Positions 1 to 64,000 of a stretch of 64,000 nucleotides of DNA are shown here, in pieces. The notes under the pieces are model-generated. The model made no database searches and was not told where the DNA came from. It worked only from the letters and a program-made list of their open reading frames with translations. This DNA comes from an uncultured Methanobrevibacter sp. (GTDB lineage: Archaea; Methanobacteriota; Methanobacteria; Methanobacteriales; Methanobacteriaceae): positions 8,226 to 72,225 of the forward strand of contig OMVX01000004.1 in NCBI GenBank assembly GCA_900314605.1. The letters are read 5' to 3'. A program made the position numbers and the translations under genes. Numbering within the stretch: the first letter of the stretch is position 1; the number at the start of each line of letters is the position of its first letter.

Positions 1-321
1 AGTTATCACAGATAAATTTGAAAAAGTTTTAGAAGATTTAATAAAATAATAAGTTATTAAATATTTTCTATAAAATATTTTTTACCTTAATATTTTATTC
101 AAAATAATCTTTTTTTTATCTTATAATCTAATTAATCCTAAAGTATATAAAAGTGGAATTACTTAATTTATAATATTATTTTATAATATTTTTTATATTA
201 ATTATTAATTGTATAATATTTACATATAAATTATATAATTTTTATAAAATATTAAAATTTTAAAATTTTAAAATTTAAGAATTTTTTATTTAAACAATTT
301 TTAATTACAGGTGATTAATTT

Positions 322-1830
322 TTGAAAAATTATTTATTTTTAATTCTTCTTTGCTTTTTACTATTATGTTCTATATCTGTAATATCAGCAGAGAATAAAG
401 ATGATACAATCATTACAGATTCATTAAATCATGATGTTAATAGTATTAATATTGAAACAAGATCTATGAAATCTGATAATTCAATAATCCAATCAAATGA
501 AAATAATTCTAAAGATAGTAAAACAACTAATAATGAAAATCCTAATTTATCCAAAAATAAATATAAAATAAATGGTAATTCTTATAAAAAAACTATTTCA
601 AATAAAAAATCAACTATATCTTCTAAGTGTAAAAGCACATCAGTAAATAAAAAATCTTCTACATATACTTTTAAAGATCTATATAAGTTAATAAATTCTG
701 GAAATAAAACTTTAAAATTAACTAAAAATTGTATTTATAATCCAAAAACTGATTCAGATTTTAAAACTGGTGTACGTATAACTAAAAATATTATTATTGA
801 TGGTTGTGGCCATTATATTAGTGGACAAGGACTTGTTAAATGTATAAGAATATGTCCTAAGCTTAAGGTAACTATCAAAAATTTAAATATTTATAATGGT
901 TATGCTAAAAGTGATGGAGCAGGTATTTTTTTAGGTGTAAAATCATCACTTATTTTAAAAAATTGTAAATTACGTAATCATAAAGTTTATAATGCTAATG
1001 GTGCAGCTGTATACTGTTATAAAGGGTCATCATTTAAAGCAGTTAATTGTTTTTTTAAAAATAATACTTCTATTCGTGTAAGTAAAAAGCCATGGGAAAA
1101 ATTTAAAAGAGGTATGGGTAGTGTACTAAAATCAGCTATTGGTGCTGAAGTCCTTTTTTCACATTGTAATTTCACTAAAAATAAAGCATATATGAGTACA
1201 ATATTAGTTGTTAGCTATTCTGAAGGTTCTAGAAAAACAAGTAATTTACATATTAATAAATGTATTTTCGCTAATAATACTTCAACTAAATGTGGAGTAA
1301 TTTATAGTGATGAATTAGGTAAGGCATTTATTACAAATTCAGTTTTTAAAGAAAATTATAGTAAAAAACACTCAGGAGTTATAAGTTTAGATTCTTCTTT
1401 ATATGCTCTGGTTCAAAATTGTCTATTTCAAAGTAATCAGGGATATAATGGAGGAGCTATTACTGTAAGGGTATTTGACCCTAAATATAAATCTCATGTT
1501 AAAATTTTAAAATGTAAATTTCTTGATAATTTAGCTAAAACAGATGGTGGCGCTATTTGCTCTGTTTATGGTATTGTAATGGTTAAAAATTGTTATTTTT
1601 CTAAAAACCATGCTAAAAGATATGGTGGAGCTATCTATGCAAGAGATACTAAAATATCCACATATTTTTCCGAATTACTGGAAAATAAAGCTAAATCAGG
1701 AGGTGCATGCTATTTGTTAAGTAAGAAACCTTATTTTTCAAGATGTGCCTTTTATAAAAACAGTGCCGGTGAAAAAACTAAAAATGTTTATTCTAAATAT
1801 AAAGTCAAATATTATAAATGTAAGTTTTAG
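322..1830 (+). CDS. Adhesin-like secreted protein with parallel beta-helix (pectin lyase-like/PMP-type) repeats
   Basis: N-terminal signal peptide; Asn/Ser/Lys-rich linker; TFKDLYKLIN...TLKLTKN and IIIDGCGHYISG segments; repeated GGAI/GAGI and NCxFxxN motifs typical of Methanobrevibacter adhesin-like proteins; TTG start with AGGTGA RBS at 309-314. Confidence 0.75.
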   Translation: MKNYLFLILLCFLLLCSISVISAENKDDTIITDSLNHDVNSINIETRSMKSDNSIIQSNENNSKDSKTTNNENPNLSKNKYKINGNSYKKTISNKKSTISSKCKSTSVNKKSSTYTFKDLYKLINSGNKTLKLTKNCIYNPKTDSDFKTGVRITKNIIIDGCGHYISGQGLVKCIRICPKLKVTIKNLNIYNGYAKSDGAGIFLGVKSSLILKNCKLRNHKVYNANGAAVYCYKGSSFKAVNCFFKNNTSIRVSKKPWEKFKRGMGSVLKSAIGAEVLFSHCNFTKNKAYMSTILVVSYSEGSRKTSNLHINKCIFANNTSTKCGVIYSDELGKAFITNSVFKENYSKKHSGVISLDSSLYALVQNCLFQSNQGYNGGAITVRVFDPKYKSHVKILKCKFLDNLAKTDGGAICSVYGIVMVKNCYFSKNHAKRYGGAIYARDTKISTYFSELLENKAKSGGACYLLSKKPYFSRCAFYKNSAGEKTKNVYSKYKVKYYKCKF

Positions 1831-1978
1831 ATAAACATTCATTTTTTCTTTTTTCTTTTTTTTAATTTAATTTTAATTAATCTTATTTTACTTTCCTTAT
1901 TTTTATCAGTGAAAATAAAAAAATATTTTATTTATCTAGAATATATTATATTTAATAATATTTTGTGAGGATATTTAA

Positions 1979-2257
1979 ATGAATACAACACATATTGATG
2001 GAGAAAATAAAGGATCTATTTTATTATTTGCATTAAGTACTTGCGGATGGTGTAAGAAAGTTAAAGATTTACTAGATGAATTAAATGTGGAATATGATTA
2101 TGTTTATGCTGATTTAACTCAAGGGGAAGAAAGAGATATAATAGTTTCACAATTAAAAAATTATAATAGTAAAATCTCATTTCCAACATTAATTATTAAT
2201 GAAACTAATGTTATAGTAGGTTATAATCCTGATGAGATTAAAGAATTATTGATTTAA
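1979..2257 (+). CDS. Glutaredoxin/NrdH-like redoxin (methanoredoxin-like)
   Basis: 92 aa, CGWC active site, cis-Pro motif SFPTLII, VIVGYN. Confidence 0.85.
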   Translation: MNTTHIDGENKGSILLFALSTCGWCKKVKDLLDELNVEYDYVYADLTQGEERDIIVSQLKNYNSKISFPTLIINETNVIVGYNPDEIKELLI

Positions 2258-2279
2258 TGTTTAATTTAAGGAAGATAAA

Positions 2280-2753
2280 ATGGGAAAACTATACGAAAAT
2301 TTTAAAAAAGAAGCTGAAAGTACAGGATATTTTATTAATCCAGATATTGACTTTGTAGAATTTTTACTTTCAAATATTCAAACTAATATAGATAGATATG
2401 GATATGGGGCATGTCCATGCAGATTAGCTAGTGGCATAAAAGAAGAAGATTTAGATTTAATTTGTCCATGTGATTATAGGGATAAAGATTTAAATGATTA
2501 TGGTACATGTTATTGTGCATTATATGTTAGTAAAGATATTTCCGATGGAAAAAAAGAAATAACTCCAATTCCAGACAGAAGATTAGATGAAATAAATATT
2601 CAAGATAATAAATCTTGTGAAAGCTCTTTAAGTGAATTAAAATATCCTGTTTACAGGTGTAAAATCTGCGGATATTTATGTGCACGGGAAAATCCTCCAG
2701 AGATTTGTCCTATATGTAAAGCAGAAAAAGATCGTTTTGAAAGATTTTTATAA
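2280..2753 (+). CDS. Ferredoxin:disulfide reductase (FTR catalytic-subunit-like domain fused to C-terminal rubredoxin)
   Basis: CPC, CPC and CYC motifs of the ferredoxin:thioredoxin reductase beta chain, followed by rubredoxin CKICGY...CPIC. Confidence 0.85.
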   Translation: MGKLYENFKKEAESTGYFINPDIDFVEFLLSNIQTNIDRYGYGACPCRLASGIKEEDLDLICPCDYRDKDLNDYGTCYCALYVSKDISDGKKEITPIPDRRLDEINIQDNKSCESSLSELKYPVYRCKICGYLCARENPPEICPICKAEKDRFERFL

Positions 2754-2919
2754 ATGGATTATTAATTTAATATTATATAAAAATTTTAAAATATATTGGT
2801 TATTATGATTCATTTAATAATTTTTAAAAAATATGTTAATTTTTATAAAACCTCTTATTTTTTATAAAAACAATGTTTTTTACAAAACCTTTATAAATGA
2901 TACTAAATAAATTTTAATT

Positions 2920-3050
2920 ATCGTTGGTTTATACCATTTTAATATAATTTTAATTATATGTTTAATATTTTTATTAATCAACGATTACTTTTTTTGGGAT
3001 TTTATCCCTGGATGTGGCGTAAAGCTGAACAAAAAAAGGTGTTATTTATG
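2920..3050 (+). ncRNA. Candidate structured 5' leader of rpl15e (eL15-Euryarchaeota-like r-leader)
   Basis: TATA TTTATAAA at 2890-2897; ATCGTTG (2920-2926) complementary to CAACGAT (2979-2985); GGGAT/ATCCC stem (2996-3008); GC-rich GGATGTGGCGTAAAGCTGAAC just before the RBS; leaders upstream of euryarchaeal eL15 genes are known. Confidence 0.5.
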
Positions 3051-3602
3051 ATGTATAAATATATAAGAGATGCTTGGAAGAATCCAGATGAGTCTTATGT
3101 AAGAGAACTCATGTGGCAAAGAGCTCCTAAATGGAGAAGACAACCAGTTATAACTAGAATTGACAGGCCTACTAGATTAGACCGAGCACGATCTTTAGGT
3201 TATAAAGCTAAAAAAGGATATGTTGTAGTCAGAACCAGAGTAAGACGTGGTTCTAGAAGAAAATCTCGATTTACTTCAGGTCGTAAACCTTCTAAAATGG
3301 GAGTTAACAAAATTACAGCAGCAAAATCTATCCAAAGAATAGCTGAAGAACGTGTTTCTAAAAAATACCCTAATATGGAAGTATTAAACTCTTACTGGGT
3401 ATGGGCTGATGGTAAATTCAAATACTATGAAGTTATTTTAGTAGACCCACAAAGTCCTTCAATTAAAAATGACCCTAAAATCAACTGGATTTGTAGTGGA
3501 AAACACAAAGACAGAGCTGGTAGAGGTTTAACTAGTGCTGGTAAAAAAGGTCGTGGACTTCGATTTAGAGGAAAAGGATCTGAACAAGCAAGAAGAAGAT
3601 AA
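3051..3602 (+). CDS. rpl15e: 50S ribosomal protein L15e
   Basis: [10 protein letters not shown]...[16 protein letters not shown]...EVLNSYWV...[11 protein letters not shown]-type motifs; start reassigned from 2958 to 3051 (or 3048) using AGGTG RBS at about 3038-3041. Confidence 0.97.
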
Positions 3603-3858
3603 TTCTTCTTTTATTTATTTTATAAAATTAGAATTTTTTTCTAATAAAATATTTATGTATAGAAATTTTATAATTAAATTTCTTTCATAAATTTATTTTT
3701 ATATCTTTTTAACTATTTTTATTAAATATACAATACTTTTATTTTTATATTTTTACTTAGATTATATTTAAATTCTAATAATAAGTAAAAGCTTTATTAT
3801 ACAATTATAAAATTATTCAATTTTAATAATATTAATAATATAAATGCCAATGATTAAT

Positions 3859-4302
3859 ATGATTCATAATATTAAATATAGACTATTTGTTTATAATGAT
3901 GAAGATGAAGATAAACTTCTTGAAGGATTAAATTATATTTTTCCAGATATCCTTCCCGAAAAAGAAGAAGCTCAAGGAATATTTGGAGAAGATGATGAAA
4001 TTATTATTTATTCAGGTATAATAACTAAAAAAAGACATACAAAAGAATTCTTAAATAATTTATTAGAAAATTTATCAACTGATGACATAAAAAAATTATA
4101 TAATGATTTAGATAAAAAAACCGATGAACAGTGTAACTTATTTTTACGATTATCTAAAGAAGCTATACAAGATGAAAAATTTATAATTCTTGATGGTGGA
4201 GACAGTATTCACTTAAAGATTAAAATTGCTGCTTTCCCTGCAAAAAAAGAAATTGCTATAAAAAATATGAAAGAATTCTTATATGACTATATTAATAATT
4301 AA
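3859..4302 (+). CDS. UPF0201/DUF54 family RNA-binding protein
   Basis: MIHNIKYRLFV...EDEDK...FLRLSK...GDSIHLKIKIAAFPAKKE; conserved position between rpl15e and rnp3; start likely 3859 (ORF track 3844). Confidence 0.8.
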   Translation: MIHNIKYRLFVYNDEDEDKLLEGLNYIFPDILPEKEEAQGIFGEDDEIIIYSGIITKKRHTKEFLNNLLENLSTDDIKKLYNDLDKKTDEQCNLFLRLSKEAIQDEKFIILDGGDSIHLKIKIAAFPAKKEIAIKNMKEFLYDYINN

Positions 4303-4487
4303 TTACTTTTGAATTATTTTTATAATACTTAAAATAAACTTATTATTAAAAAGTATATATTAAGTTATATACTATTTTTTATAGTATTTTATAATCAATT
4401 ATTATTTACAAAATTTTTAATTAGATTTAAAAACCATTATATTCTATAAATTTATTTTATAATGATTCTAAAATTAAAGGTTATTAT

Positions 4488-5228
4488 ATGATATATTATG
4501 ATTTAAATCTTAAGGGTTCAAATTATCAAAATGATTACAATTTAATTAAACAGGCTAATGAGTTTGGATGGAATTACCTTAATTTATTATATTCTCCTAA
4601 TGATTATGTTAATGCCATTGAATATAAGGATAAATTAATTAATGATTTACAATCATTGGATTTAAAAAATACTACTGAAATTGGTATGGGAATTTATATT
4701 ACAGATTCTAATCCTAATGAAATTAGAAAAATTGTTACTAAATATAGAAATAAAGTAGATTTTATTTCTGTTTTAGGTGGAAAAAATGAAGTAAATAGGT
4801 CTGTTTTAGAAAATCGTCAAATTGATGTTTTATCAAGACCTTATTATAGAAGAAAAGATTCAGGGATTAATCATGTTCTGGCTAAAGAAGCATTAAAAAA
4901 TCAAGTTGCAATTGAATTATCCTTTAAGGATGTTTTAACTAATTTCTTATCTTACAGAGCAAAAATTTTATCACATTTCAGAGATATTATTTTACTTTAC
5001 AGAAAATTTAAATTTCCCCTTATTATAAGCACATCAAGTGAAAATATTTTTGATATTAGATCTCCTAGAGACATAAGCTCTTTTTTTAAAATTTTAGGAT
5101 TAACTGATACGGAATTAGAGGAATCTTTTAATACTACTCCTAAAAAAATCATAGAATTTAATAAACATAGGGATGAATATATTTTTGAAGGTGTTAAAAT
5201 CGTAAAAAAAGGTAAAGGTGGTTTATAA
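4488..5228 (+). CDS. rnp3: Ribonuclease P protein component 3 (Rpp30)
   Basis: PHP-like TIM barrel, VDFISVLGG...NR..LE...IDVLSRP, GINHVLAK, SPRD motif; superoperon context. Confidence 0.92.
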   Translation: MIYYDLNLKGSNYQNDYNLIKQANEFGWNYLNLLYSPNDYVNAIEYKDKLINDLQSLDLKNTTEIGMGIYITDSNPNEIRKIVTKYRNKVDFISVLGGKNEVNRSVLENRQIDVLSRPYYRRKDSGINHVLAKEALKNQVAIELSFKDVLTNFLSYRAKILSHFRDIILLYRKFKFPLIISTSSENIFDIRSPRDISSFFKILGLTDTELEESFNTTPKKIIEFNKHRDEYIFEGVKIVKKGKGGL

Positions 5229-5593
5229 TGAAAATGAAAGTATTACCACCAACTCTTAGGAAAAATAATAGATATCTTACTTTAGATATTAAATCAAAAG
5301 AACCTTTTTCAAAGGATGATATAGTTTTAGTTGTATGGGATGCTTGTATAAGGTTATTCGGTGAAATGGAAACTAGTAATTTTAACCTTTGGGTTATGAG
5401 AACTTATCAATTAGATGATAGAGAAGATTGTTTCCATATGAAAACTATTTTAAGATGTCAAAGGTCTTTTGAAGATAAAGTTAGAAGTGCCCTTTGTTGT
5501 ATAACAAAGTTTAACGGTAAACCAATAACGATTGCTACTATAGGTTTATCTGGAACTATATCTTCTTCAATAGATAATTTTATAAAAGAATAA
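5228..5593 (+). CDS. rnp2: Ribonuclease P protein component 2 (Pop5)
   Basis: MKVLPPTLRKNNRYL N-terminus, LFGE, GLSGTI; overlaps rnp3 stop. Confidence 0.93.
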   Translation: MKMKVLPPTLRKNNRYLTLDIKSKEPFSKDDIVLVVWDACIRLFGEMETSNFNLWVMRTYQLDDREDCFHMKTILRCQRSFEDKVRSALCCITKFNGKPITIATIGLSGTISSSIDNFIKE

Positions 5594-5644
5594 GCTTTTT
5601 TATTTTATTATTTTTTTTCAATTTTTTTAAGAAAGATGCTAATA

Positions 5645-5738
5645 TTTATATATTAAATTAATCTTATAACTATATAACAATAGTTATAATTATTATTAAT
5701 TGTCTACAAAATAGTTAAATATAAAAAAAATAACTATT
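5645..5738 (+). promoter_or_regulatory. Promoter with two inverted repeats (candidate operators) of the metY-iscS-iscU operon
   Basis: TTTATATA at 5645-5652; perfect 10-bp IR TTATAACTAT-N6-ATAGTTATAA at 5664-5689; second IR AATAGTTA-N13-TAACTATT at 5710-5738. Confidence 0.5.
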
Positions 5739-5825
5739 GATATATTGTATATTAAAATTTTTATAATTAAAAGAATATAAATTTTAAAAACTAAATTTTA
5801 TTTTAAATAATTAAGGTGATTATTA

Positions 5826-7124
5826 ATGAATAATAATAAAGATTACAAATTAGCAACATTAGGTGTAAGAGCAGGTCAAAATCCAGATCCTACTACTGGA
5901 GCTCAAGCAGTTCCGATATATCAGACTACTTCATATATATTTAAGGATTCTGATGAAGCAGCACGACGTTTTGCACTTGAAGAATTTGGACAAATTTATT
6001 CTAGATTAACAAACCCAACTAACGATGTTTTCGAAGCTAGAATTGCTGCTATTGAAGGAGGAAATTCAGGAATTTCAACAGCATCTGGTCTTGCTGCAAT
6101 TTCATATGCAATTTTAAATATAACTGAACCTGGAGATAATATTGTCTCTGCAGATAACCTTTATGGAGGAACTTATCAGTTATTTAATTACACATTTAAA
6201 GATTTAGCAAGAGAAGTAAAATTTGTTAATTCTCAGGATGTAGAGGCCTTTGAGGATGCTATAGATGATAAAACAAAAGCTATTTATTTAGAATCTATTG
6301 GTAACCCAAAATTAGATGTACCAGATTTCGAAGCTATATCTAAAATTGCACATAGTCATGATATTCCTTTAATAGTAGATAATACGGTTGGTGTAGGATT
6401 AGTAAGACCATTAGAACATGGAGCTGATGTTATAGCAGCATCTGCTACAAAATATGTGGGAGGTCATGGTACTGCTGTTGGAGGATATATTGTAGATTCA
6501 GGTAAATTCAATTGGGGTAATGGTAAATTTAATAATTTTACAGAAGCTGACCCAAGTTATCATGGATTAGTATTTTGGGACAGTTTTGGTAATGTACCTG
6601 AACTTGGAAATATTGCATTTACAGTTAGAATTAGAGCTAGATTACTTAGAGATTTAGGAGCTGCACTTGCACCTGTTCATGGTTTTATTTTCTTACAAGG
6701 CCTTGAAAGTTTAGAAATTCGTGTAAAACAACATTCTGAAAATGCTCTTAAAATTGCTAAATTTTTAGAAAGTCATCCAAAAGTTAAATGGGTAAATTAT
6801 CCTGGTTTAGAATCCCATCCATCTTATAAAAATAATAAAAAATATTTAAAAGAACATTTTGCTGGTCTTTTAGGTTTTGGTGTCGATGGTGGAGAGGATG
6901 CAGGTAGAAAAGTAATTGAAAATTTAGAATTGTTTTCTCATCTTGCAAATATTGGAGATGCAAAGAGTTTAGCAATTCACCCTGCAAGTACTACCCATCA
7001 ACAATTAACCCCTGAGGAACAAGCTGCAACTGGAGTTACCCCTGACTTTATTAGACTTTCAATAGGTCTTGAAGATGCAGATGATTTAATTGATGATTTA
7101 AAACAAGCTTTAAATAAAATATAA
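5826..7124 (+). CDS. metY: O-acetylhomoserine aminocarboxypropyltransferase / cysteine synthase family PLP enzyme
   Basis: AVPIYQTTSY, IYSRLTNPT, ASGLAAI, SATKYVGGHG (PLP Lys), HLANIGDAKSL, HPASTTHQQL. Confidence 0.93.
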   Translation: MNNNKDYKLATLGVRAGQNPDPTTGAQAVPIYQTTSYIFKDSDEAARRFALEEFGQIYSRLTNPTNDVFEARIAAIEGGNSGISTASGLAAISYAILNITEPGDNIVSADNLYGGTYQLFNYTFKDLAREVKFVNSQDVEAFEDAIDDKTKAIYLESIGNPKLDVPDFEAISKIAHSHDIPLIVDNTVGVGLVRPLEHGADVIAASATKYVGGHGTAVGGYIVDSGKFNWGNGKFNNFTEADPSYHGLVFWDSFGNVPELGNIAFTVRIRARLLRDLGAALAPVHGFIFLQGLESLEIRVKQHSENALKIAKFLESHPKVKWVNYPGLESHPSYKNNKKYLKEHFAGLLGFGVDGGEDAGRKVIENLELFSHLANIGDAKSLAIHPASTTHQQLTPEEQAATGVTPDFIRLSIGLEDADDLIDDLKQALNKI

Positions 7125-7162
7125 TACTAAAAAAATAAATTTCTATAAAATATTTAATAAAT

Positions 7163-8386
7163 ATGGAGAGTAATAATATGTATTTAGATAATTCAGCAAC
7201 GACTCAAGTAAGTGAGGAAGTTTTAAATGAAATGAAACCATACTTTAGAAAGGAGTTTGGAAACCCATCTACACTTTATAGTATTGGTCGTTCATCTAAG
7301 AATGCTTTAGATCAATCTCGTCAAAAAGTGGCAGATGCTATTAATGCAAATCCCGATGAAATTATTTTTACAAGTGGTGGTTCTGAATCTGATAATTTGG
7401 CTATTAAAGGATTGGCCTTTAAATTACGTAAAAAAGGTAATCATATTATTACTTCTAATATTGAACATCCTGCTGTTAAAAATACTTTAAAATTTTTAGA
7501 AAATCTTGATTATAACGTAAGTTATTTACCTGTAGATGAAAATGGTATAATAAAAATAGAAGATTTAAAGAATGCTATTACTGATGATACAATTTTAATC
7601 ACTATAATGCATGCAAATAATGAGATTGGTACAATACAGCCAATTGAAGAGATTGGAAAAATTGCCCGAGAGAATAATATTATTTTCCACACTGATGCAG
7701 TTCAATCTTTTGGTAAAATTGATGTTGATGTAGAAAAATTAAATGTTGATTTATTATCATTATCTTCACATAAAATTAATGGTCCTAAAGGTGTAGGTGC
7801 ATTATATATTAAGAAAGGAATAAGACTTGAACCTCTTATTCATGGTGGAGGTCAGGAAAAAGGTATTAGGTCAGGTACTGAAAATGTTCCTGGAATAGTA
7901 GGATTTGCTAAAGCATGTGAAATTGTAAGTAAAAACTTGGATAAAAACTATAAAAAATTATCTTCTATTAGAGATGAATTAATAGATAAAGTTTTAAGTA
8001 CTATTCCTGAATCTTATTTAAATGGTGATAGAAACAGAAGACTTCCGAATGTAGTCAACTTTAGATTTAAAGCAATTGAAGGAGAATCATTAATCTTACT
8101 TTTAGATGCTAAAGGTTATCAGGCTTCAACAGGTTCAGCATGTTCATCAAATACTTTGGAAGCATCACCTGTATTAACTGCTTTAGGTCTTGATCCTGTT
8201 GATGTTCATGGGTCTTTAAGAATTTCCCTTTCACCGGAAAGTGAAGAGTTTAATATTGATGAGTTTGTAGAAATTATTTCAGATGTAGTATCTAGATTAA
8301 GAGAAATGTCCCCTTTATGGAATGAAGATACTGATTATGAAGGTATAATGTGTAGTCAACATAGTGATGGATGTAGGAGATGTTAA
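7163..8386 (+). CDS. iscS: Cysteine desulfurase (IscS/NifS)
   Basis: YLDNSATT, FTSGGSESDN, HTDAVQ, SSHKINGPKGVG, RSGTEN, STGSACSS catalytic Cys loop. Confidence 0.95.
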   Translation: MESNNMYLDNSATTQVSEEVLNEMKPYFRKEFGNPSTLYSIGRSSKNALDQSRQKVADAINANPDEIIFTSGGSESDNLAIKGLAFKLRKKGNHIITSNIEHPAVKNTLKFLENLDYNVSYLPVDENGIIKIEDLKNAITDDTILITIMHANNEIGTIQPIEEIGKIARENNIIFHTDAVQSFGKIDVDVEKLNVDLLSLSSHKINGPKGVGALYIKKGIRLEPLIHGGGQEKGIRSGTENVPGIVGFAKACEIVSKNLDKNYKKLSSIRDELIDKVLSTIPESYLNGDRNRRLPNVVNFRFKAIEGESLILLLDAKGYQASTGSACSSNTLEASPVLTALGLDPVDVHGSLRISLSPESEEFNIDEFVEIISDVVSRLREMSPLWNEDTDYEGIMCSQHSDGCRRC

Positions 8387-8387
8387 T

Positions 8388-8759
8388 ATGGATTATTCAG
8401 AAAAGGTAATGGATCACTTTGCAAACCCACGTAACTGTAGGAAAATAGAGGATGCAGATGGTGTAGGTACAGTTGGTAACCCTACATGTGGAGACTTAAT
8501 GACAATTTATATTAAAGTAGATGATGATAAGATTACTGATATTAGTTTTCAGACATTTGGTTGTGGTGCAGCTATTGCAACAAGTAGTATGATTACAGAA
8601 ATAGCAGTTGGAAAAACAATAGATGAGGCTTTAAATATTACTCGTAATGATGTTGCAAATGAATTAGATGGTCTACCGCCTATTAAGATGCATTGTTCTA
8701 ATCTTGCAGCAGATGGTCTTCGAGCTGCTATTGAAGATTATCAAAATAAGAATCATTAA
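8388..8759 (+). CDS. iscU: Fe-S cluster assembly scaffold IscU/NifU
   Basis: YSEKVMDHFANPRN, GNPTCGD, FGCGAAIA, KMHCSNLA; start reassigned to 8388 (AGGAG RBS upstream). Confidence 0.95.
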   Translation: MDYSEKVMDHFANPRNCRKIEDADGVGTVGNPTCGDLMTIYIKVDDDKITDISFQTFGCGAAIATSSMITEIAVGKTIDEALNITRNDVANELDGLPPIKMHCSNLAADGLRAAIEDYQNKNH

Positions 8760-9196
8760 TATAATCTAATATTTTAAATTACTTTTTTTATTTTTTTATT
8801 CTTTTTTAAATATTTTATTTTAATTTAAAATATTAAATTCAATTTATTTATTTATTTTTTTAATTTAAACAAATTTTTATTTATTTTATTATTAGCATAT
8901 TTATTTAATTATTTAAAACTTTAGATTAATTTTTATAATTTATTAATTAGTTTATATTTTAATTTAAAATTTAATAATAAAATTTTTTTATAGAATTTAA
9001 TTTTTTATTTAAAAAAAATAGTTAAGTATATAAATTAAATTATTTAATATTAAATTGATAGCTAAATAAAATTATTATTCAAATCATGGAGATTTGATTT
9101 TTGTTTTTATAATTAATATAATTTTTCTAAAAATTTTTTTTTAAATAAATTTATATAAAAATTATTTTTTTGATAATAAAAGAGAGGTAAATTAAT

Positions 9197-9979
9197 ATGC
9201 AACCTTTACAAAATGCTGGTTATGATAGGGCAATTACTGTATTTAGCCCAGATGGAAGACTTTTCCAAGTTGAATATGCAAGAGAAGCTGTTAAAAGAGG
9301 TACTACTTCTTTAGGTATTAAATCAAAAGATGGTATCGTATTAGTTGTTGATAAAAGATCTACAAGTCGTTTAGTAGAACCTAAATCTATTGAAAAAATT
9401 TTCCAAATAGATGAACATATAGGTGCAGCTTCTTCAGGATTAGTAGCAGATGCTCGTGCTTTAGTTGACAGGGCTAGAGTAGAATCTCAAATTAATAAAA
9501 TTACTTATTCCGAACCAATACAAGTAGAATCTTTAGTTAAAAAAATTTGTGATATGAAACAGATGTATACTCAAAATGGTGGAGTAAGACCTTTTGGTTC
9601 TGCACTTATTATTGCAGGAATTAATAAAGGAGAGGCTCATTTATTTGAAACTGACCCTAGTGGTGCTTTAATAGAATATAAAGCTACTGCTATTGGTGCT
9701 GGAAGAAATGAAGCTATGGAAGTATTTGAAGAAAAATATGATGATGATTTATCCTTAGATGATGCTATTGATTTAGCTTTAGATGCAGTTTTTGAAGCAA
9801 CTGAAGGTAAAACATCAAAAGATAGTGTAGAAATTGCAGTCATAGAAAAATCAACTGGTCAATATAAAAAACTTACAGATGATGAAGTAAATACTTTTGT
9901 TGAATCTCTTTTAAAACGTAATAAAGATAAAGAAAATGAAGATGAAGATTCAGATGATGAATCTGACAAAAAAGAATAA
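9197..9979 (+). CDS. psmA: Proteasome subunit alpha
   Basis: [28 protein letters not shown] signature; acidic C-terminal tail. Confidence 0.97.
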
Positions 9980-10003
9980 TAATACTTTACTTGGAGTCTT
10001 AAT

Positions 10004-10705
10004 ATGGTAAATGTTGATGAGGCAATTATTGCTAAATTAGAGTCACATGGAGAACATTTTGAAATATTAGTAGATTCAGATTTAGCTGCTGAATATCGAA
10101 ATCCGGATGGTAAGGATGTGGACATTGAAGATATTTTAGCAGTAGATGAAATATTTAAAGATTCTAAAAAAGGAGATAAAGCTTCAGATGAAGCTAAAGA
10201 AAAAGTTTTTAAAACTACTGATTCATTAGATTGTGCAAAGCAGATTCTTGAAAAAGGCCATATACAACTTACTGCAAAACAAAAAAAGCAAATGCAGGAA
10301 GATAAACATAAATTAATTATTAATAAAATTGCTAGAGAGTCAATTAATCCTCAAACAGGATTTCCTCATCCTCCACTTAGAATTGAAAATGCTTTGGAGG
10401 AAGCTAAATTTAAAGTTGATCCATTTACATCTGTAGACCAACAGGTACAATTAGCTCTTAAAGCTATTAGGCCACTAATACCAATAAAATTTGAAAAAGT
10501 TAAAATGGCTGTTAGATTACCTGGAACAGTAGCAGGCCAGTCATATTCTGCTATTAGGCCTTTTGGTGAAATATTACAAGAAGAATGGCAACAAGATGGT
10601 TCCTGGATAGGTATTGTAGAGATACCTGGAGGTCTTCAAGAACAATTCACTGATAAAATGGCTGAAATATCTAATGGTGAAGGTGAAACTAAATTAATTA
10701 AATAA
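10004..10705 (+). CDS. Ribosome assembly factor SBDS/Sdo1
   Basis: GEHFEILVD, KGHIQLTA, NPQTGFPHPP, PIKFEK; superoperon position. Confidence 0.95.
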   Translation: MVNVDEAIIAKLESHGEHFEILVDSDLAAEYRNPDGKDVDIEDILAVDEIFKDSKKGDKASDEAKEKVFKTTDSLDCAKQILEKGHIQLTAKQKKQMQEDKHKLIINKIARESINPQTGFPHPPLRIENALEEAKFKVDPFTSVDQQVQLALKAIRPLIPIKFEKVKMAVRLPGTVAGQSYSAIRPFGEILQEEWQQDGSWIGIVEIPGGLQEQFTDKMAEISNGEGETKLIK

Positions 10706-10743
10706 CAAAAATTATAATTATTTAATTATACGGTGTGTATAAG

Positions 10744-11805
10744 ATGATTTATGTAGAAAATAAAGATTTGGTTATTCCTGGAGAGGTCCTTGCAGAAGAT
10801 GACTTCTATTCAGGAAGGGGAACCTTTAAAGAGGATGGTAAAATCTGCTCCTCTTTAATAGGTTTGGTCTCCTTAAGGAATAAAAAAATTAATGTTATTC
10901 CTTTAAAAAGTAAATATGTTCCAAAGAAAGGGGATGTAGTAATTGGTAAAATTAATGATGTTAGATTTTCTATGTGGGGGGTTGATATTAATTCACCATA
11001 TGAAGGTATAATACCAGCATCTGAAGTCTTTGGAAGAGATAAAAAAACTTTAAATAAAGTTTTTGATGTAGGGGATGTTTTATTTTTAAGAGTAGTTGAT
11101 GTTGATGAAGTTAAAAAAGCTAAACTAGGACTTAAAGGTCGCGGAATGGGTAAATTTAAAGGAGGAATAATTGTAGAAATTGCTCCAACTAAAGTACCTA
11201 GACTAATAGGTAAAAAAGGTTCCATGATTAATATGATTAAAGATAAAACTGGATGTAAAATTGTAGTTGGTCAAAATGGTCTTGTTTGGATTAGAGGAGA
11301 TTCTGAAATGGAAAGAATCACTAGGGATATTATCAGTGTTATCGAACAAGAAGCTCATACATCTGGTTTAACTGATAGGATTCGTGAAAAATTATATCTT
11401 GATATAACTGGTGAGATTCCTAATGAATTTGATGATATTGATGATGATTATGTTGAAAGTCCCACATTTGACTTTGAAGATTTTGAGAATAATCCAAAAG
11501 TAGATGATGAACCAATTACTGAGCCTTTACCAAATGAAGGTTTTAAAAGAAATAAACGTTCAAACAAGCGGTTTAATAACAATAAAAAATTCCATAAAAA
11601 ATCTCGTTCTCCTAGAAAGTATGAATTAGAAAAACCTCAACTTCAAAATTTCAAAGATGAATTAGAACAAGAGGAGTTAGAAGCTAAAAGAAATGAAGAT
11701 TTTATGGATAATATAGATAATATAGAAAAAGAGAAAAATAACGTTAAAAAACCTTTTGAAACGGGTAAAAATAAATCTGGTTTTTCTATTTTTAGAGATG
11801 ATTAA
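10744..11805 (+). CDS. rrp4: Exosome complex RNA-binding protein Rrp4 with long C-terminal extension
   Basis: S1 ([13 protein letters not shown]) and KH ([19 protein letters not shown]) domains; start reassigned to 10744. Confidence 0.95.
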
Positions 11806-11848
11806 AAATATAAATTAAAATGATTTAATTAAAAATATTTTTGTTTAG

Positions 11849-12556
11849 GTGATTTTTATTAGCGAAGAAAGAAAAATTAGGGAAGATGGTAGAAAATATA
11901 ATGAACTTCGCCCTATTAAAATTGAAGCAGGAGTATTAGAAAGAGCTGATGGATCTGCTTATGTTGAAGTCGGTGGAAATAAAATTTTTGCTTGTGTTTA
12001 TGGCCCTAAAGAAACTTATAAAAGAAGATTATTACGTCCTGATAAAGGAGTAATAAGTGTAAGATATAGTATGGCTCCATTTTCAGTAGACTCAAGGAAA
12101 AAACCTGGTCCGGATAGAAGATCAAATGAAATTTCAAAAATAACTGAAGATGCTCTTCGTCCAGCATTATTATTAGAAGGATTCCCAAGATCTATGGTTG
12201 AAGTTTATATTGAAGTAATATCAGCTGAAGGTGGAACCCGTTGTGCTGGTGTTACTGCAGCTGCTGTAGCACTTGCTGATGCAGGTATACCAATGAAAGA
12301 TATACCAGCAGGTTGTGCAGCAGGTAAAATGAATGATGAAGTAGTCTTAGATTTATCTGAAATTGAAGATAAAAATGGTCAAGCTGATGTTCCACTAGTA
12401 ATTATGCCAAGAACAGGTGAAATTACTCTCTTACAGGCAGACGGTAATTTATCTCAGGAAGAATTTGAAGAAGCTATTAATTTAGCTATAGATGGTTGTA
12501 TGCAAGTTAGTGAATTACAAAAAGAAGCTCTTAAAGCTCGTTATGTTCTAGAGTAG
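11849..12556 (+). CDS. rrp41: Exosome complex exonuclease Rrp41
   Basis: [40 protein letters not shown]; start codon uncertain (see findings). Confidence 0.95.
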
Positions 12557-12565
12557 AGGGATATT

Positions 12566-13360
12566 ATGGATGTAACACCTGAAATTATTAGAGATAATTT
12601 AACAAATCTAGTTAATAATAATCAAAGAGTAGATGGAAGAGAACTTGATGAATATAGGGATATTAGTATTGAAACTGGAGTAATTCCAAAAGCTGAAGGT
12701 TCAGCTTTATGTACTCTTGGAGGTACTAAAGTTATTGTAGGAATTAAACCTTCCGTTGGTTCTCCATTTGAAGATACACCAGATGTTGGTGTATTAATGA
12801 CAAACTGTGAATTAGTTCCTATGGCAGACCCTAGTTTTGAATCTGGTCCTCCTTCTCCAGAATCTATTGAACTTGCACGTGTAGTAGATCGTGGAATACG
12901 TGAAAGTGAAATGGTTAATTTAAAAGAATTATGTATTGAAGAAGGTAAACATGTATGGATGCTTTTTATTGATATTCATGTAATAGATAATTGTGGTAAT
13001 TTATTTGATTGCGCTAGTTTAGCAGCTAATGCAGCATTAAAAACATGTAAATTGAAAAAAGCTACCATTGTAGATGATGAAGTTGTATATGTTGAAGATG
13101 AAACTTTGGATGTCCCTTTAAATCATAATGTAGCTTTATCTACATTTGTTAAAATTGGTGATAAAATGATTCTTGATCCTTCATTAGAAGAAGAAAGTGT
13201 TTTATCAGCAAGATTATCTATTGGTATTACTGAAGAAGGTAGTATTTGCTCTATGCAAAAAGGTGGTGAAGAATCTATTAGTAAAGAAGATTTGTTCTTT
13301 GCTGTAAACACTGCTTTAAATAAAAATGAAGAGATATTAGCTAATTTAAATACAGAATAA
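12566..13360 (+). CDS. rrp42: Exosome complex component Rrp42
   Basis: RVDGRELDEYRDI, AEGSA, ELARVVDRGIRES, CSMQKGG. Confidence 0.95.
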   Translation: MDVTPEIIRDNLTNLVNNNQRVDGRELDEYRDISIETGVIPKAEGSALCTLGGTKVIVGIKPSVGSPFEDTPDVGVLMTNCELVPMADPSFESGPPSPESIELARVVDRGIRESEMVNLKELCIEEGKHVWMLFIDIHVIDNCGNLFDCASLAANAALKTCKLKKATIVDDEVVYVEDETLDVPLNHNVALSTFVKIGDKMILDPSLEEESVLSARLSIGITEEGSICSMQKGGEESISKEDLFFAVNTALNKNEEILANLNTE

Positions 13361-13781
13361 TTTACAATTAGCTTATTTTTTATTTTTTTATAATCTTTAG
13401 TTAGATTATTAATAGATTTTTTTAATTTTCTTATACTAATATTCAGCTATATTTTTTATAGACTATTTCTATTTTTTATATACTAAAATAAATTAAATTA
13501 ATATAATATATATTATTTAATTTCCACTTTTTTCAAGTAAAAAAACATTAACTTTAAATACTGTTAAATCTTAAATTATTATATTAGATAATGTTATGTT
13601 TTAATTACTAACTCATAAATTATAATTTTAATTAGCAATTCTTCTTTTATTAATTAAAAGAAGTTTTTTATACTAAGATTAATCAATTAATTTTATAATA
13701 TTTTGATTATTTTAATAGTTTTCTTATTCCAAATAGGGATTAAGATTTTTAACATAATAATAATTATTAGGAGATTTTATA

Positions 13782-14045
13782 ATGGCTAGAACAAAAAAAG
13801 TAGGTATCACTGGAAGATTTGGAGCTAGATACGGAAGAAAAGCAAAGAGATCTGTTAAAATTATTGAAGAAAATAAAAATAAAAAACATATTTGTCCTCA
13901 ATGTGACAGACCTGGAGTTAAAAGAATTGCTGCAGGTATTTGGAAATGTAAAAAATGTGGAAACACTTTTACTGGTGGAGCTTACATTCCAGAAACTCCT
14001 ATGGCAAAAACTGCTAAACGTAATGTCAAATACGGGGGAAATTAA
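13782..14045 (+). CDS. rpl37ae: 50S ribosomal protein L37Ae
   Basis: [22 protein letters not shown]...GIWKCKKC zinc finger. Confidence 0.97.
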
Positions 14046-14177
14046 TTGTATAGATGTCCTAATTGTGGTGAAGAAATAGAGCACCAAAGTTATGAAGAAA
14101 ATAAATGTCCTAAATGTAGATATAGGATTTTATTTAAAAAAACCCCTACTGTTAAAAGAACAGTTAAAGCTAGATAA
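14046..14177 (+). CDS. rpoP: DNA-directed RNA polymerase subunit P (Rpo12); absent from the ORF track
   Basis: Manual translation from TTG: MYRCPNCGEEIEHQSYEENKCPKCRYRILFKKTPTVKRTVKAR (43 aa); G-rich RBS within the rpl37ae 3' end; canonical position. Confidence 0.95.
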   Translation: MYRCPNCGEEIEHQSYEENKCPKCRYRILFKKTPTVKRTVKAR

Positions 14178-14277
14178 TTATCTAATTATCTCTTTTTTTT
14201 TATAATTTATTTTTTTATTTTTTTAAATTCTCATTTTAAAACTGTGATTTAAATAATATATAATCATTGTGATTACT

Positions 14278-14793
14278 ATGCTTATTTCAACATCACGTAA
14301 ACCTTCTCAAAATACTCGAAAGTTTTGTAAAAACCTTAAGCATGCAACGGGTTCTGAATATGTTAACCGTGGAAAAAGCAGTATTAGAGATATACTTTTA
14401 AAATCTGCAGTTTCAGGTAATGATTCAACAGCTTTAGTATATGAGATTAAAGGTAATCCAAGTAAAATCACTTTTTACTCAAGGGCAAAAGAAGTTTTAT
14501 CAATTCTTGTAACAGTTAAAACTCAAAATACTCGCCTTCATATTAATCCAGATAATCTTACTGTAAAATGTGATGTTCCCCGGTTATCTATATTAGCTGA
14601 GTTATTAGGTGCTGATTTAGAAGATAATCCTAAGGATAATTATTTATATATTCATGAGTACACTGATCAAGACGAAGATGAATATATAGAAAAAGATTAT
14701 GTAGACTACAAAATTGCAATTATTGATTTTTACAATAAAAAGGGTGAAAAATTAGATTTACAAATTGCAGTTAGGAAAATTTTAGATATTTAA
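14278..14793 (+). CDS. Brix-domain ribosome biogenesis protein (Imp4-like)
   Basis: MLISTSRKPSQNTRKFCKNL...YVNRGKSS, GNPSKI; superoperon position. Confidence 0.9.
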   Translation: MLISTSRKPSQNTRKFCKNLKHATGSEYVNRGKSSIRDILLKSAVSGNDSTALVYEIKGNPSKITFYSRAKEVLSILVTVKTQNTRLHINPDNLTVKCDVPRLSILAELLGADLEDNPKDNYLYIHEYTDQDEDEYIEKDYVDYKIAIIDFYNKKGEKLDLQIAVRKILDI

Positions 14794-14876
14794 GTTATTA
14801 AATAATTTAATAAATTATTTTTTTTTATTATTATTTAATTTTAACAATTTTTTTTTATAATTTTATTGTTGGTTTT

Positions 14877-15143
14877 ATGGTAAATGAGGATAAAATTCTA
14901 GATAGTGTAGAACATAATATTAAAATTCATTTTGAAGATTCAAATCAAGCAAAAATTATTTATGATTCAGTTTTACTTGAATTTGAAACATCTCCAGATT
15001 ATAGATCCACAATGGATTTAAAATTAGATAAGAATATTATTATAATTTATATTAAAGCTAGTGATGCTACAAGTTATAGAGCTTCTATAAATTCATCTAT
15101 TAAATGGATTAAATTAGCCTTAGAAGTTAATAATTTAGTTTAA
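14877..15143 (+). CDS. pcc1: KEOPS complex subunit Pcc1
   Basis: IKASDATSYRASINSSIKWIKLA motif; position between Brix and pfdB. Confidence 0.88.
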   Translation: MVNEDKILDSVEHNIKIHFEDSNQAKIIYDSVLLEFETSPDYRSTMDLKLDKNIIIIYIKASDATSYRASINSSIKWIKLALEVNNLV

Positions 15144-15314
15144 GCATACTAATATTCTTATATAATTAAGTATAATTAAAAGATATTTTTAAAATATTTA
15201 TATATTTTTAATATTAAGTTATTTTTATAATATTAAGTTAAATTTATAATAGATTAATAATAAATAATAATCATTAATTTAATATTCTAATTAAAATTTT
15301 TAAATTTAGGTGAT

Positions 15315-15668
15315 ATGATGGATATTCCACAAAATGTTCAAGAACAATTAAATCAATTTCAAAATTTACAACAACAAGCTCAAGCTGTAGCTGTACAAAA
15401 ACAAAATCTTGATATTCAAATTAATGAAACTGAAAGAGCTATAGCTGAATTGGAAAAAACAGATTCTGATAGAGAAGTTTATAAATCTGCTGGAAATTTA
15501 CTTATTAAAGTTGATCGTGATGAAGTTTTTGAAGAAACTAAAGAAAACTTAGAATCCCTTCAATTAAGACAAAAAACCATGGAACGTCAAGAAGAAAGAG
15601 TAATGAAAAAACTTGAAGAGATGCAATCATCTATTCAAAATGCTATGAATGGTTTAGGAATGAGTTAA
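15315..15668 (+). CDS. pfdB: Prefoldin subunit beta
   Basis: DIPQNVQEQLNQFQ, EVYKSAGNLLIK, coiled coil. Confidence 0.95.
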   Translation: MMDIPQNVQEQLNQFQNLQQQAQAVAVQKQNLDIQINETERAIAELEKTDSDREVYKSAGNLLIKVDRDEVFEETKENLESLQLRQKTMERQEERVMKKLEEMQSSIQNAMNGLGMS

Positions 15669-15725
15669 TCTTTTAGATTAACTTAAAAATATTTTTTTTT
15701 CAACAATTTTATTTTTAGTGACTTT

Positions 15726-16010
15726 ATGAGTAAACTTAAAAAATTATCACAAGAAGATTTAGATGATATAACTGACTTTTTTTCTAATATTGTAGATAGT
15801 AAATTATCTAATTATGTAACTAGTAAAGAAATTATTAATCAGAATATAATAACAGATATTGAGTATGAAAATGGTCAATTAGATGTAGATTTAGATATTG
15901 ATGTAGATGTTGATGCTTTATCTAACCTTTCATGGGATGATATTCAAACTATTATTGATGAATCATATGAAGAATTAGATGTTTATATAGATGATAATTA
16001 TAGAGAATAA
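15726..16010 (+). CDS. DUF3194-like acidic small protein
   Basis: LKKLSQEDL N-terminus, LDVDLDIDVDV beta segment; typically follows pfdB in methanogens. Confidence 0.7.
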   Translation: MSKLKKLSQEDLDDITDFFSNIVDSKLSNYVTSKEIINQNIITDIEYENGQLDVDLDIDVDVDALSNLSWDDIQTIIDESYEELDVYIDDNYRE

Positions 16011-16352
16011 TCATTTTTTTTATATTTTTTTAATTTTTAATTTTTTTAAATTATAATTGATTTTTTTTATTTATTTTTTCTTTATAGATTTCTTTAATTA
16101 TCTCTTAATATATTTATTTTATTTATTTTTATAAAATCTAAAATAATTAATATTAATTTAATATATATTACAATAATAATATGTTATTTATATTTTCTTT
16201 TATAGATTTGACTTAAAACTTTATTAGCATATAGATATATTTAATTTTAAGATTTTTAACAATTGAAAATTTCAGATTTCATTTTTTTATTTTTCAAGTA
16301 AACTTTAATTTAATTCAAGTAACATTTATATATGATGAAGTCATAATTATTT

Positions 16353-16438
16353 GTAAGGGTCCAACCTTAGTTTTTATAATTATTGTTAAAGGGTAAATAT
16401 TTAAGGGTTTTATTTCCCTTTATAACAGTACTTTTTTT
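16353..16438 (+). ncRNA. Candidate stand-alone small structured RNA
   Basis: TATA TTTATATA at 16325-16332; short hairpin 16354-16369; long hairpin 16381-16430 (about 18 bp with bulges); T-run terminator 16432-16438; no ORF. Confidence 0.4.
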
Positions 16439-16657
16439 ATGATTTTCTTTTTTAATATTAAGTTTTATTATAAGTTTTTATACTAATTTTCCAAACTTTT
16501 GTTTTTAAAAGACAGATTTATTTCTTATTACTTATTTAAATAAATATTTTATTAACTTTGATAATTTTTATTATGATTTTTAATATTTATGCTTATTAGA
16601 GAAAAATATTAAATCTAGTTTAACTAAATATTTATTTAAAATTTATAATGTGATTTG

Positions 16658-17347
16658 ATGATAAAGATAATACCCGTATTAGATTTAATAAATAATCAGG
16701 CAGTAAGTGGTAAAAGTGGAAACAGGTCTACTTACACTCCTTTAGATACTATATATGCTCCTAGTTCAGATCCTGTTCAAATTGCTAATGGCCTTAAAAT
16801 TAATGGTGCATCAGAGATTTATATAGCTGATTTAGATTTAATAGAAAAACAGGGACATAATATTCACACTGTTAAAACTGTTAATAATATATTACCTGTA
16901 ATGTTAGATGCAGGTATAAAAGATTTTGATTCATTTAAATTTTATCTTGATTTTGCTTATAAGCTAATAGTAGCAACTGAAACTATAAATTCTGTTAATG
17001 AAATAAAAAAAATTTTTAATACATTTCCAAAAGAACGTATCGTTGTAAGTGTAGATATTAAAGAGGGGGAACTGTATTCTACAAATTTAGACTTAAATAT
17101 TCTTGAGTTTAAAGAGGTTTTAAAACAAATTAATCCTAATGAAATAATATTATTAAACATCTCTGATGTTGGAACAAATAAAGATTTTGATAATAGTTTT
17201 ATAAAATATTTTGAAGATTTTAAAGATAAACTTATAATTGCTGGTGGCATTAAAAATGAGGATTTAACTTATATTGAATCTCTTGGTATTAATAAGGCTT
17301 TAGTTGGCACATCACTACATAAAGGTTTAATTAACTTAAAATATTAA
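16658..17347 (+). CDS. HisA/HisF-related TIM-barrel protein (archaeal paralogue, function uncertain)
   Basis: IIPVLDL...AVSGKSGNR, YIADLD, IVATET, VSVDIK, AGGI, ALVGTSLH. Confidence 0.75.
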   Translation: MIKIIPVLDLINNQAVSGKSGNRSTYTPLDTIYAPSSDPVQIANGLKINGASEIYIADLDLIEKQGHNIHTVKTVNNILPVMLDAGIKDFDSFKFYLDFAYKLIVATETINSVNEIKKIFNTFPKERIVVSVDIKEGELYSTNLDLNILEFKEVLKQINPNEIILLNISDVGTNKDFDNSFIKYFEDFKDKLIIAGGIKNEDLTYIESLGINKALVGTSLHKGLINLKY

Positions 17348-17472
17348 TAACTATTACATCATTTTATATTATAGAAAAATTTTATATACTTTATTTAATT
17401 ATATATTATAAATAGAAATAAATTATTTTCAATTAAACGTTATATTTAAGCTAATTAATAAAGGGATTTTTT

Positions 17473-17655
17473 ATGGCACTTAGTGGATCATTAATATTTT
17501 CACATATTTTACCAGTAGTATTTGCATTTTTCGGAATTTTATTTTTAATATCAGGAATTATGGATAACAATAAAACTAAATCTATTTTAGGAGCTTTTTT
17601 GTTTATATTTGCAGCGGTTAGTCCGTTTATATTTTTAAGAGTTTTTCTTTTATAA
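17473..17655 (+). CDS. Small two-TM membrane protein
   Basis: 60 aa, two hydrophobic helices, RBS-like AGGGA upstream. Confidence 0.65.
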   Translation: MALSGSLIFSHILPVVFAFFGILFLISGIMDNNKTKSILGAFLFIFAAVSPFIFLRVFLL

Positions 17656-17783
17656 AATTAAAGATTAATATAAGTTAATATAAGTATCTTTAATTTTTAT
17701 TTTTCAAGTTAATTTTAATAAAATACATTATCACTCTTAATTTTGCTGATTTTATTTCTTTATATTTTTTATTTTATGATAGT

Positions 17784-18653
17784 ATGTTGAATTTTCTTAT
17801 TATAGGTCCTATCACTAAAGATATTAATAGTTTTGCTAATCAGGTATATACAAATATAGGTGGATCTGTATATTATGAAGCATTTGTTTTTGAAAATTTA
17901 AATGTTAATTATACTGTATTAACTACTCTAAAAAAAGATGATTTTAATCTTTTAAATAAATTTCCTGATAAATCTAAAATTTCTATAGTATTTAAAGATG
18001 AAACCTTAGTGTTTAAAAATATTTATATAACTGATTCTAATAGAACACAAAAATCTAATTTTTCAAATATTCCTATAACTAAGGAAGATTTTATAAAAAC
18101 TAAAATTAATCTTAAGGATTATGATGCTATTTTAATTAATCCTTTAGTAAATTCAGATTTGGATTTAAATTTATTAAAATATTTATCAAAATATCAAATT
18201 CCTATATTGTTATCTCTTCAAGGAATTTTAAAATACCCTTCATATAATGATAGTATTGAATATAATGTGCCATTAATTTTTAATGAAATTTTAAAATATG
18301 TTGATTATATATTTTGTGATGATTTTGAATTTAATTTCATATATCCTAACATGTCTCAAGATGATATTTTTACAATTTTTAAAAGTACAAATATTTCTGA
18401 AATAATAATTACAAAAAATAAGAAAGGTTCATTTGTTTTAGATACTATAAAAAATAAGTCTTATAATATTAATCCTATTAAACCAAAGAAAATAATATCT
18501 CCAACTGGTGCAGGGGATACCTATATGGCAGCATATGCTTATAAACGTTTTAATAACTGTACCATTGAAGAAAGTGGTAATTTTGCATCAAAAATTGCAA
18601 GTTTAAAATTAGAAAAGACAGGTCCATTTAATATATCATTAGGAAAATTTTAG
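17784..18653 (+). CDS. PfkB/ribokinase-family carbohydrate kinase
   Basis: IGPITKD, GGSVYY, SPTGAGDTYMAAY anion-hole signature. Confidence 0.85.
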   Translation: MLNFLIIGPITKDINSFANQVYTNIGGSVYYEAFVFENLNVNYTVLTTLKKDDFNLLNKFPDKSKISIVFKDETLVFKNIYITDSNRTQKSNFSNIPITKEDFIKTKINLKDYDAILINPLVNSDLDLNLLKYLSKYQIPILLSLQGILKYPSYNDSIEYNVPLIFNEILKYVDYIFCDDFEFNFIYPNMSQDDIFTIFKSTNISEIIITKNKKGSFVLDTIKNKSYNINPIKPKKIISPTGAGDTYMAAYAYKRFNNCTIEESGNFASKIASLKLEKTGPFNISLGKF

Positions 18654-18701
18654 TATTTTATTAAGAATATTAATTTTCAACTATTTTTTGTAAAAATTTC
18701 A

Positions 18702-18940
18702 GGCACTTTCAAAAACTTATGTGATTTTAATTTTTACAAGTTGCACAACCCAAAAATTATCCATCGATTTATGATTTATTTTTAATTTAAAAATTTATAA
18801 CTTAATATATTAAGTTGAAATTATATATTAATTGTGTATAAAATAAAAGCTTTATATTTATGTTTTAACTTTTTAAACCTTAATTTTTCTAAGGTAAAAA
18901 AATGGAAATAAAAGTTATCACACAAGTTTTTGAAAGTGCC
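18702..18940. mobile_element. MITE (non-autonomous IS derivative), 239 bp
   Basis: 24-bp TIRs GGCACTTTCAAAAACTTATGTGAT (18702-18725) and ATCACACAAGTTTTTGAAAGTGCC (18917-18940), 1 mismatch; perfect 8-bp target duplication AAATTTCA at 18694-18701 and 18941-18948; no transposase ORF inside. Confidence 0.9.
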
Positions 18941-18989
18941 AAATTTCATAATAGAAATATTTTTTAATAAAAAGATTTAATATTAAATT

Positions 18990-19859
18990 ATGGTTGATTC
19001 AATAAGTGATAAATCCAAAAACTATCATAAAAAAGCAAGTACTAATATATCAATTACACTTTTGTTAACTTTTTTATTTAATATTATTGTGATATGTGGA
19101 GGATTATATACTAATAGTGTTGCTATTTTATCAGATTCTATTCATGAAGTAGCAGATACATTATGTATTTTTATTTCATGGGTACTTGAAAAAGCTTCAC
19201 TGAAAAATCCAGATGATAAATATACTTATGGTTATCAAAGATTATCTTTATTAAGTGCTCTTATCACCTCATTTTTTGTTATTGGCGCATCTATATTTGT
19301 TCTATATGAGTCTTTTACTAGAATATTTTATATTATTAAACCAGATGCAAAAGGTATGTTTATCTTTGGAATTATAGGTATTATTTTTAAGGGATATTCA
19401 TTTTATAAGGTTTATAATGGTCAAACATATAATGAAAAAGCTATTAGTTTACATCTATTAGGAGACCTATTAGAATGGGTAGCTATTTTAATTTTAAGTA
19501 TTATTTTAATGTTTTCCGATTTAGTTATATTAGACCCAATTATTTCTTTAATTATAGCAATTTGGTTAATATATTCTTTAGGTAAAACATCTATAGAATC
19601 TATTAGGATTTTCCTACAAAAAGTTCCAGATCAATATAATCTTAAAGAGATAAAAGAAAAGATTTTAAAAATAGATAATGTTTGTGAAATTATCAATATT
19701 CATCTATGGAGTTTAGATGGAATTGCTTTAATTTTAACATGTAAATTAAAGGTTAAAACGACTAATAAAGATGATTTAATTCAAATAAGAAATGATATTT
19801 CTAAAATTTCTAAAGAATATGATGTTATTGAAGAAACTGTAGAATTTATATTTAATTAA
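18990..19859 (+). CDS. Cation diffusion facilitator (CzcD/ZitB-like) transporter
   Basis: SVAILSDSIHEVAD, YTYGYQRL, LHLLGD, DPIIS, IHLWSL. Confidence 0.9.
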   Translation: MVDSISDKSKNYHKKASTNISITLLLTFLFNIIVICGGLYTNSVAILSDSIHEVADTLCIFISWVLEKASLKNPDDKYTYGYQRLSLLSALITSFFVIGASIFVLYESFTRIFYIIKPDAKGMFIFGIIGIIFKGYSFYKVYNGQTYNEKAISLHLLGDLLEWVAILILSIILMFSDLVILDPIISLIIAIWLIYSLGKTSIESIRIFLQKVPDQYNLKEIKEKILKIDNVCEIINIHLWSLDGIALILTCKLKVKTTNKDDLIQIRNDISKISKEYDVIEETVEFIFN

Positions 19860-19985
19860 TATATAATTTCATTTTACCTTTTTTTATAAAAAAAATTATA
19901 TATAATATTTTATATATTATCTAATTGTATAATGATTTGGAAATTATAATACTTTTTATTAATTAATTAAAATTGAGGATATATT

Positions 19986-20336
19986 ATGGACTCTAAATTT
20001 AAAGCCAATCTTATGATTTTTTTAACTATTGCAGTTTTAGCTATAGGTATAGCATTTATCTGCCAATCTATGACTGGTTCTTTTATGAATCCATATTTAA
20101 GTAAATTTATTCCTCAAAAAACTGATAAATTAGGTATTATTGCAGATGGAGATTTTTCTCCAGAACAGATTAAAACAGTTCAAATTAATGTTGTAAAACC
20201 TAAAATTGAAAATAATACTACAGTTGAAAATACTACATATAATCCTGATGATTATCCTGATTATGATCCAAATTCTTCTCAGCCAGATAATCCTAACGAT
20301 TTATATAATGATTTAATAGAGAATTACTATTTTTAA
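19986..20336 (+). CDS. Membrane-anchored hypothetical protein
   Basis: N-terminal TM helix, Asp/Pro/Asn-rich tail, RBS GAGGA. Confidence 0.6.
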   Translation: MDSKFKANLMIFLTIAVLAIGIAFICQSMTGSFMNPYLSKFIPQKTDKLGIIADGDFSPEQIKTVQINVVKPKIENNTTVENTTYNPDDYPDYDPNSSQPDNPNDLYNDLIENYYF

Positions 20337-20372
20337 TTTCTGAATCTATTAATTTTTTATTTATTAAAATTT

Positions 20373-20780
20373 ATGATTATTATGTTTACTACTATTGTTA
20401 GTCCATTGTTTGCAGATTTAGATATTTTAGGCCATATTAATAATAATGTATTAGGATCATGGTTTGAACTTGGAAGAAATGATATTTTTAAAATTTTTAC
20501 TCCCGATTTAAACGCTAATTTTGAAAATTGGAAACTTATCATGTTAAAAACAGAGTATGAATTTTTAAATCAAATGTTTTTTGGCACAGATGTAGAAATA
20601 CGTACATATGTTTTTAGAATTGGTAATAAATCTTTTACTACCTACCATGAGGCATGGCAGAATAATATATTATGTGCTAAAGGTAAGGCTACAATGGTCC
20701 ATTATGATTTTATAAAACAAGAATCTATGACTATCCCAGATAATATACGAAAAGAATTAGAACAACATCTTATAGACTGA
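20373..20780 (+). CDS. Acyl-CoA thioesterase (4HBT/hotdog fold)
   Basis: FADLDILGHINN, IGNKSF, CAKGKATMVHYD. Confidence 0.88.
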   Translation: MIIMFTTIVSPLFADLDILGHINNNVLGSWFELGRNDIFKIFTPDLNANFENWKLIMLKTEYEFLNQMFFGTDVEIRTYVFRIGNKSFTTYHEAWQNNILCAKGKATMVHYDFIKQESMTIPDNIRKELEQHLID

Positions 20781-20911
20781 CAAATATCTAATCTTTTTGA
20801 ATATTTTAAATATTTTTTTATAATTTATTTTATAATAAGATAGATTTTTATTAATTTATTTAGTTTATATTTTATTTAATGATTATTTTATAATTTTTAT
20901 GAAAATTTCGG

Positions 20912-20966
20912 CGAAAGGTTTATATATTATAAAAACAATTTTTATATATCGGAATATGGTTTCCGA
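20912..20966 (+). promoter_or_regulatory. amt-glnK promoter with NrpR operator
   Basis: BRE-like CGAAAGG 20912-20918 + TATA TTTATATA 20919-20926; GGAA-N6-TTCC (GGAATATGGTTTCC) at 20951-20964 at the expected start site, extended by TC/GA; matches the known methanogen NrpR consensus. Confidence 0.85.
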
Positions 20967-21162
20967 CTTCCGACTATAATTTCAATATAAAATTTTAGTT
21001 TAGAAAAGTATTAATATAGATTTTAGTTTAAATCTCTTCCTTAATATAATAGTTAATCATTAAATCCTTTAATAAATTTATTAGATACTTAAAGTTTTCA
21101 ATAACTAAAATTTTATAACAGTCGGATTTTTAATATAATTTTAAATAATAGAGTCAGGTATT

Positions 21163-22371
21163 ATGGTTGTTTTAAGTCCAGGTGATACAGCATGGGTATT
21201 ATGTGCTACTGTTTTAGTACTTTTAATGAGTATACCCGGTATCGCTTTTTATTATTCTGGTTTAACAAAAAGTAAAAACGTTTTAAATACAATATATTTA
21301 GCATTTATAGCATTTGCTATTGGAAGTTTAATATGGGTAACTTATGGTTATTCATTTGTTTTTGGACAAAGTATTAGTGGAATTATAGCTTATCCAACTC
21401 ATTTACTATTAACAGGTATTGGAATTAACAGTTTATCTGGAACTATTCCAGAATATTTATTTATAATTTTCCAATTAACCTTTTGTGGTTTAACTGGTGC
21501 ACTTATTTCAGGTGCTGTTGTTGGAAGAATGAAAACATCAGCATGGGTAGTTTTTATAATTATATGGACTACCTTAGTATACATCCCTATTGCTCATTGG
21601 GTATGGGGTGGAGGTTGGTTAATGAATATGGGTGCACTAGATTTTGCAGGTGGTGCCGTTGTACATATGAACTCAGGTGCTTCCGCTCTTGCATTAGTAT
21701 TGGTTTTAGGTACTCGTAAAGATACAGCTCTTAGACCTCACCATTTAGGATACTCTGTACTTGGAGTAGGATTTTTATGGTTCGGATGGTTAGGTTTTAA
21801 TGGAGGTTCTGCTCTTGCAGCAAATGGTCTTGCAGCATCAGCAATTCTTGTAACTAATATTGCTGCTGTATCAGCATTAATTACATGGGTAATTCTTGAT
21901 AAAATTAAAGGAGGTAAACCTACTGTATTAGGAGCTATATCTGGTGGTGTAGCAGGTTTAGTTGCTATTACTCCCGCTGCAGGATATGTTGATACTCCAG
22001 CTGCTATTGCTATAGGATTTTCAACAGCATTAGTATCCTACTTTGCAATTTATTATCTTAAACCTAAACTAGGATATGATGATGCATTAGATGTATTTGG
22101 AATACATGGATTATCAGGTTTATGGGGTGCTATTGCAACAGGTATATTTGCAACACCTGCAATTAATGGAGTAGCAGGATTATTATATGGTAATCCTAAT
22201 CAATTAACTATACAAATAATTGCATCTATTGCAACTATGGTTTATGCATTTGTTGTTAGCTATATAATCGCAAGATTAATTAAAGCTACAATGGGTATGA
22301 AAGTTGATGAAAAAACAGAAGTTAAAGGATTAGATACTCAACTACATGAAGAATCAGGTTATAGGATTTAA
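21163..22371 (+). CDS. amtB: Ammonium transporter
   Basis: [49 protein letters not shown]. Confidence 0.96.
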
Positions 22372-22453
22372 TACCTTTAGAGTTTAACTATAATTAAAAA
22401 TAATTAATAGATTAATAGATAGATATTATATTAAGTTTTTTTGAGGTAAAAAA

Positions 22454-22792
22454 ATGAAAAGAATAATTGCTATTATTAGATCTGAAAAATATGAGGATGT
22501 CAAAAAAAATTTAGAATCTACAGGATGTAAAGGTATGACTATAACAGAAGTAAAGGGAAGAGGAAGTCAATTAGGTGTAAAAGAATCTTATAGAGGTTCA
22601 AGCTATTGTGTAGATCTTATTCCTAAAACACGTGTAGAGTTAGTTGTATTAGATAATCAGGTAGAAAATGTTATTGAAGCTATCTGTGAAGGAGGAAGAA
22701 CTGGAGAAATAGGTGATGGTAAAATATTTGTATCTTCAGTAGATGAAGTGGTAAGAATTAGAACCGGAGAAAGAGGTGAAGATGCAATTTAA
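22454..22792 (+). CDS. glnK: Nitrogen regulatory protein P-II (GlnK)
   Basis: GMTITEVKGRGSQ, T-loop YRGSSY, TGEIGDGKIFV, RIRTGERG. Confidence 0.95.
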   Translation: MKRIIAIIRSEKYEDVKKNLESTGCKGMTITEVKGRGSQLGVKESYRGSSYCVDLIPKTRVELVVLDNQVENVIEAICEGGRTGEIGDGKIFVSSVDEVVRIRTGERGEDAI

Positions 22793-22949
22793 TATATAAT
22801 TTTCTTAAAATTTATTATATTATTATTTTTTTTCTTTTTTTTTTAAAATTGAAAACTTTTTTTATTTTATTTGAATTTATTTTATTTTTTTCATTTTTTT
22901 TAATATGTCATAAAGCTTTATTTAAGATTTAAAAATTGTATCTAATTAT

Positions 22950-23639
22950 CTAATTATCTAATTCTAAATTATCGTCCATTAGATTCATATTTAATAACAT
23001 TTTCATAGTTTCAATATCTAATTGTCCTGGTGCTGTTACATCTCTTCCAACAGCAAAAGTTATAGGAGACTTAAATTTTGATGCCATAACTCTTGTATAT
23101 GATCCTAGTTCTCCCATTGAAATAGCAATAGTATCATTACATCTTGATAATACTGCAAGTACAACAAGTGTATCTTCTAATTTATTAGGAGTTACTGCAA
23201 CTTTAGCAATATTGCCTAAAGATTTCTCCTTATTAACTATATATATTAAATCACTAAGTTCTGGTGTTTTTTCAAAATCATGATAGGATATAATTGTTTT
23301 AACGCCAGTAGATTTTATTTTTTCAATATATTCATCATTGGTTTGAAGTTCAATATCAACATATTCAACATATGGTGCACAGGCAAGTAAAAGTTCTACA
23401 CGTTCATGTTCACTACCCTTAAATGAACCTCCTTCTTCTTTAATTCTACATGTAGCAATAAGGGGAAAATCTATTTCTTTAATAATTTCTATAAGAGTAT
23501 TTTTATTAGGATTTTCCATTGCATCTATTCTAAATTCTAGAATATCAGCACCTTTACGTATACAGTCTTTAGCTATTTCTATTACAGAATCTTTATCTTT
23601 TTGAGCAATAGGTATTGCAATTTTTGTTTGTGAATACAT
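22950..23639 (-). CDS. aroD: Type I 3-dehydroquinate dehydratase
   Basis: ADILEFRID, IATCR...EGG, YVDIEL, ISYHDFEKTP, AKVAV, ISMGELGSYTR, APGQ. Confidence 0.93.
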   Translation of the reverse strand: MYSQTKIAIPIAQKDKDSVIEIAKDCIRKGADILEFRIDAMENPNKNTLIEIIKEIDFPLIATCRIKEEGGSFKGSEHERVELLLACAPYVEYVDIELQTNDEYIEKIKSTGVKTIISYHDFEKTPELSDLIYIVNKEKSLGNIAKVAVTPNKLEDTLVVLAVLSRCNDTIAISMGELGSYTRVMASKFKSPITFAVGRDVTAPGQLDIETMKMLLNMNLMDDNLELDN

Positions 23640-23972
23640 TTTAAATCATATATATTTTTTGTTTAATTTTTTATTTTTCATTAATTTTATTCAAGTGGAA
23701 TCTAACTATATTATAATTATTATTTTATTTTTTATTAATAATATATTTTATATAAAAATTAGATTTTTAAATTTTAAATAAGATTAATAATTTAATAAAA
23801 TAATATTATTTTTCCAATAGCTTTTATTAAATTTTATAGAGAAAATCATTTATATTAAAAATTATTAATTTATATTAATTATCATAAATATTCTTAAATT
23901 AAATATTTTATTTGTAACTACCAATTATTATTTTTAAAATTAATTTATCAAATAGATTAAAAGGTGTCTTTA

Positions 23973-24698
23973 ATGAAACTTACCGTTTTTGGTGCAGATA
24001 TTTCTTCAAATGATGTTTCCTGCAGTCAATCTTTAATTAATAATATTAAAAAAGATATTCCTAAACTTGAAAAATTAGGAGCATATAAAGCTGCATTAAC
24101 AAATGTTACAGGAGATGATTTAGTTATATCTGCTTATGTTGAAAATGATTTATTGGAAGATATTAACAGAGAAATTATTCAAATAATGAAAGATAATGCT
24201 GAAAATTTAGGAGACCTTGAAGGTATTTCAGAAGATCCGGAAAATGCTGGTGAAGGTGTTTCATATGCTCTTGCAGAAGTAAATAGTGATGTATATCCGG
24301 ATAGTGTAATTTTACATTTTGATACTTATGGAGGTGAACCATTTGTAGAAGACGTTGCAAATGCAGCAATTTCTGCAGCTAGCTCAATGGATGGGGTTTA
24401 TGATATATGTTCTCCTGTAACAGGTAAAATACGTGAAATCCCGGGAGTTGGTTATGTTTCTAATGAAACAGATGACCCTGTTATTTGCGCTACAATAGAT
24501 GGTCTTGAATCTGTAGGAACAGTTTCATTTGCAATGATTGGTGCAGCACTTGCATCTAAAAATACTTATCTGGTTAAAAGCCAAACCTCATGTGATGTCA
24601 TTCCCGGTAGTGTTATTGTTTCAGCTAGTGCATTTATGAATGGAAATGTATTGGATTTAGCGGTTCCTTTTGAAAATAAAACACGTATTTTAAGATAA
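23973..24698 (+). CDS. Conserved hypothetical methanogen protein
   Basis: Long acidic ORF with normal codon usage; start reassigned to ATG 23973 downstream of AGGTG RBS. Confidence 0.6.
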   Translation: MKLTVFGADISSNDVSCSQSLINNIKKDIPKLEKLGAYKAALTNVTGDDLVISAYVENDLLEDINREIIQIMKDNAENLGDLEGISEDPENAGEGVSYALAEVNSDVYPDSVILHFDTYGGEPFVEDVANAAISAASSMDGVYDICSPVTGKIREIPGVGYVSNETDDPVICATIDGLESVGTVSFAMIGAALASKNTYLVKSQTSCDVIPGSVIVSASAFMNGNVLDLAVPFENKTRILR

Positions 24699-24717
24699 TA
24701 TTGACTAATTATTATTT

Positions 24718-24745
24718 AAGAGTTCATTAACTCTTTTTCTTTTTA
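24718..24745 (+). terminator. Hairpin plus T-tract terminator
   Basis: AAGAGTT-CATT-AACTCTT stem-loop followed by T-rich run, 20 bp after the stop. Confidence 0.5.
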
Positions 24746-25143
24746 TAAACATAATCATAAGATAATATATAAAAAAAATCTATTTATTGGAATCTAATTT
24801 TTTTCCAATTTTATAATATTTAAATTCACTTTTATATTTTTATTATGCTTTTATTATTAATTTATTTAAAATTCAGTTAATATGAGTTGGAGTATCATTT
24901 TATTTTTATAGTTATTGTATTTTTATGATTTTTTTAATTTTAATTCGCATTTTTTTAATATTTATAAAATTTTCATAAATAATAAATTTAGAAACTTTTA
25001 TTTAATAATATATTCAATATGTAATTATTAGATATTATTAATATTTTATAATAATCTTTAAAATTTGATTTTTAAATAAGGATTTTATTAATAAAGATAA
25101 ATTATTTAGATATAACTTAAAATAATCTTAAATGTGTGATAAT

Positions 25144-26010
25144 ATGATATTATTAGATAAAAATACCAAGGCGTTAGTACAAGGAATTACTGGTAAGCAA
25201 GGATCATTCCATACTAAACAAATGCTTGATTACAATACAAATATTGTTGCTGGAGTTACTCCAGGTAAAGGTGGTCAAGAGTTTGAAGGAGTACCAATTT
25301 TTAACTCTATTGAAGAAGCAAAAGAAAATGAGAATATTAATTCTTCAATAATCTTTGTACCAGCACCATTTGCAAAAGATGCAGCTTTTGAATCTATTAA
25401 ACATTTTGATTTAGTAGTCTTAATTACAGAACATATTCCAGTTCATGATACTATGGAACTAGTGGAATATGCTAAAAGAAAAAATACTACAGTTATCGGA
25501 CCTAATACTCCAGGGATTATTACACCAGGGGTAGGTAAATTAGGTATTATGCCTACTCATATTTTTAAAGAAGGTAATGTTGGTTTAATCTCTCGTAGTG
25601 GAACATTAACCTATGAGGTTGCAAGTCAACTTTCAAGAGCAGATTTAGGTCAAAGTACCTGTGTAGGTATTGGTGGAGACCCAGTTATAGGTACAAATTA
25701 TATTAATTTATTAGAAAGATATGAAGAAGATGATGATACTGATGCAGTTGTTTTAATTGGTGAGATAGGAGGTAATGCTGAAGAAAAAGCGGCTGAATTT
25801 ATTAAAGATAATATGTCTAAACCTGTAGTTTCATATATTGCAGGTCGTACAGCACCTCCTGGAAAAAGAATGGGACATGCAGGGGCAATTATAGATGGTG
25901 CAAATGGAACTGCTAAAACCAAAATTGAAGTTTTTGAAAAATCTGGAGTTCATGTAGCTAAAAAACCTTCTGAACTAGTTGATTTGCTAAAAAATCATGG
26001 TATTAAATAA
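25144..26010 (+). CDS. sucD: Succinyl-CoA synthetase subunit alpha
   Basis: [44 protein letters not shown] (phospho-His); start 25144 preferred. Confidence 0.96.
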
Positions 26011-26028
26011 TTATCAGTGTGTGATTTT

Positions 26029-27231
26029 ATGGATAAATCTGAAATAATTAATAAATTACTTAATGGTGAGATTAAATTATATCAAATAGAACAGTTTACT
26101 GATACTATAGATGAAGCTATTACCGTAAGACGAGAATTTATAGAAAAATATTCAGATACTAGTTTAGAAAATATTTCTCATTATACTCTTGATATGGATA
26201 ATGCATTTAAGAAAAATATTGAAAATCCTATTGGTGCAGTTCAAATTCCTATAGGTGTTGCAGGGCCTTTAGATATTAATGGTGAGGAAGATAAAAAAGA
26301 GTACTATGTTCCTCTTGCAACCTCAGAAGGTGCACTTCTTGCATCTGTAAATAGAGGATGCTCAGCTATTAAAGCTTCAGGTGGAGTAAATGCTAGAGTA
26401 ATTGATGATAAAATGACAAGGGCTCCTGTTATAAAAGCAAATTCTTCTATTGAAGCCTTAAAAGTTAAACAATGGTTTGAAGATAATTTTTCCAACTTAA
26501 AATCAATTGCAGAATCCACAACTTCTCATGGCAAATTAATTAAAATAGACCCTATCTTTGTTATTGGGGATTATATTTATCCTAGATTTGTATACTCTAC
26601 TGGAGATAGTATGGGTATGAATATGGTTACGATTGCTACTGAAAAAATATTAGAAAAAATGAGTGAAGAAACTGATGCTGTTCATATTGCATTAAGTGGG
26701 AATGTATGTGTAGATAAAAAACCTGCAGCAATTAATATTGTAGAGGGAAGAGGTAAAACACTTATTGCAGATATATTAATTCCTAAGGAAGTTGTTGAAA
26801 AAAAATTAAAAACAACTGCTAAAGCAATTTGTGAAGTAAACACTGCTAAAAATCTTATAGGATCTGCCACTGCAGGTAGTTTAGCATATAATGCTCATTT
26901 TGCAAATATGGTAGCTGCAATATTTTTAGCTACAGGTCAAGATTTAGCTCATGTAAGTGAAGGCTCACTTGGTATTACTACAGCTGAAGATAGAGATGGA
27001 GATTTATATTTTTCAGTTAATATGCCAGATGTTCCTATAGCAACAGTTGGTGGAGGAACTTCTCTTGAAACTGCTAGTGAGGGCCTTAATATTTTAGGTG
27101 TAAAAGGTAATGGTGGAGCTCGTAGATTTGGAGAAATTGTTATATCTACAGTTCTTGCTGGAGAATTATCATTAGTAGGAGCACTTGCAGCAGGACACCT
27201 TGCAAGAGCACATCAACAGCTTGGTAGATAA
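26029..27231 (+). CDS. hmgA: Hydroxymethylglutaryl-CoA reductase (NADPH), class I
   Basis: ENPIG, PLATSEGAL, TGDSMGMNMV, SGNVCVDKK, GQDLAHV, VGGGT; start 26029 preferred. Confidence 0.96.
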   Translation: MDKSEIINKLLNGEIKLYQIEQFTDTIDEAITVRREFIEKYSDTSLENISHYTLDMDNAFKKNIENPIGAVQIPIGVAGPLDINGEEDKKEYYVPLATSEGALLASVNRGCSAIKASGGVNARVIDDKMTRAPVIKANSSIEALKVKQWFEDNFSNLKSIAESTTSHGKLIKIDPIFVIGDYIYPRFVYSTGDSMGMNMVTIATEKILEKMSEETDAVHIALSGNVCVDKKPAAINIVEGRGKTLIADILIPKEVVEKKLKTTAKAICEVNTAKNLIGSATAGSLAYNAHFANMVAAIFLATGQDLAHVSEGSLGITTAEDRDGDLYFSVNMPDVPIATVGGGTSLETASEGLNILGVKGNGGARRFGEIVISTVLAGELSLVGALAAGHLARAHQQLGR

Positions 27232-27286
27232 TTTTTATTATTTTTTTATTTTAACTTCTTTTTTTTAATTATTATTATGGGATAAA

Positions 27287-27550
27287 ATGACATATAAAGA
27301 AGATTTATCTGATGAATTTGATTTAGAATATCCTGAAATAGAACTAGAAACTGATGATTTAAAACTAATTATCACCTTAAAAAAGGACTATTCTAAGGAA
27401 AAAAATTTAAAATTAAGAAAAAAACAATTTTTTAATGATCTTGAAAGTTTTATAGAAGAATTTCGAGAAACACCTGAATCTAATGACTTAATGTTATATT
27501 ATGATTTAGAAAACTTTGAAAAATCCTTAAGTGAAGATGAAAAAGAATAA
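27287..27550 (+). CDS. Hypothetical acidic protein
   Basis: 87-aa ORF with RBS-like GGGA upstream. Confidence 0.6.
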   Translation: MTYKEDLSDEFDLEYPEIELETDDLKLIITLKKDYSKEKNLKLRKKQFFNDLESFIEEFRETPESNDLMLYYDLENFEKSLSEDEKE

Positions 27551-27789
27551 TAGATTTACTGATACTCATTTTAATTTTATTATTATTCTATATTTTATTT
27601 CTATCATAATGGATAGATTAAAAATTAATTTTTATAAAATTTAAGATATTTTCAATTATCTATTTTATGGAATAATTTTTTTAATTTGTTAAAAATATTA
27701 TAAAAATTATAAAATTTATATAAATTATTTAATGATATGTTTAAATATTATCCATAATTTATAAATAATATTAACTTTATACTAATATT

Positions 27790-28314
27790 ATGAAAACTGT
27801 AGCTATTGTTGGAAGTCCAAGAAAAGAAGGTAACTGTGATTTACTTGTTAAAGCCTTATGTGATAAGGTTGATGGTGATGTTGAATCATTCTTTTTAAAT
27901 GATTTAGATGTTAGATTCTGTGATGCATGTCTTTCTTGTCAGGAAGGGGACTGTATTAAAGATGATGATATAAGAAAAATTATGGATAAAATCCTTGAAG
28001 CAGATTTATTGATTTTATCTTCACCTATTTATTATGGTCAAATTACAGCTCAATTAAAAACTTTAATTGATAGATTTTATCAGGTTTCAAGAAATCCTAA
28101 TAAAAGTCTTGAAGGGATTAAAGTTATTGAAGTGATTACTCAAGCTAATCCTACTGATATTTATGATGATTACATTGACTTTTTAAATAAAACAGCAATT
28201 GAATTTGTTGGTATGGAAGTTATAAAAACCATATTTGCAAAAGGTGCAGCTGATAAAGGTCAAGGTATTGATAATGCATTAGAGGAAATTGAAAATTTTG
28301 AAATAAAAATATAA
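27790..28314 (+). CDS. Iron-sulfur flavoprotein / NADPH-dependent FMN reductase family
   Basis: GSPRKEGN, CDACLSC...C cluster motif, SPIYYG...LKTLIDR. Confidence 0.88.
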   Translation: MKTVAIVGSPRKEGNCDLLVKALCDKVDGDVESFFLNDLDVRFCDACLSCQEGDCIKDDDIRKIMDKILEADLLILSSPIYYGQITAQLKTLIDRFYQVSRNPNKSLEGIKVIEVITQANPTDIYDDYIDFLNKTAIEFVGMEVIKTIFAKGAADKGQGIDNALEEIENFEIKI

Positions 28315-28545
28315 TGTTTTTTTATTTTTTGATTTCTTTTTTTTATTAATCTGCTAATTTTTATTTTTTTTTTTTTTTATTTATTTAAATTATCAGCTAT
28401 TTTTTAATTTAATTATACTTATCTCTTTTTTTTATTTTTATAAGAAATTTTAATTTATTAACTAGTTTTAAGTATATATATTAATTTAATTTAGTTATTC
28501 TATTATTTTTAATTAAATCCTTTTTCAACATAATCTTTATATAGG

Positions 28546-28605
28546 ATGTAATATAATTTTAACATATGTAACATAATTTTAACATATGTAACATAATTTT
28601 TACAA
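28546..28605. repeat. Three tandem 20-bp repeats (ATGTAACATAATTTTAACAT), operator-like
   Basis: Units at 28546-28565, 28566-28585, 28586-28605; each has dyad ends ATGT...ACAT; lie between a TATA (about 28536-28543) and the HTH gene. Confidence 0.85.
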
Positions 28606-28639
28606 AAGTTAATATTTTTTTTTTACATAGGAGGGTTCC

Positions 28640-28843
28640 ATGAAAAATAATATAAAATTATTAAGACTAAAAATTGGTTTAAACCAACAGGAACTTGCAA
28701 AGTTATCGGGTGTTACACGCCAAACTATTGGTGCTTTAGAAAACAATAAATATAACCCGTCCCTTTTACTAGCATATAAAATAACTAAAATATTAAAATG
28801 TGAAAGAATAGAAGATGTTTTTATTTTTAAAGAAGGAGAGTAA
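28640..28843 (+). CDS. XRE/Cro-family helix-turn-helix regulator (COG1476-like)
   Basis: [29 protein letters not shown]; RBS GGAGG. Confidence 0.92.
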
Positions 28844-28847
28844 TAAG

Positions 28848-29561
28848 ATGATTTTAAATATTTATAAAGATTCGTTTGAATATTCCGCTCAAAAACCTAG
28901 TTCTTTAATTAAATTAGGTATAATTAATTGTTTATTTTTCCTAGTATTTCCAATATTTTTACAATTAGGCTATGTATATAGAATTAATAAAATAGCTGTA
29001 AATGGTATGATAGAAGGTAATGATCAATTAGCAGATTTCAGTGATTTAATATCAATGTTTGTTGATGGATTAAAAGTATTTTTAGTTTATATAATATATT
29101 TAATTATTCCATTTTTAATTTTAATATTATCATTATTCTTAGCAGCATATTCTCCAATTGCTCTTTTAGGTATTTTCATTGCTTTAATTTTAGCTATAAT
29201 TGCATATTTTTTAGCTTTAATTGCTATACCTCATATGGCTAAATGTGATGATAACTTTAAATCTGCTTTTGATGTAAAAGAATTGTTTAAAATACTAAGG
29301 TCTATTTCTATACTTAGATTTATCCTATTTTATATTGGATTAATGATTATAAATTCATTTATTTTTAGTATAGCATTAAGTGTATTATTCTTTGTATTTT
29401 CATTTTTAGGTATAGGTATGTCATTTTTAAATCCATATGTTGGTGGTGGAGTGTTCTTTGTTGGATTAATATTATCAGGTATAATTCTTGGATTTTTAGT
29501 AACACCATACCTATCTATATTTAATTCTAGAGCTGTAGGTTTAATATATAATTTAAGATAA
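28848..29561 (+). CDS. DUF4013 family membrane protein
   Basis: YKDSFEYS, LGYVYRI, DFSDLISMFVDGLK, multi-TM; start reassigned to 28848. Confidence 0.8.
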   Translation: MILNIYKDSFEYSAQKPSSLIKLGIINCLFFLVFPIFLQLGYVYRINKIAVNGMIEGNDQLADFSDLISMFVDGLKVFLVYIIYLIIPFLILILSLFLAAYSPIALLGIFIALILAIIAYFLALIAIPHMAKCDDNFKSAFDVKELFKILRSISILRFILFYIGLMIINSFIFSIALSVLFFVFSFLGIGMSFLNPYVGGGVFFVGLILSGIILGFLVTPYLSIFNSRAVGLIYNLR

Positions 29562-29604
29562 AAACCTACTTTTTATTTTTTTCAAATATTATTAGGGTGA
29601 TAAA

Positions 29605-30381
29605 ATGGCTGCAATAACAGCAAATTTAAAAGAAGGATTAAAATATCCATTATTAGATAATAAAAAATTTTTAATCGTTTATGTATTAAATTTATTAATA
29701 TTTGCATTGATAATTTTATCAAATTATAAAATTATTTTAAATTTTTCTAATTTACAAAATCCTGTAATTACAATTAATACAATTTTAAGTTTAATCTCTC
29801 CAGAGGTAATACTTGGTATAATTGCTTCAATAATAATTTCTATTATTTTAAAAGGTTATTCTTATAAACTTATCCAATCTGGTATAAATCATTCTAAAGA
29901 ATTACCTGATTTTAATATTGATCTTATTGTTTTAGCTTTCAAGTTAATAATAGTAGATTTTGTCTATGCTATTATTCCCATATTATTTTTAATATTAGGA
30001 AGTAATAATTCAGCTTTACTTTCAATTGGATATATTTTATTCATTATTTTAGGTTTAATTTGTATTATAGCAGAAGCTCATGTGGTTAATACAGGTAATT
30101 TAAAATGTGCTTTTGAATTTGGTGATATATTTGAATTAATTCAATCATTTGGAATATTAAATTATATTGGAGCATATATTTTCTATGAATTTACTTATAT
30201 AATTATTTCATTTGTTTTAGCAATATTGCTTTTAATATTAATTTTTATATTAATTCCTTTTGGAATTTTAACATTATTAATTGTTTCAATTCTTACTTTA
30301 AGTCTTTTATCTACATTCATATTAATTTCTAAATATTATGTTTATGGTACATTATATGATTTAATGAATAAAAGCGAATAA
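29605..30381 (+). CDS. DUF4013 family membrane protein (second paralogue)
   Basis: LKEGLKYP, GYSYKLI...ELPDF, CAFEF, multi-TM. Confidence 0.75.
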   Translation: MAAITANLKEGLKYPLLDNKKFLIVYVLNLLIFALIILSNYKIILNFSNLQNPVITINTILSLISPEVILGIIASIIISIILKGYSYKLIQSGINHSKELPDFNIDLIVLAFKLIIVDFVYAIIPILFLILGSNNSALLSIGYILFIILGLICIIAEAHVVNTGNLKCAFEFGDIFELIQSFGILNYIGAYIFYEFTYIIISFVLAILLLILIFILIPFGILTLLIVSILTLSLLSTFILISKYYVYGTLYDLMNKSE

Positions 30382-30648
30382 TCATCAATTTTCTTTTATT
30401 TAATTTTTTTTATTTTCTTTTTTTATTTTCACAAAAATAGAATTATACTAATTTTAGAAAATAGTAATCAATAGTTTATAAAAAAATAATATTGATGGTA
30501 TTTTTATTTTATTAATATAAATTCAACAAATTTTTTAACTATGTATTTTTAATATATGGTAAATATTATTAATTTAATTAATTAAAGTATATATTTAATT
30601 AAAGCTAATTTTTAAATAATTTATTTAAATCTAAAGTTTGGCTATAGT

Positions 30649-31632
30649 ATGAAGTGGAATATAGGTAATGTTAAGATTACTAATCAAATTGTTTTAGCGC
30701 CCATGGCAGGAATATGTGATTTAACATTCAGGAATATTATAAAATCTATGGGATGTGGATTAATCTGTGGAGAAATGTTTTCAAGTAATGCTATAGCACA
30801 TAATGATAATAATTCAATTAAACTTTTAAAAATTAATAATTATCAAAAACCTGTATCCCAGCAAATCTTTGGTTCAGAGGTTAAATATTTTAAAATAGCT
30901 GCAAAATATGTTTATGAAAATATGAAACCTGATATAATAGATATTAATATGGGTTGTCCAGTTCCAAAAGTTGCAGTAAAATCAAATGCTGGATGTGCTT
31001 TATTAAAAAATCCAGAAAAAGCTTATGAGATTACTAAGGCTTTGGTTGATATTATGCCTATTCCTATAACTGTTAAAATAAGAAGTGGATGGGATAAAGA
31101 TCATATTAATCCTATTGAAATTTCAAGAATTGTTGAAAAAGCCGGTGCATCAGCAATAACAGTTCACCCACGGGATAGAACTCAAGCATATTCAGGTCAG
31201 GCAGATTGGGATATAATCAAACAGGTTAAAGAAGAAACAGACATTCCTGTAATTGGTAATGGTGATGTTAAATCTTGTTATGATGCAAAAGCTATGTTAG
31301 ACCATACAGGATGTGATGCTGTAATGATTGGAAGAGGTGTACTTGGTAATCCATGGCTTATTAGTCAATGTATTAATTATCTGGATAATAATATTAAACC
31401 TAAAGATATAGGCCTTAATCAAAAGGTTGAAATGATTAAAAAACATACTGAACTATTATTAGAGAATATGCCTGAGGAGATTGCAATCAAAAGAATGAGA
31501 TCTCATGTAGCATATTACCTTAAAGGATACCATAGAAGTGTAGATTTTAAACCTAAAATATTTAAAACTCATACAAAAAAAGAATTATTTGATTTAATAG
31601 ATGAATATTATGAATTTCTAATAAATTTATAG
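30649..31632 (+). CDS. dusB: tRNA-dihydrouridine synthase (DusB-like)
   Basis: LAPMAG, QIFGS, DINMGCP, TVKIRSGWD, VHPR, PVIGNGD, VMIGRG..GNPW. Confidence 0.9.
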   Translation: MKWNIGNVKITNQIVLAPMAGICDLTFRNIIKSMGCGLICGEMFSSNAIAHNDNNSIKLLKINNYQKPVSQQIFGSEVKYFKIAAKYVYENMKPDIIDINMGCPVPKVAVKSNAGCALLKNPEKAYEITKALVDIMPIPITVKIRSGWDKDHINPIEISRIVEKAGASAITVHPRDRTQAYSGQADWDIIKQVKEETDIPVIGNGDVKSCYDAKAMLDHTGCDAVMIGRGVLGNPWLISQCINYLDNNIKPKDIGLNQKVEMIKKHTELLLENMPEEIAIKRMRSHVAYYLKGYHRSVDFKPKIFKTHTKKELFDLIDEYYEFLINL

Positions 31633-32290
31633 TTTGTTTAAATTTCTATCCTTTTCATTCCAATATAGATTGCTCTTTTGTATTTTTCATTTCATGTAAT
31701 AATTTATTAAGTTCTAATAAAATATTTAAACATTTATTTTGAATATTCTACCACATACAGGGTCTACTATTTTTATATTAATTAATTTTTCAATTAAATT
31801 ATCTAATTCATTTTCAATTTATTCTAATTAATGAAAATTACTGAATAAGGTAAAAAAGTTTTTTTTTTGATTTTTCATCAGATAAGTCTTTAAAATGGAT
31901 GAAAATATAAATATCTTTACTAAGGATTAATTAATCTAAATAATCTCATTGATACAGCCATTTTACTTTTTGATTTAAAATTTGCAGTATTTAAGCTTGT
32001 TCTATAGCTATGAGGTTTACCTTATCTTTTTTCTAATGATTCTTAATCTGTACCTTTACTTCAATAACAACAAATAATTTATCATCTTTTTTGTATGAAT
32101 TCTACTTTTCTTAATTCACACTTATTTACTTCATTAAAATAATTTTCTATATGTAACCCAATAAATGCTTTTGTTAATTCTTAAGTTAGGATAACTAGAT
32201 ACTTCATCAGTTAATAAATTATATGTATATTGTTTAAATTATCTATTTTATAATCAATATTTGATAAAATAAAATATATCTTTTTTTGAT
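31627..32290 (-). pseudogene. Decayed fragment of a nuclease-methyltransferase (type IIG-like restriction-modification) gene
   Basis: Minus-strand fragments DDKLFVVIEVK (PD-(D/E)xK-like, about 32065-32054 for IEVK) and ENELDNLIEKLINIKIVDPVCGRIF (MTase motif I-like, about 31770-31750), separated by stops and frameshifts. Confidence 0.45.
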
Positions 32291-32299
32291 GATTTAACT

Positions 32300-32892
32300 T
32301 AGGTAACTTAATGAATTAGCTGATCCAGAGTCAGTGAAAGAGAGTATATAAATTTTTAGAAGAATCTCTACGTAATCAGAATAAAAATTCCATAATCACA
32401 GATTTAAACCGGAATACAGAGGTGCAATAGATTAATTACAAATAAAACAATAGTTCTCTACATTTTACTTAAAACAATCAATTAACAGAAAATCACACAA
32501 CTATATCAAACATAATAACCATAATAGAAATAGGAATAATACATGATTATAAAGATTACTCTTTAATATTATAAATTCAGAATCATTAAATAAAGCACCA
32601 ATAAATTGAAATCAATTATTTTATTTAAAATCTAATGTTTTGAAAGTTATACGCAATTTAGCAGAAAAATTAATTATACCAGAATTTAGAAAAATCACAA
32701 ATCATTTAACTGACTCTAAAATAGCCATAACTTCGAATAAAATTAAAAATTGTTTCATAAAAAACTTTTCTAACTAATTAAAAGATTATATAAAACAGAA
32801 AAATGGAATTTTAAAAAGATCTGACTTAAAATTATAGTTTTTGGATGAAGATAATGGGATTTTCTAAATATCACTTAGTTTTTGAAAGTACC
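32300..32892 (+). mobile_element. Degenerate IS remnant: 3' part of a DDE transposase plus right TIR
   Basis: Fragments YKFLEESLRNQNKNSIITDL (32347-32406), PEYRGAID, IPEFRKITNHLTDSKIAITSNKIKNCF (to 32756), KNGILKRSDLKL in different frames with stops; ends in ATCACTTAGTTTTTGAAAGTACC (32870-32892), 15/16 terminal nt identical to the MITE TIR. Confidence 0.75.
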
Positions 32893-32978
32893 TTAAATTT
32901 ATAAAAAGAAAAATTTATATATAATATTGACTAACCTTATTTGTTGATAAAAATTAATATATTAATAGAGGTGATAAT

Positions 32979-33827
32979 ATGAAAAAAACTTTAGTAGCCC
33001 TAGTCTTATTAATTCTAATGATTGGAGTTTTAGCACCTGCTGTTACTTCATCTGATTCTAAAAATCTAGTTATATGTTATGGAGAAACTACTTATAATAA
33101 TCAAGAATATAAAAATATGGTAGATGATTTTTTTAAAGCAAATTCTAATGTAGATTTAAATAATGCTAATGTATACCAAGTATATGCTGCAGATGTTAAT
33201 GCTATTTCATCAGGAATTTCACAAGAAACATATGGATCTAATGATATTTTATCATCTGCATTAATAGATTTAAATGATGGTGACAGAATTACAATAAGTG
33301 TAGATTCATCTAAAATTACTCTAGTTACAGCAGATATGTATAAATCCGCTCTAGATTCTGCAGGAATTACAAAAGGACATGTTTATGTAACAAGTCCAGT
33401 ACAAGCTACAGGAGAATCAGCTTTAGCAGGAATTATGAAATCTTATGAACAAGCTACTGACCTGCAAATTCCTGATGATGTAAAACATGCGGCTAATAAT
33501 GAGATACAAGCAGAATCTCAAGTAGTATCAGATTCAAATGCATCTGGAGATGATGTAGCTAAAGTTGTTAATGATGCAAAAGACCAAGTTCAAAAAGATA
33601 ATATTACTGATAAAGATAAAATTGTAACCATCATTAATAATATTTGTGTTAATAACAATATTCAGCTTTCTGAAGATAGTGTAAATAAACTAGCTGATGC
33701 TATATCACAGTCTCAATCTGTTCAAGGTCAAGCTGATGAATATAAAAATAAGTTGAATGATGTTATTGGTGATGATAGCTCATCATTAATAGATAAATTA
33801 TTTGGTATTTTTAAATCAAATGGTTAA
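32979..33827 (+). CDS. DUF1002 (YpuA-like) secreted protein
   Basis: Signal peptide; SSALI, LVTADMYKSALDSAGI, VTSPVQATGESALAGIMKSYE. Confidence 0.85.
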   Translation: MKKTLVALVLLILMIGVLAPAVTSSDSKNLVICYGETTYNNQEYKNMVDDFFKANSNVDLNNANVYQVYAADVNAISSGISQETYGSNDILSSALIDLNDGDRITISVDSSKITLVTADMYKSALDSAGITKGHVYVTSPVQATGESALAGIMKSYEQATDLQIPDDVKHAANNEIQAESQVVSDSNASGDDVAKVVNDAKDQVQKDNITDKDKIVTIINNICVNNNIQLSEDSVNKLADAISQSQSVQGQADEYKNKLNDVIGDDSSSLIDKLFGIFKSNG

Positions 33828-33913
33828 ATGAATATTATTTAATTTATTTTTTTTACTTTCTTTTTTTTTTTAATCTAAAGGATAACTTTAAATTTTCTAT
33901 ATTTAATTTATTA

Positions 33914-34201
33914 TTATATTAAGTCGGTAATTTTTCCAATATACTCAAAGTCATCCTTATTGTTTAGATATTTTACACCTGTAATTTTATTATTTTCTAA
34001 TTTAGTTCCTACAGACATTCCATCATTAATATCTATTATAATAAAATTTATTTTATCTCCATCAACTGCTTTTATTTTAATGATGTTATCATTTTCAACT
34101 ATTACAGCATTTTCAAAACTATTATCAACTTCTGTAGAGTACCAGTGTTGTGGTATATCAACAACTATATTTAAATTATCTAAAACATCTTTTACATTCA
34201 T
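33914..34201 (-). CDS. Hypothetical protein
   Basis: 95-aa ORF with GAGGT RBS on the minus strand; preferred over the antisense 33960-34229 ORF. Confidence 0.65.
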   Translation of the reverse strand: MNVKDVLDNLNIVVDIPQHWYSTEVDNSFENAVIVENDNIIKIKAVDGDKINFIIIDINDGMSVGTKLENNKITGVKYLNNKDDFEYIGKITDLI

Positions 34202-34334
34202 AGTATACCTCTTGTTAAATGATTATTAAATTAATATAATAAAAAAGAGTATATTTAAATATTTTGTAACTTAGTTAAGGTTATATGTATTATATATAAA
34301 AAAAGAAAAAATTAGTTTAATAATTAATTTTTAA

Positions 34335-34853
34335 TTAATTATAAAAATGTACTTTATTTTGATCTAAGTCCTCTAGGGTACGTGGTTCTGGTATAGCTTT
34401 TGGGATTCCTATTGCCATTATTCCTACTACTCTATGAGAATCATCAATTTCTAGAGTTTCACATACTAATTTTTCTGAGTCTTTACCATCTTTATCTCTT
34501 AAATGGATTTGAATCCAGCAACTTCCAAGATCGAGTTCAGTTGCCATTAAATGGAGATAAATTAATGCTATAGATGAATCTTCAATCCATGTATCTGAAA
34601 CAGTTTCATTGGCTATTACAACAATAGCTTTATTACATTCTGCTAGTGGTTCTGCACCTGCATTTTTACACTGTGATAATTTTCTAAGTAACTCTTTATT
34701 TGAAACTACAATAAAGTAACAAGGATGTTTGTTTCTACTTGTTGGAGCTAAAAGAGCTGCTTGTAAAAGTTTATTTAAATCTTCATCTGTAATTTCAGTT
34801 GCTTCAAAATCACGTACACTTCTTCTTTTGTACATTAACTTTAATAAATCCAT
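34335..34853 (-). CDS. Nitroreductase family protein
   Basis: KRRSVRDF, AALLAPTSRN, LGSCWIQI, VVGIMAIG. Confidence 0.9.
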   Translation of the reverse strand: MDLLKLMYKRRSVRDFEATEITDEDLNKLLQAALLAPTSRNKHPCYFIVVSNKELLRKLSQCKNAGAEPLAECNKAIVVIANETVSDTWIEDSSIALIYLHLMATELDLGSCWIQIHLRDKDGKDSEKLVCETLEIDDSHRVVGIMAIGIPKAIPEPRTLEDLDQNKVHFYN

Positions 34854-34892
34854 ATAATATACTCCTATGATATATTTATATCTAATTTTATA

Positions 34893-34913
34893 ATTAAGTC
34901 ATAAAGACTTAAT
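34893..34913. promoter_or_regulatory. Perfect 8-bp inverted repeat between divergent nitroreductase and patB-like genes
   Basis: ATTAAGTC-ATAAA-GACTTAAT. Confidence 0.4.
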
Positions 34914-35058
34914 AAATTTATTTAGATAATATTTTAATAATTTAAATATAATAAAAAAACATTATAAATAAATCCAATATATTATTTTAATAATATAGTC
35001 TATTAATATTTATCTTATATACTTATTAAATTTTTAATTTATTATCAGAGGTATAAAT

Positions 35059-36219
35059 ATGAAATATGATTTTGATAGTGTAGTAAATCGTAAAAATACT
35101 AATTCTCTAAAATGGGATTTATTTGATGTAGAGGTTCCAATGTGGGTAGCAGATATGGATTTTAAGGTTGCACCTGAAATTCAGGAAGCTTTACAATTAA
35201 AAATTAATGAGAATGTATATGGATATGGACTTATACCTGATGAATGGTATTTAGCATATATAGATTGGTGGAAGCAATATAATTATTGTATGGATAAGGA
35301 TTGGTTAAAGTTTACAAATTCTGTTATGCCAACAATTTCATCAGTTATTCGTGAACTATCAAGTGAAGATGATAAAATATTAATACAAACCCCTGTTTAT
35401 CACATATTCTTTAAAGTAATTAAAGATAATAATAGGAAAGTAGAGGAAAACAAATTAATCTTTAGTGATGGTAAGTATCATATAGATTTTAAGGATTTAG
35501 AAGAAAAGTTAAAAGAGGAAAATGTTAAAATTCTTATATTATGTAATCCACATAACCCTGTTGGCAAAATCTTTAATAAATCAGATTTAGAACGAATTGC
35601 TAACTTGTCTTATGAAAATAATGTTTATGTTATCTCTGATGAAATACATTGTGATTTAACAGATCCAGATAAAAAATATATCCCTTTTGCATCAGTATCA
35701 AATAGTGCTAAAAATAACAGTATAAGTTGTTTATCCCCTAGTAAAACATTTAATATTGCTGGTATCAAATCTGCTGCTGTATCTATTCCTAATGAAAATA
35801 TTCGTAAACGTATATTTAATGCATTGGATTATGATGGAGTAAGTGACCCTAATATTTTCGCAATCACTTCTGCAATAGCAGCATATAATTATGCTAAAGA
35901 TTGGTTAAGAGAATTAAAAGAATATATTTATAAAAATAAGATTTTTTTAAAGGAATTTTTAGAATCTGAAATTCCCCAAATTCACCTTATAGATTGTGAA
36001 GCAACTTATTTATTATGGCTTGACTGTAATGAATTAAATATTAAATCAGAAGAATTTAATAAGTTTTTAATGGATAAAACAGGATTACTTTTATCTCCAG
36101 GTATACAATTTGGTGAAACAGGGGAAGGATTTTTAAGAATAAATATTGCTTGTCCAAGAATAATATTAGAAAAAGGATTAAAAAAATTAAAAGAAGGAGT
36201 AGAATTATATAAAATATAA
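35059..36219 (+). CDS. patB: MalY/PatB-family PLP-dependent C-S lyase (cystathionine beta-lyase)
   Basis: NSLKWD, PMWVADMDF, LCNPHNPVG, SDEIHCDL, SPSKTFNIAG, ATYLLWLD, FLRINIAC. Confidence 0.9.
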   Translation: MKYDFDSVVNRKNTNSLKWDLFDVEVPMWVADMDFKVAPEIQEALQLKINENVYGYGLIPDEWYLAYIDWWKQYNYCMDKDWLKFTNSVMPTISSVIRELSSEDDKILIQTPVYHIFFKVIKDNNRKVEENKLIFSDGKYHIDFKDLEEKLKEENVKILILCNPHNPVGKIFNKSDLERIANLSYENNVYVISDEIHCDLTDPDKKYIPFASVSNSAKNNSISCLSPSKTFNIAGIKSAAVSIPNENIRKRIFNALDYDGVSDPNIFAITSAIAAYNYAKDWLRELKEYIYKNKIFLKEFLESEIPQIHLIDCEATYLLWLDCNELNIKSEEFNKFLMDKTGLLLSPGIQFGETGEGFLRINIACPRIILEKGLKKLKEGVELYKI

Positions 36220-36385
36220 ACAATTATTAGAAAAAAATCATAATTTATCTTATTAAAAATATATTTAACATATATTTAGATTATTTTTTTTAAAATTTAT
36301 TAGTTAAATATATAATAAATTGAGATAATATTAGTAGAATAATAAATGGAGATAACATTATTTTAATTTAATAAATGGTGATATT

Positions 36386-36772
36386 ATGGAAGATAGATTT
36401 GAAAAAGGTATGTCAGTTTTAAAAATTACGAACAAAGATAATATTAATGATATTTTTAAAATATTTGAAGATATTGCTCCTGATTTAGGAAGATTTATTG
36501 TAGAATTTCCATACTCAGAAATATATACTAGAGAAGCAGTTGATTTAAAAACCCGTGAATTATGTACTATTGCATCTCTTACTACTCTTGGTGCTATTCC
36601 AGAACTTAAAAGTCATATTGAAGGAGCTTTAAATGTAGATTGTACTCCAACTGAAATAGTGGAGATTATTATGCAGATGTCTGCCTATATTGGTTTTCCA
36701 AGAACTATAGAAGCTATGATTGCTGCAAAAGAAATATTTGAAGAGAAAGATTTACTTCCTCTTACAGAATAG
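36386..36772 (+). CDS. Carboxymuconolactone decarboxylase (CMD/AhpD) family protein
   Basis: DLKTRELCTIASL, HIEGALN, EIVEII, YIGFP. Confidence 0.87.
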   Translation: MEDRFEKGMSVLKITNKDNINDIFKIFEDIAPDLGRFIVEFPYSEIYTREAVDLKTRELCTIASLTTLGAIPELKSHIEGALNVDCTPTEIVEIIMQMSAYIGFPRTIEAMIAAKEIFEEKDLLPLTE

Positions 36773-36988
36773 AATTATAGGTAATTTATATTATATTTTA
36801 ATATATTCATTATGATTATATTTCTGATTTTAATACTTAATTTAATAAATTATAAAATTCAATATTTAATCATATAAAATATTATATATATTTTTAAGAT
36901 TAATGGTCTTTAAATTAATAGACTCAATATCTATCTTAAATTTTATAAATAGCTATTAATTATAATAACTTTTTATAAGGAGATTTTT

Positions 36989-37681
36989 ATGATTTATTCT
37001 ACTGAAATAGATAATATGTGTTGTGTAGCAAAAGGAGCAAATCATGGTTCTGCTCCTATACCTGAAGAAGGAAAATGGGTTAAATCTAAAGAAATTAGTG
37101 ATGTTTCAGGATTAACTCATGGAATAGGATGGTGTGCTCCACAACAAGGTTGCTGTAAATTAACATTAAATGTAAAAGAAGGTATTATAGAGGAAGCATT
37201 AGTTGAAACATTAGGATGTTCTGGTATGACTCATTCAGCTGCTATGGCTGGTGAAATTCTTGTAGGTAAAACCATATTAGAAGCTCTTAATACTGACCTT
37301 GTTTGTGATGCTATAAATACTGCGATGAGAGAATTATTCTTACAGATTGTTTATGGAAGAACCCAGTCTGCTTTTTCTGAAGGAGGTCTTCCTATTGGTG
37401 CTGGTCTTGAAGATTTAGGTAAAGGACATAGAAGCCAGGTTGGTACAATATACTCAACAAATAAAAAAGGTCCAAGATATCTTGAATTAACTGAAGGTTA
37501 TATTACTGAAATTGGTTTAGATGAAGATAATGAGATTATTGGATATAAATATTTAAATATTGGCCAGTTTATAGACTATTTAAAAGAGGGCATGGACTCT
37601 TCTGAAGCTTTAGAAAAAGCTAGTGGTCAGTATGGAAGGTTTGATGATGCAGTTAAAAAAATTGACCCAAGGAGGCAATAG
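36989..37681 (+). CDS. IscU/NifU_N-like Cys-rich protein (partner of GGGtGRT protein)
   Basis: GWCAPQQGCCKLTL, ETLGCSGMTHSAAMA, LVCDAINTAM: three spaced Cys motifs resembling a U-type scaffold. Confidence 0.75.
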   Translation: MIYSTEIDNMCCVAKGANHGSAPIPEEGKWVKSKEISDVSGLTHGIGWCAPQQGCCKLTLNVKEGIIEEALVETLGCSGMTHSAAMAGEILVGKTILEALNTDLVCDAINTAMRELFLQIVYGRTQSAFSEGGLPIGAGLEDLGKGHRSQVGTIYSTNKKGPRYLELTEGYITEIGLDEDNEIIGYKYLNIGQFIDYLKEGMDSSEALEKASGQYGRFDDAVKKIDPRRQ

Positions 37682-37683
37682 AT

Positions 37684-38685
37684 ATGGTTTCATTTGAAGG
37701 TTATGAAAGAAGAATAGATCAGATTATGTCTGTATTAAATCAGTATGGTATGAAAGATTTAGATGAAGCTAAATCAGTATGTCTTGATAAAGGATTTAAT
37801 CCTTATGATATTGTACGTGAAGTCCAACCTATATGCTTTGAAAATGCATGTTGGGCATATACACTTGGTGCTGCAATTGCAATTAAAAAAGATGCTCAAA
37901 AGGCAAGTGATGCTGCAAAGGCAATAGGTGAAGGACTTCAAGCTTTCTGTATTCCAGGTAGTGTTGCTGATGATAGAAAAGTAGGTTTAGGTCATGGAAA
38001 CTTGGCTTCAATGCTTTTAAGTGATGAAAGTAGTTGTTTTGCATTCCTTGCAGGTCATGAAAGTTTTGCTGCTGCTGAAGGAGCAATTGGTATAGCAAAC
38101 TCTGCAAATAAAGTTAGATCAGAACCATTAAGAGTTATTTTAAATGGTCTTGGTAAAGATGCTGCATTAATCATATCTAGAATTAATGGTTTTACCTATG
38201 TTAAAACAGAGTTCGATTACTTTACCGGTGAAGTTAAAGTTGTAAGTGAAAAAGCTTACTCTGATGGTGAAAGGTCTAAGGTAAGATGTTATGGGGCAGA
38301 TGATGTAAGAGAAGGTGTAGCAATTATGCATCTTGAAGGTGTTGATGTATCTATTACAGGTAACTCTACTAATCCTACTAGATTCCAACATCCTGTAGCT
38401 GCAACCTATAAGAAAGAATGTGTTCATGAAGGTAAAAATTACTTTTCTGTAGCTTCTGGTGGTGGAACAGGTAGAACATTACATCCAGATAATATGGCTG
38501 CAGGTCCTGCATCTTATGGTATGACAGATACTATGGGTAGAATGCATTCTGATGCACAGTTTGCAGGTTCATCTTCTGTACCTGCTCATGTAGAGATGAT
38601 GGGATTAATAGGTATGGGTAATAATCCTATGGTCGGTGCAAGTGTAGCTGTATCTGTAGCTGTAGAAGAAGCTATGAAAAAATAA
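37684..38685 (+). CDS. GGGtGRT family protein (function unknown)
   Basis: Literal SGGGTGRTLHPDNM motif; CFENACWAY, AFLAGHESF, TGNSTNPTRFQHPV. Confidence 0.92.
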   Translation: MVSFEGYERRIDQIMSVLNQYGMKDLDEAKSVCLDKGFNPYDIVREVQPICFENACWAYTLGAAIAIKKDAQKASDAAKAIGEGLQAFCIPGSVADDRKVGLGHGNLASMLLSDESSCFAFLAGHESFAAAEGAIGIANSANKVRSEPLRVILNGLGKDAALIISRINGFTYVKTEFDYFTGEVKVVSEKAYSDGERSKVRCYGADDVREGVAIMHLEGVDVSITGNSTNPTRFQHPVAATYKKECVHEGKNYFSVASGGGTGRTLHPDNMAAGPASYGMTDTMGRMHSDAQFAGSSSVPAHVEMMGLIGMGNNPMVGASVAVSVAVEEAMKK

Positions 38686-38796
38686 TTATAATAACATATT
38701 TCCTTTTTTTCTTTTTTTATAGTTAAAATCCTTTTTTTCTTTATTATAAATATTATATGAACATATTTTATATAAGCTATTTCATAATATATTATA

Positions 38797-39303
38797 ATGA
38801 TAATTGAAACTAAACGTTTAATATTAAGGCCATGGGAAGAAAATGATGCTAGTGATTTATATAGATATGCTAAAAATCCTAATATAGGTCCTATTGCAGG
38901 TTGGCCTCCTCATAAAAATATCGAAGATAGTTTAAATATTATCAAAACTGTTTTTTCTCAAAAAGAAACATATGCAATTATTTTTAATAATCATCCTATA
39001 GGTTGTGTAGGTCTATTATTCCATCCCTTTTGTAATCATTGGTGGGGTGATGGTTCTTGTGAGTTAGGCTACTGGATAGCAGAAGATTATTGGGGTAGAG
39101 GTTTAGCATATGAAGCATCTAAAGCCTTAATAAATAGAGCTTTTAATGAGTTAAAAGTAGAATCTGTTTATGCAACATATAATAAAATTAACATACAGTC
39201 AAAAAGAGTTTTAGAAAAATTAGATTTTAATTATCTAGGTGAGATAAATAATATTAATTTTCTAGGTGAAGAAATTATAGAAGTAATCATGAAACTTGAA
39301 TAA
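38797..39303 (+). CDS. GNAT N-acetyltransferase (RimJ/RimL family)
   Basis: IETKRLILRPW, ELGYWIAEDYWGRGLA, NIQSKRVLEKLDF. Confidence 0.9.
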   Translation: MIIETKRLILRPWEENDASDLYRYAKNPNIGPIAGWPPHKNIEDSLNIIKTVFSQKETYAIIFNNHPIGCVGLLFHPFCNHWWGDGSCELGYWIAEDYWGRGLAYEASKALINRAFNELKVESVYATYNKINIQSKRVLEKLDFNYLGEINNINFLGEEIIEVIMKLE

Positions 39304-39322
39304 TTACACCTAGATAAATTTT

Positions 39323-40048
39323 TTATGGATTACATAGTTGACAAGGAGAGTATCCTTGGTCTATTGCAGATTGTCTAGAGGAAAATGAAACCTTATTATT
39401 TTCTGACATACGATCTAATGCAGAACAGGTAGGTAAATGAAACTTCATTGAATTTACATTTCCAATATACTCTCCTGTATCTTCACTGTTTGTATTAGTA
39501 TTTTTTTGACTATTGGAATAGTCACTACTATGTGTATTGTCACCTGCCCAGTTATTTGGGTTAAATTGACTTGGTGGTATATACATTATTTCAGCTAGTC
39601 CCTCTTTTAAGAGCATTTCATTAAGATTTTTTCCATCAACAATCACAACAGCTAATGTTCGACCATATTTATCATGAGATTTAGAATCATCTATATCAAT
39701 ACTGACCTCACGGTTTAAACATAATTTCTCAACAAAATATTTAGAAGTATCTGCACCTTCAACACCCTTTTCAGGTGTATTTACTCCTACAAGACGAATT
39801 TTATCTCCATTATCTAAATATATAGTATCTCCATCAACAACTTCAGTACATATTCCAGTTTTTTCACCTATACAATTAGTATCCTCATATTTGTTTAAGA
39901 TATCGCTAATAGATGAATCTTCATATGCACTTATTGGAATATTATGGGAAAATCCAGTACCTGTATAAGCACTTGCAAGTGTTATTGTTTCTATTGCTAC
40001 TGTTAGAATAATCAATAATAATAAAATCTTTTTCTTATTTAATTTCAT
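39323..40048 (-). CDS. Secreted thermonuclease (SNase) with C-terminal Ada-type Zn-binding domain
   Basis: Signal peptide; VVDGDTI, IRLVGVNTPE, DKYGRTLAVV; C-terminal GNVNSMKFHLPTC...GYSPCQLCNP. Confidence 0.88.
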   Translation of the reverse strand: MKLNKKKILLLLIILTVAIETITLASAYTGTGFSHNIPISAYEDSSISDILNKYEDTNCIGEKTGICTEVVDGDTIYLDNGDKIRLVGVNTPEKGVEGADTSKYFVEKLCLNREVSIDIDDSKSHDKYGRTLAVVIVDGKNLNEMLLKEGLAEIMYIPPSQFNPNNWAGDNTHSSDYSNSQKNTNTNSEDTGEYIGNVNSMKFHLPTCSALDRMSENNKVSFSSRQSAIDQGYSPCQLCNP

Positions 40049-40138
40049 TAATCAACCCCCTAATATTAAAAATAATATAAAACTTAATTTACAAAAAAAA
40101 TTCATTAAATTAATTATCTGTGAGAATTAAATGTAAAT

Positions 40139-40861
40139 TTAACTATTAATTTCCTCATTTTTTATGCATAAATTTGGATCAGTATTATTATCTGAATTTA
40201 TTTTAGGATATACATCATAATATCCTATTTTTTTAAGTACTTTATCGACATTTACATCAGTTTCAAAACAACCTGTTTTTGAAAGTAAAACCCCTTGTGG
40301 AGAAAATTTATTCATTTTCATCATTGTAAGATTTAAATCTTCATAACATGCTACACCTACAACAGAATCAAATTCATAATCTTTAATAATTTTTTTTACA
40401 AAACTACTACCTGGAACTATAAATACTTTATATCCTATTTTTTCTGCTTTTTGTTTGATTTCTCCAACTGTACATTTACCACAAACATTACATACAAGAC
40501 CAGTTTCATCAAGTCTTGCTTTACATGAACTAGATCTTAGACAATGTGGAAGAACAAGTATTTTTCTTTCATTATCAATTTTTTTAAATCTGTTTTTATT
40601 TATCTGATTTCTAACATCGACTCCCATTTGGTCAATCATATTTTCATCAAAACCAAGTTTAATTGATATCCACTTAAGGGGTGTATAGAAAATATCAGAA
40701 ATAAAAATAACTAATTTAGGAAATATTAGTTTATCTTTATGTATAAGTATTTGACCTAGAATAATTACTAAAAATAATAGTATTAAAATAAGTCCTATAA
40801 CTAATACTAAACTTTCCCCTAAAATTTCAAAAATTGATGTAAATAACATTAGAATTACCAA
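40139..40861 (-). CDS. DUF116 family protein
   Basis: N-terminal TMs; LPHCLR...C...C..CGKC, VPGSS, VGVAC, GCFET. Confidence 0.88.
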   Translation of the reverse strand: MVILMLFTSIFEILGESLVLVIGLILILLFLVIILGQILIHKDKLIFPKLVIFISDIFYTPLKWISIKLGFDENMIDQMGVDVRNQINKNRFKKIDNERKILVLPHCLRSSSCKARLDETGLVCNVCGKCTVGEIKQKAEKIGYKVFIVPGSSFVKKIIKDYEFDSVVGVACYEDLNLTMMKMNKFSPQGVLLSKTGCFETDVNVDKVLKKIGYYDVYPKINSDNNTDPNLCIKNEEINS

Positions 40862-41274
40862 GTATTTTTTTATTTTTTAAATTAATTTATTATATATTAA
40901 TAATATTATATATAATGATTTGAATAGTTATTATATTTAATAATAAAAATTAATAATATCATTATATTTTTTATTTAAAGATTATAAAATTATTATAAAA
41001 TAATTTAATTTTAAGTTTTAATAATATTTTATTAAAATTAATAATCTATTTATTTATGAAAACCCAATATATTAATATTTAATTGGGGGAAATGTTTAGG
41101 TTTTCAATTAATAAATAATTTATACATTATTATTCATATTTTCAAAAATATATAGAAATATTTATAATTTTTTTTAAAGAAAAATTAATTAGAAAATTAG
41201 TAAAAATTTAATAAAATTATAAATATAAATAATTAATATCTAAATTCATATTGATTTATTAGTGAGGAAAGTAA

Positions 41275-42225
41275 ATGTCCAATAATGAATTAAAATCACA
41301 GGAGATAAGAAGATTAACTACACCTTTAACTATTAAAAATAATAAAGTCTATGATGAAAAGGGAAAGCTTCTTAAATGTGTTGAAACTATTAGGGATGTA
41401 CGTTTTATAATAGAGCCAGATACTAATATATTAAATGAGGATGAGATTTTACAGTATGCTCCTGAATCTAAAACTGCATCTAAAATTAGATTAAATAGAG
41501 GTATTGGTGATTATAATGATGTTATATTAATTAATGAATCCCTTCCTTATGCAATTGCTTTTTATTATGTGGTGATAGTATCCTTATCTATTATTGTAAT
41601 TACTTCCGGTGATTTATTTATAAAACTAGTCTTATTACTTTTGTTTATATTTCCATTACTTATACTATATTATGTTTTTAACTTAAATAGGTATATTGGT
41701 AAAGGAGTATCAAAGAAGACTATTAAAAAGAAAAATTCTACTAAAAAAGAGGATACTAATACTGATGCATTAACAGAAGAGGCTTTCGAAAGTTTGAATA
41801 TTAAAGAACCAGAAATAGAGACAGGGCCTTTAAATTCATTAAAGTCTTTTGAAAATCAGGCATATAATTTAAAAGTTTTATTTGATGTAAAAGAATCTTC
41901 TGTAAAAGAATTAATTGCAAAAAAATTTGAACCACCTCAAATCACATATGATAAATTTATTTCACTTGTAGATAATTCTCATAAAGTTTTCTATAAACAA
42001 TATGATTCAGTAATAGAAATAGCACTATTTGCAAGTGAAGATAATGAAAAGGTGAGAAATGAACTTAATTTAAAAATCCAGAATATGAAAGATATTATAA
42101 ATTATATTGAAGATTTAACAAATGAATTAGTATTAAATATTAATGATAATAATTCAAATGAAGATGTTAAAAACTTGTTGGATGAAATGCAAGACTTAGT
42201 TAGTTCAGTTAAAGAATATGAATAA
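41275..42225 (+). CDS. Membrane protein with XpaC-like (5-bromo-4-chloroindolyl phosphate hydrolysis family) C-terminal helical domain
   Basis: Two TM helices then LIAKKFEPPQITYDKF...helical bundle; upstream of telA as in bacterial xpaC-telA loci. Confidence 0.55.
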   Translation: MSNNELKSQEIRRLTTPLTIKNNKVYDEKGKLLKCVETIRDVRFIIEPDTNILNEDEILQYAPESKTASKIRLNRGIGDYNDVILINESLPYAIAFYYVVIVSLSIIVITSGDLFIKLVLLLLFIFPLLILYYVFNLNRYIGKGVSKKTIKKKNSTKKEDTNTDALTEEAFESLNIKEPEIETGPLNSLKSFENQAYNLKVLFDVKESSVKELIAKKFEPPQITYDKFISLVDNSHKVFYKQYDSVIEIALFASEDNEKVRNELNLKIQNMKDIINYIEDLTNELVLNINDNNSNEDVKNLLDEMQDLVSSVKEYE

Positions 42226-42291
42226 GTTTTTCATAAATTTATAAATAAGATTATTATAATATATTATTAATTGATTAATAAGGGGGATTTT

Positions 42292-42915
42292 ATGAGTAAA
42301 AATTGTCCAAAATGTGAAAATGAATTACCAGATAATGCTAAATTCTGTTCAAATTGTGGATATAAATTTGAAATAGAATCTAATTCAACTTCTAACAGTC
42401 AACCAAGCTCTATTAATAATCAAAATAATTCTAACTATCAAGAAAGTTCTATAAATAATCCAAATAATTCTAACATATTTAATAATGGTAAAATATTTTT
42501 AATATTAATTTTTCTAGTTATTATCATTGGAGGGGGAATTATATTAATTTCTACTGGAAATTCCTTAGATAATAAACCAGAAAATGTTACATTAACTATT
42601 ACAAATGTAGGAGGTTTTGGAGATGAATCCTACACATTATATACAGAGGCATTATTTGACCATGTACCATCTAACCTAGATGGATATAATGTTAAAACTA
42701 GTTATTATGATGATAACAATACATTAATTGGAAGTGAAAATGAAAAATTAAAAAAAGTTTACTATGATTCTGAATATAGTATAAGTTTTGGATACTATAC
42801 TTCTTATAAAAAACCAAATCCTAAATATGTAACAGTTGAAATTATTAAAGAAGGTTTAACAGTTAATCAAATTAAATATGAAATAGATAGAAATAAAATA
42901 GAGTTTTTAAATTAA
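42292..42915 (+). CDS. Zinc-ribbon domain membrane protein
   Basis: CPKC...AKFCSNCG, Asn/Ser/Gln-rich linker, one TM, extracellular domain; start reassigned to 42292. Confidence 0.8.
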   Translation: MSKNCPKCENELPDNAKFCSNCGYKFEIESNSTSNSQPSSINNQNNSNYQESSINNPNNSNIFNNGKIFLILIFLVIIIGGGIILISTGNSLDNKPENVTLTITNVGGFGDESYTLYTEALFDHVPSNLDGYNVKTSYYDDNNTLIGSENEKLKKVYYDSEYSISFGYYTSYKKPNPKYVTVEIIKEGLTVNQIKYEIDRNKIEFLN

Positions 42916-42924
42916 GGTGATTAT

Positions 42925-44067
42925 ATGGCAGAATTCTCATTAGATGTGGATGGAATAACAAATGATGTAGAAAAAAGTTTACAAAAAGAGGAGGAAAAAT
43001 TAGAAAATTCAAATTTCCAAGATCAAGCAGATAAAAATGCTGTAGCTATTTTTGATGCTGATTTCACTAACCCTCAGGAAAGAGACAGTATAATAAAACC
43101 TTTAGATAATTTTGGATTAGGAGAAATGACTAAGTCTGCTAACCATAATGAATTATTAGCTACAAGATTTGTTGATTTAACTAAAGGTGGAAAAGATGCT
43201 GATAATATTGGGGAGAAATTACTTGAATTAAATAAACAAGTGAAGGATTTAGACCCTAGTGGTATTGATTTTACAAAAAAAGGATTCTTAGGAAGTCTGA
43301 TGAATCCTATACGAAAATATTTTGCAAAATATGAAAAAGCAGAAGGAGCTATTGCAAATATAGTAGATTCATTGGATAAAAGTAGTCAGATACTACAAAA
43401 CGATAATGTAACCTTACAAAATGAAGAAGATTATTTAAGAGAAGTTACCAATAAGCTTCTTGCAGATATTGAACTTGGTAAAAAAATGGATGAGTCTATA
43501 GAAGCACAAATACAGAAAGCACAAATAGAGGGTGTTGATGAAGAAAAAATATCTTTTGTACAGGAAGAAGTATTATTCCCTCTTAGGCAAAGAATAATGG
43601 ATATGCAACAAATGATAGTTGTTAACCAACAGGGTATAGTTTCACTAAATGTTGTTAGACGTAATAATAAAGAGTTGATACGTGGTGTCAGACGTGCAAA
43701 AAATGTTACCGTATCAGCATTAAGAACTGGTGTAATGGTTGCAAGTGCATTATATGATCAAAAAATTGTTATGGATAAGATTAATATATTAAACAAAACT
43801 ACTGAAGATATTATACAAACTACTTCACATATGCTTAAAGATCAAGGTGCACAAATACAAAAGCAAAGTGCTGAAACTATGATTTCTCCTGAAGTTTTAA
43901 AACAATCATTTGCAGAGGCAATTCAAGCTATTGAAGATGTTAGTAATTATAAAATACAAGCACTTCCTAAAATGAAGGAATCTATTAATTTATTCTCTGA
44001 AATGGCAAATGATGGTCAGAAAGTAGTTGAAAAAATTGAAACAACAAATTCTAATTTAATTGAATAA
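42925..44067 (+). CDS. telA: Toxic anion resistance protein TelA/YaaN
   Basis: DLDPSGID...GFLG..M..IRKYF.KYE, LQNDNVTL, NNKELIRGV. Confidence 0.88.
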   Translation: MAEFSLDVDGITNDVEKSLQKEEEKLENSNFQDQADKNAVAIFDADFTNPQERDSIIKPLDNFGLGEMTKSANHNELLATRFVDLTKGGKDADNIGEKLLELNKQVKDLDPSGIDFTKKGFLGSLMNPIRKYFAKYEKAEGAIANIVDSLDKSSQILQNDNVTLQNEEDYLREVTNKLLADIELGKKMDESIEAQIQKAQIEGVDEEKISFVQEEVLFPLRQRIMDMQQMIVVNQQGIVSLNVVRRNNKELIRGVRRAKNVTVSALRTGVMVASALYDQKIVMDKINILNKTTEDIIQTTSHMLKDQGAQIQKQSAETMISPEVLKQSFAEAIQAIEDVSNYKIQALPKMKESINLFSEMANDGQKVVEKIETTNSNLIE

Positions 44068-44530
44068 TATGAATATTATAGCTAAACTTATTAAATCTTG
44101 GTGGGTAATTCTTTCAATTATTCCAGTTATTAATGGTTTTGGAATCATACATATTGGTTTAAAACATAATAATCCTAATTGGGTTCTTGAAGGTATTACC
44201 TATGAGGTTCCATGGTTCTTTTGTATATTAATTCTTGCTATTTATGGTAGCTTTAGTATACAATTTATTTTAATGTTATCAATAACATTGATTATATTGT
44301 TAGTAGGTATTATAAGGTCTATATGGATTGCTCTTAAACTAGTAGATATTTATGATAATCAGGAAAAATATACTTTTAAACAAACCCAATTAAAAGATAC
44401 TAGGGCGAAGACTAATAAATCTTCTAGAAATATTAATGATAAGCCTAAAAATAATAATATTAAAGGATGTTGTTTCTGTATTCTTCTTATATTTATTATT
44501 TTTGCAGTAATTACAATAATTAGACTTTAA
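44060..44530 (+). CDS. Membrane protein, translationally coupled to telA
   Basis: Four hydrophobic segments; overlaps the telA stop by 8 nt. Confidence 0.7.
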   Translation: MNNMNIIAKLIKSWWVILSIIPVINGFGIIHIGLKHNNPNWVLEGITYEVPWFFCILILAIYGSFSIQFILMLSITLIILLVGIIRSIWIALKLVDIYDNQEKYTFKQTQLKDTRAKTNKSSRNINDKPKNNNIKGCCFCILLIFIIFAVITIIRL

Positions 44531-44655
44531 AATATTTATTTTTTTTATTTTAACTGTCGTCTTTTTTTCTTAATTTTTCTTATAATCATTTAAAGTGTAT
44601 AATAAAATTTAGTATTTATTAAATTTTTTTTTTTATTTTCCAAAGTCTATTTTTT

Positions 44656-45114
44656 TTAAAATTTTTCTATTTTATAATCTATATTTTCTTTTGATAGTTT
44701 TACACCAGTAGATGTTTTATGAATTTCCAATCCACTTAAACTATCACAAGAACATAGAATGTCTTGTTCAGGATGTGTTCCAGGAGTTATATTACAATCA
44801 AATCTTACACTATCTCCTATTGATAAGACCATACTAAGTCTTTTTGATGCTTTATTATCTTTTGGTAGAATTAATATTGGTGATTGCATATCACGAGTAA
44901 CATAGGTAAGAGCCCTTATACCTTTTTCATATTTTTCACCTTTACCAAATGCAGAAACTGCAATAATATCATCATCTTCAGGGTATAATACTATTTCTTC
45001 ATTTTCTGATGTTTCAATAAAAAGCATATCACAATCAGACATTTTACTTATACCAACTATTCCATTATCCCCAATTAAAAACAATATTTCATCCTTTTCA
45101 AGTTTAATTTCCAT
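44656..45114 (-). CDS. Conserved hypothetical protein
   Basis: 152-aa ORF with AGGTGA RBS; PGTHPEQDILCSCD motif. Confidence 0.65.
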   Translation of the reverse strand: MEIKLEKDEILFLIGDNGIVGISKMSDCDMLFIETSENEEIVLYPEDDDIIAVSAFGKGEKYEKGIRALTYVTRDMQSPILILPKDNKASKRLSMVLSIGDSVRFDCNITPGTHPEQDILCSCDSLSGLEIHKTSTGVKLSKENIDYKIEKF

Positions 45115-45241
45115 ATGTTCACCTTTAAAAATAGTATATCTTAGTATAATATAAAATTTAAATAAATAAAATGAGTAATATAATTATATATTTTTTAAAA
45201 AATAAGTTAAAAAAATATTTATAAATTGTATAATAGTAAAA

Positions 45242-45270
45242 AAGGTTTATAGAATAATTCTATAAACTTT
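45242..45270. terminator. 13-bp hairpin overlapping the stop codon of the zinc-ribbon gene
   Basis: GTTTATAGAA-TAA-TTCTATAAAC perfect 10-bp core, extendable by 3 pairs. Confidence 0.45.
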
Positions 45271-45412
45271 CTGTATCTTCGCTTTTACAGTTTGGACAGA
45301 TAACTTTTTTACCTAGGCCTTTAAATTCATTTCCACAGCTTTTACATCTGTATTTTTTTGTTTTCAATTCTTTTAAATTTAAATCGCCCATTGGACCACC
45401 AGTAGAACACAT
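45260..45412 (-). CDS. Small zinc-ribbon protein (50 aa); absent from the ORF track
   Basis: Manual translation MCSTGGPMGDLNLKELKTKKYRCKSCGNEFKGLGKKVICPNCKSEDTESL; strong GAGGTGA RBS; CxxC-x12-CxxC. Confidence 0.85.
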   Translation of the reverse strand: MCSTGGPMGDLNLKELKTKKYRCKSCGNEFKGLGKKVICPNCKSEDTESL

Positions 45413-45480
45413 TTTTTCACCTCTAAAAATTATACTTAAATATATATTAATAAATTATATTATTTAATTTTTTTTAAAAT

Positions 45481-46179
45481 TTATTTAAAATTATCAGCAC
45501 TTTTTATAAGTTTCTCTGCAGTTTTTTCCTTCTTAGCATTAGAATCATCTTGTGCTGTTTCAAATAATATGGTGTTAAACCCTTCATTTGAAATAGGTAT
45601 TGTAACCCATTTAGGAGAAGTTCCCTCTGTAAATGTAAATTCAGGTATACCTGTATCTTCACTTAATTTATGAGCATACTCATTTGCTTTACTTGAATTT
45701 GTACTCATTACTTCAATAAATCTTGTAGGATCCCAATAGGGTTCCATTTCATGAAGGTCAATAACAGCTATAGGATTATATTGTACTACATCCTTAACAA
45801 TATATTTATATGCTAACATTTCTCCCATATGTCTATTAGTTTGATAGTCACTAGTATTCAAATTAGGAGCATTGAGATTTAATTTGATAAAATAGACTAT
45901 ATATTTTTTCTTTAACTTGTTTTCTTTGGTTAAGTTAATTATGGTTTTATTAGTTGCATTATGAATACCACTTTCAAAACTATGTACACCTAAAATCAAA
46001 ACTTCAGTTTCATTAGATGAGGCATTACCACATATTGTTTTATATACTGTACCATTAGAATTATTTCCTAAGATAGAGCATGTTATTTTATTTTCATTCA
46101 ATGGATTTATACTAAAAATTATTGCAATTATACTAAGTAAAATTAATATTGTAAGTAGAATTTTAAAAGTTTTTTTCAT
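45481..46179 (-). CDS. Membrane-anchored M14-like zinc peptidase
   Basis: N-terminal TM/signal; HxxE (GVHSFE), NR (TNRH), DLHE and C-terminal FET motifs in M14 order. Confidence 0.6.
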   Translation of the reverse strand: MKKTFKILLTILILLSIIAIIFSINPLNENKITCSILGNNSNGTVYKTICGNASSNETEVLILGVHSFESGIHNATNKTIINLTKENKLKKKYIVYFIKLNLNAPNLNTSDYQTNRHMGEMLAYKYIVKDVVQYNPIAVIDLHEMEPYWDPTRFIEVMSTNSSKANEYAHKLSEDTGIPEFTFTEGTSPKWVTIPISNEGFNTILFETAQDDSNAKKEKTAEKLIKSADNFK

Positions 46180-46640
46180 AATCTCAACTTCGATTCAATT
46201 TATTTAATCTATAATTATTAAATAATTATTAAATTTATAATAATTAATAAAATAATCATTAAATTAATAATAATTATTAATATAATAATTAATTTTATAA
46301 TAATAATGATTAAATTATAAATTTATAATATAATTCTAATCTTTATTAAATAATATATAAAATTAAAGTAAGAATAAATTTAATATTTATTTTAATTATT
46401 AGATTATTATTAAATAATATTTAAATATCTGAATAAATTTTTTATTATTGATATATTATTAATTATATTATTTATTAAAAATATAAAAACAATTATTTAT
46501 AATAATATTATATATTAATTTATATATTTGATAAATCTTTATTAATCTTTATTATTTAGATAAAATATAATAATAATTAAAGATTTTAACAATATTATTT
46601 GATTCAAATAATAATTATAAATTTATAAAGAGGAAATTTT

Positions 46641-47324
46641 ATGGATAAAAAGTTTAAAATTATAATAATTATAGTAATTATTGCAGTAATTGGAATTATT
46701 GCATCATTATCCTTAGGATTATTTTCTACAGGTCCTACTACAAAATTCAATAATAATTTTATGAGTGGATCAATTGTTGGTAATGCTACACTGCAACCGC
46801 CAGAAACTACATCCGAATATGATAAATGGGAACAAAGTTATAAAGATAATGCTAATGGAATAGAATATAATATGTCTACATGTGATAATTATACTTTCCT
46901 ATTAGATATTATGACCATTCAAAACGCTTTTCCTAAACCAGAAACCAGGAAATTTAATGGAGTAGAGTGGAAAATTTATTATTCTCAAGCAGTACCCGCA
47001 ATGGAAATAAATGAGGATAATCAAACTAATAATTCTAAACCTTTAGATGTGTATATTTTAACATGTGATTATCATAATCAAAGTTATCTAACAGTTGTAG
47101 TTTCTAATGGTACAGTTGAATGTGATGGGTCAACGTATTGCAAGTTGTATACTGATTATGTTGCTCCATACTTAGAATCTGTCAAGTTTAAGCATTCTGC
47201 AAATGCACCTCATATTTATGATATTCTTGGATTATCTAAAGGGGACTATGATATATTAGTAAAAGAAATGGCAGAATATAAGGCAGGTAATATAACAGAA
47301 CAAAATTCTACTCAATCTACATAA
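46641..47324 (+). CDS. Membrane-anchored hypothetical surface protein
   Basis: Basic N-terminus plus one TM, soluble domain with a few Cys. Confidence 0.65.
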   Translation: MDKKFKIIIIIVIIAVIGIIASLSLGLFSTGPTTKFNNNFMSGSIVGNATLQPPETTSEYDKWEQSYKDNANGIEYNMSTCDNYTFLLDIMTIQNAFPKPETRKFNGVEWKIYYSQAVPAMEINEDNQTNNSKPLDVYILTCDYHNQSYLTVVVSNGTVECDGSTYCKLYTDYVAPYLESVKFKHSANAPHIYDILGLSKGDYDILVKEMAEYKAGNITEQNSTQST

Positions 47325-47416
47325 TACTTTAAGTAAATTATTTAATTTACTTATAATTTTTTTTATTATTCTTTAATTATATTAAAATTAAATTATTTTT
47401 TTTAAAAGGTTTTAAA

Positions 47417-47950
47417 ATGGATGTAGTTATTTTTCATGCAGATGAATGTGATAAGCGTAAATGTACTGCTATAAAACTTGAAAAAGAAAAGAAAGGAAGG
47501 CTTGTATATAAACTACGTCATATTCCAAAAGGTGCAATTGTTCTTAATCCTTTTTCATTTAAATCAGTTTCTCGTCAAGATAGAAAATATATTGAAAAAA
47601 GAGGTGTTGTTGGTTTAGATTGTTCTTGGAATAAAGTTAATAAGTCTGCTACTTTTTTTTCACTTTCAAAGTATCATCGCGCATTACCTTTTTTAATAGC
47701 TACTAACCCTGTAAATTATGGTACTCCATGTACATTATCTACTGTTGAAGCTATTGCTGCTACGTTTTATATTGCAGGTTTTAAAGAAAAAGCTCATGAT
47801 TTAATGGACGGATTTAAATGGGGACATACATTTATAGAATTAAATTATGAACTTCTTGAGGCATATAGTGAAGTAGAGACAAGTCAAGAAGTTGTAGAAA
47901 TACAAAATGATTTTCTTAAAAAGAATAATTTAACTATAGAAAATGAATAA
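47417..47950 (+). CDS. tsr3: 16S rRNA aminocarboxypropyltransferase Tsr3 (DUF367)
   Basis: FHADECD.RKCT, GLDCSW, HRALPFLIATNPVNYG, LSTVEAIAA, FKWGHTFIELN. Confidence 0.93.
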   Translation: MDVVIFHADECDKRKCTAIKLEKEKKGRLVYKLRHIPKGAIVLNPFSFKSVSRQDRKYIEKRGVVGLDCSWNKVNKSATFFSLSKYHRALPFLIATNPVNYGTPCTLSTVEAIAATFYIAGFKEKAHDLMDGFKWGHTFIELNYELLEAYSEVETSQEVVEIQNDFLKKNNLTIENE

Positions 47951-48201
47951 TCTAAATTTTATTATATTTAATTATATTATACAAATTTTATTATAGATAA
48001 TAATTCTATTTTTATTAAATATTATATTTCCAACTATGAATAAATTATTGTTAATTTAAGGAAAAAAACTTAATATTTAAATACTATTATATCTATATAT
48101 TTTATTAATAGTAATGATAACTAGTTCTATTAATATTTGAATAATCACTTAATTATTATTAGAATATCATTTCAATTCATTTTTATAAAGGAGGATTAAT
48201 T

Positions 48202-48348
48202 ATGGCTAAGTTCCCAGAAGCAGAAGAAAGGATTTTTAATGTTAAAATTTGCTTGAAATGTGGTGCTCGTAATCCTGCTGCTGCTACCAATTGTAGAAAA
48301 TGTGGTTATAAAGGATTAAGATTTAAAGCAAAAGAACCTAGAGGATAG
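48202..48348 (+). CDS. rpl40e: 50S ribosomal protein L40e; absent from the ORF track
   Basis: Manual translation [48 protein letters not shown]; RBS AGGAGG. Confidence 0.97.
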
Positions 48349-48375
48349 ACCCATCCTCTAATTCTAATTTAATAC

Positions 48376-48461
48376 ATAATACTATTTTTTAAATTATACT
48401 ATTTTTAATACATTATACTATTTTTATAAATTATAATATTTTTATAAATTATACTATTTTT
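48376..48461. repeat. Five imperfect copies of ATTATACTATTTTT (period 17-19 bp)
   Basis: Copies start at 48376, 48393, 48412, 48430, 48448. Confidence 0.7.
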
Positions 48462-48893
48462 AATACTTTTTATTAATTCTAAAATTATTTAAGAACTTAC
48501 TATTTTAACAATTTAGATACTTTACAATAATAAGAAATAATGTATTTTTTTTATAATTCATATATTAACTTAGATTTAATTAAAATCATTTAAATTTATG
48601 AAATTATTTTTAAAAAGAAATTTATAAAAAAATTTTTATTTTGAAAAATATTTATAAAATGAGATATATTTTAAATTTAAATAATAAGATTTGATTATTA
48701 TTGTATACATTATTTTATATGCTTAGTAAAATTTTACTTTATAGCAATTATTGAGTTTGCTTATTCTTATATGTTTAAGTACAAACTCATATTTTATATT
48801 CATAATTATCTAAAATTTTTTATAATAAGTAATTTAATATACTATATTAACCAATTTTATATTTATATTATATTTATTTTTTAAGGGATATTT

Positions 48894-49643
48894 ATGAATA
48901 TAGTAGAAGAACAATTTAAAGAAAATAGAAAAGATCATGTTTTACATTTAACTTTAATTGATCCAGATGAACAAAGTACAGATGAAGCTGTTAAGATTGC
49001 TACAGCTGCAAGTGAAGCAGGTAGTGATGGAATATTGATTGGAGGTTCAACAGTAGATCAATATGATGTAGATTCTACATGTAAAGCATTATCTGAAAAT
49101 ATAGATATTCCAATTATTATTTTTCCAGGAAATTCTTCAAATGTTAGTAAATATGCAGATGCAATTTTATTTATGAGTTTTCTTAACTCTAACAATCCAT
49201 ATTATATTGTTGGTGCACAAAGTTTAGCTGCATATAATGTTAAAAAATCAGGTATTGATATAATTCCTATGGGTTATATTGTAGTAGAACCAGGTGGAAC
49301 TGTTGGATGGGTTGGAGAAGCTAAACTTATCCCTCATGACAAGCCAAAAATAGCAGCAGCATATTCTATGGCAGCTGAATGTTTTGGTATGAGATATGTT
49401 TATCTTGAAGCAGGTTCTGGTGCAGATAAACAGGTATCTCCTGAAATGATTGCTTATACTAAAGCTGCTACTGATATTATGTTAATTGTTGGTGGAGGTA
49501 TTAGAGATGCTAAAGGGGCTTATATTGCTGCTAAAGCCGGTGCCGATTTAATTGTTACAGGTACTGTTGTAGAAGAATCTGATAATGTTAAAGAGAAAAT
49601 ATCAGAAATTATATCCGGTATTAGAAAGGCATCTTCAGAATAA
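48894..49643 (+). CDS. Geranylgeranylglyceryl phosphate synthase (GGGPS, group II)
   Basis: HLTLIDPD, ILIGGS, IIIFPG, YLEAGSGA, IVGGGIR, IVTGT. Confidence 0.95.
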   Translation: MNIVEEQFKENRKDHVLHLTLIDPDEQSTDEAVKIATAASEAGSDGILIGGSTVDQYDVDSTCKALSENIDIPIIIFPGNSSNVSKYADAILFMSFLNSNNPYYIVGAQSLAAYNVKKSGIDIIPMGYIVVEPGGTVGWVGEAKLIPHDKPKIAAAYSMAAECFGMRYVYLEAGSGADKQVSPEMIAYTKAATDIMLIVGGGIRDAKGAYIAAKAGADLIVTGTVVEESDNVKEKISEIISGIRKASSE

Positions 49644-49778
49644 TTTATTTTTAGTTATTTTTATTTTTTGATAAAATTTTATTATATATTTTATTTTATT
49701 TTAAAAATCGATATAATCATAGATATTATATTTATAATCAAATTATGACTTATTTTAAAATTATCAAAGGGGGATTAA

Positions 49779-50696
49779 ATGTTAGATTCATTATATGAAG
49801 AAGCATTAAAAAAGAGAGGGAAAATTATAGCTGAAATTGAAGAGTTTAACTCTTTAGATATAGATATTGCTGATTATTGGAATTTTAAATATGTTGAACC
49901 CTCTAATGAAGATATTAAAATCGCTGCAGGTGATGGAAGTTATTCTCATAAAAAATTTTTAGCATTTAATTTATATGCAGTTGCAGCTCTAGCTATCATT
50001 TATGATGGGAAAAATTTAGAGGAAATAGAAAAAGTCGAACTAGATACTGCAGAACATCATAAATTCTTTACAGATAAACTTAGAGCAAAAATGAGTATTT
50101 TTGAGATTAAAAATGCAGTTAGTGCAATTAATGATTATGGAGTGAATTATTTTTTAATAGATGGGTCATTATTCGGTGATTTAATTAGACCAATTCCTAA
50201 AGATAAAGATTTAAAGGATTTAGCTCTGGAAAATTTAGATAATATTCATAAATTTTTAAAACATAGAAAAAAAATTATTGCAATATCAAAAACATCAAGT
50301 TCTAATGATGTATTTCATAGTAATTATCCGGATATGTCAATTTTTGAGAGATTAAATAAAACAGAAGGATATTCTAATCCAATTTATAAGAATCTTAGTA
50401 GTGAAATGAAGTTTGAATTTCCTATACACAATACTTTCTTCAGGTCATTTGAATTTACAATTTTTTATCTGAGATTAGATGATTATAAAAATATTTTAAA
50501 GGTTGAACTTCCATATAAAGCCGATAAAAAACAGATAGAAGAAATTATTTCAATAATTAAAAGAGAATCTATAGAGGGTTATCCTTATTTACTTAAAAAG
50601 GCTCATAAGGGAGTTGTAATTAAAAATAAAAATATTGATGAACTTGCAACTATTATAGGTTTATATGAAAAATCAGGTAGAGAAATGTTAAATTAA
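49779..50696 (+). CDS. nurA: DNA double-strand break repair nuclease NurA
   Basis: AAGDGS, LIDGSL, IAISKTS, GYPYLLKKAH; operon context. Confidence 0.92.
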   Translation: MLDSLYEEALKKRGKIIAEIEEFNSLDIDIADYWNFKYVEPSNEDIKIAAGDGSYSHKKFLAFNLYAVAALAIIYDGKNLEEIEKVELDTAEHHKFFTDKLRAKMSIFEIKNAVSAINDYGVNYFLIDGSLFGDLIRPIPKDKDLKDLALENLDNIHKFLKHRKKIIAISKTSSSNDVFHSNYPDMSIFERLNKTEGYSNPIYKNLSSEMKFEFPIHNTFFRSFEFTIFYLRLDDYKNILKVELPYKADKKQIEEIISIIKRESIEGYPYLLKKAHKGVVIKNKNIDELATIIGLYEKSGREMLN

Positions 50697-50753
50697 TAAT
50701 ATAATTTAGATGAATTTAGATTAATGTAATTAAATAAGGTTTAAGGTGAAAAA

Positions 50754-52310
50754 ATGGAAAATATTATAGGTCGTAGTATAGGTGAAACTTCACTAACACA
50801 GATAAGCTTTATATCTAAAGATATGCCAAAAATGGGTGAATATGTTACAATGGAATATAATAATCAAATAATACTTGGAATGATTGAATCATTAGTTCGT
50901 GGAAGTGTATCTCTTAATGCTGATATATATGATCCAGATACAATTTATCGTATAAGAAGTATTGAAGGAGATGATTATTATATTAAAGGTACAATAAAAA
51001 TTCTTGGAGATATTGATAATTTAAAAATTCCACGTACTCCTGCACCACCTGCAACTGAAATAAAAATTGCAAGTAAGGAAATTTTAAATAAAGTCTTTAA
51101 AAATGAAAATGGTTTAAAATTAGGTAATTTAATTTCTAATGATAATGTTTCTGTAAAATTAGATATTAATAAAATGGTATCACGTCATCTTGCTATACTT
51201 GCTATGACAGGAGCGGGTAAGTCTAATACTGTTAGTGTATTAATAGATGGATTACTTGAGAAAAATGGTTGTCCTTTTATTTTTGATATGCATTCTGAAT
51301 ATGTTAATGCTGATTTTCCAAATGGTAAAGTTAATATCATTAAACCTGTAATAAATCCATTACATATGGATTTTCCAGAGATCCAATCACTTGCTAATAT
51401 TAGATCAAATTCTTATATTCAGGAAAGATACTTTAGAAAGGCTTTTTATCTTGCTAAAAAGGAAATTAGAAGTGGAACAGCATCTAGTCAAAATTTTATT
51501 CAAATCATTAAAGATTTCCTTAATTATTGGTATGGTGATGGAACAGAAAGTGAAAAAGTAACTTATAATAATGAAATTATCTTCAATACCATATCTTCTA
51601 AGGATAAAAATTCTATTATGGATGTTTTAAACAAATTAGATGATTTGGAAGATAAATATGGGAAACTTTTTAACACTAATATAAATAGTATATTATCTCA
51701 AATAGAACTTGGTCAAGCTAATGTTATAGATTTAGGACAAGTTGATGATTTAATTTCTGAAGTTCTTGTTGAACATATACTTAGAGTTTCTCTTAAAAGT
51801 CGAAAAGATTATATTCATGGTAAAAAAGATGAACTCTCTTATCCAATATTCTTTGTTCTTGAAGAGGCTCATATTTTAGCTCCTAATGGACGTGATCCTA
51901 AATCTAAATATTGGATTAGAAGAATTGCTCGTGAAGGGCGTAAATTTGGTTTAGGATTATGTTTAGTTAGCCAATCTCCTAAAACAATAGACCCTGATGC
52001 TCTATCTCAGGCAAATAATATGATTATTTTAAGACTAGTTGAACCTAAAGATCAACGACATGTACAAACCGCAAGTGAATCTTTATCTGATGATTTGGTT
52101 ACTCAATTACCTTCTTTAAATATTGGGGAAGCTTTGGTTTTAGGGTTGATGACTAAGGTTCCTACACTTGTTAAAGTTGATGAATTTAAAGGTCGTAGTG
52201 TTGGAGGAGATATTGATATTTTAAATGCTTGGTCAAGTGAAGTTCAAAATGAACAAGTAGAATTAGAAAAACAAATGGAAGAATCTAAATCCTTAGATGG
52301 TTTATATTAA
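50754..52310 (+). CDS. herA: Bipolar DNA helicase/translocase HerA
   Basis: HAS barrel N-terminus, RHLAILAMTGAGKS, LEEAH, AREGRKFG, SQSP, LPSLNIGEAL. Confidence 0.95.
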   Translation: MENIIGRSIGETSLTQISFISKDMPKMGEYVTMEYNNQIILGMIESLVRGSVSLNADIYDPDTIYRIRSIEGDDYYIKGTIKILGDIDNLKIPRTPAPPATEIKIASKEILNKVFKNENGLKLGNLISNDNVSVKLDINKMVSRHLAILAMTGAGKSNTVSVLIDGLLEKNGCPFIFDMHSEYVNADFPNGKVNIIKPVINPLHMDFPEIQSLANIRSNSYIQERYFRKAFYLAKKEIRSGTASSQNFIQIIKDFLNYWYGDGTESEKVTYNNEIIFNTISSKDKNSIMDVLNKLDDLEDKYGKLFNTNINSILSQIELGQANVIDLGQVDDLISEVLVEHILRVSLKSRKDYIHGKKDELSYPIFFVLEEAHILAPNGRDPKSKYWIRRIAREGRKFGLGLCLVSQSPKTIDPDALSQANNMIILRLVEPKDQRHVQTASESLSDDLVTQLPSLNIGEALVLGLMTKVPTLVKVDEFKGRSVGGDIDILNAWSSEVQNEQVELEKQMEESKSLDGLY

Positions 52311-52710
52311 TTATATTTTCTTAATTTTTAAATTTCTAAAATTAATTTCATTATTTTTAAAATATAGAAATATACTTATTATTTTTATTAAAAATCCATT
52401 AATGCTTCTTAATTGAATTATAAAAATAAAAATAATTAAATTCTAAGCATATAAATATATTAAATATAATTTTATTTAATTATTTACTTCTCTTATTTAT
52501 TAATTTAATTTATTTAATAATATTTATATGTAGATTTTAATAAAATATAATAAGTAAATTTAAAAAATAATTTTAATTATTTACTAATTATTATTATTAA
52601 ATTTCTTTATTAATTATAAAATTAATTAATAAACTTTAATTTAGGAATATATTACTATTAAAAAATAATCAATATTTAATTATAATAAATTTTTCTTTAT
52701 TTGTGATAAT

Positions 52711-53847
52711 ATGAGATTTGCACATTTATCTGATACTCATTTAGGTTATAGGCAATATGGGTTAATTGACCGAGAAAAAGATTTTTACGATGCTTTTGAG
52801 CGAATTGTTGATAAAATAATAGAATTAGATTTAGATTTTGTAATTCATAGTGGGGATTTATTTGATAATTCCCGTCCTTCTACAGATGCTCTTATCGTAG
52901 TACAAAAAGAAATTAATAAGTTATCTGATGCAGGTATTCCAATATATGCTATTGCAGGTAATCATGATTTGTCCCGTAGATTAAACCCTATTCCTCCTCA
53001 AGTATTATTTAGAGATAATGGAATTAGATTAATTAGTCCTATTAAACCTTATTTCAAAGAAAAAGATTTATTTATCGGCGGTATCCCTTATATGCCTCAA
53101 AATAGAAATCTTGCATTTAAAGAAAAATTAAATACTTTATCTAAAAAAGCTGCTGATGTTAAAAATAAAATCTTAGTATTACATCAAGGTATCGATAAAT
53201 ATATTCCTCAATATGAAGTGGAAATTGGAGATATTCCTAGTAATTTTAATTATTATGCTATGGGTCATTTACATAATTATATTAATGATGAATATGGCCA
53301 AGGCCGTTTAGTATATCCAGGATCAACTGAAATTTGGAAATCTAATGAATTGAGTGATTATAATCTTAACGGTAAAGGTTTTGTTTTAGTAGATATGGAA
53401 GATGGTCAAGTAGAAACTGAAAGAATTTCAGTAGATATTCCTCGTAAATTTATTAATGTTCAAGTAGAATATGATAATTTCTATAAGGAAATGCCTAAGT
53501 TAAAAAATGAGATTAGTAAACTTGATTTACCACCTATTATTAATTTAAATGTTTTTGGTAATGATTTTTCTAGTAGTGAGGTTTATGATTATTTAACTAG
53601 ACATCTTTCAGATCTATGTTTATCATTTAGACCTACTTTTAATATTGAACAAAAATATGAAGAGTTAATAGATTTTAAAGAAGGTTCTATTAATATTAAT
53701 AGATTGATTGCTGAAAAATTTGAAGATGAAGGAGAAGACGTTGTTAAATTCACAATTAATTTATTTGAAGAACTGTCTAAAGATAAATTAGAAGCTGCTG
53801 AGGATAGTATTAAGATTTTCTATGACAATAGATATGGGGGTAATTAG
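52711..53847 (+). CDS. mre11: DNA repair exonuclease Mre11
   Basis: AHLSDTHLG, SGDLFD, AGNHD, LHQG, GHLH, YPGS. Confidence 0.96.
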   Translation: MRFAHLSDTHLGYRQYGLIDREKDFYDAFERIVDKIIELDLDFVIHSGDLFDNSRPSTDALIVVQKEINKLSDAGIPIYAIAGNHDLSRRLNPIPPQVLFRDNGIRLISPIKPYFKEKDLFIGGIPYMPQNRNLAFKEKLNTLSKKAADVKNKILVLHQGIDKYIPQYEVEIGDIPSNFNYYAMGHLHNYINDEYGQGRLVYPGSTEIWKSNELSDYNLNGKGFVLVDMEDGQVETERISVDIPRKFINVQVEYDNFYKEMPKLKNEISKLDLPPIINLNVFGNDFSSSEVYDYLTRHLSDLCLSFRPTFNIEQKYEELIDFKEGSININRLIAEKFEDEGEDVVKFTINLFEELSKDKLEAAEDSIKIFYDNRYGGN

Positions 53848-56628
53848 ATGATTATTGAAAAAATAGAAATTAAAAATTTTAAAAGCCATTTAAACAGTGA
53901 AATTCAATTTAATCCTGGTATTACCCTTATAATAGGTGAAAATGGTGCTGGTAAATCAACTATTTTAGAAGCAATTAGTTTTGCTTTATATAAACAGCAT
54001 TCTTCATCAAAACTTTCAGATTTAATTCGAACCACCAATAATAATCAAGTTTATAATACTATGGAAGTATCTTTAATTTTTATTTCCAATGGTAATCATT
54101 ATAAAATTGTTAGGACTAGAGATAAATCTAAATCTGCTTCAACTTTATATTCTCTTTACTTAAATGAAGATAATACTTATAAAATTAAGGATATACTATG
54201 TGAAGGAGATAAAAATGTAAACAAGGAAATTGAAAGAATTTTACAAATGGATGCAGATTTATTCTTAAATGCTATTTATGTTAGACAAGGAGAAATAGCG
54301 GAGCTAATAAGTAAAACCCCTTCTCAGAAAAAAAAACTTATAGCTAAATTATTAGGGATAGATTCCCTTGAAAAATCATGGAATAATATTAAACCATTTA
54401 TTTCTAACTATGAAAATTTGGAATCAGAATATAAAGGTAAATTATCAAAGAAAGAATTTAATTATAATGAACTTAAAGAGAAACAATTAATCTCTCAAAA
54501 TTTAAATACAGAAATTACTAAAATTCAAGAAGAATTAAACCAGATTAATACAATTTATTCTGATTTAAAAGTGGAAAAAGATAAATTACAAGATAATAAA
54601 GATAAATATTTTAATCTTAAAAATCAAATAGATGTTTCTTTAACCGAAATCGATTTGTTAAAAGAGGAAAAATCTGAACTTCAATCCCAACTAGATGATA
54701 TTAGAAAAAATGAAATAGAAATTAGAAGACTTGAAAAATATGTAGATAAACTTCCTGTTTATAAAGAATATAGAGAAGCATGTCTTAATTTAATGGAAAT
54801 CACTAAAAAGAAACAGGATTTAATTAAACAAAAGGAAAATTTTATAGAGCAAAATAATATTCTTTCAGAAAATGAAATAATTTACAATGATTATATTCGT
54901 CTTGAAAATATTATTAATGAGTTAAAAGAGGATAAATCAGATATTGAATCAGAACTTAAAGTTTATGATAAAATCATTAAAGATAAAAACTCTATTGAAA
55001 AGGAATACAATAAAGAACTCCATAATTTAAATAATTTTAAACAAAAATTAAAAGAAAATTTATCAGAATATCATCAAGATTTAGAAGAGGATTATGCTTT
55101 AACTAATGTAAGTAAATTTATTTCAGAATTTATTAAAAACTTGGAAGCTAAAGTCATTGAAATAGAAGATTCTATTTCAAATAAAAAATCACAAAACTCA
55201 AAGTTTACAGAAATTATTGCTCAAAATGAAAAACCTTTAAAAGATTTAGAATCTGTTGGAGATAAATGTCCAATATGTCAATCTAATATTTCTAACCAGA
55301 AAAAGCTTGATTTGAAAAAATTATATAAAGAATCTATATATGATTCTACTAATATTATAAATCAAAATAAAGAAGATATTAAAAATTTAGAATCTGATAA
55401 AATAATTATTAAAGATAAAATTAGCAATCTTATTAATATTGAGAAGGATGTCTCTTCTCATTTATATTTAATAGACAAAATTGAAGAACTAAAAAATAAA
55501 TTAGATTTAATTAATAAAGAAATTGATAATTTTAATGTTAATAATGATGATTTTAATAATTTAACCGAAAAAATTCAAATCGAAACTGATAGGCGTAATT
55601 TATCTAAAGAAGGGTATAATAAATATATTAAGGCTAAAGGTGCTATGGAACTTATAACTCCATTAAATGAAATAGATAATACTTTAAAACTTTTAGAAAA
55701 TGACCAAGATCATGAAGTTAAAATTATTAAAATAGCTATCAGTAAGGACAGTAGTTTAAATCAAGATATGGATATTGATGAGATAAATGGTAAAATTAAT
55801 GATTTAGAAAATAAGGTATCTAATTATAATTTACTTCAGGGAACTGTTAAAAATAAAACTAATATTGAATCAAAATTATTATTTAAAAAAGAATCTCTTG
55901 AAGAAAAACATCAGCATCTATTAAAATATGAAGAGGCTCTTAAATCATTTAATTATAATGAAGATAAATATAACTCACTTGCTATTCAAATAATTAATAT
56001 TGAAGATAAAGTCTTAAATTTATCAAATACGAAATCAAGATTAGAAGGAGAGTTAAAATCTATTAACGAAAATATAACTCTACTTCAAAATCAAGAAGAT
56101 GAATATAAACTTATGGAAATTGAATATAAGAATGTTTCTGATTATAAACTATTTTTAGAAAAGATTCGAAATCTTTTTTCCAAAGAAGGACTTCAAGAGG
56201 ATTTAAGAAAATTATCTAGACCTACTATTCAAAAATATACTAAAGATTTCTTTGAAGAATTTAATTTTGATTATTCTAGTTTAATTTTAGATGATGATTT
56301 TAATGTTACTCTTTATGGTCCTGAAGGAGAATCTAGTTTAAATATGGTTAGTGGTGGTGAAAAAATAGCAATTGCTCTTGCACTTAGACTTGGAATTACT
56401 AAAGCAATGAGTAGTGGCACTATAGAAACAATTCTTTTAGACGAACCAACTATCCATCTTGACAGTTATCGTAGAGTAGAATTAATAGCTTTATTAAGAA
56501 AAATGTCTTCTCTTCCACAAATGATTATTGTAACACACGATGAAGAATTGGAAAATGCTGCAGATAATATTATAAAAGTTAATAAAAATAATGGAATTTC
56601 TAGTGTTGTTGATGAAGCAGATAAATAA
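53848..56628 (+). CDS. rad50: DNA repair ATPase Rad50
   Basis: Walker A GENGAGKS, Q-loop YVRQGE, CPIC zinc hook, long coiled coils, SGGE signature, LLDEPT, THD. Confidence 0.96.
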   Translation: MIIEKIEIKNFKSHLNSEIQFNPGITLIIGENGAGKSTILEAISFALYKQHSSSKLSDLIRTTNNNQVYNTMEVSLIFISNGNHYKIVRTRDKSKSASTLYSLYLNEDNTYKIKDILCEGDKNVNKEIERILQMDADLFLNAIYVRQGEIAELISKTPSQKKKLIAKLLGIDSLEKSWNNIKPFISNYENLESEYKGKLSKKEFNYNELKEKQLISQNLNTEITKIQEELNQINTIYSDLKVEKDKLQDNKDKYFNLKNQIDVSLTEIDLLKEEKSELQSQLDDIRKNEIEIRRLEKYVDKLPVYKEYREACLNLMEITKKKQDLIKQKENFIEQNNILSENEIIYNDYIRLENIINELKEDKSDIESELKVYDKIIKDKNSIEKEYNKELHNLNNFKQKLKENLSEYHQDLEEDYALTNVSKFISEFIKNLEAKVIEIEDSISNKKSQNSKFTEIIAQNEKPLKDLESVGDKCPICQSNISNQKKLDLKKLYKESIYDSTNIINQNKEDIKNLESDKIIIKDKISNLINIEKDVSSHLYLIDKIEELKNKLDLINKEIDNFNVNNDDFNNLTEKIQIETDRRNLSKEGYNKYIKAKGAMELITPLNEIDNTLKLLENDQDHEVKIIKIAISKDSSLNQDMDIDEINGKINDLENKVSNYNLLQGTVKNKTNIESKLLFKKESLEEKHQHLLKYEEALKSFNYNEDKYNSLAIQIINIEDKVLNLSNTKSRLEGELKSINENITLLQNQEDEYKLMEIEYKNVSDYKLFLEKIRNLFSKEGLQEDLRKLSRPTIQKYTKDFFEEFNFDYSSLILDDDFNVTLYGPEGESSLNMVSGGEKIAIALALRLGITKAMSSGTIETILLDEPTIHLDSYRRVELIALLRKMSSLPQMIIVTHDEELENAADNIIKVNKNNGISSVVDEADK

Positions 56629-56649
56629 TTATTTAAATATAACTTAATA

Positions 56650-57066
56650 TTAATAATCATCTAATTCGTCATATTCTCCATTTACAACATTTTTTATTTC
56701 ATCTACAATACAGTTAGCATTCCATCCTATAATTGTAGTTGCAATTGATTCTAAATTTTCAGGTACTTCTTCTACACCATAAGGTCTAATAAGAACAATA
56801 GGAATATTATAATGTTTAGATGCATTTATTATATCATCTATTTCATCCTTATTATTGTTGTAAACTCCACTAAGTATTATAATAACATCAATTTTATTAA
56901 AAAAACTTTCAGGCATATGACTATAAGAAGCAGCCACAGATTCTTTCCATAAAAAATCGGTTTTAGAATATAATTTTTCATAAAATTGCTTATGATCATT
57001 TGATTTACTTTCCCCTCGTGAAATTAGTAAATTATAAATTTTATTATCTTTTTCTTCTTCAAACAT
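56650..57066 (-). CDS. MTH538-family TIR-like (DUF1863) protein
   Basis: DVIIILSG...IRPYGVEEVPENLE...IIGWNANCI closely matches the MTH538 pattern as recalled; adjacent to rad50. Confidence 0.8.
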   Translation of the reverse strand: MFEEEKDNKIYNLLISRGESKSNDHKQFYEKLYSKTDFLWKESVAASYSHMPESFFNKIDVIIILSGVYNNNKDEIDDIINASKHYNIPIVLIRPYGVEEVPENLESIATTIIGWNANCIVDEIKNVVNGEYDELDDY

Positions 57067-57495
57067 AATTTGACCTTTTATATTATTTTGTTTAATATAC
57101 TTATATATATTTAATAATTTTTAATTAATTAATAAATAAATTTTAAATTTATTGTAATTTTATATTATTTTCTTTTTAATTAAACATTCATTTTAAAATA
57201 TTATTAATTATAATAATAAAATATAATAAATATAATATATTTTTAAACGGATTTTTGTATATTTTTATAGAATTTTATTAGAAAATCATATATAAAATTA
57301 TTTAAATAAATTTTTATATATTATAATATACTTTTTAAATTAAAAATAAAATTCTTAAATTTAATAAATTAGAATATTTTATAAAAATTCTAATTTTTTA
57401 ATAATAAATATTAATTTCATTATTAAATTACTATTAAACTATAATAATTTTATTTAGACATTTTTTTTTTTATAAAATATGAAGGTTATATTAAA

Positions 57496-58785
57496 ATGAA
57501 AGCTGCGGTTATAGGACTAGGTGTTGAAGGTAGAAGTGCTTCAAAATCTTTATTAAAGCATGGTTGGTCAGTTTATGCATCAGACTTACAGACGGATATT
57601 AATTTAAAAGATCTTGGTATGCCTATAACTGATATTAATGTTTCAACCGATAATACAGAACAGATATCAATTGTTGCAGATGATATTTATATTGATTTAG
57701 GTTCTAATGATATTAACCAAATTAATTCATGTGATGCAATTGTATTAAGTCCTAGTATGTGGAAAAGTAAGTTTGCAAATCAATTTAAATCCTCAGGTAA
57801 ATTACTGCAGGATATATTAACCAAACATAGAACAATATATACTATTGGTGTAACTGGAACTAATGGAAAAACTACTTCTGTTTATATGATTAAATCTATT
57901 TTAGAAGATGGAGGTAAAAAAGTTTTAGTAGGTGGTAATGCTGGGGGAGGTTTTAAAGGATATTATGATTTGATTCTTGAAGCTTACATTGGAGATTATG
58001 ATGTTATATTAGTTGAAGTATGTGATATGACCTTAAGTTTCTGTAATGATTGTTTTGATTTTGATCTTATTGCTCTTACTAATATGGGAAATGATCATAT
58101 GGATGTACATGGTAGTATGGAAAACTATCGAGATGAACTGATTCATTTATTTAACAATAAAAAAATAATCATTCCAGAGAATCATCAATATCTTGAAGAT
58201 TTTTCTAAAGTCAGCATAAATCATAATATTTTTACAGAGTATCCTTTTGATTTTAATTTAGTTGGTAATTTTAATCGTCTCAATGCTGGTCTTGCTCTAG
58301 AAGTTGCTAGAGAAATTGGTATTTCAGATAATATTACAAAGAATACTTTAAAAAATTTCCAAGCGGTAGAAGGAAGACTTAAAGTATTTAACTTATATGA
58401 GTCTAGTATTTATATTGGTAAAACTGACAATTCAGATGCTGTTAAATCTATTTTTGATGAGGTTGATTTCTATGCAGCATTTATAGGAACTCCTAGACCT
58501 AATGAAAAACATCGTTTAGATATTTTAGATGAAGTTGTTCGTCATAATCCTAAGATTATTATTCTCTTTCCAGGTCTTGCTAATACAATTAATATGGCAA
58601 GATATCATCTGGATTTATTAAATTATAAAGGAGAAGTTTATATAGCTAATAATTTAGATGAATTAATTAGTTTTGTAGCAGAATATGCTCATGAAGACCC
58701 ATTATTTATTGGTGGTAATGGTCAAGAGGTTATTGTTTCTATTCAAAAACGTCTTGAAAAATTATGTAAAGTGTGTAATAGTTAA
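57496..58785 (+). CDS. Mur ligase family protein (pseudomurein peptide ligase, MurD-like)
   Basis: Rossmann VIGLGVEG, VLSPS, GVTGTNGKTT P-loop, DHMDVH, FNRLNA, EGRLK. Confidence 0.85.
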   Translation: MKAAVIGLGVEGRSASKSLLKHGWSVYASDLQTDINLKDLGMPITDINVSTDNTEQISIVADDIYIDLGSNDINQINSCDAIVLSPSMWKSKFANQFKSSGKLLQDILTKHRTIYTIGVTGTNGKTTSVYMIKSILEDGGKKVLVGGNAGGGFKGYYDLILEAYIGDYDVILVEVCDMTLSFCNDCFDFDLIALTNMGNDHMDVHGSMENYRDELIHLFNNKKIIIPENHQYLEDFSKVSINHNIFTEYPFDFNLVGNFNRLNAGLALEVAREIGISDNITKNTLKNFQAVEGRLKVFNLYESSIYIGKTDNSDAVKSIFDEVDFYAAFIGTPRPNEKHRLDILDEVVRHNPKIIILFPGLANTINMARYHLDLLNYKGEVYIANNLDELISFVAEYAHEDPLFIGGNGQEVIVSIQKRLEKLCKVCNS

Positions 58786-58914
58786 AAATAGTTTATATTT
58801 TAATATTTTTTATTAAAATCGATATCTTTTTAAATGATATCTTTAAGAAATTTATATGAAAAATTCAAATATGATTTTTTATTAACTTATTTATTTTATT
58901 TAGGATTGTAATAC

Positions 58915-60477
58915 ATGGATAGAGAAGATTTTATTTCTAGTTTGTCTAATGGTGTAGTGGTTTTAGGTGGATGTGGAATAGTAGGTAGTTTAATTGCTCG
59001 TATTTTAGCGTCACATAATATTGATGTGACTATTAAGGATTCTGTTTCAGAAACATTTCTCGAACCTATATTTAAAAATGAGGGTGTGCATTTGTGTTTA
59101 TCTCATCAATTAGATAATAATTCATTTAATAATATATCTGCTATTTTTATTGCCCCAAGTTTACTTAATAATAAAATATTTATGGGAAAGGTTAATAATT
59201 TTAATACAAATAATTTACCGATTTATTCTATTGATGAGATTTTAACCTATTTTACTCCTGATAAACCGGTTATAGGTGTAACAGGTACAAATGGTAAAAG
59301 TACTACAACACATAGCCTAAAACATATTTTCTCTGTAAATGGTTATAAAGTTCCTAGTCATGGTTTACCTATACAAGGAAATAATGAATATACTCCTTCA
59401 TTACAATCACGTTTAAGTGGAGATATTGGAATTTTAGAAATAGGTACTTTTGGTATTGCAGGTGAAATCTATACTTCTGCATCTAATTCTCATGTTAATA
59501 TGGGTGTTATAACTAATATTACACATGATCATTTAAATAATGGTAGTTATGAAGATTATATTAATTGTAAAAAGGAAATGATTCAAGTTGCAGATGAGCT
59601 TGTTTTAGATGGGGATGACCCAACATTGTTAAATATTGTAGAAACAGATAATAAAAAAATTTATTATTTTGGTATAAAAGATATGGATAATCCTCTTTTT
59701 AAAGATTCTAAATATAATATGACATGTCCAAAATGTGGATGCAAACTTAAATATGATATACATTATCTTAGAAGTTTAGGTGAATTTAATTGTGAGTGTG
59801 GTTTTACTAATCCTCCTTTAAATGTTTATGCAGATAATATTCAGATTATTAAAGAAAATAATATTACCAAAACTTCTTATACTATTCACTTTGAAGATCA
59901 AGAGTCAGCTACTATTAATTTACCTAATAGTGGTATTCATAATGTTTATAACTCACTTGCAGCTGCTTGTGCCGCTTGGAAATCTGGTTTAGATATTGAC
60001 CAGATTATTAAAGGAATAGAATCATTTAATGGAGTTCCAGGTAGATTAGAATATATTCATAATGACCCTACAATTATCATAGATTTTGCACATAATCCTG
60101 CAGGTGTAGAGACGATTATTAGAACTGTTTTACAACTTAAAACAGATAATAATAAGATTATTGTACTAAATACTATCTCATCAGAAAGTGGACGTGAAGG
60201 AGATATGGTTATTGCAGATGTACTTTCAAGTGCTGATATTGTTATTCCTGTCTCTTCATCTTCTGTAGAGATTTCAAAATATATCCAAACTAAGGTTGTT
60301 AATTTTGAAAATCAATCTAAGTTTAATAAAACAGGTACATTAGGTTCATCACCAGAACAAGTTGAAGAAGGTTTAAAGTTAGCATTAGAATTAAGTAACT
60401 CAAATGATATAATTCTTGTTTTAGGTGAAGCTGGTGTTAAATATTCTAAAAATGCATTAAATAAAATTTTACAATAA
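58915..60477 (+). CDS. Mur ligase family protein (pseudomurein peptide ligase, MurC-like, with Zn-ribbon insertion)
   Basis: VLGGCGIVGS, GVTGTNGKST, TNITHDHL, CPKC...CEC insertion, HNVYNSLAA, PGRLE, DFAHNP. Confidence 0.85.
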   Translation: MDREDFISSLSNGVVVLGGCGIVGSLIARILASHNIDVTIKDSVSETFLEPIFKNEGVHLCLSHQLDNNSFNNISAIFIAPSLLNNKIFMGKVNNFNTNNLPIYSIDEILTYFTPDKPVIGVTGTNGKSTTTHSLKHIFSVNGYKVPSHGLPIQGNNEYTPSLQSRLSGDIGILEIGTFGIAGEIYTSASNSHVNMGVITNITHDHLNNGSYEDYINCKKEMIQVADELVLDGDDPTLLNIVETDNKKIYYFGIKDMDNPLFKDSKYNMTCPKCGCKLKYDIHYLRSLGEFNCECGFTNPPLNVYADNIQIIKENNITKTSYTIHFEDQESATINLPNSGIHNVYNSLAAACAAWKSGLDIDQIIKGIESFNGVPGRLEYIHNDPTIIIDFAHNPAGVETIIRTVLQLKTDNNKIIVLNTISSESGREGDMVIADVLSSADIVIPVSSSSVEISKYIQTKVVNFENQSKFNKTGTLGSSPEQVEEGLKLALELSNSNDIILVLGEAGVKYSKNALNKILQ

Positions 60478-60532
60478 TCTTAAATCTAATTAACTATATT
60501 TAATAATTAAAAAGATAAATAATGGTGTAATA

Positions 60533-61225
60533 ATGGTAAGTGCAGTTGTTACAGGAGCTGGATTAAGTTCTAGAATGATATCTGATTTAGAAAGAAATAA
60601 TCTTCCTATACAGAATAAATTAACTCTTCCTTTATATAAAGATAAAGATATTTCAAAAACTATCCTGGAGTTTACTTTGGATAATGTATTTAACTCAAAT
60701 ATTGATGAATGTATTTTAGTACTAGGCCATTATAAAGATGAAATTATTGAATCATTAAATCAGGATTACCTTGATAAAGTTAAAATTGTTGAAAATAATC
60801 CTAAAGATGTATCTTTATCAATGTCATTATATAATGGTTTAAAAAATATAAACCATGAATATGTCTTATGTGTATCAGCAGACCAACCAACAATTACAAG
60901 TAGTACATATAAGAATATTATTAATTCATTTTTTAATAGTAACAATCCTAAAAAATCCATCACCTTTTTAAGAAGAAGAGAAATTGGACATTTAGAAAGT
61001 CCTTTAGGCCTTGGTATGCCTTTTACTGTTTCAAAAGACCTTATTATGCCTTATTTAAAAGATGGAGATTCTAATTTAAATCCTATTCTTAGAAAAATAT
61101 TTGATGATCGAATTCAATTTTATGCTGTTAAAGAACAATTTGACTTTGAACTTGTAAATATCAATCATTATACAGATTTAGAATTTGTTATTAAGAATAT
61201 AAATTTTCAGAATTACGAATTATAA
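60533..61225 (+). CDS. MobA-like nucleotidyltransferase (NTP_transf_3) linked to Mur ligases
   Basis: AVVTGAGLSSRM, NKL.LP, VLGH, MSLYNGL, SADQP, NINHYTD. Confidence 0.8.
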   Translation: MVSAVVTGAGLSSRMISDLERNNLPIQNKLTLPLYKDKDISKTILEFTLDNVFNSNIDECILVLGHYKDEIIESLNQDYLDKVKIVENNPKDVSLSMSLYNGLKNINHEYVLCVSADQPTITSSTYKNIINSFFNSNNPKKSITFLRRREIGHLESPLGLGMPFTVSKDLIMPYLKDGDSNLNPILRKIFDDRIQFYAVKEQFDFELVNINHYTDLEFVIKNINFQNYEL

Positions 61226-61587
61226 ACTTTTTTTTTATTATAATTATAATTATCTCTTTATTATTTTATTTTCTGAATAATCCATAATAAGATATTTTTA
61301 ATATTGTTTAATTAAAAGGGATTTATTTTTTAAATATTAAAAATCATTTATTGATTAATTTTTCTATAAATATATATTAAATCATAATTTTATAAATAGA
61401 GTAAACAATCATTAAAAATCATTTTTTAAATTATAAATTATAATTTTATAAAGAATTTAATCCTTATAATCACTTTTTGATATTTTTTATTGAAAATTCT
61501 ATTTTTAATATTACTATTTTAATAAAAAATCATATTTTACAAATAAATTTACAAATAATTATATAATAGTAAGTTAAATTATTATTA

Positions 61588-62196
61588 ATGAATAATAATA
61601 TAACACTTGTTACTACTCAAAAAAAATTTAATGATATACCTTATATAAATCAGATATATAAAATTAAAAAAATATCACTTATTTATAGTGAACTTAATAA
61701 TCCTGCTGATTTAGAAAGTAATTCTCTTTTAGAAGAAATGGATATTGATATTCTCAATTTTAAACTTCCATATATAGATTTAATAGATATGACTACAAAA
61801 ATATCCAAATATTTAATTAAAGAAGCAAAATCTTCTAATGAGATCATAGTAAAATTATCTAATGATAATGGTATCCTTAATATGGCATTATTTTATGCTG
61901 CATGTTATAATAAAAAAAATATAAAATCTGTAATTATCTATGATACTAATCTTCACAAAATATTACATTTACCATTATTTGATTTTAAATTATCAGATGC
62001 TAAAAAAGTTATATTAAAAAATATCCAAAAAGGAAAAAATTCTATAGAAGATATAGCAAAAGCAGTAGGTCGTAGTAATAGTATGGTCTATAATCATATT
62101 AGAGATTTAAAAGACATGGGTTTTATTGAAAAAGATTCCTTAAAAATAAATAATGCTGCTGAAATCATCTTAAGTTTAGAAAATATAAGGTGCTAA
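61588..62196 (+). CDS. Csa3-like CARF-domain + winged-HTH transcriptional regulator (paralogue 1)
   Basis: N-terminal Rossmann-like CARF pattern (TLVTT...IIVKLS...MALFYAA), LPLF linker, C-terminal wHTH SIEDIAKAVGRSNSMVYNHIRDLKDMGFI. Confidence 0.7.
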   Translation: MNNNITLVTTQKKFNDIPYINQIYKIKKISLIYSELNNPADLESNSLLEEMDIDILNFKLPYIDLIDMTTKISKYLIKEAKSSNEIIVKLSNDNGILNMALFYAACYNKKNIKSVIIYDTNLHKILHLPLFDFKLSDAKKVILKNIQKGKNSIEDIAKAVGRSNSMVYNHIRDLKDMGFIEKDSLKINNAAEIILSLENIRC

Positions 62197-62197
62197 T

Positions 62198-62803
62198 ATG
62201 AATATAACACTAATTTCTCCCATTAATGGTTTTAAATCTTTGTCATTAGCAGTAGATAAATTTAAACCAGAAACTGTTGTTTTACTTACTGATGATAAAA
62301 ATTCTTCTGAAAACAAAGATATCATGGAAGAATTGTATAAAAAGATGGGACGTTTTTTAGAAATTAAAATTTATGAAATTGATAATAAGGATCTCTACTT
62401 AATAGCCTCTCAAACATTTAACATTATTTCTAAAGAAATTAAACAGAATAAAAAAGTTATTTTACATTTAACAGAAGATTATTCTATTCAGGGTATGGCA
62501 TTATCTTATGCAGCATGTTCATTTATTCATGATATTTATAAATTAACAATAATGGACCCTACTACAGATAAAATAGTAGATTTACCTTTATTTAATTATA
62601 ATATATCTAAAAATAAAATAAAAATTCTGCTCTATATTAATAATGGAGTAAATAATGTTAAAGATTTATCTGAAAAAACAGAATTATCTTCAAGTATGAC
62701 CTATAATCATATTAAAGATTTAAGAAAATCAGGTTATATTGACCCTGATAAACTAGAATTAACAACAGCAGGAAAAATAGCAATTTTAAACTTTCAAGAA
62801 TAA
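62198..62803 (+). CDS. Csa3-like CARF-domain + winged-HTH transcriptional regulator (paralogue 2)
   Basis: TLISPI...FKPETVVLL...DLYLIA...VILHLT...MALSYAA, LPLF linker, wHTH VKDLSEKTELSSSMTYNHIKDLRKSGYI, ELTTAGKIAIL; 1-nt gap after paralogue 1. Confidence 0.78.
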   Translation: MNITLISPINGFKSLSLAVDKFKPETVVLLTDDKNSSENKDIMEELYKKMGRFLEIKIYEIDNKDLYLIASQTFNIISKEIKQNKKVILHLTEDYSIQGMALSYAACSFIHDIYKLTIMDPTTDKIVDLPLFNYNISKNKIKILLYINNGVNNVKDLSEKTELSSSMTYNHIKDLRKSGYIDPDKLELTTAGKIAILNFQE

Positions 62804-63255
62804 TTAATTTTCTATTTATTTAAAACATATTTTAATTTTATAAATAGTATTTTTTATTATATAATTAATTTATAATTTATTAAAAAATTAATTCATAATT
62901 TATTAAATTATATGTATTTTAATTATTATTTTGATAATTTATTTATTATAATATTTTTAAATATTTTCAATTATTATTTTTATAAATGATAAATAATAGC
63001 TAAGTATTTAATATAATAAAATCATATTAATAAATATAAAATAATTTATTTGTTATAATTTTTTTTTTAAATCCATATTTTATAAGAAAATTTTAAATTA
63101 TAATAGATAAATCTATTAAATAAATTAATAAAAAGTTATATTAATAATATTAAATCATTAATATTACTAAACCGATTTAATTAATAACGATAAGGTAATT
63201 TTTAGAAATAATTATCAATTCATAAATATTTATATGAAATTAATAAGGTGATAAA

Positions 63256-63879
63256 ATGGTACTTTCTAGTATAGGAAAAAAAGGTGTAATGCTTACCAAA
63301 GTTGCATTAGAATATGGCAATGAAAGACTTAATCAAATTAATGATGATGAATTAATAAATCTTACTAAAGATTTAGGAAAAAAATACATTAATATATTTG
63401 ATGAGAAAGCTAATGATATCATGGATAAAACATTAGATAAAGCTAATGATAAATTAGATGATGTTAAAAATGGCGAAGACAATATTTCTAAAGGAAAAGA
63501 ATATGTTAAAGGCCAAATAAAAGATGCTATTGTTTATGCTGATAGTAAATTCACAAGTTCTGTAGAAGAGACAGAGGTTGAATTATCTTTAAGAAAAAAA
63601 CAAAGACAAGAAAGAAAAGAATTACTTTCTAAACATAAAGAAGAAATTATTGAATTACAGAAAAAACAGTCTAAAGAACAATATGATGCATTAAAAGATA
63701 AAGTCGATGATTTAAAAGTTAAAAAAGATGTTGCAGAAGAAAAACTTAAAGATAGAAAAGATGAATATGTAAAAGATGCAAAATCTACTAAAAATTATGT
63801 TAAAAAAACCGCAAAAGATGTTCAGCAAGATATTTCTGATATAAAAGATGCAAAAAAAGATAATAAAGATAAAAAATAG
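63256..63879 (+). CDS. Highly charged helical/coiled-coil hypothetical protein
   Basis: 207 aa, K/D/E-rich, no TM or Cys, AGGTGA RBS. Confidence 0.65.
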   Translation: MVLSSIGKKGVMLTKVALEYGNERLNQINDDELINLTKDLGKKYINIFDEKANDIMDKTLDKANDKLDDVKNGEDNISKGKEYVKGQIKDAIVYADSKFTSSVEETEVELSLRKKQRQERKELLSKHKEEIIELQKKQSKEQYDALKDKVDDLKVKKDVAEEKLKDRKDEYVKDAKSTKNYVKKTAKDVQQDISDIKDAKKDNKDKK

Positions 63880-64000
63880 TATTTTTCTATCTATTCTAAT
63901 TATTAAATTATTTTTTTATTTTTATATTTTTTTGTAAAAGCTATTTTTTATTTATTTATTTATTTATTTTTGATTATTTTTTGTATAAGCTATTTTATTT

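What the first reader, a model, noticed from the sequence alone, without database searches (positions are those of the whole stretch)
61588..62803. Tandem pair of orphan Csa3-like CARF-wHTH regulators with degenerate ligand motifs
Seen: two ~200-aa paralogues separated by 1 nt. Their C-terminal wHTH is nearly identical (LPLF..S..K..IL..I..G.N...D......S.SM.YNHI.DL...G.I..D.L), while the N-terminal Rossmann-like domains have diverged. The canonical CARF motif NxTGGx(K/R) reads KLSNDNG and HLTEDYS. No cas gene, CRISPR array or cOA synthase is in the window; the neighbours are cell-wall ligases and a charged hypothetical gene. Established: Csa3 proteins are CARF-wHTH dimers that bind cyclic oligoadenylate and regulate CRISPR loci. 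Inference: this may be a coupled heterodimeric sensor that kept one DNA specificity but evolved an asymmetric or new ligand pocket, i.e. a possible non-CRISPR nucleotide-signalling regulator in gut methanogens.
Basis: partly seen in the sequence, partly recalled or inferred. Interest (0 to 1): 0.72.

Follow-up and report, generated by a model that had tools for sequence, protein, structure and literature searches.

The report
Duplicated ligand-blind Csa3-type regulators, Methanobrevibacter
Two adjacent genes of a rumen methanogen encode duplicated Csa3-type (CARF sensor plus DNA-binding) regulators that have lost every sequence feature needed to bind the CRISPR alarm molecule. This is a real but modest variant of a known protein family, not a new kind of signalling system.

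Summary
ORF A (61588-62196, 202 aa) and ORF B (62198-62803, 201 aa) are paralogues 1 nt apart (BLASTP E 6e-25). Both fold as CARF + winged helix, and Csa3 is the top structural match for each. Both match a catalogued CARF3 (Csa3-clade) profile end to end. The loop that reads N-x-T/S-G-G-R-K in the family reads KLSNDNG and HLTEDYS here. The other two pocket loops are changed as well. No cas gene was found among about 44 window ORFs, and there is no CRISPR array.

Two points in the finding are overstated. The wHTH domains are only about 38-41% identical; only the recognition helix is shared. The heterodimer or new-ligand idea is untested, and the pocket loops are the least conserved part of B.

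Close relatives with intact loops sit beside type I-E cas operons or beside UvrD/PD-(D/E)xK helicase-nucleases in defence islands. The Methanobrevibacter copies have lost the loops, including the single-copy gene of M. filiformis. They lie between a pseudomurein ligase operon and an AddAB-like operon.

Best reading: a defence-derived Csa3 regulator lost cOA sensing and then duplicated. Orphan Csa3-like regulators are already known (HFX_2341/Crr). It is a new variant of a known kind, of moderate-low interest.

The parts
61588..62196 (+). ORF A, Csa3-like CARF-wHTH protein, 202 aa. It is the faster-evolving paralogue.
   Evidence: Its N-domain is only 49% identical to its orthologue P0023, against 80% for the wHTH.
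62198..62803 (+). ORF B, Csa3-like CARF-wHTH protein, 201 aa. It is the slower-evolving paralogue and the closer of the two to single-copy relatives.
   Evidence: Its N-domain is 73% identical to its orthologue P0027.
61588..61971 (+). CARF (Rossmann-like) domain of A, residues 1-128
   Evidence: AF2 secondary structure is b1-a1-b2-b3-a-b4-a4-b5-b6. Foldseek finds only CARF proteins at the top.
61972..62193 (+). Linker (LPLF) plus winged helix-turn-helix of A, residues 129-202
   Evidence: Pfam HTH_24 and HTH_5 score above their cut-offs. The recognition helix SNSMVYNHIRDL lies at 62074-62109.
61852..61872 (+). A b4-a4 loop KLSNDNG, in place of the family's N-x-T-G-G-R-K
61606..61629 (+). A b1-a1 loop LVTTQKKF, in place of the family's LISTIY
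61939..61956 (+). A b5-b6 loop YDTNLH, in place of the family's (Y)VTEEDN. This is the loop that holds Glu122 in Csa3Sso.
   Evidence: PMC8844856
62198..62578 (+). CARF domain of B, residues 1-127
62579..62800 (+). Linker plus wHTH of B, residues 128-201
   Evidence: Pfam HTH_5 scores 32.9 bits. The recognition helix SSSMTYNHIKDL lies at 62687-62722.
62465..62485 (+). B b4-a4 loop HLTEDYS, in place of N/H-x-T-x-G-R-K
62210..62233 (+). B b1-a1 loop LISPINGF. B orthologues in other species still read LISTIYDF.
62552..62569 (+). B b5-b6 loop MDPTTD, in place of VTEEDN
62188..62192 (+). Shine-Dalgarno-like AGGTG for B. It lies inside the last codons of A, 5 nt before B's ATG, so translational coupling is likely.
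   Evidence: Sequence. RNA contigs from three metatranscriptomes span the A/B junction.
61226..61587 (+). 362-nt intergenic region upstream of A (9.7% G+C). It presumably holds the pair's promoter and operator. No motif could be defined.
   Evidence: The RNA contig of the pMur operon ends at 61219.
57496..61225 (+). Upstream neighbours pMurD2, pMurC and PmurB (pseudomurein peptide synthesis). They form a separate transcript and are not shown to be part of the system.
63256..63879 (+). Downstream 207-aa Lys/Asp/Glu-rich protein with no family match. It occupies a slot that differs between species.

Best explanation
The two genes are a tandem duplicate of one Csa3-family (CARF3 clade) CARF-wHTH transcription factor in a ruminant-gut Methanobrevibacter lineage. 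They are transcribed together, and B's ribosome-binding site sits inside the end of A.

The family is defence-derived. Its closest relatives with intact ligand loops are transcribed divergently from type I-E cas operons or from UvrD/PD-(D/E)xK helicase-nuclease genes in defence islands. In Methanobrevibacter the gene sits at a fixed chromosomal place, between the pseudomurein ligase operon and an AddAB-like UvrD + PD-(D/E)xK operon. There it has lost all three loops that form the cyclic-oligoadenylate pocket in Csa3: b1-a1, b4-a4 and b5-b6.

Inferred mechanism: both proteins still bind DNA as CARF-mediated dimers through a shared recognition helix, as homodimers and possibly as an A/B heterodimer. 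They no longer respond to cA4. The CARF domain now serves mainly as a dimerisation scaffold. They probably act as constitutive or otherwise-controlled repressors of their own promoter and of nearby or dispersed genes, as reported for the orphan haloarchaeal relative HFX_2341/Crr.

Shown: gene structure, paralogy, fold, family placement, loop loss, genomic contexts and co-transcription. Inferred: dimerisation, loss of ligand response, repressor role and targets.
For: Paralogy. Family: TIGR01884; PADLOC CARF3 PDLC01849, full length, 99 and 148 bits; an exhaustive HMM search gives 123 representatives at E<=1e-10, nearly all about 200 aa, named Csa3 or 'CRISPR locus-related DNA-binding protein' by their sources.

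Fold: AF2 pLDDT 84.5 and 91.9. The Foldseek top hits for both are Csa3 6wxq and 2wte, followed by the CARF proteins Sis0811, Sso1393, Csm6, Can2, Cam1 and Card1.

Loop loss: the family consensus is LISTIY / N-x-T-G-G-R-K / VTEEDN. A reads LVTTQK / KLSNDNG / YDTNLH, B reads LISPIN / HLTEDYS / MDPTTD, and M. filiformis reads NISSSIE. These loops are the cA4 contacts in Csa3Sso (PMC8844856).

Context of intact-loop relatives: a type I-E cas3-cas8e-cas11e-cas7e-cas5e-cas6e-cas1e operon in 5 loci; UvrD/PD in M. maripaludis, M. vannielii, the M. hollandica plasmid, L033 and L039.

Context in Methanobrevibacter: the same synteny in L001, L002, L003-L006 and L007, with no cas genes.

Relaxed pocket: B's pocket loops are 47-58% identical among orthologues, against 70-76% for the rest of the domain.

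Co-transcription: RNA contigs 61906-62389, 61913-62409 and 61916-62484 span the junction. The SD sequence lies inside A.

Precedent for an orphan Csa3-like global repressor: PMC11434293.
Against: No binding, dimerisation or expression-control experiment exists. Loss of canonical motifs does not prove loss of all ligand binding. B's N-domain is well conserved overall (73%), so it is under selection for something.

The timing of the duplication is uncertain. A neighbour-joining tree joins A and B, yet each wHTH is closer to the M. filiformis protein (49%) than to the other paralogue (37.5%). That means either fast divergence after duplication or an older duplication followed by loss.

The RNA evidence comes from assembled metatranscriptome contigs, which may include DNA carry-over. 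No operator could be found in intergenic DNA of 8-10% G+C. The whole genome was not examined for cas10.
Confidence: 0.6

Rival explanations
1. One reading: A and B form an obligate heterodimer. Its asymmetric, remodelled CARF pocket senses a different small molecule (another nucleotide or a metabolite). This would be a non-CRISPR signalling regulator.
For: The genes are 1 nt apart with the SD inside A, and they are co-transcribed. Both genes are kept in every locus where context is visible. The a4 helix MAL(F/S)YAAC is nearly identical in the two, so the interface may be compatible. The two pockets differ from each other. B's N-domain is under purifying selection.
Against: The single-copy M. 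filiformis protein has already lost R-K, so the loss is not a product of pairing. Pocket loops are the least conserved part of B and no better conserved than the background in A. In the reindeer-MAG relative the genes are about 150 nt apart. No multimer model or ligand test is available.
Confidence: 0.2
2. The pair still regulates a CRISPR-Cas locus elsewhere in the genome, and may still respond to cOA through a non-canonical pocket. On this reading it is 'orphan' only in position.
For: Close relatives with intact loops are divergent from type I-E cas operons. Another Methanobrevibacter species carries type III-A and I-B systems at distant loci (PMC13078230). HFX_2341, 178 kb from the nearest array, represses cas genes when over-expressed.
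Against: All three cA4-contact loops are changed in both proteins. No cas gene or array lies within the window or within 10 kb in four Methanobrevibacter loci.
Confidence: 0.1
3. The pair is a local regulator of the neighbouring genes: either the pseudomurein peptide-ligase operon upstream, or the AddAB-like UvrD + PD-(D/E)xK and MZB-helicase genes downstream.
For: The position between PmurB and the PD-(D/E)xK/UvrD operon is kept in the window species, the reindeer MAG, L002 and M. filiformis, and PmurB is nearby in L008. Intact-loop relatives in Methanococcus and Methanomethylovorans are paired with a UvrD/PD-(D/E)xK gene. An MZB helicase 42% identical to the Methanobrevibacter one lies nearby in M. 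maripaludis too. S. islandicus Csa3a is reported to activate DNA-repair genes (cited in PMC11434293 and PMC8844856).
Against: Synteny within one genus may simply be inherited. The Methanobrevibacter UvrD is only about 29% identical to the Methanococcus one, and it is convergent with the regulator rather than divergent. The pMur RNA contig ends before the pair. Two pseudomurein papers searched (PMC11915815, PMC10117817) mention no regulator.
Confidence: 0.15
4. A is a decaying duplicate on its way to loss, or a dominant-negative partner, and only B is the working regulator.
For: A's N-domain is 49% identical between orthologues, against 73% for B. A lacks the a2 helix that B has. A has a lower pLDDT and lower family scores.
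Against: A is intact in at least three species-level lineages and in more than 200 contigs. Its wHTH is 80% conserved. It is transcribed.
Confidence: 0.1

Closest known systems
Csa3 / Csa3a / Csa3b of Saccharolobus and Sulfolobus (PDB 2WTE, 6W11, 6WXQ; TIGR01884)
   Same: About 200 aa, with an N-terminal CARF domain and a C-terminal wHTH. It is the best structural match for both A and B. The HMM match is above the cut-off for A.
   Different: 15-18% sequence identity. cA4-binding motif 1 (phi-G-F-N/D-x-z-F), motif 2 (G-phi-R) and the Glu122 loop are all absent. The pair is not next to a type I-A cas cassette. B scores below the TIGR01884 cut-off.
CARF3 subfamily represented by PADLOC model PDLC01849. 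Sources name its members Csa3 or 'CRISPR locus-related DNA-binding protein' in Methanococcus, Methanomethylovorans, Woesearchaeota and Thermoplasmatota.
   Same: End-to-end profile match (A 99 bits, B 148 bits). Same length and architecture, the same LP linker, and the same M-x-Y-x-H-I-x-x-L recognition helix.
   Different: Those members keep LISTIY, N-x-T-G-G-R-K and VTEEDN. They sit beside type I-E cas operons or UvrD/PD-(D/E)xK genes in defence islands. The window pair has lost the loops, is duplicated, and lies among housekeeping genes.
HFX_2341 / Crr of Haloferax mediterranei (founder of Pfam PF19810 HFX_2341_N)
   Same: An orphan Csa3-like CARF-wHTH regulator, far from any CRISPR locus and present in CRISPR-negative species. 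It acts as a broad repressor (PMC11434293). B hits PF19810 weakly, and most family relatives hit it.
   Different: HFX_2341 is 308 aa and single-copy. B scores 26.4 bits against a cut-off of 30, and A does not hit. No experiment exists for the methanogen proteins.
ArsR/SmtB-type wHTH regulators (the label given to the closest relatives in NCBI)
   Same: The C-terminal wHTH scores above the Pfam HTH_5 cut-off in both.
   Different: ArsR proteins are about 100 aa and have no CARF domain. The ArsR label describes only the last 70 residues.

Membership tests
Csa3 (TIGR01884 cas_HTH) | Whole-protein HMM score at or above the curated cut-off (60.2 bits) | tested here: inconclusive
   A scores 71.6 bits and passes. 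B scores 53.8 bits and fails.
Csa3 (TIGR01884 cas_HTH) | [quoted passage not shown] | tested here: met
   AF2 models with pLDDT 84.5 and 91.9. Foldseek top hits are 6wxq and 2wte (E 2e-8 to 3e-9), followed by other CARF proteins. Pfam HTH_5 and HTH_24 score above their cut-offs.
Csa3 (TIGR01884 cas_HTH) | cA4-binding motif 1 (phi-G-F-N/D-x-z-F) in the b1-a1 loop, as defined in PMC8844856 | tested here: not met
   A reads LVTTQKKF and B reads LISPINGF. There is no G-F-N/D.
Csa3 (TIGR01884 cas_HTH) | cA4-binding motif 2 / general CARF motif (D/N)-x-(S/T)-x3-(R/K) in the b4-a4 loop | tested here: not met
   A reads KLSNDNG and B reads HLTEDYS. The R/K is missing in both, and the D/N is missing too.
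Csa3 (TIGR01884 cas_HTH) | Encoded next to CRISPR-cas (typically type I-A) | tested here: not met
   No array. No cas gene among about 44 window ORFs. None within 10 kb in L001, L002, L003-L006 or L007. The rest of the genome was not examined.
Csa3 (TIGR01884 cas_HTH) | Binds cyclic tetra-adenylate and regulates cas or repair genes | not testable with these tools
   This needs ITC/DSF and ChIP or DAP-seq.
CARF3 clade (profile carried in PADLOC as PDLC01849; origin in Makarova et al. 2020 recalled from memory, paper not held in the library) | Full-length match to the clade or subfamily profile | tested here: met
   A: 99 bits, E 6.8e-29, profile positions 4-195 of 197. B: 148 bits, E 6.6e-44, positions 1-197 of 197.
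HFX_2341_N (Pfam PF19810) | Score at or above the gathering threshold (30 bits) on the N-terminal domain | tested here: not met
   B scores 26.4 bits and A has no hit. Most family relatives carry the precomputed hit.
ArsR/SmtB wHTH (Pfam HTH_5) | wHTH domain above the gathering threshold (22 bits) | tested here: met
   A scores 27.4 bits and B scores 32.9 bits, over the C-terminal ~45 residues only.

The most novel reading that the evidence does not exclude
A defence-derived Csa3 receptor lost cyclic-oligoadenylate sensing, duplicated, and now works as an A/B heterodimeric housekeeping regulator in Methanobrevibacter. It would control either pseudomurein peptide synthesis or the neighbouring AddAB-like break-repair genes, possibly in response to a new ligand bound in an asymmetric pocket.
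Probability: 0.15. Interest if true: 0.6.

Novelty: new variant of a known kind. Interest (0 to 1): 0.35.

Why it matters
If the reading is right, the pair is a clean natural example of a CRISPR-signalling receptor domain being retired. The CARF fold and the DNA-binding helix are kept, while all three cOA-contact loops decay. This happens exactly in the lineage where the gene has left cas and defence neighbourhoods. That helps annotation, because NCBI labels such genes either 'CRISPR-associated CARF protein Csa3' or 'ArsR family regulator', and neither label describes them well. It also gives a sequence rule for telling cOA-competent members of this CARF3 subfamily from cOA-blind ones. Finally, it points to a candidate regulator beside the pseudomurein and break-repair genes of rumen methanogens, for which the two pseudomurein papers searched here mention no regulator. 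It does not open a new class of signalling.

Tried and rejected
1. Sequence-only PDB search with A or B found only wHTH proteins, not Csa3. A family profile reached Csa3 only at E 0.05. Structure comparison was needed.
2. The genome-contig scan with alignment A1 returned only 2 loci, because the patterns were too narrow. A4 worked.
3. Operator search: k-mers shared between the flanking intergenic regions of the window, L001 and L007 gave only a ribosome-binding site. The sigma-70 and terminator scan was below the shuffled expectation and does not apply to archaea.
4. The pair is not part of a phage. There was no tblastn hit in 50,697 phage records and only one plasmid hit.
5. Amino-acid polymorphism among near-identical strain variants was uninformative.
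6. The idea that the Methanobrevibacter UvrD + PD-(D/E)xK genes are a split orthologue of the Methanococcus 1014-aa fusion was rejected as unproven. They share only 29% identity over the N-terminal 350 residues.
7. Makarova et al. 2020 (the CARF classification) could not be read; it is not held in the library.
8. P0289 could not be located on any contig.
Full report
**1. What is in the sequence**

Two + strand ORFs occupy exactly the stated coordinates. ORF A runs 61588-62196 (202 aa) and ORF B runs 62198-62803 (201 aa). One base separates A's TAA from B's ATG. An AGGTG at 62188-62192, inside A's last codons, lies 5 nt before B's start. The two proteins are paralogues: BLASTP gives 40% identity over residues 78-193, E 6e-25. 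The window has 24.5% G+C. Close relatives are labelled Methanobrevibacter. The sequencing runs that hold the region come from bovine, sheep and other gut samples.

**2. What the proteins are**

- NCBIfam TIGR01884 (cas_HTH, Csa3) matches A at 71.6 bits, above the 60.2 cut-off, and B at 53.8 bits, below it.
- Pfam sees only the C-terminal winged helix (HTH_5, HTH_24), plus a sub-threshold HFX_2341_N hit for B.
- The best PADLOC model for both is PDLC01849 'CARF3--CARF'. It matches end to end: A 99 bits, B 148 bits.
- AlphaFold2 models are confident: A has pLDDT 84.5 and B has 91.9. Both show a Rossmann-like b1-a1-b2-(a2)-b3-a3-b4-a4-b5-b6 domain followed by a wHTH.
- Foldseek against the PDB puts Csa3 (6wxq, 2wte, 6w11) first for both. 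Other CARF proteins follow: the ring nucleases Sis0811 and Sso1393, then Csm6, Can2, Cam1 and Card1.

**3. The family and the loops**

An exhaustive profile search of 1.84 billion representatives found 262 hits at E<=1e-3 and 123 at E<=1e-10. Nearly all are about 200 aa and match full length. Sources name them Csa3, 'CRISPR locus-related DNA-binding protein' or 'HFX-2341-like'. They occur in Methanococcus, Woesearchaeota and other DPANN archaea, Thermoplasmatota and Methanobrevibacter.

The cA4 contacts of Csa3Sso lie in three loops: b1-a1, b4-a4 and b5-b6 (PMC8844856). In the family alignment all three are conserved. They read L-I-S/T-T-I/L-Y, N/H-x-T/S-x-G-R-K-T/P-Q, and Y-V-T-E-E-D-N.

| Protein | b1-a1 | b4-a4 | b5-b6 |
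|---|---|---|---|
| Family consensus | LISTIY | N-x-T-G-G-R-K | VTEEDN |
| Window A | LVTTQK | KLSNDNG | YDTNLH |
| Window B | LISPIN | HLTEDYS | MDPTTD |

The single-copy protein of M. filiformis (P0030, NISSSIE) and several other Methanobacteriales-type members also lack R-K. The loss is therefore not a consequence of the pairing.

**4. What is overstated in the finding**

The wHTH halves are 37.5% identical. Each is closer to the M. filiformis wHTH (49%) than to the other. What the two share is the recognition helix S-x-S-M-x-Y-N-H-I-x-D-L and the LPLF linker, and both features are largely family-wide.

The two paralogues evolve at different rates. A's N-domain is 49% identical to its orthologue P0023, and B's is 73% identical to P0027. 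Both wHTH domains are 78-80% identical to their orthologues.

Among B orthologues the 19 pocket-loop positions are 47-58% identical, against 70-76% for the rest of the N-domain. In A the two classes are equal. That pattern fits relaxed constraint on the pocket better than a newly selected pocket. The numbers are small, so this is a soft argument.

**5. Context in Methanobrevibacter**

Upstream lie NurA, HerA, Mre11 and Rad50, then the pseudomurein genes pMurD2, pMurC and PmurB. Downstream is a 207-aa Lys/Asp/Glu-rich protein with no family match.

Beyond the window's end, read from identical contigs L003-L006, the genes are a PD-(D/E)xK protein (433 aa, minus strand), a UvrD/AddA-like helicase (819 aa, minus strand), PspC, and a DEAD/MZB helicase.

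The same order holds in a reindeer-rumen MAG, where A is 60% and B about 73% identical to the window proteins and the two genes are about 150 nt apart. It also holds in L002. In M. filiformis a single copy sits between PmurB/DUF169 and ExoEndoPhos/PD-(D/E)xK/UvrD.

No CRISPR array, Rfam element or cas gene is present in the window or in these loci. The two pseudomurein papers searched (PMC11915815, PMC10117817) mention no regulator.

**6. Context of relatives with intact loops**

- In M. maripaludis KA1 and M. vannielii SB the homologue is divergent from a 1014-1016-aa UvrD/PD-(D/E)xK fusion. It is flanked by BREX and Shedu genes in the first species and by a type I restriction-modification system in the second.
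- The regulators of these two species are 99% identical and the helicase-nucleases are 92.6% identical. This points to recent transfer of a two-gene module between species; that is inference.
- On plasmid pMETHO01 of Methanomethylovorans hollandica, csa3 is divergent from an operon containing a 1015-aa helicase-nuclease that is 52% identical to the Methanococcus one.
- A metagenome scan returned 24 loci, mostly 70-75% identical to the M. hollandica protein. In five of them (L025, L026, L027, L029, L035) the gene is divergent from a complete type I-E operon: cas3, cas8e, cas11e, cas7e, cas5e, cas6e and cas1e. In two more (L033, L039) it is divergent from the UvrD/PD gene.
- All of these relatives keep the three loops.

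The subfamily is thus truly defence- and CRISPR-linked where the loops are intact, and it is 'orphan' where they are lost.

**7. Expression**

In three metatranscriptomes, assembled RNA contigs span the A/B junction: 61906-62389, 61913-62409 and 61916-62484. A separate 3.6-kb contig covers pMurD2 through PmurB and ends at 61219, right at PmurB's stop codon. The 207-aa gene has its own contig.

This supports an A-B bicistron that is separate from the pMur operon. The caveat is that contig data can include DNA.

**8. Mechanism proposed**

A defence-derived Csa3 regulator became fixed at a chromosomal site in Methanobrevibacter. It lost cOA sensing and was duplicated in a ruminant clade. A neighbour-joining tree joins A and B, but the timing is uncertain (section 4).

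Both copies keep the fold, the a4 helix (MAL-F/S-YAAC) and the recognition helix. They most likely bind the same or similar operators as CARF-mediated dimers and act without cA4. The targets are unknown. Candidates are their own promoter, the variable downstream slot, the pMur operon and the AddAB-like operon. A dispersed regulon, as in HFX_2341/Crr (PMC11434293), is also possible.

Heterodimerisation is plausible but untested.

**9. Comparison and novelty**

Orphan Csa3-like regulators are already described. HFX_2341/Crr is one studied case. Makarova 2014 (PMC4012209) notes that every CARF family has members not linked to CRISPR. The subfamily has an existing profile.

Three things are new here. 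The first is the correlation between loop integrity and defence or cas neighbourhood within one subfamily. The second is the complete loop loss in Methanobrevibacter. The third is the tandem duplication with asymmetric divergence.

This makes the pair a new variant of a known kind. 'No cOA synthase' cannot be claimed for the genome, because M. intestini carries type III-A elsewhere (PMC13078230).

Noticed in passing
L014 4828-8618 and L015 4823-8618 (Methanococcus maripaludis KA1, M. vannielii SB): The Csa3-like regulator (99% identical between the two species) and the divergent 1014-1016-aa UvrD/PD-(D/E)xK helicase-nuclease (92.6% identical) look like a recently exchanged two-gene module. It sits inside defence islands: BREX plus Shedu in one species, type I RM plus a DUF4011 helicase in the other. 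It may be an undescribed CARF-regulated helicase-nuclease defence module.
   Followed up: partly
L025, L026, L027, L029, L035 (metagenome contigs, 39-43% G+C): A Csa3-type CARF3 regulator with intact loops is divergent from a complete type I-E cas operon (cas3-cas8e-cas11e-cas7e-cas5e-cas6e-cas1e), apparently in Methanosarcinales-like archaea. By recollection, Csa3 is usually tied to type I-A.
   Followed up: partly
L019 (plasmid pMETHO01, NC_019972.1 127572-152156): csa3 is divergent from an operon: hypothetical 476 aa, TPR protein, UvrD/PD-(D/E)xK 1015 aa, hypothetical protein, helicase-related 1045 aa, HSP90-family ATPase. This looks like a multi-gene defence-like cassette.
   Followed up: partly
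window 49779-61225: The NurA-HerA-Mre11-Rad50 break-repair operon lies directly upstream of the pseudomurein genes pMurD2-pMurC-PmurB. A conserved 138-aa minus-strand ORF with no family match (56650-57066) sits between them. The order is the same in the reindeer MAG L001.
   Followed up: partly
window 63256-63879; L001 11701-12820; L007 10257-11018: The slot between the Csa3-like gene(s) and the PD-(D/E)xK/UvrD operon holds different genes in each species: a 207-aa K/D/E-rich protein here, proteins of 140 and 231 aa with no family in L001 and L002, and an Exo_endo_phos protein in M. filiformis. The 207-aa gene has the highest contig depth of the region in the metatranscriptomes (about 30-37).
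   Followed up: partly
L003 16863-19547 and L014 1-1649: A DEAD/MZB (DUF1998-type, TIGR03817-like) helicase lies within 10 kb of the Csa3-like gene in both Methanobrevibacter and M. maripaludis. The two helicases are 42% identical.
   Followed up: partly
window 28546-28604 and 48364-48488: Intergenic tandem repeats: 20 nt x 3 at 94% match, and 55/36/18-nt periods at 81-91% match. Function unknown.
   Followed up: no
window 322-1830 and 39323-40048 (minus strand): A 502-aa ORF with a TTG start has no NCBIfam match and only a weak PADLOC PD-Lambda-1 hit (E 6e-4). A 241-aa minus-strand ORF has a weak hit to PADLOC C3a212 'SNc+LTD' (E 2e-6).
   Followed up: no
L021 8718-9398 and relatives (L022-L024): In several Methanosarcinales-like contigs the gene just upstream of the Csa3 homologue matches PADLOC candidate family PDC-S05 very strongly (E 1e-103).
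   Followed up: no
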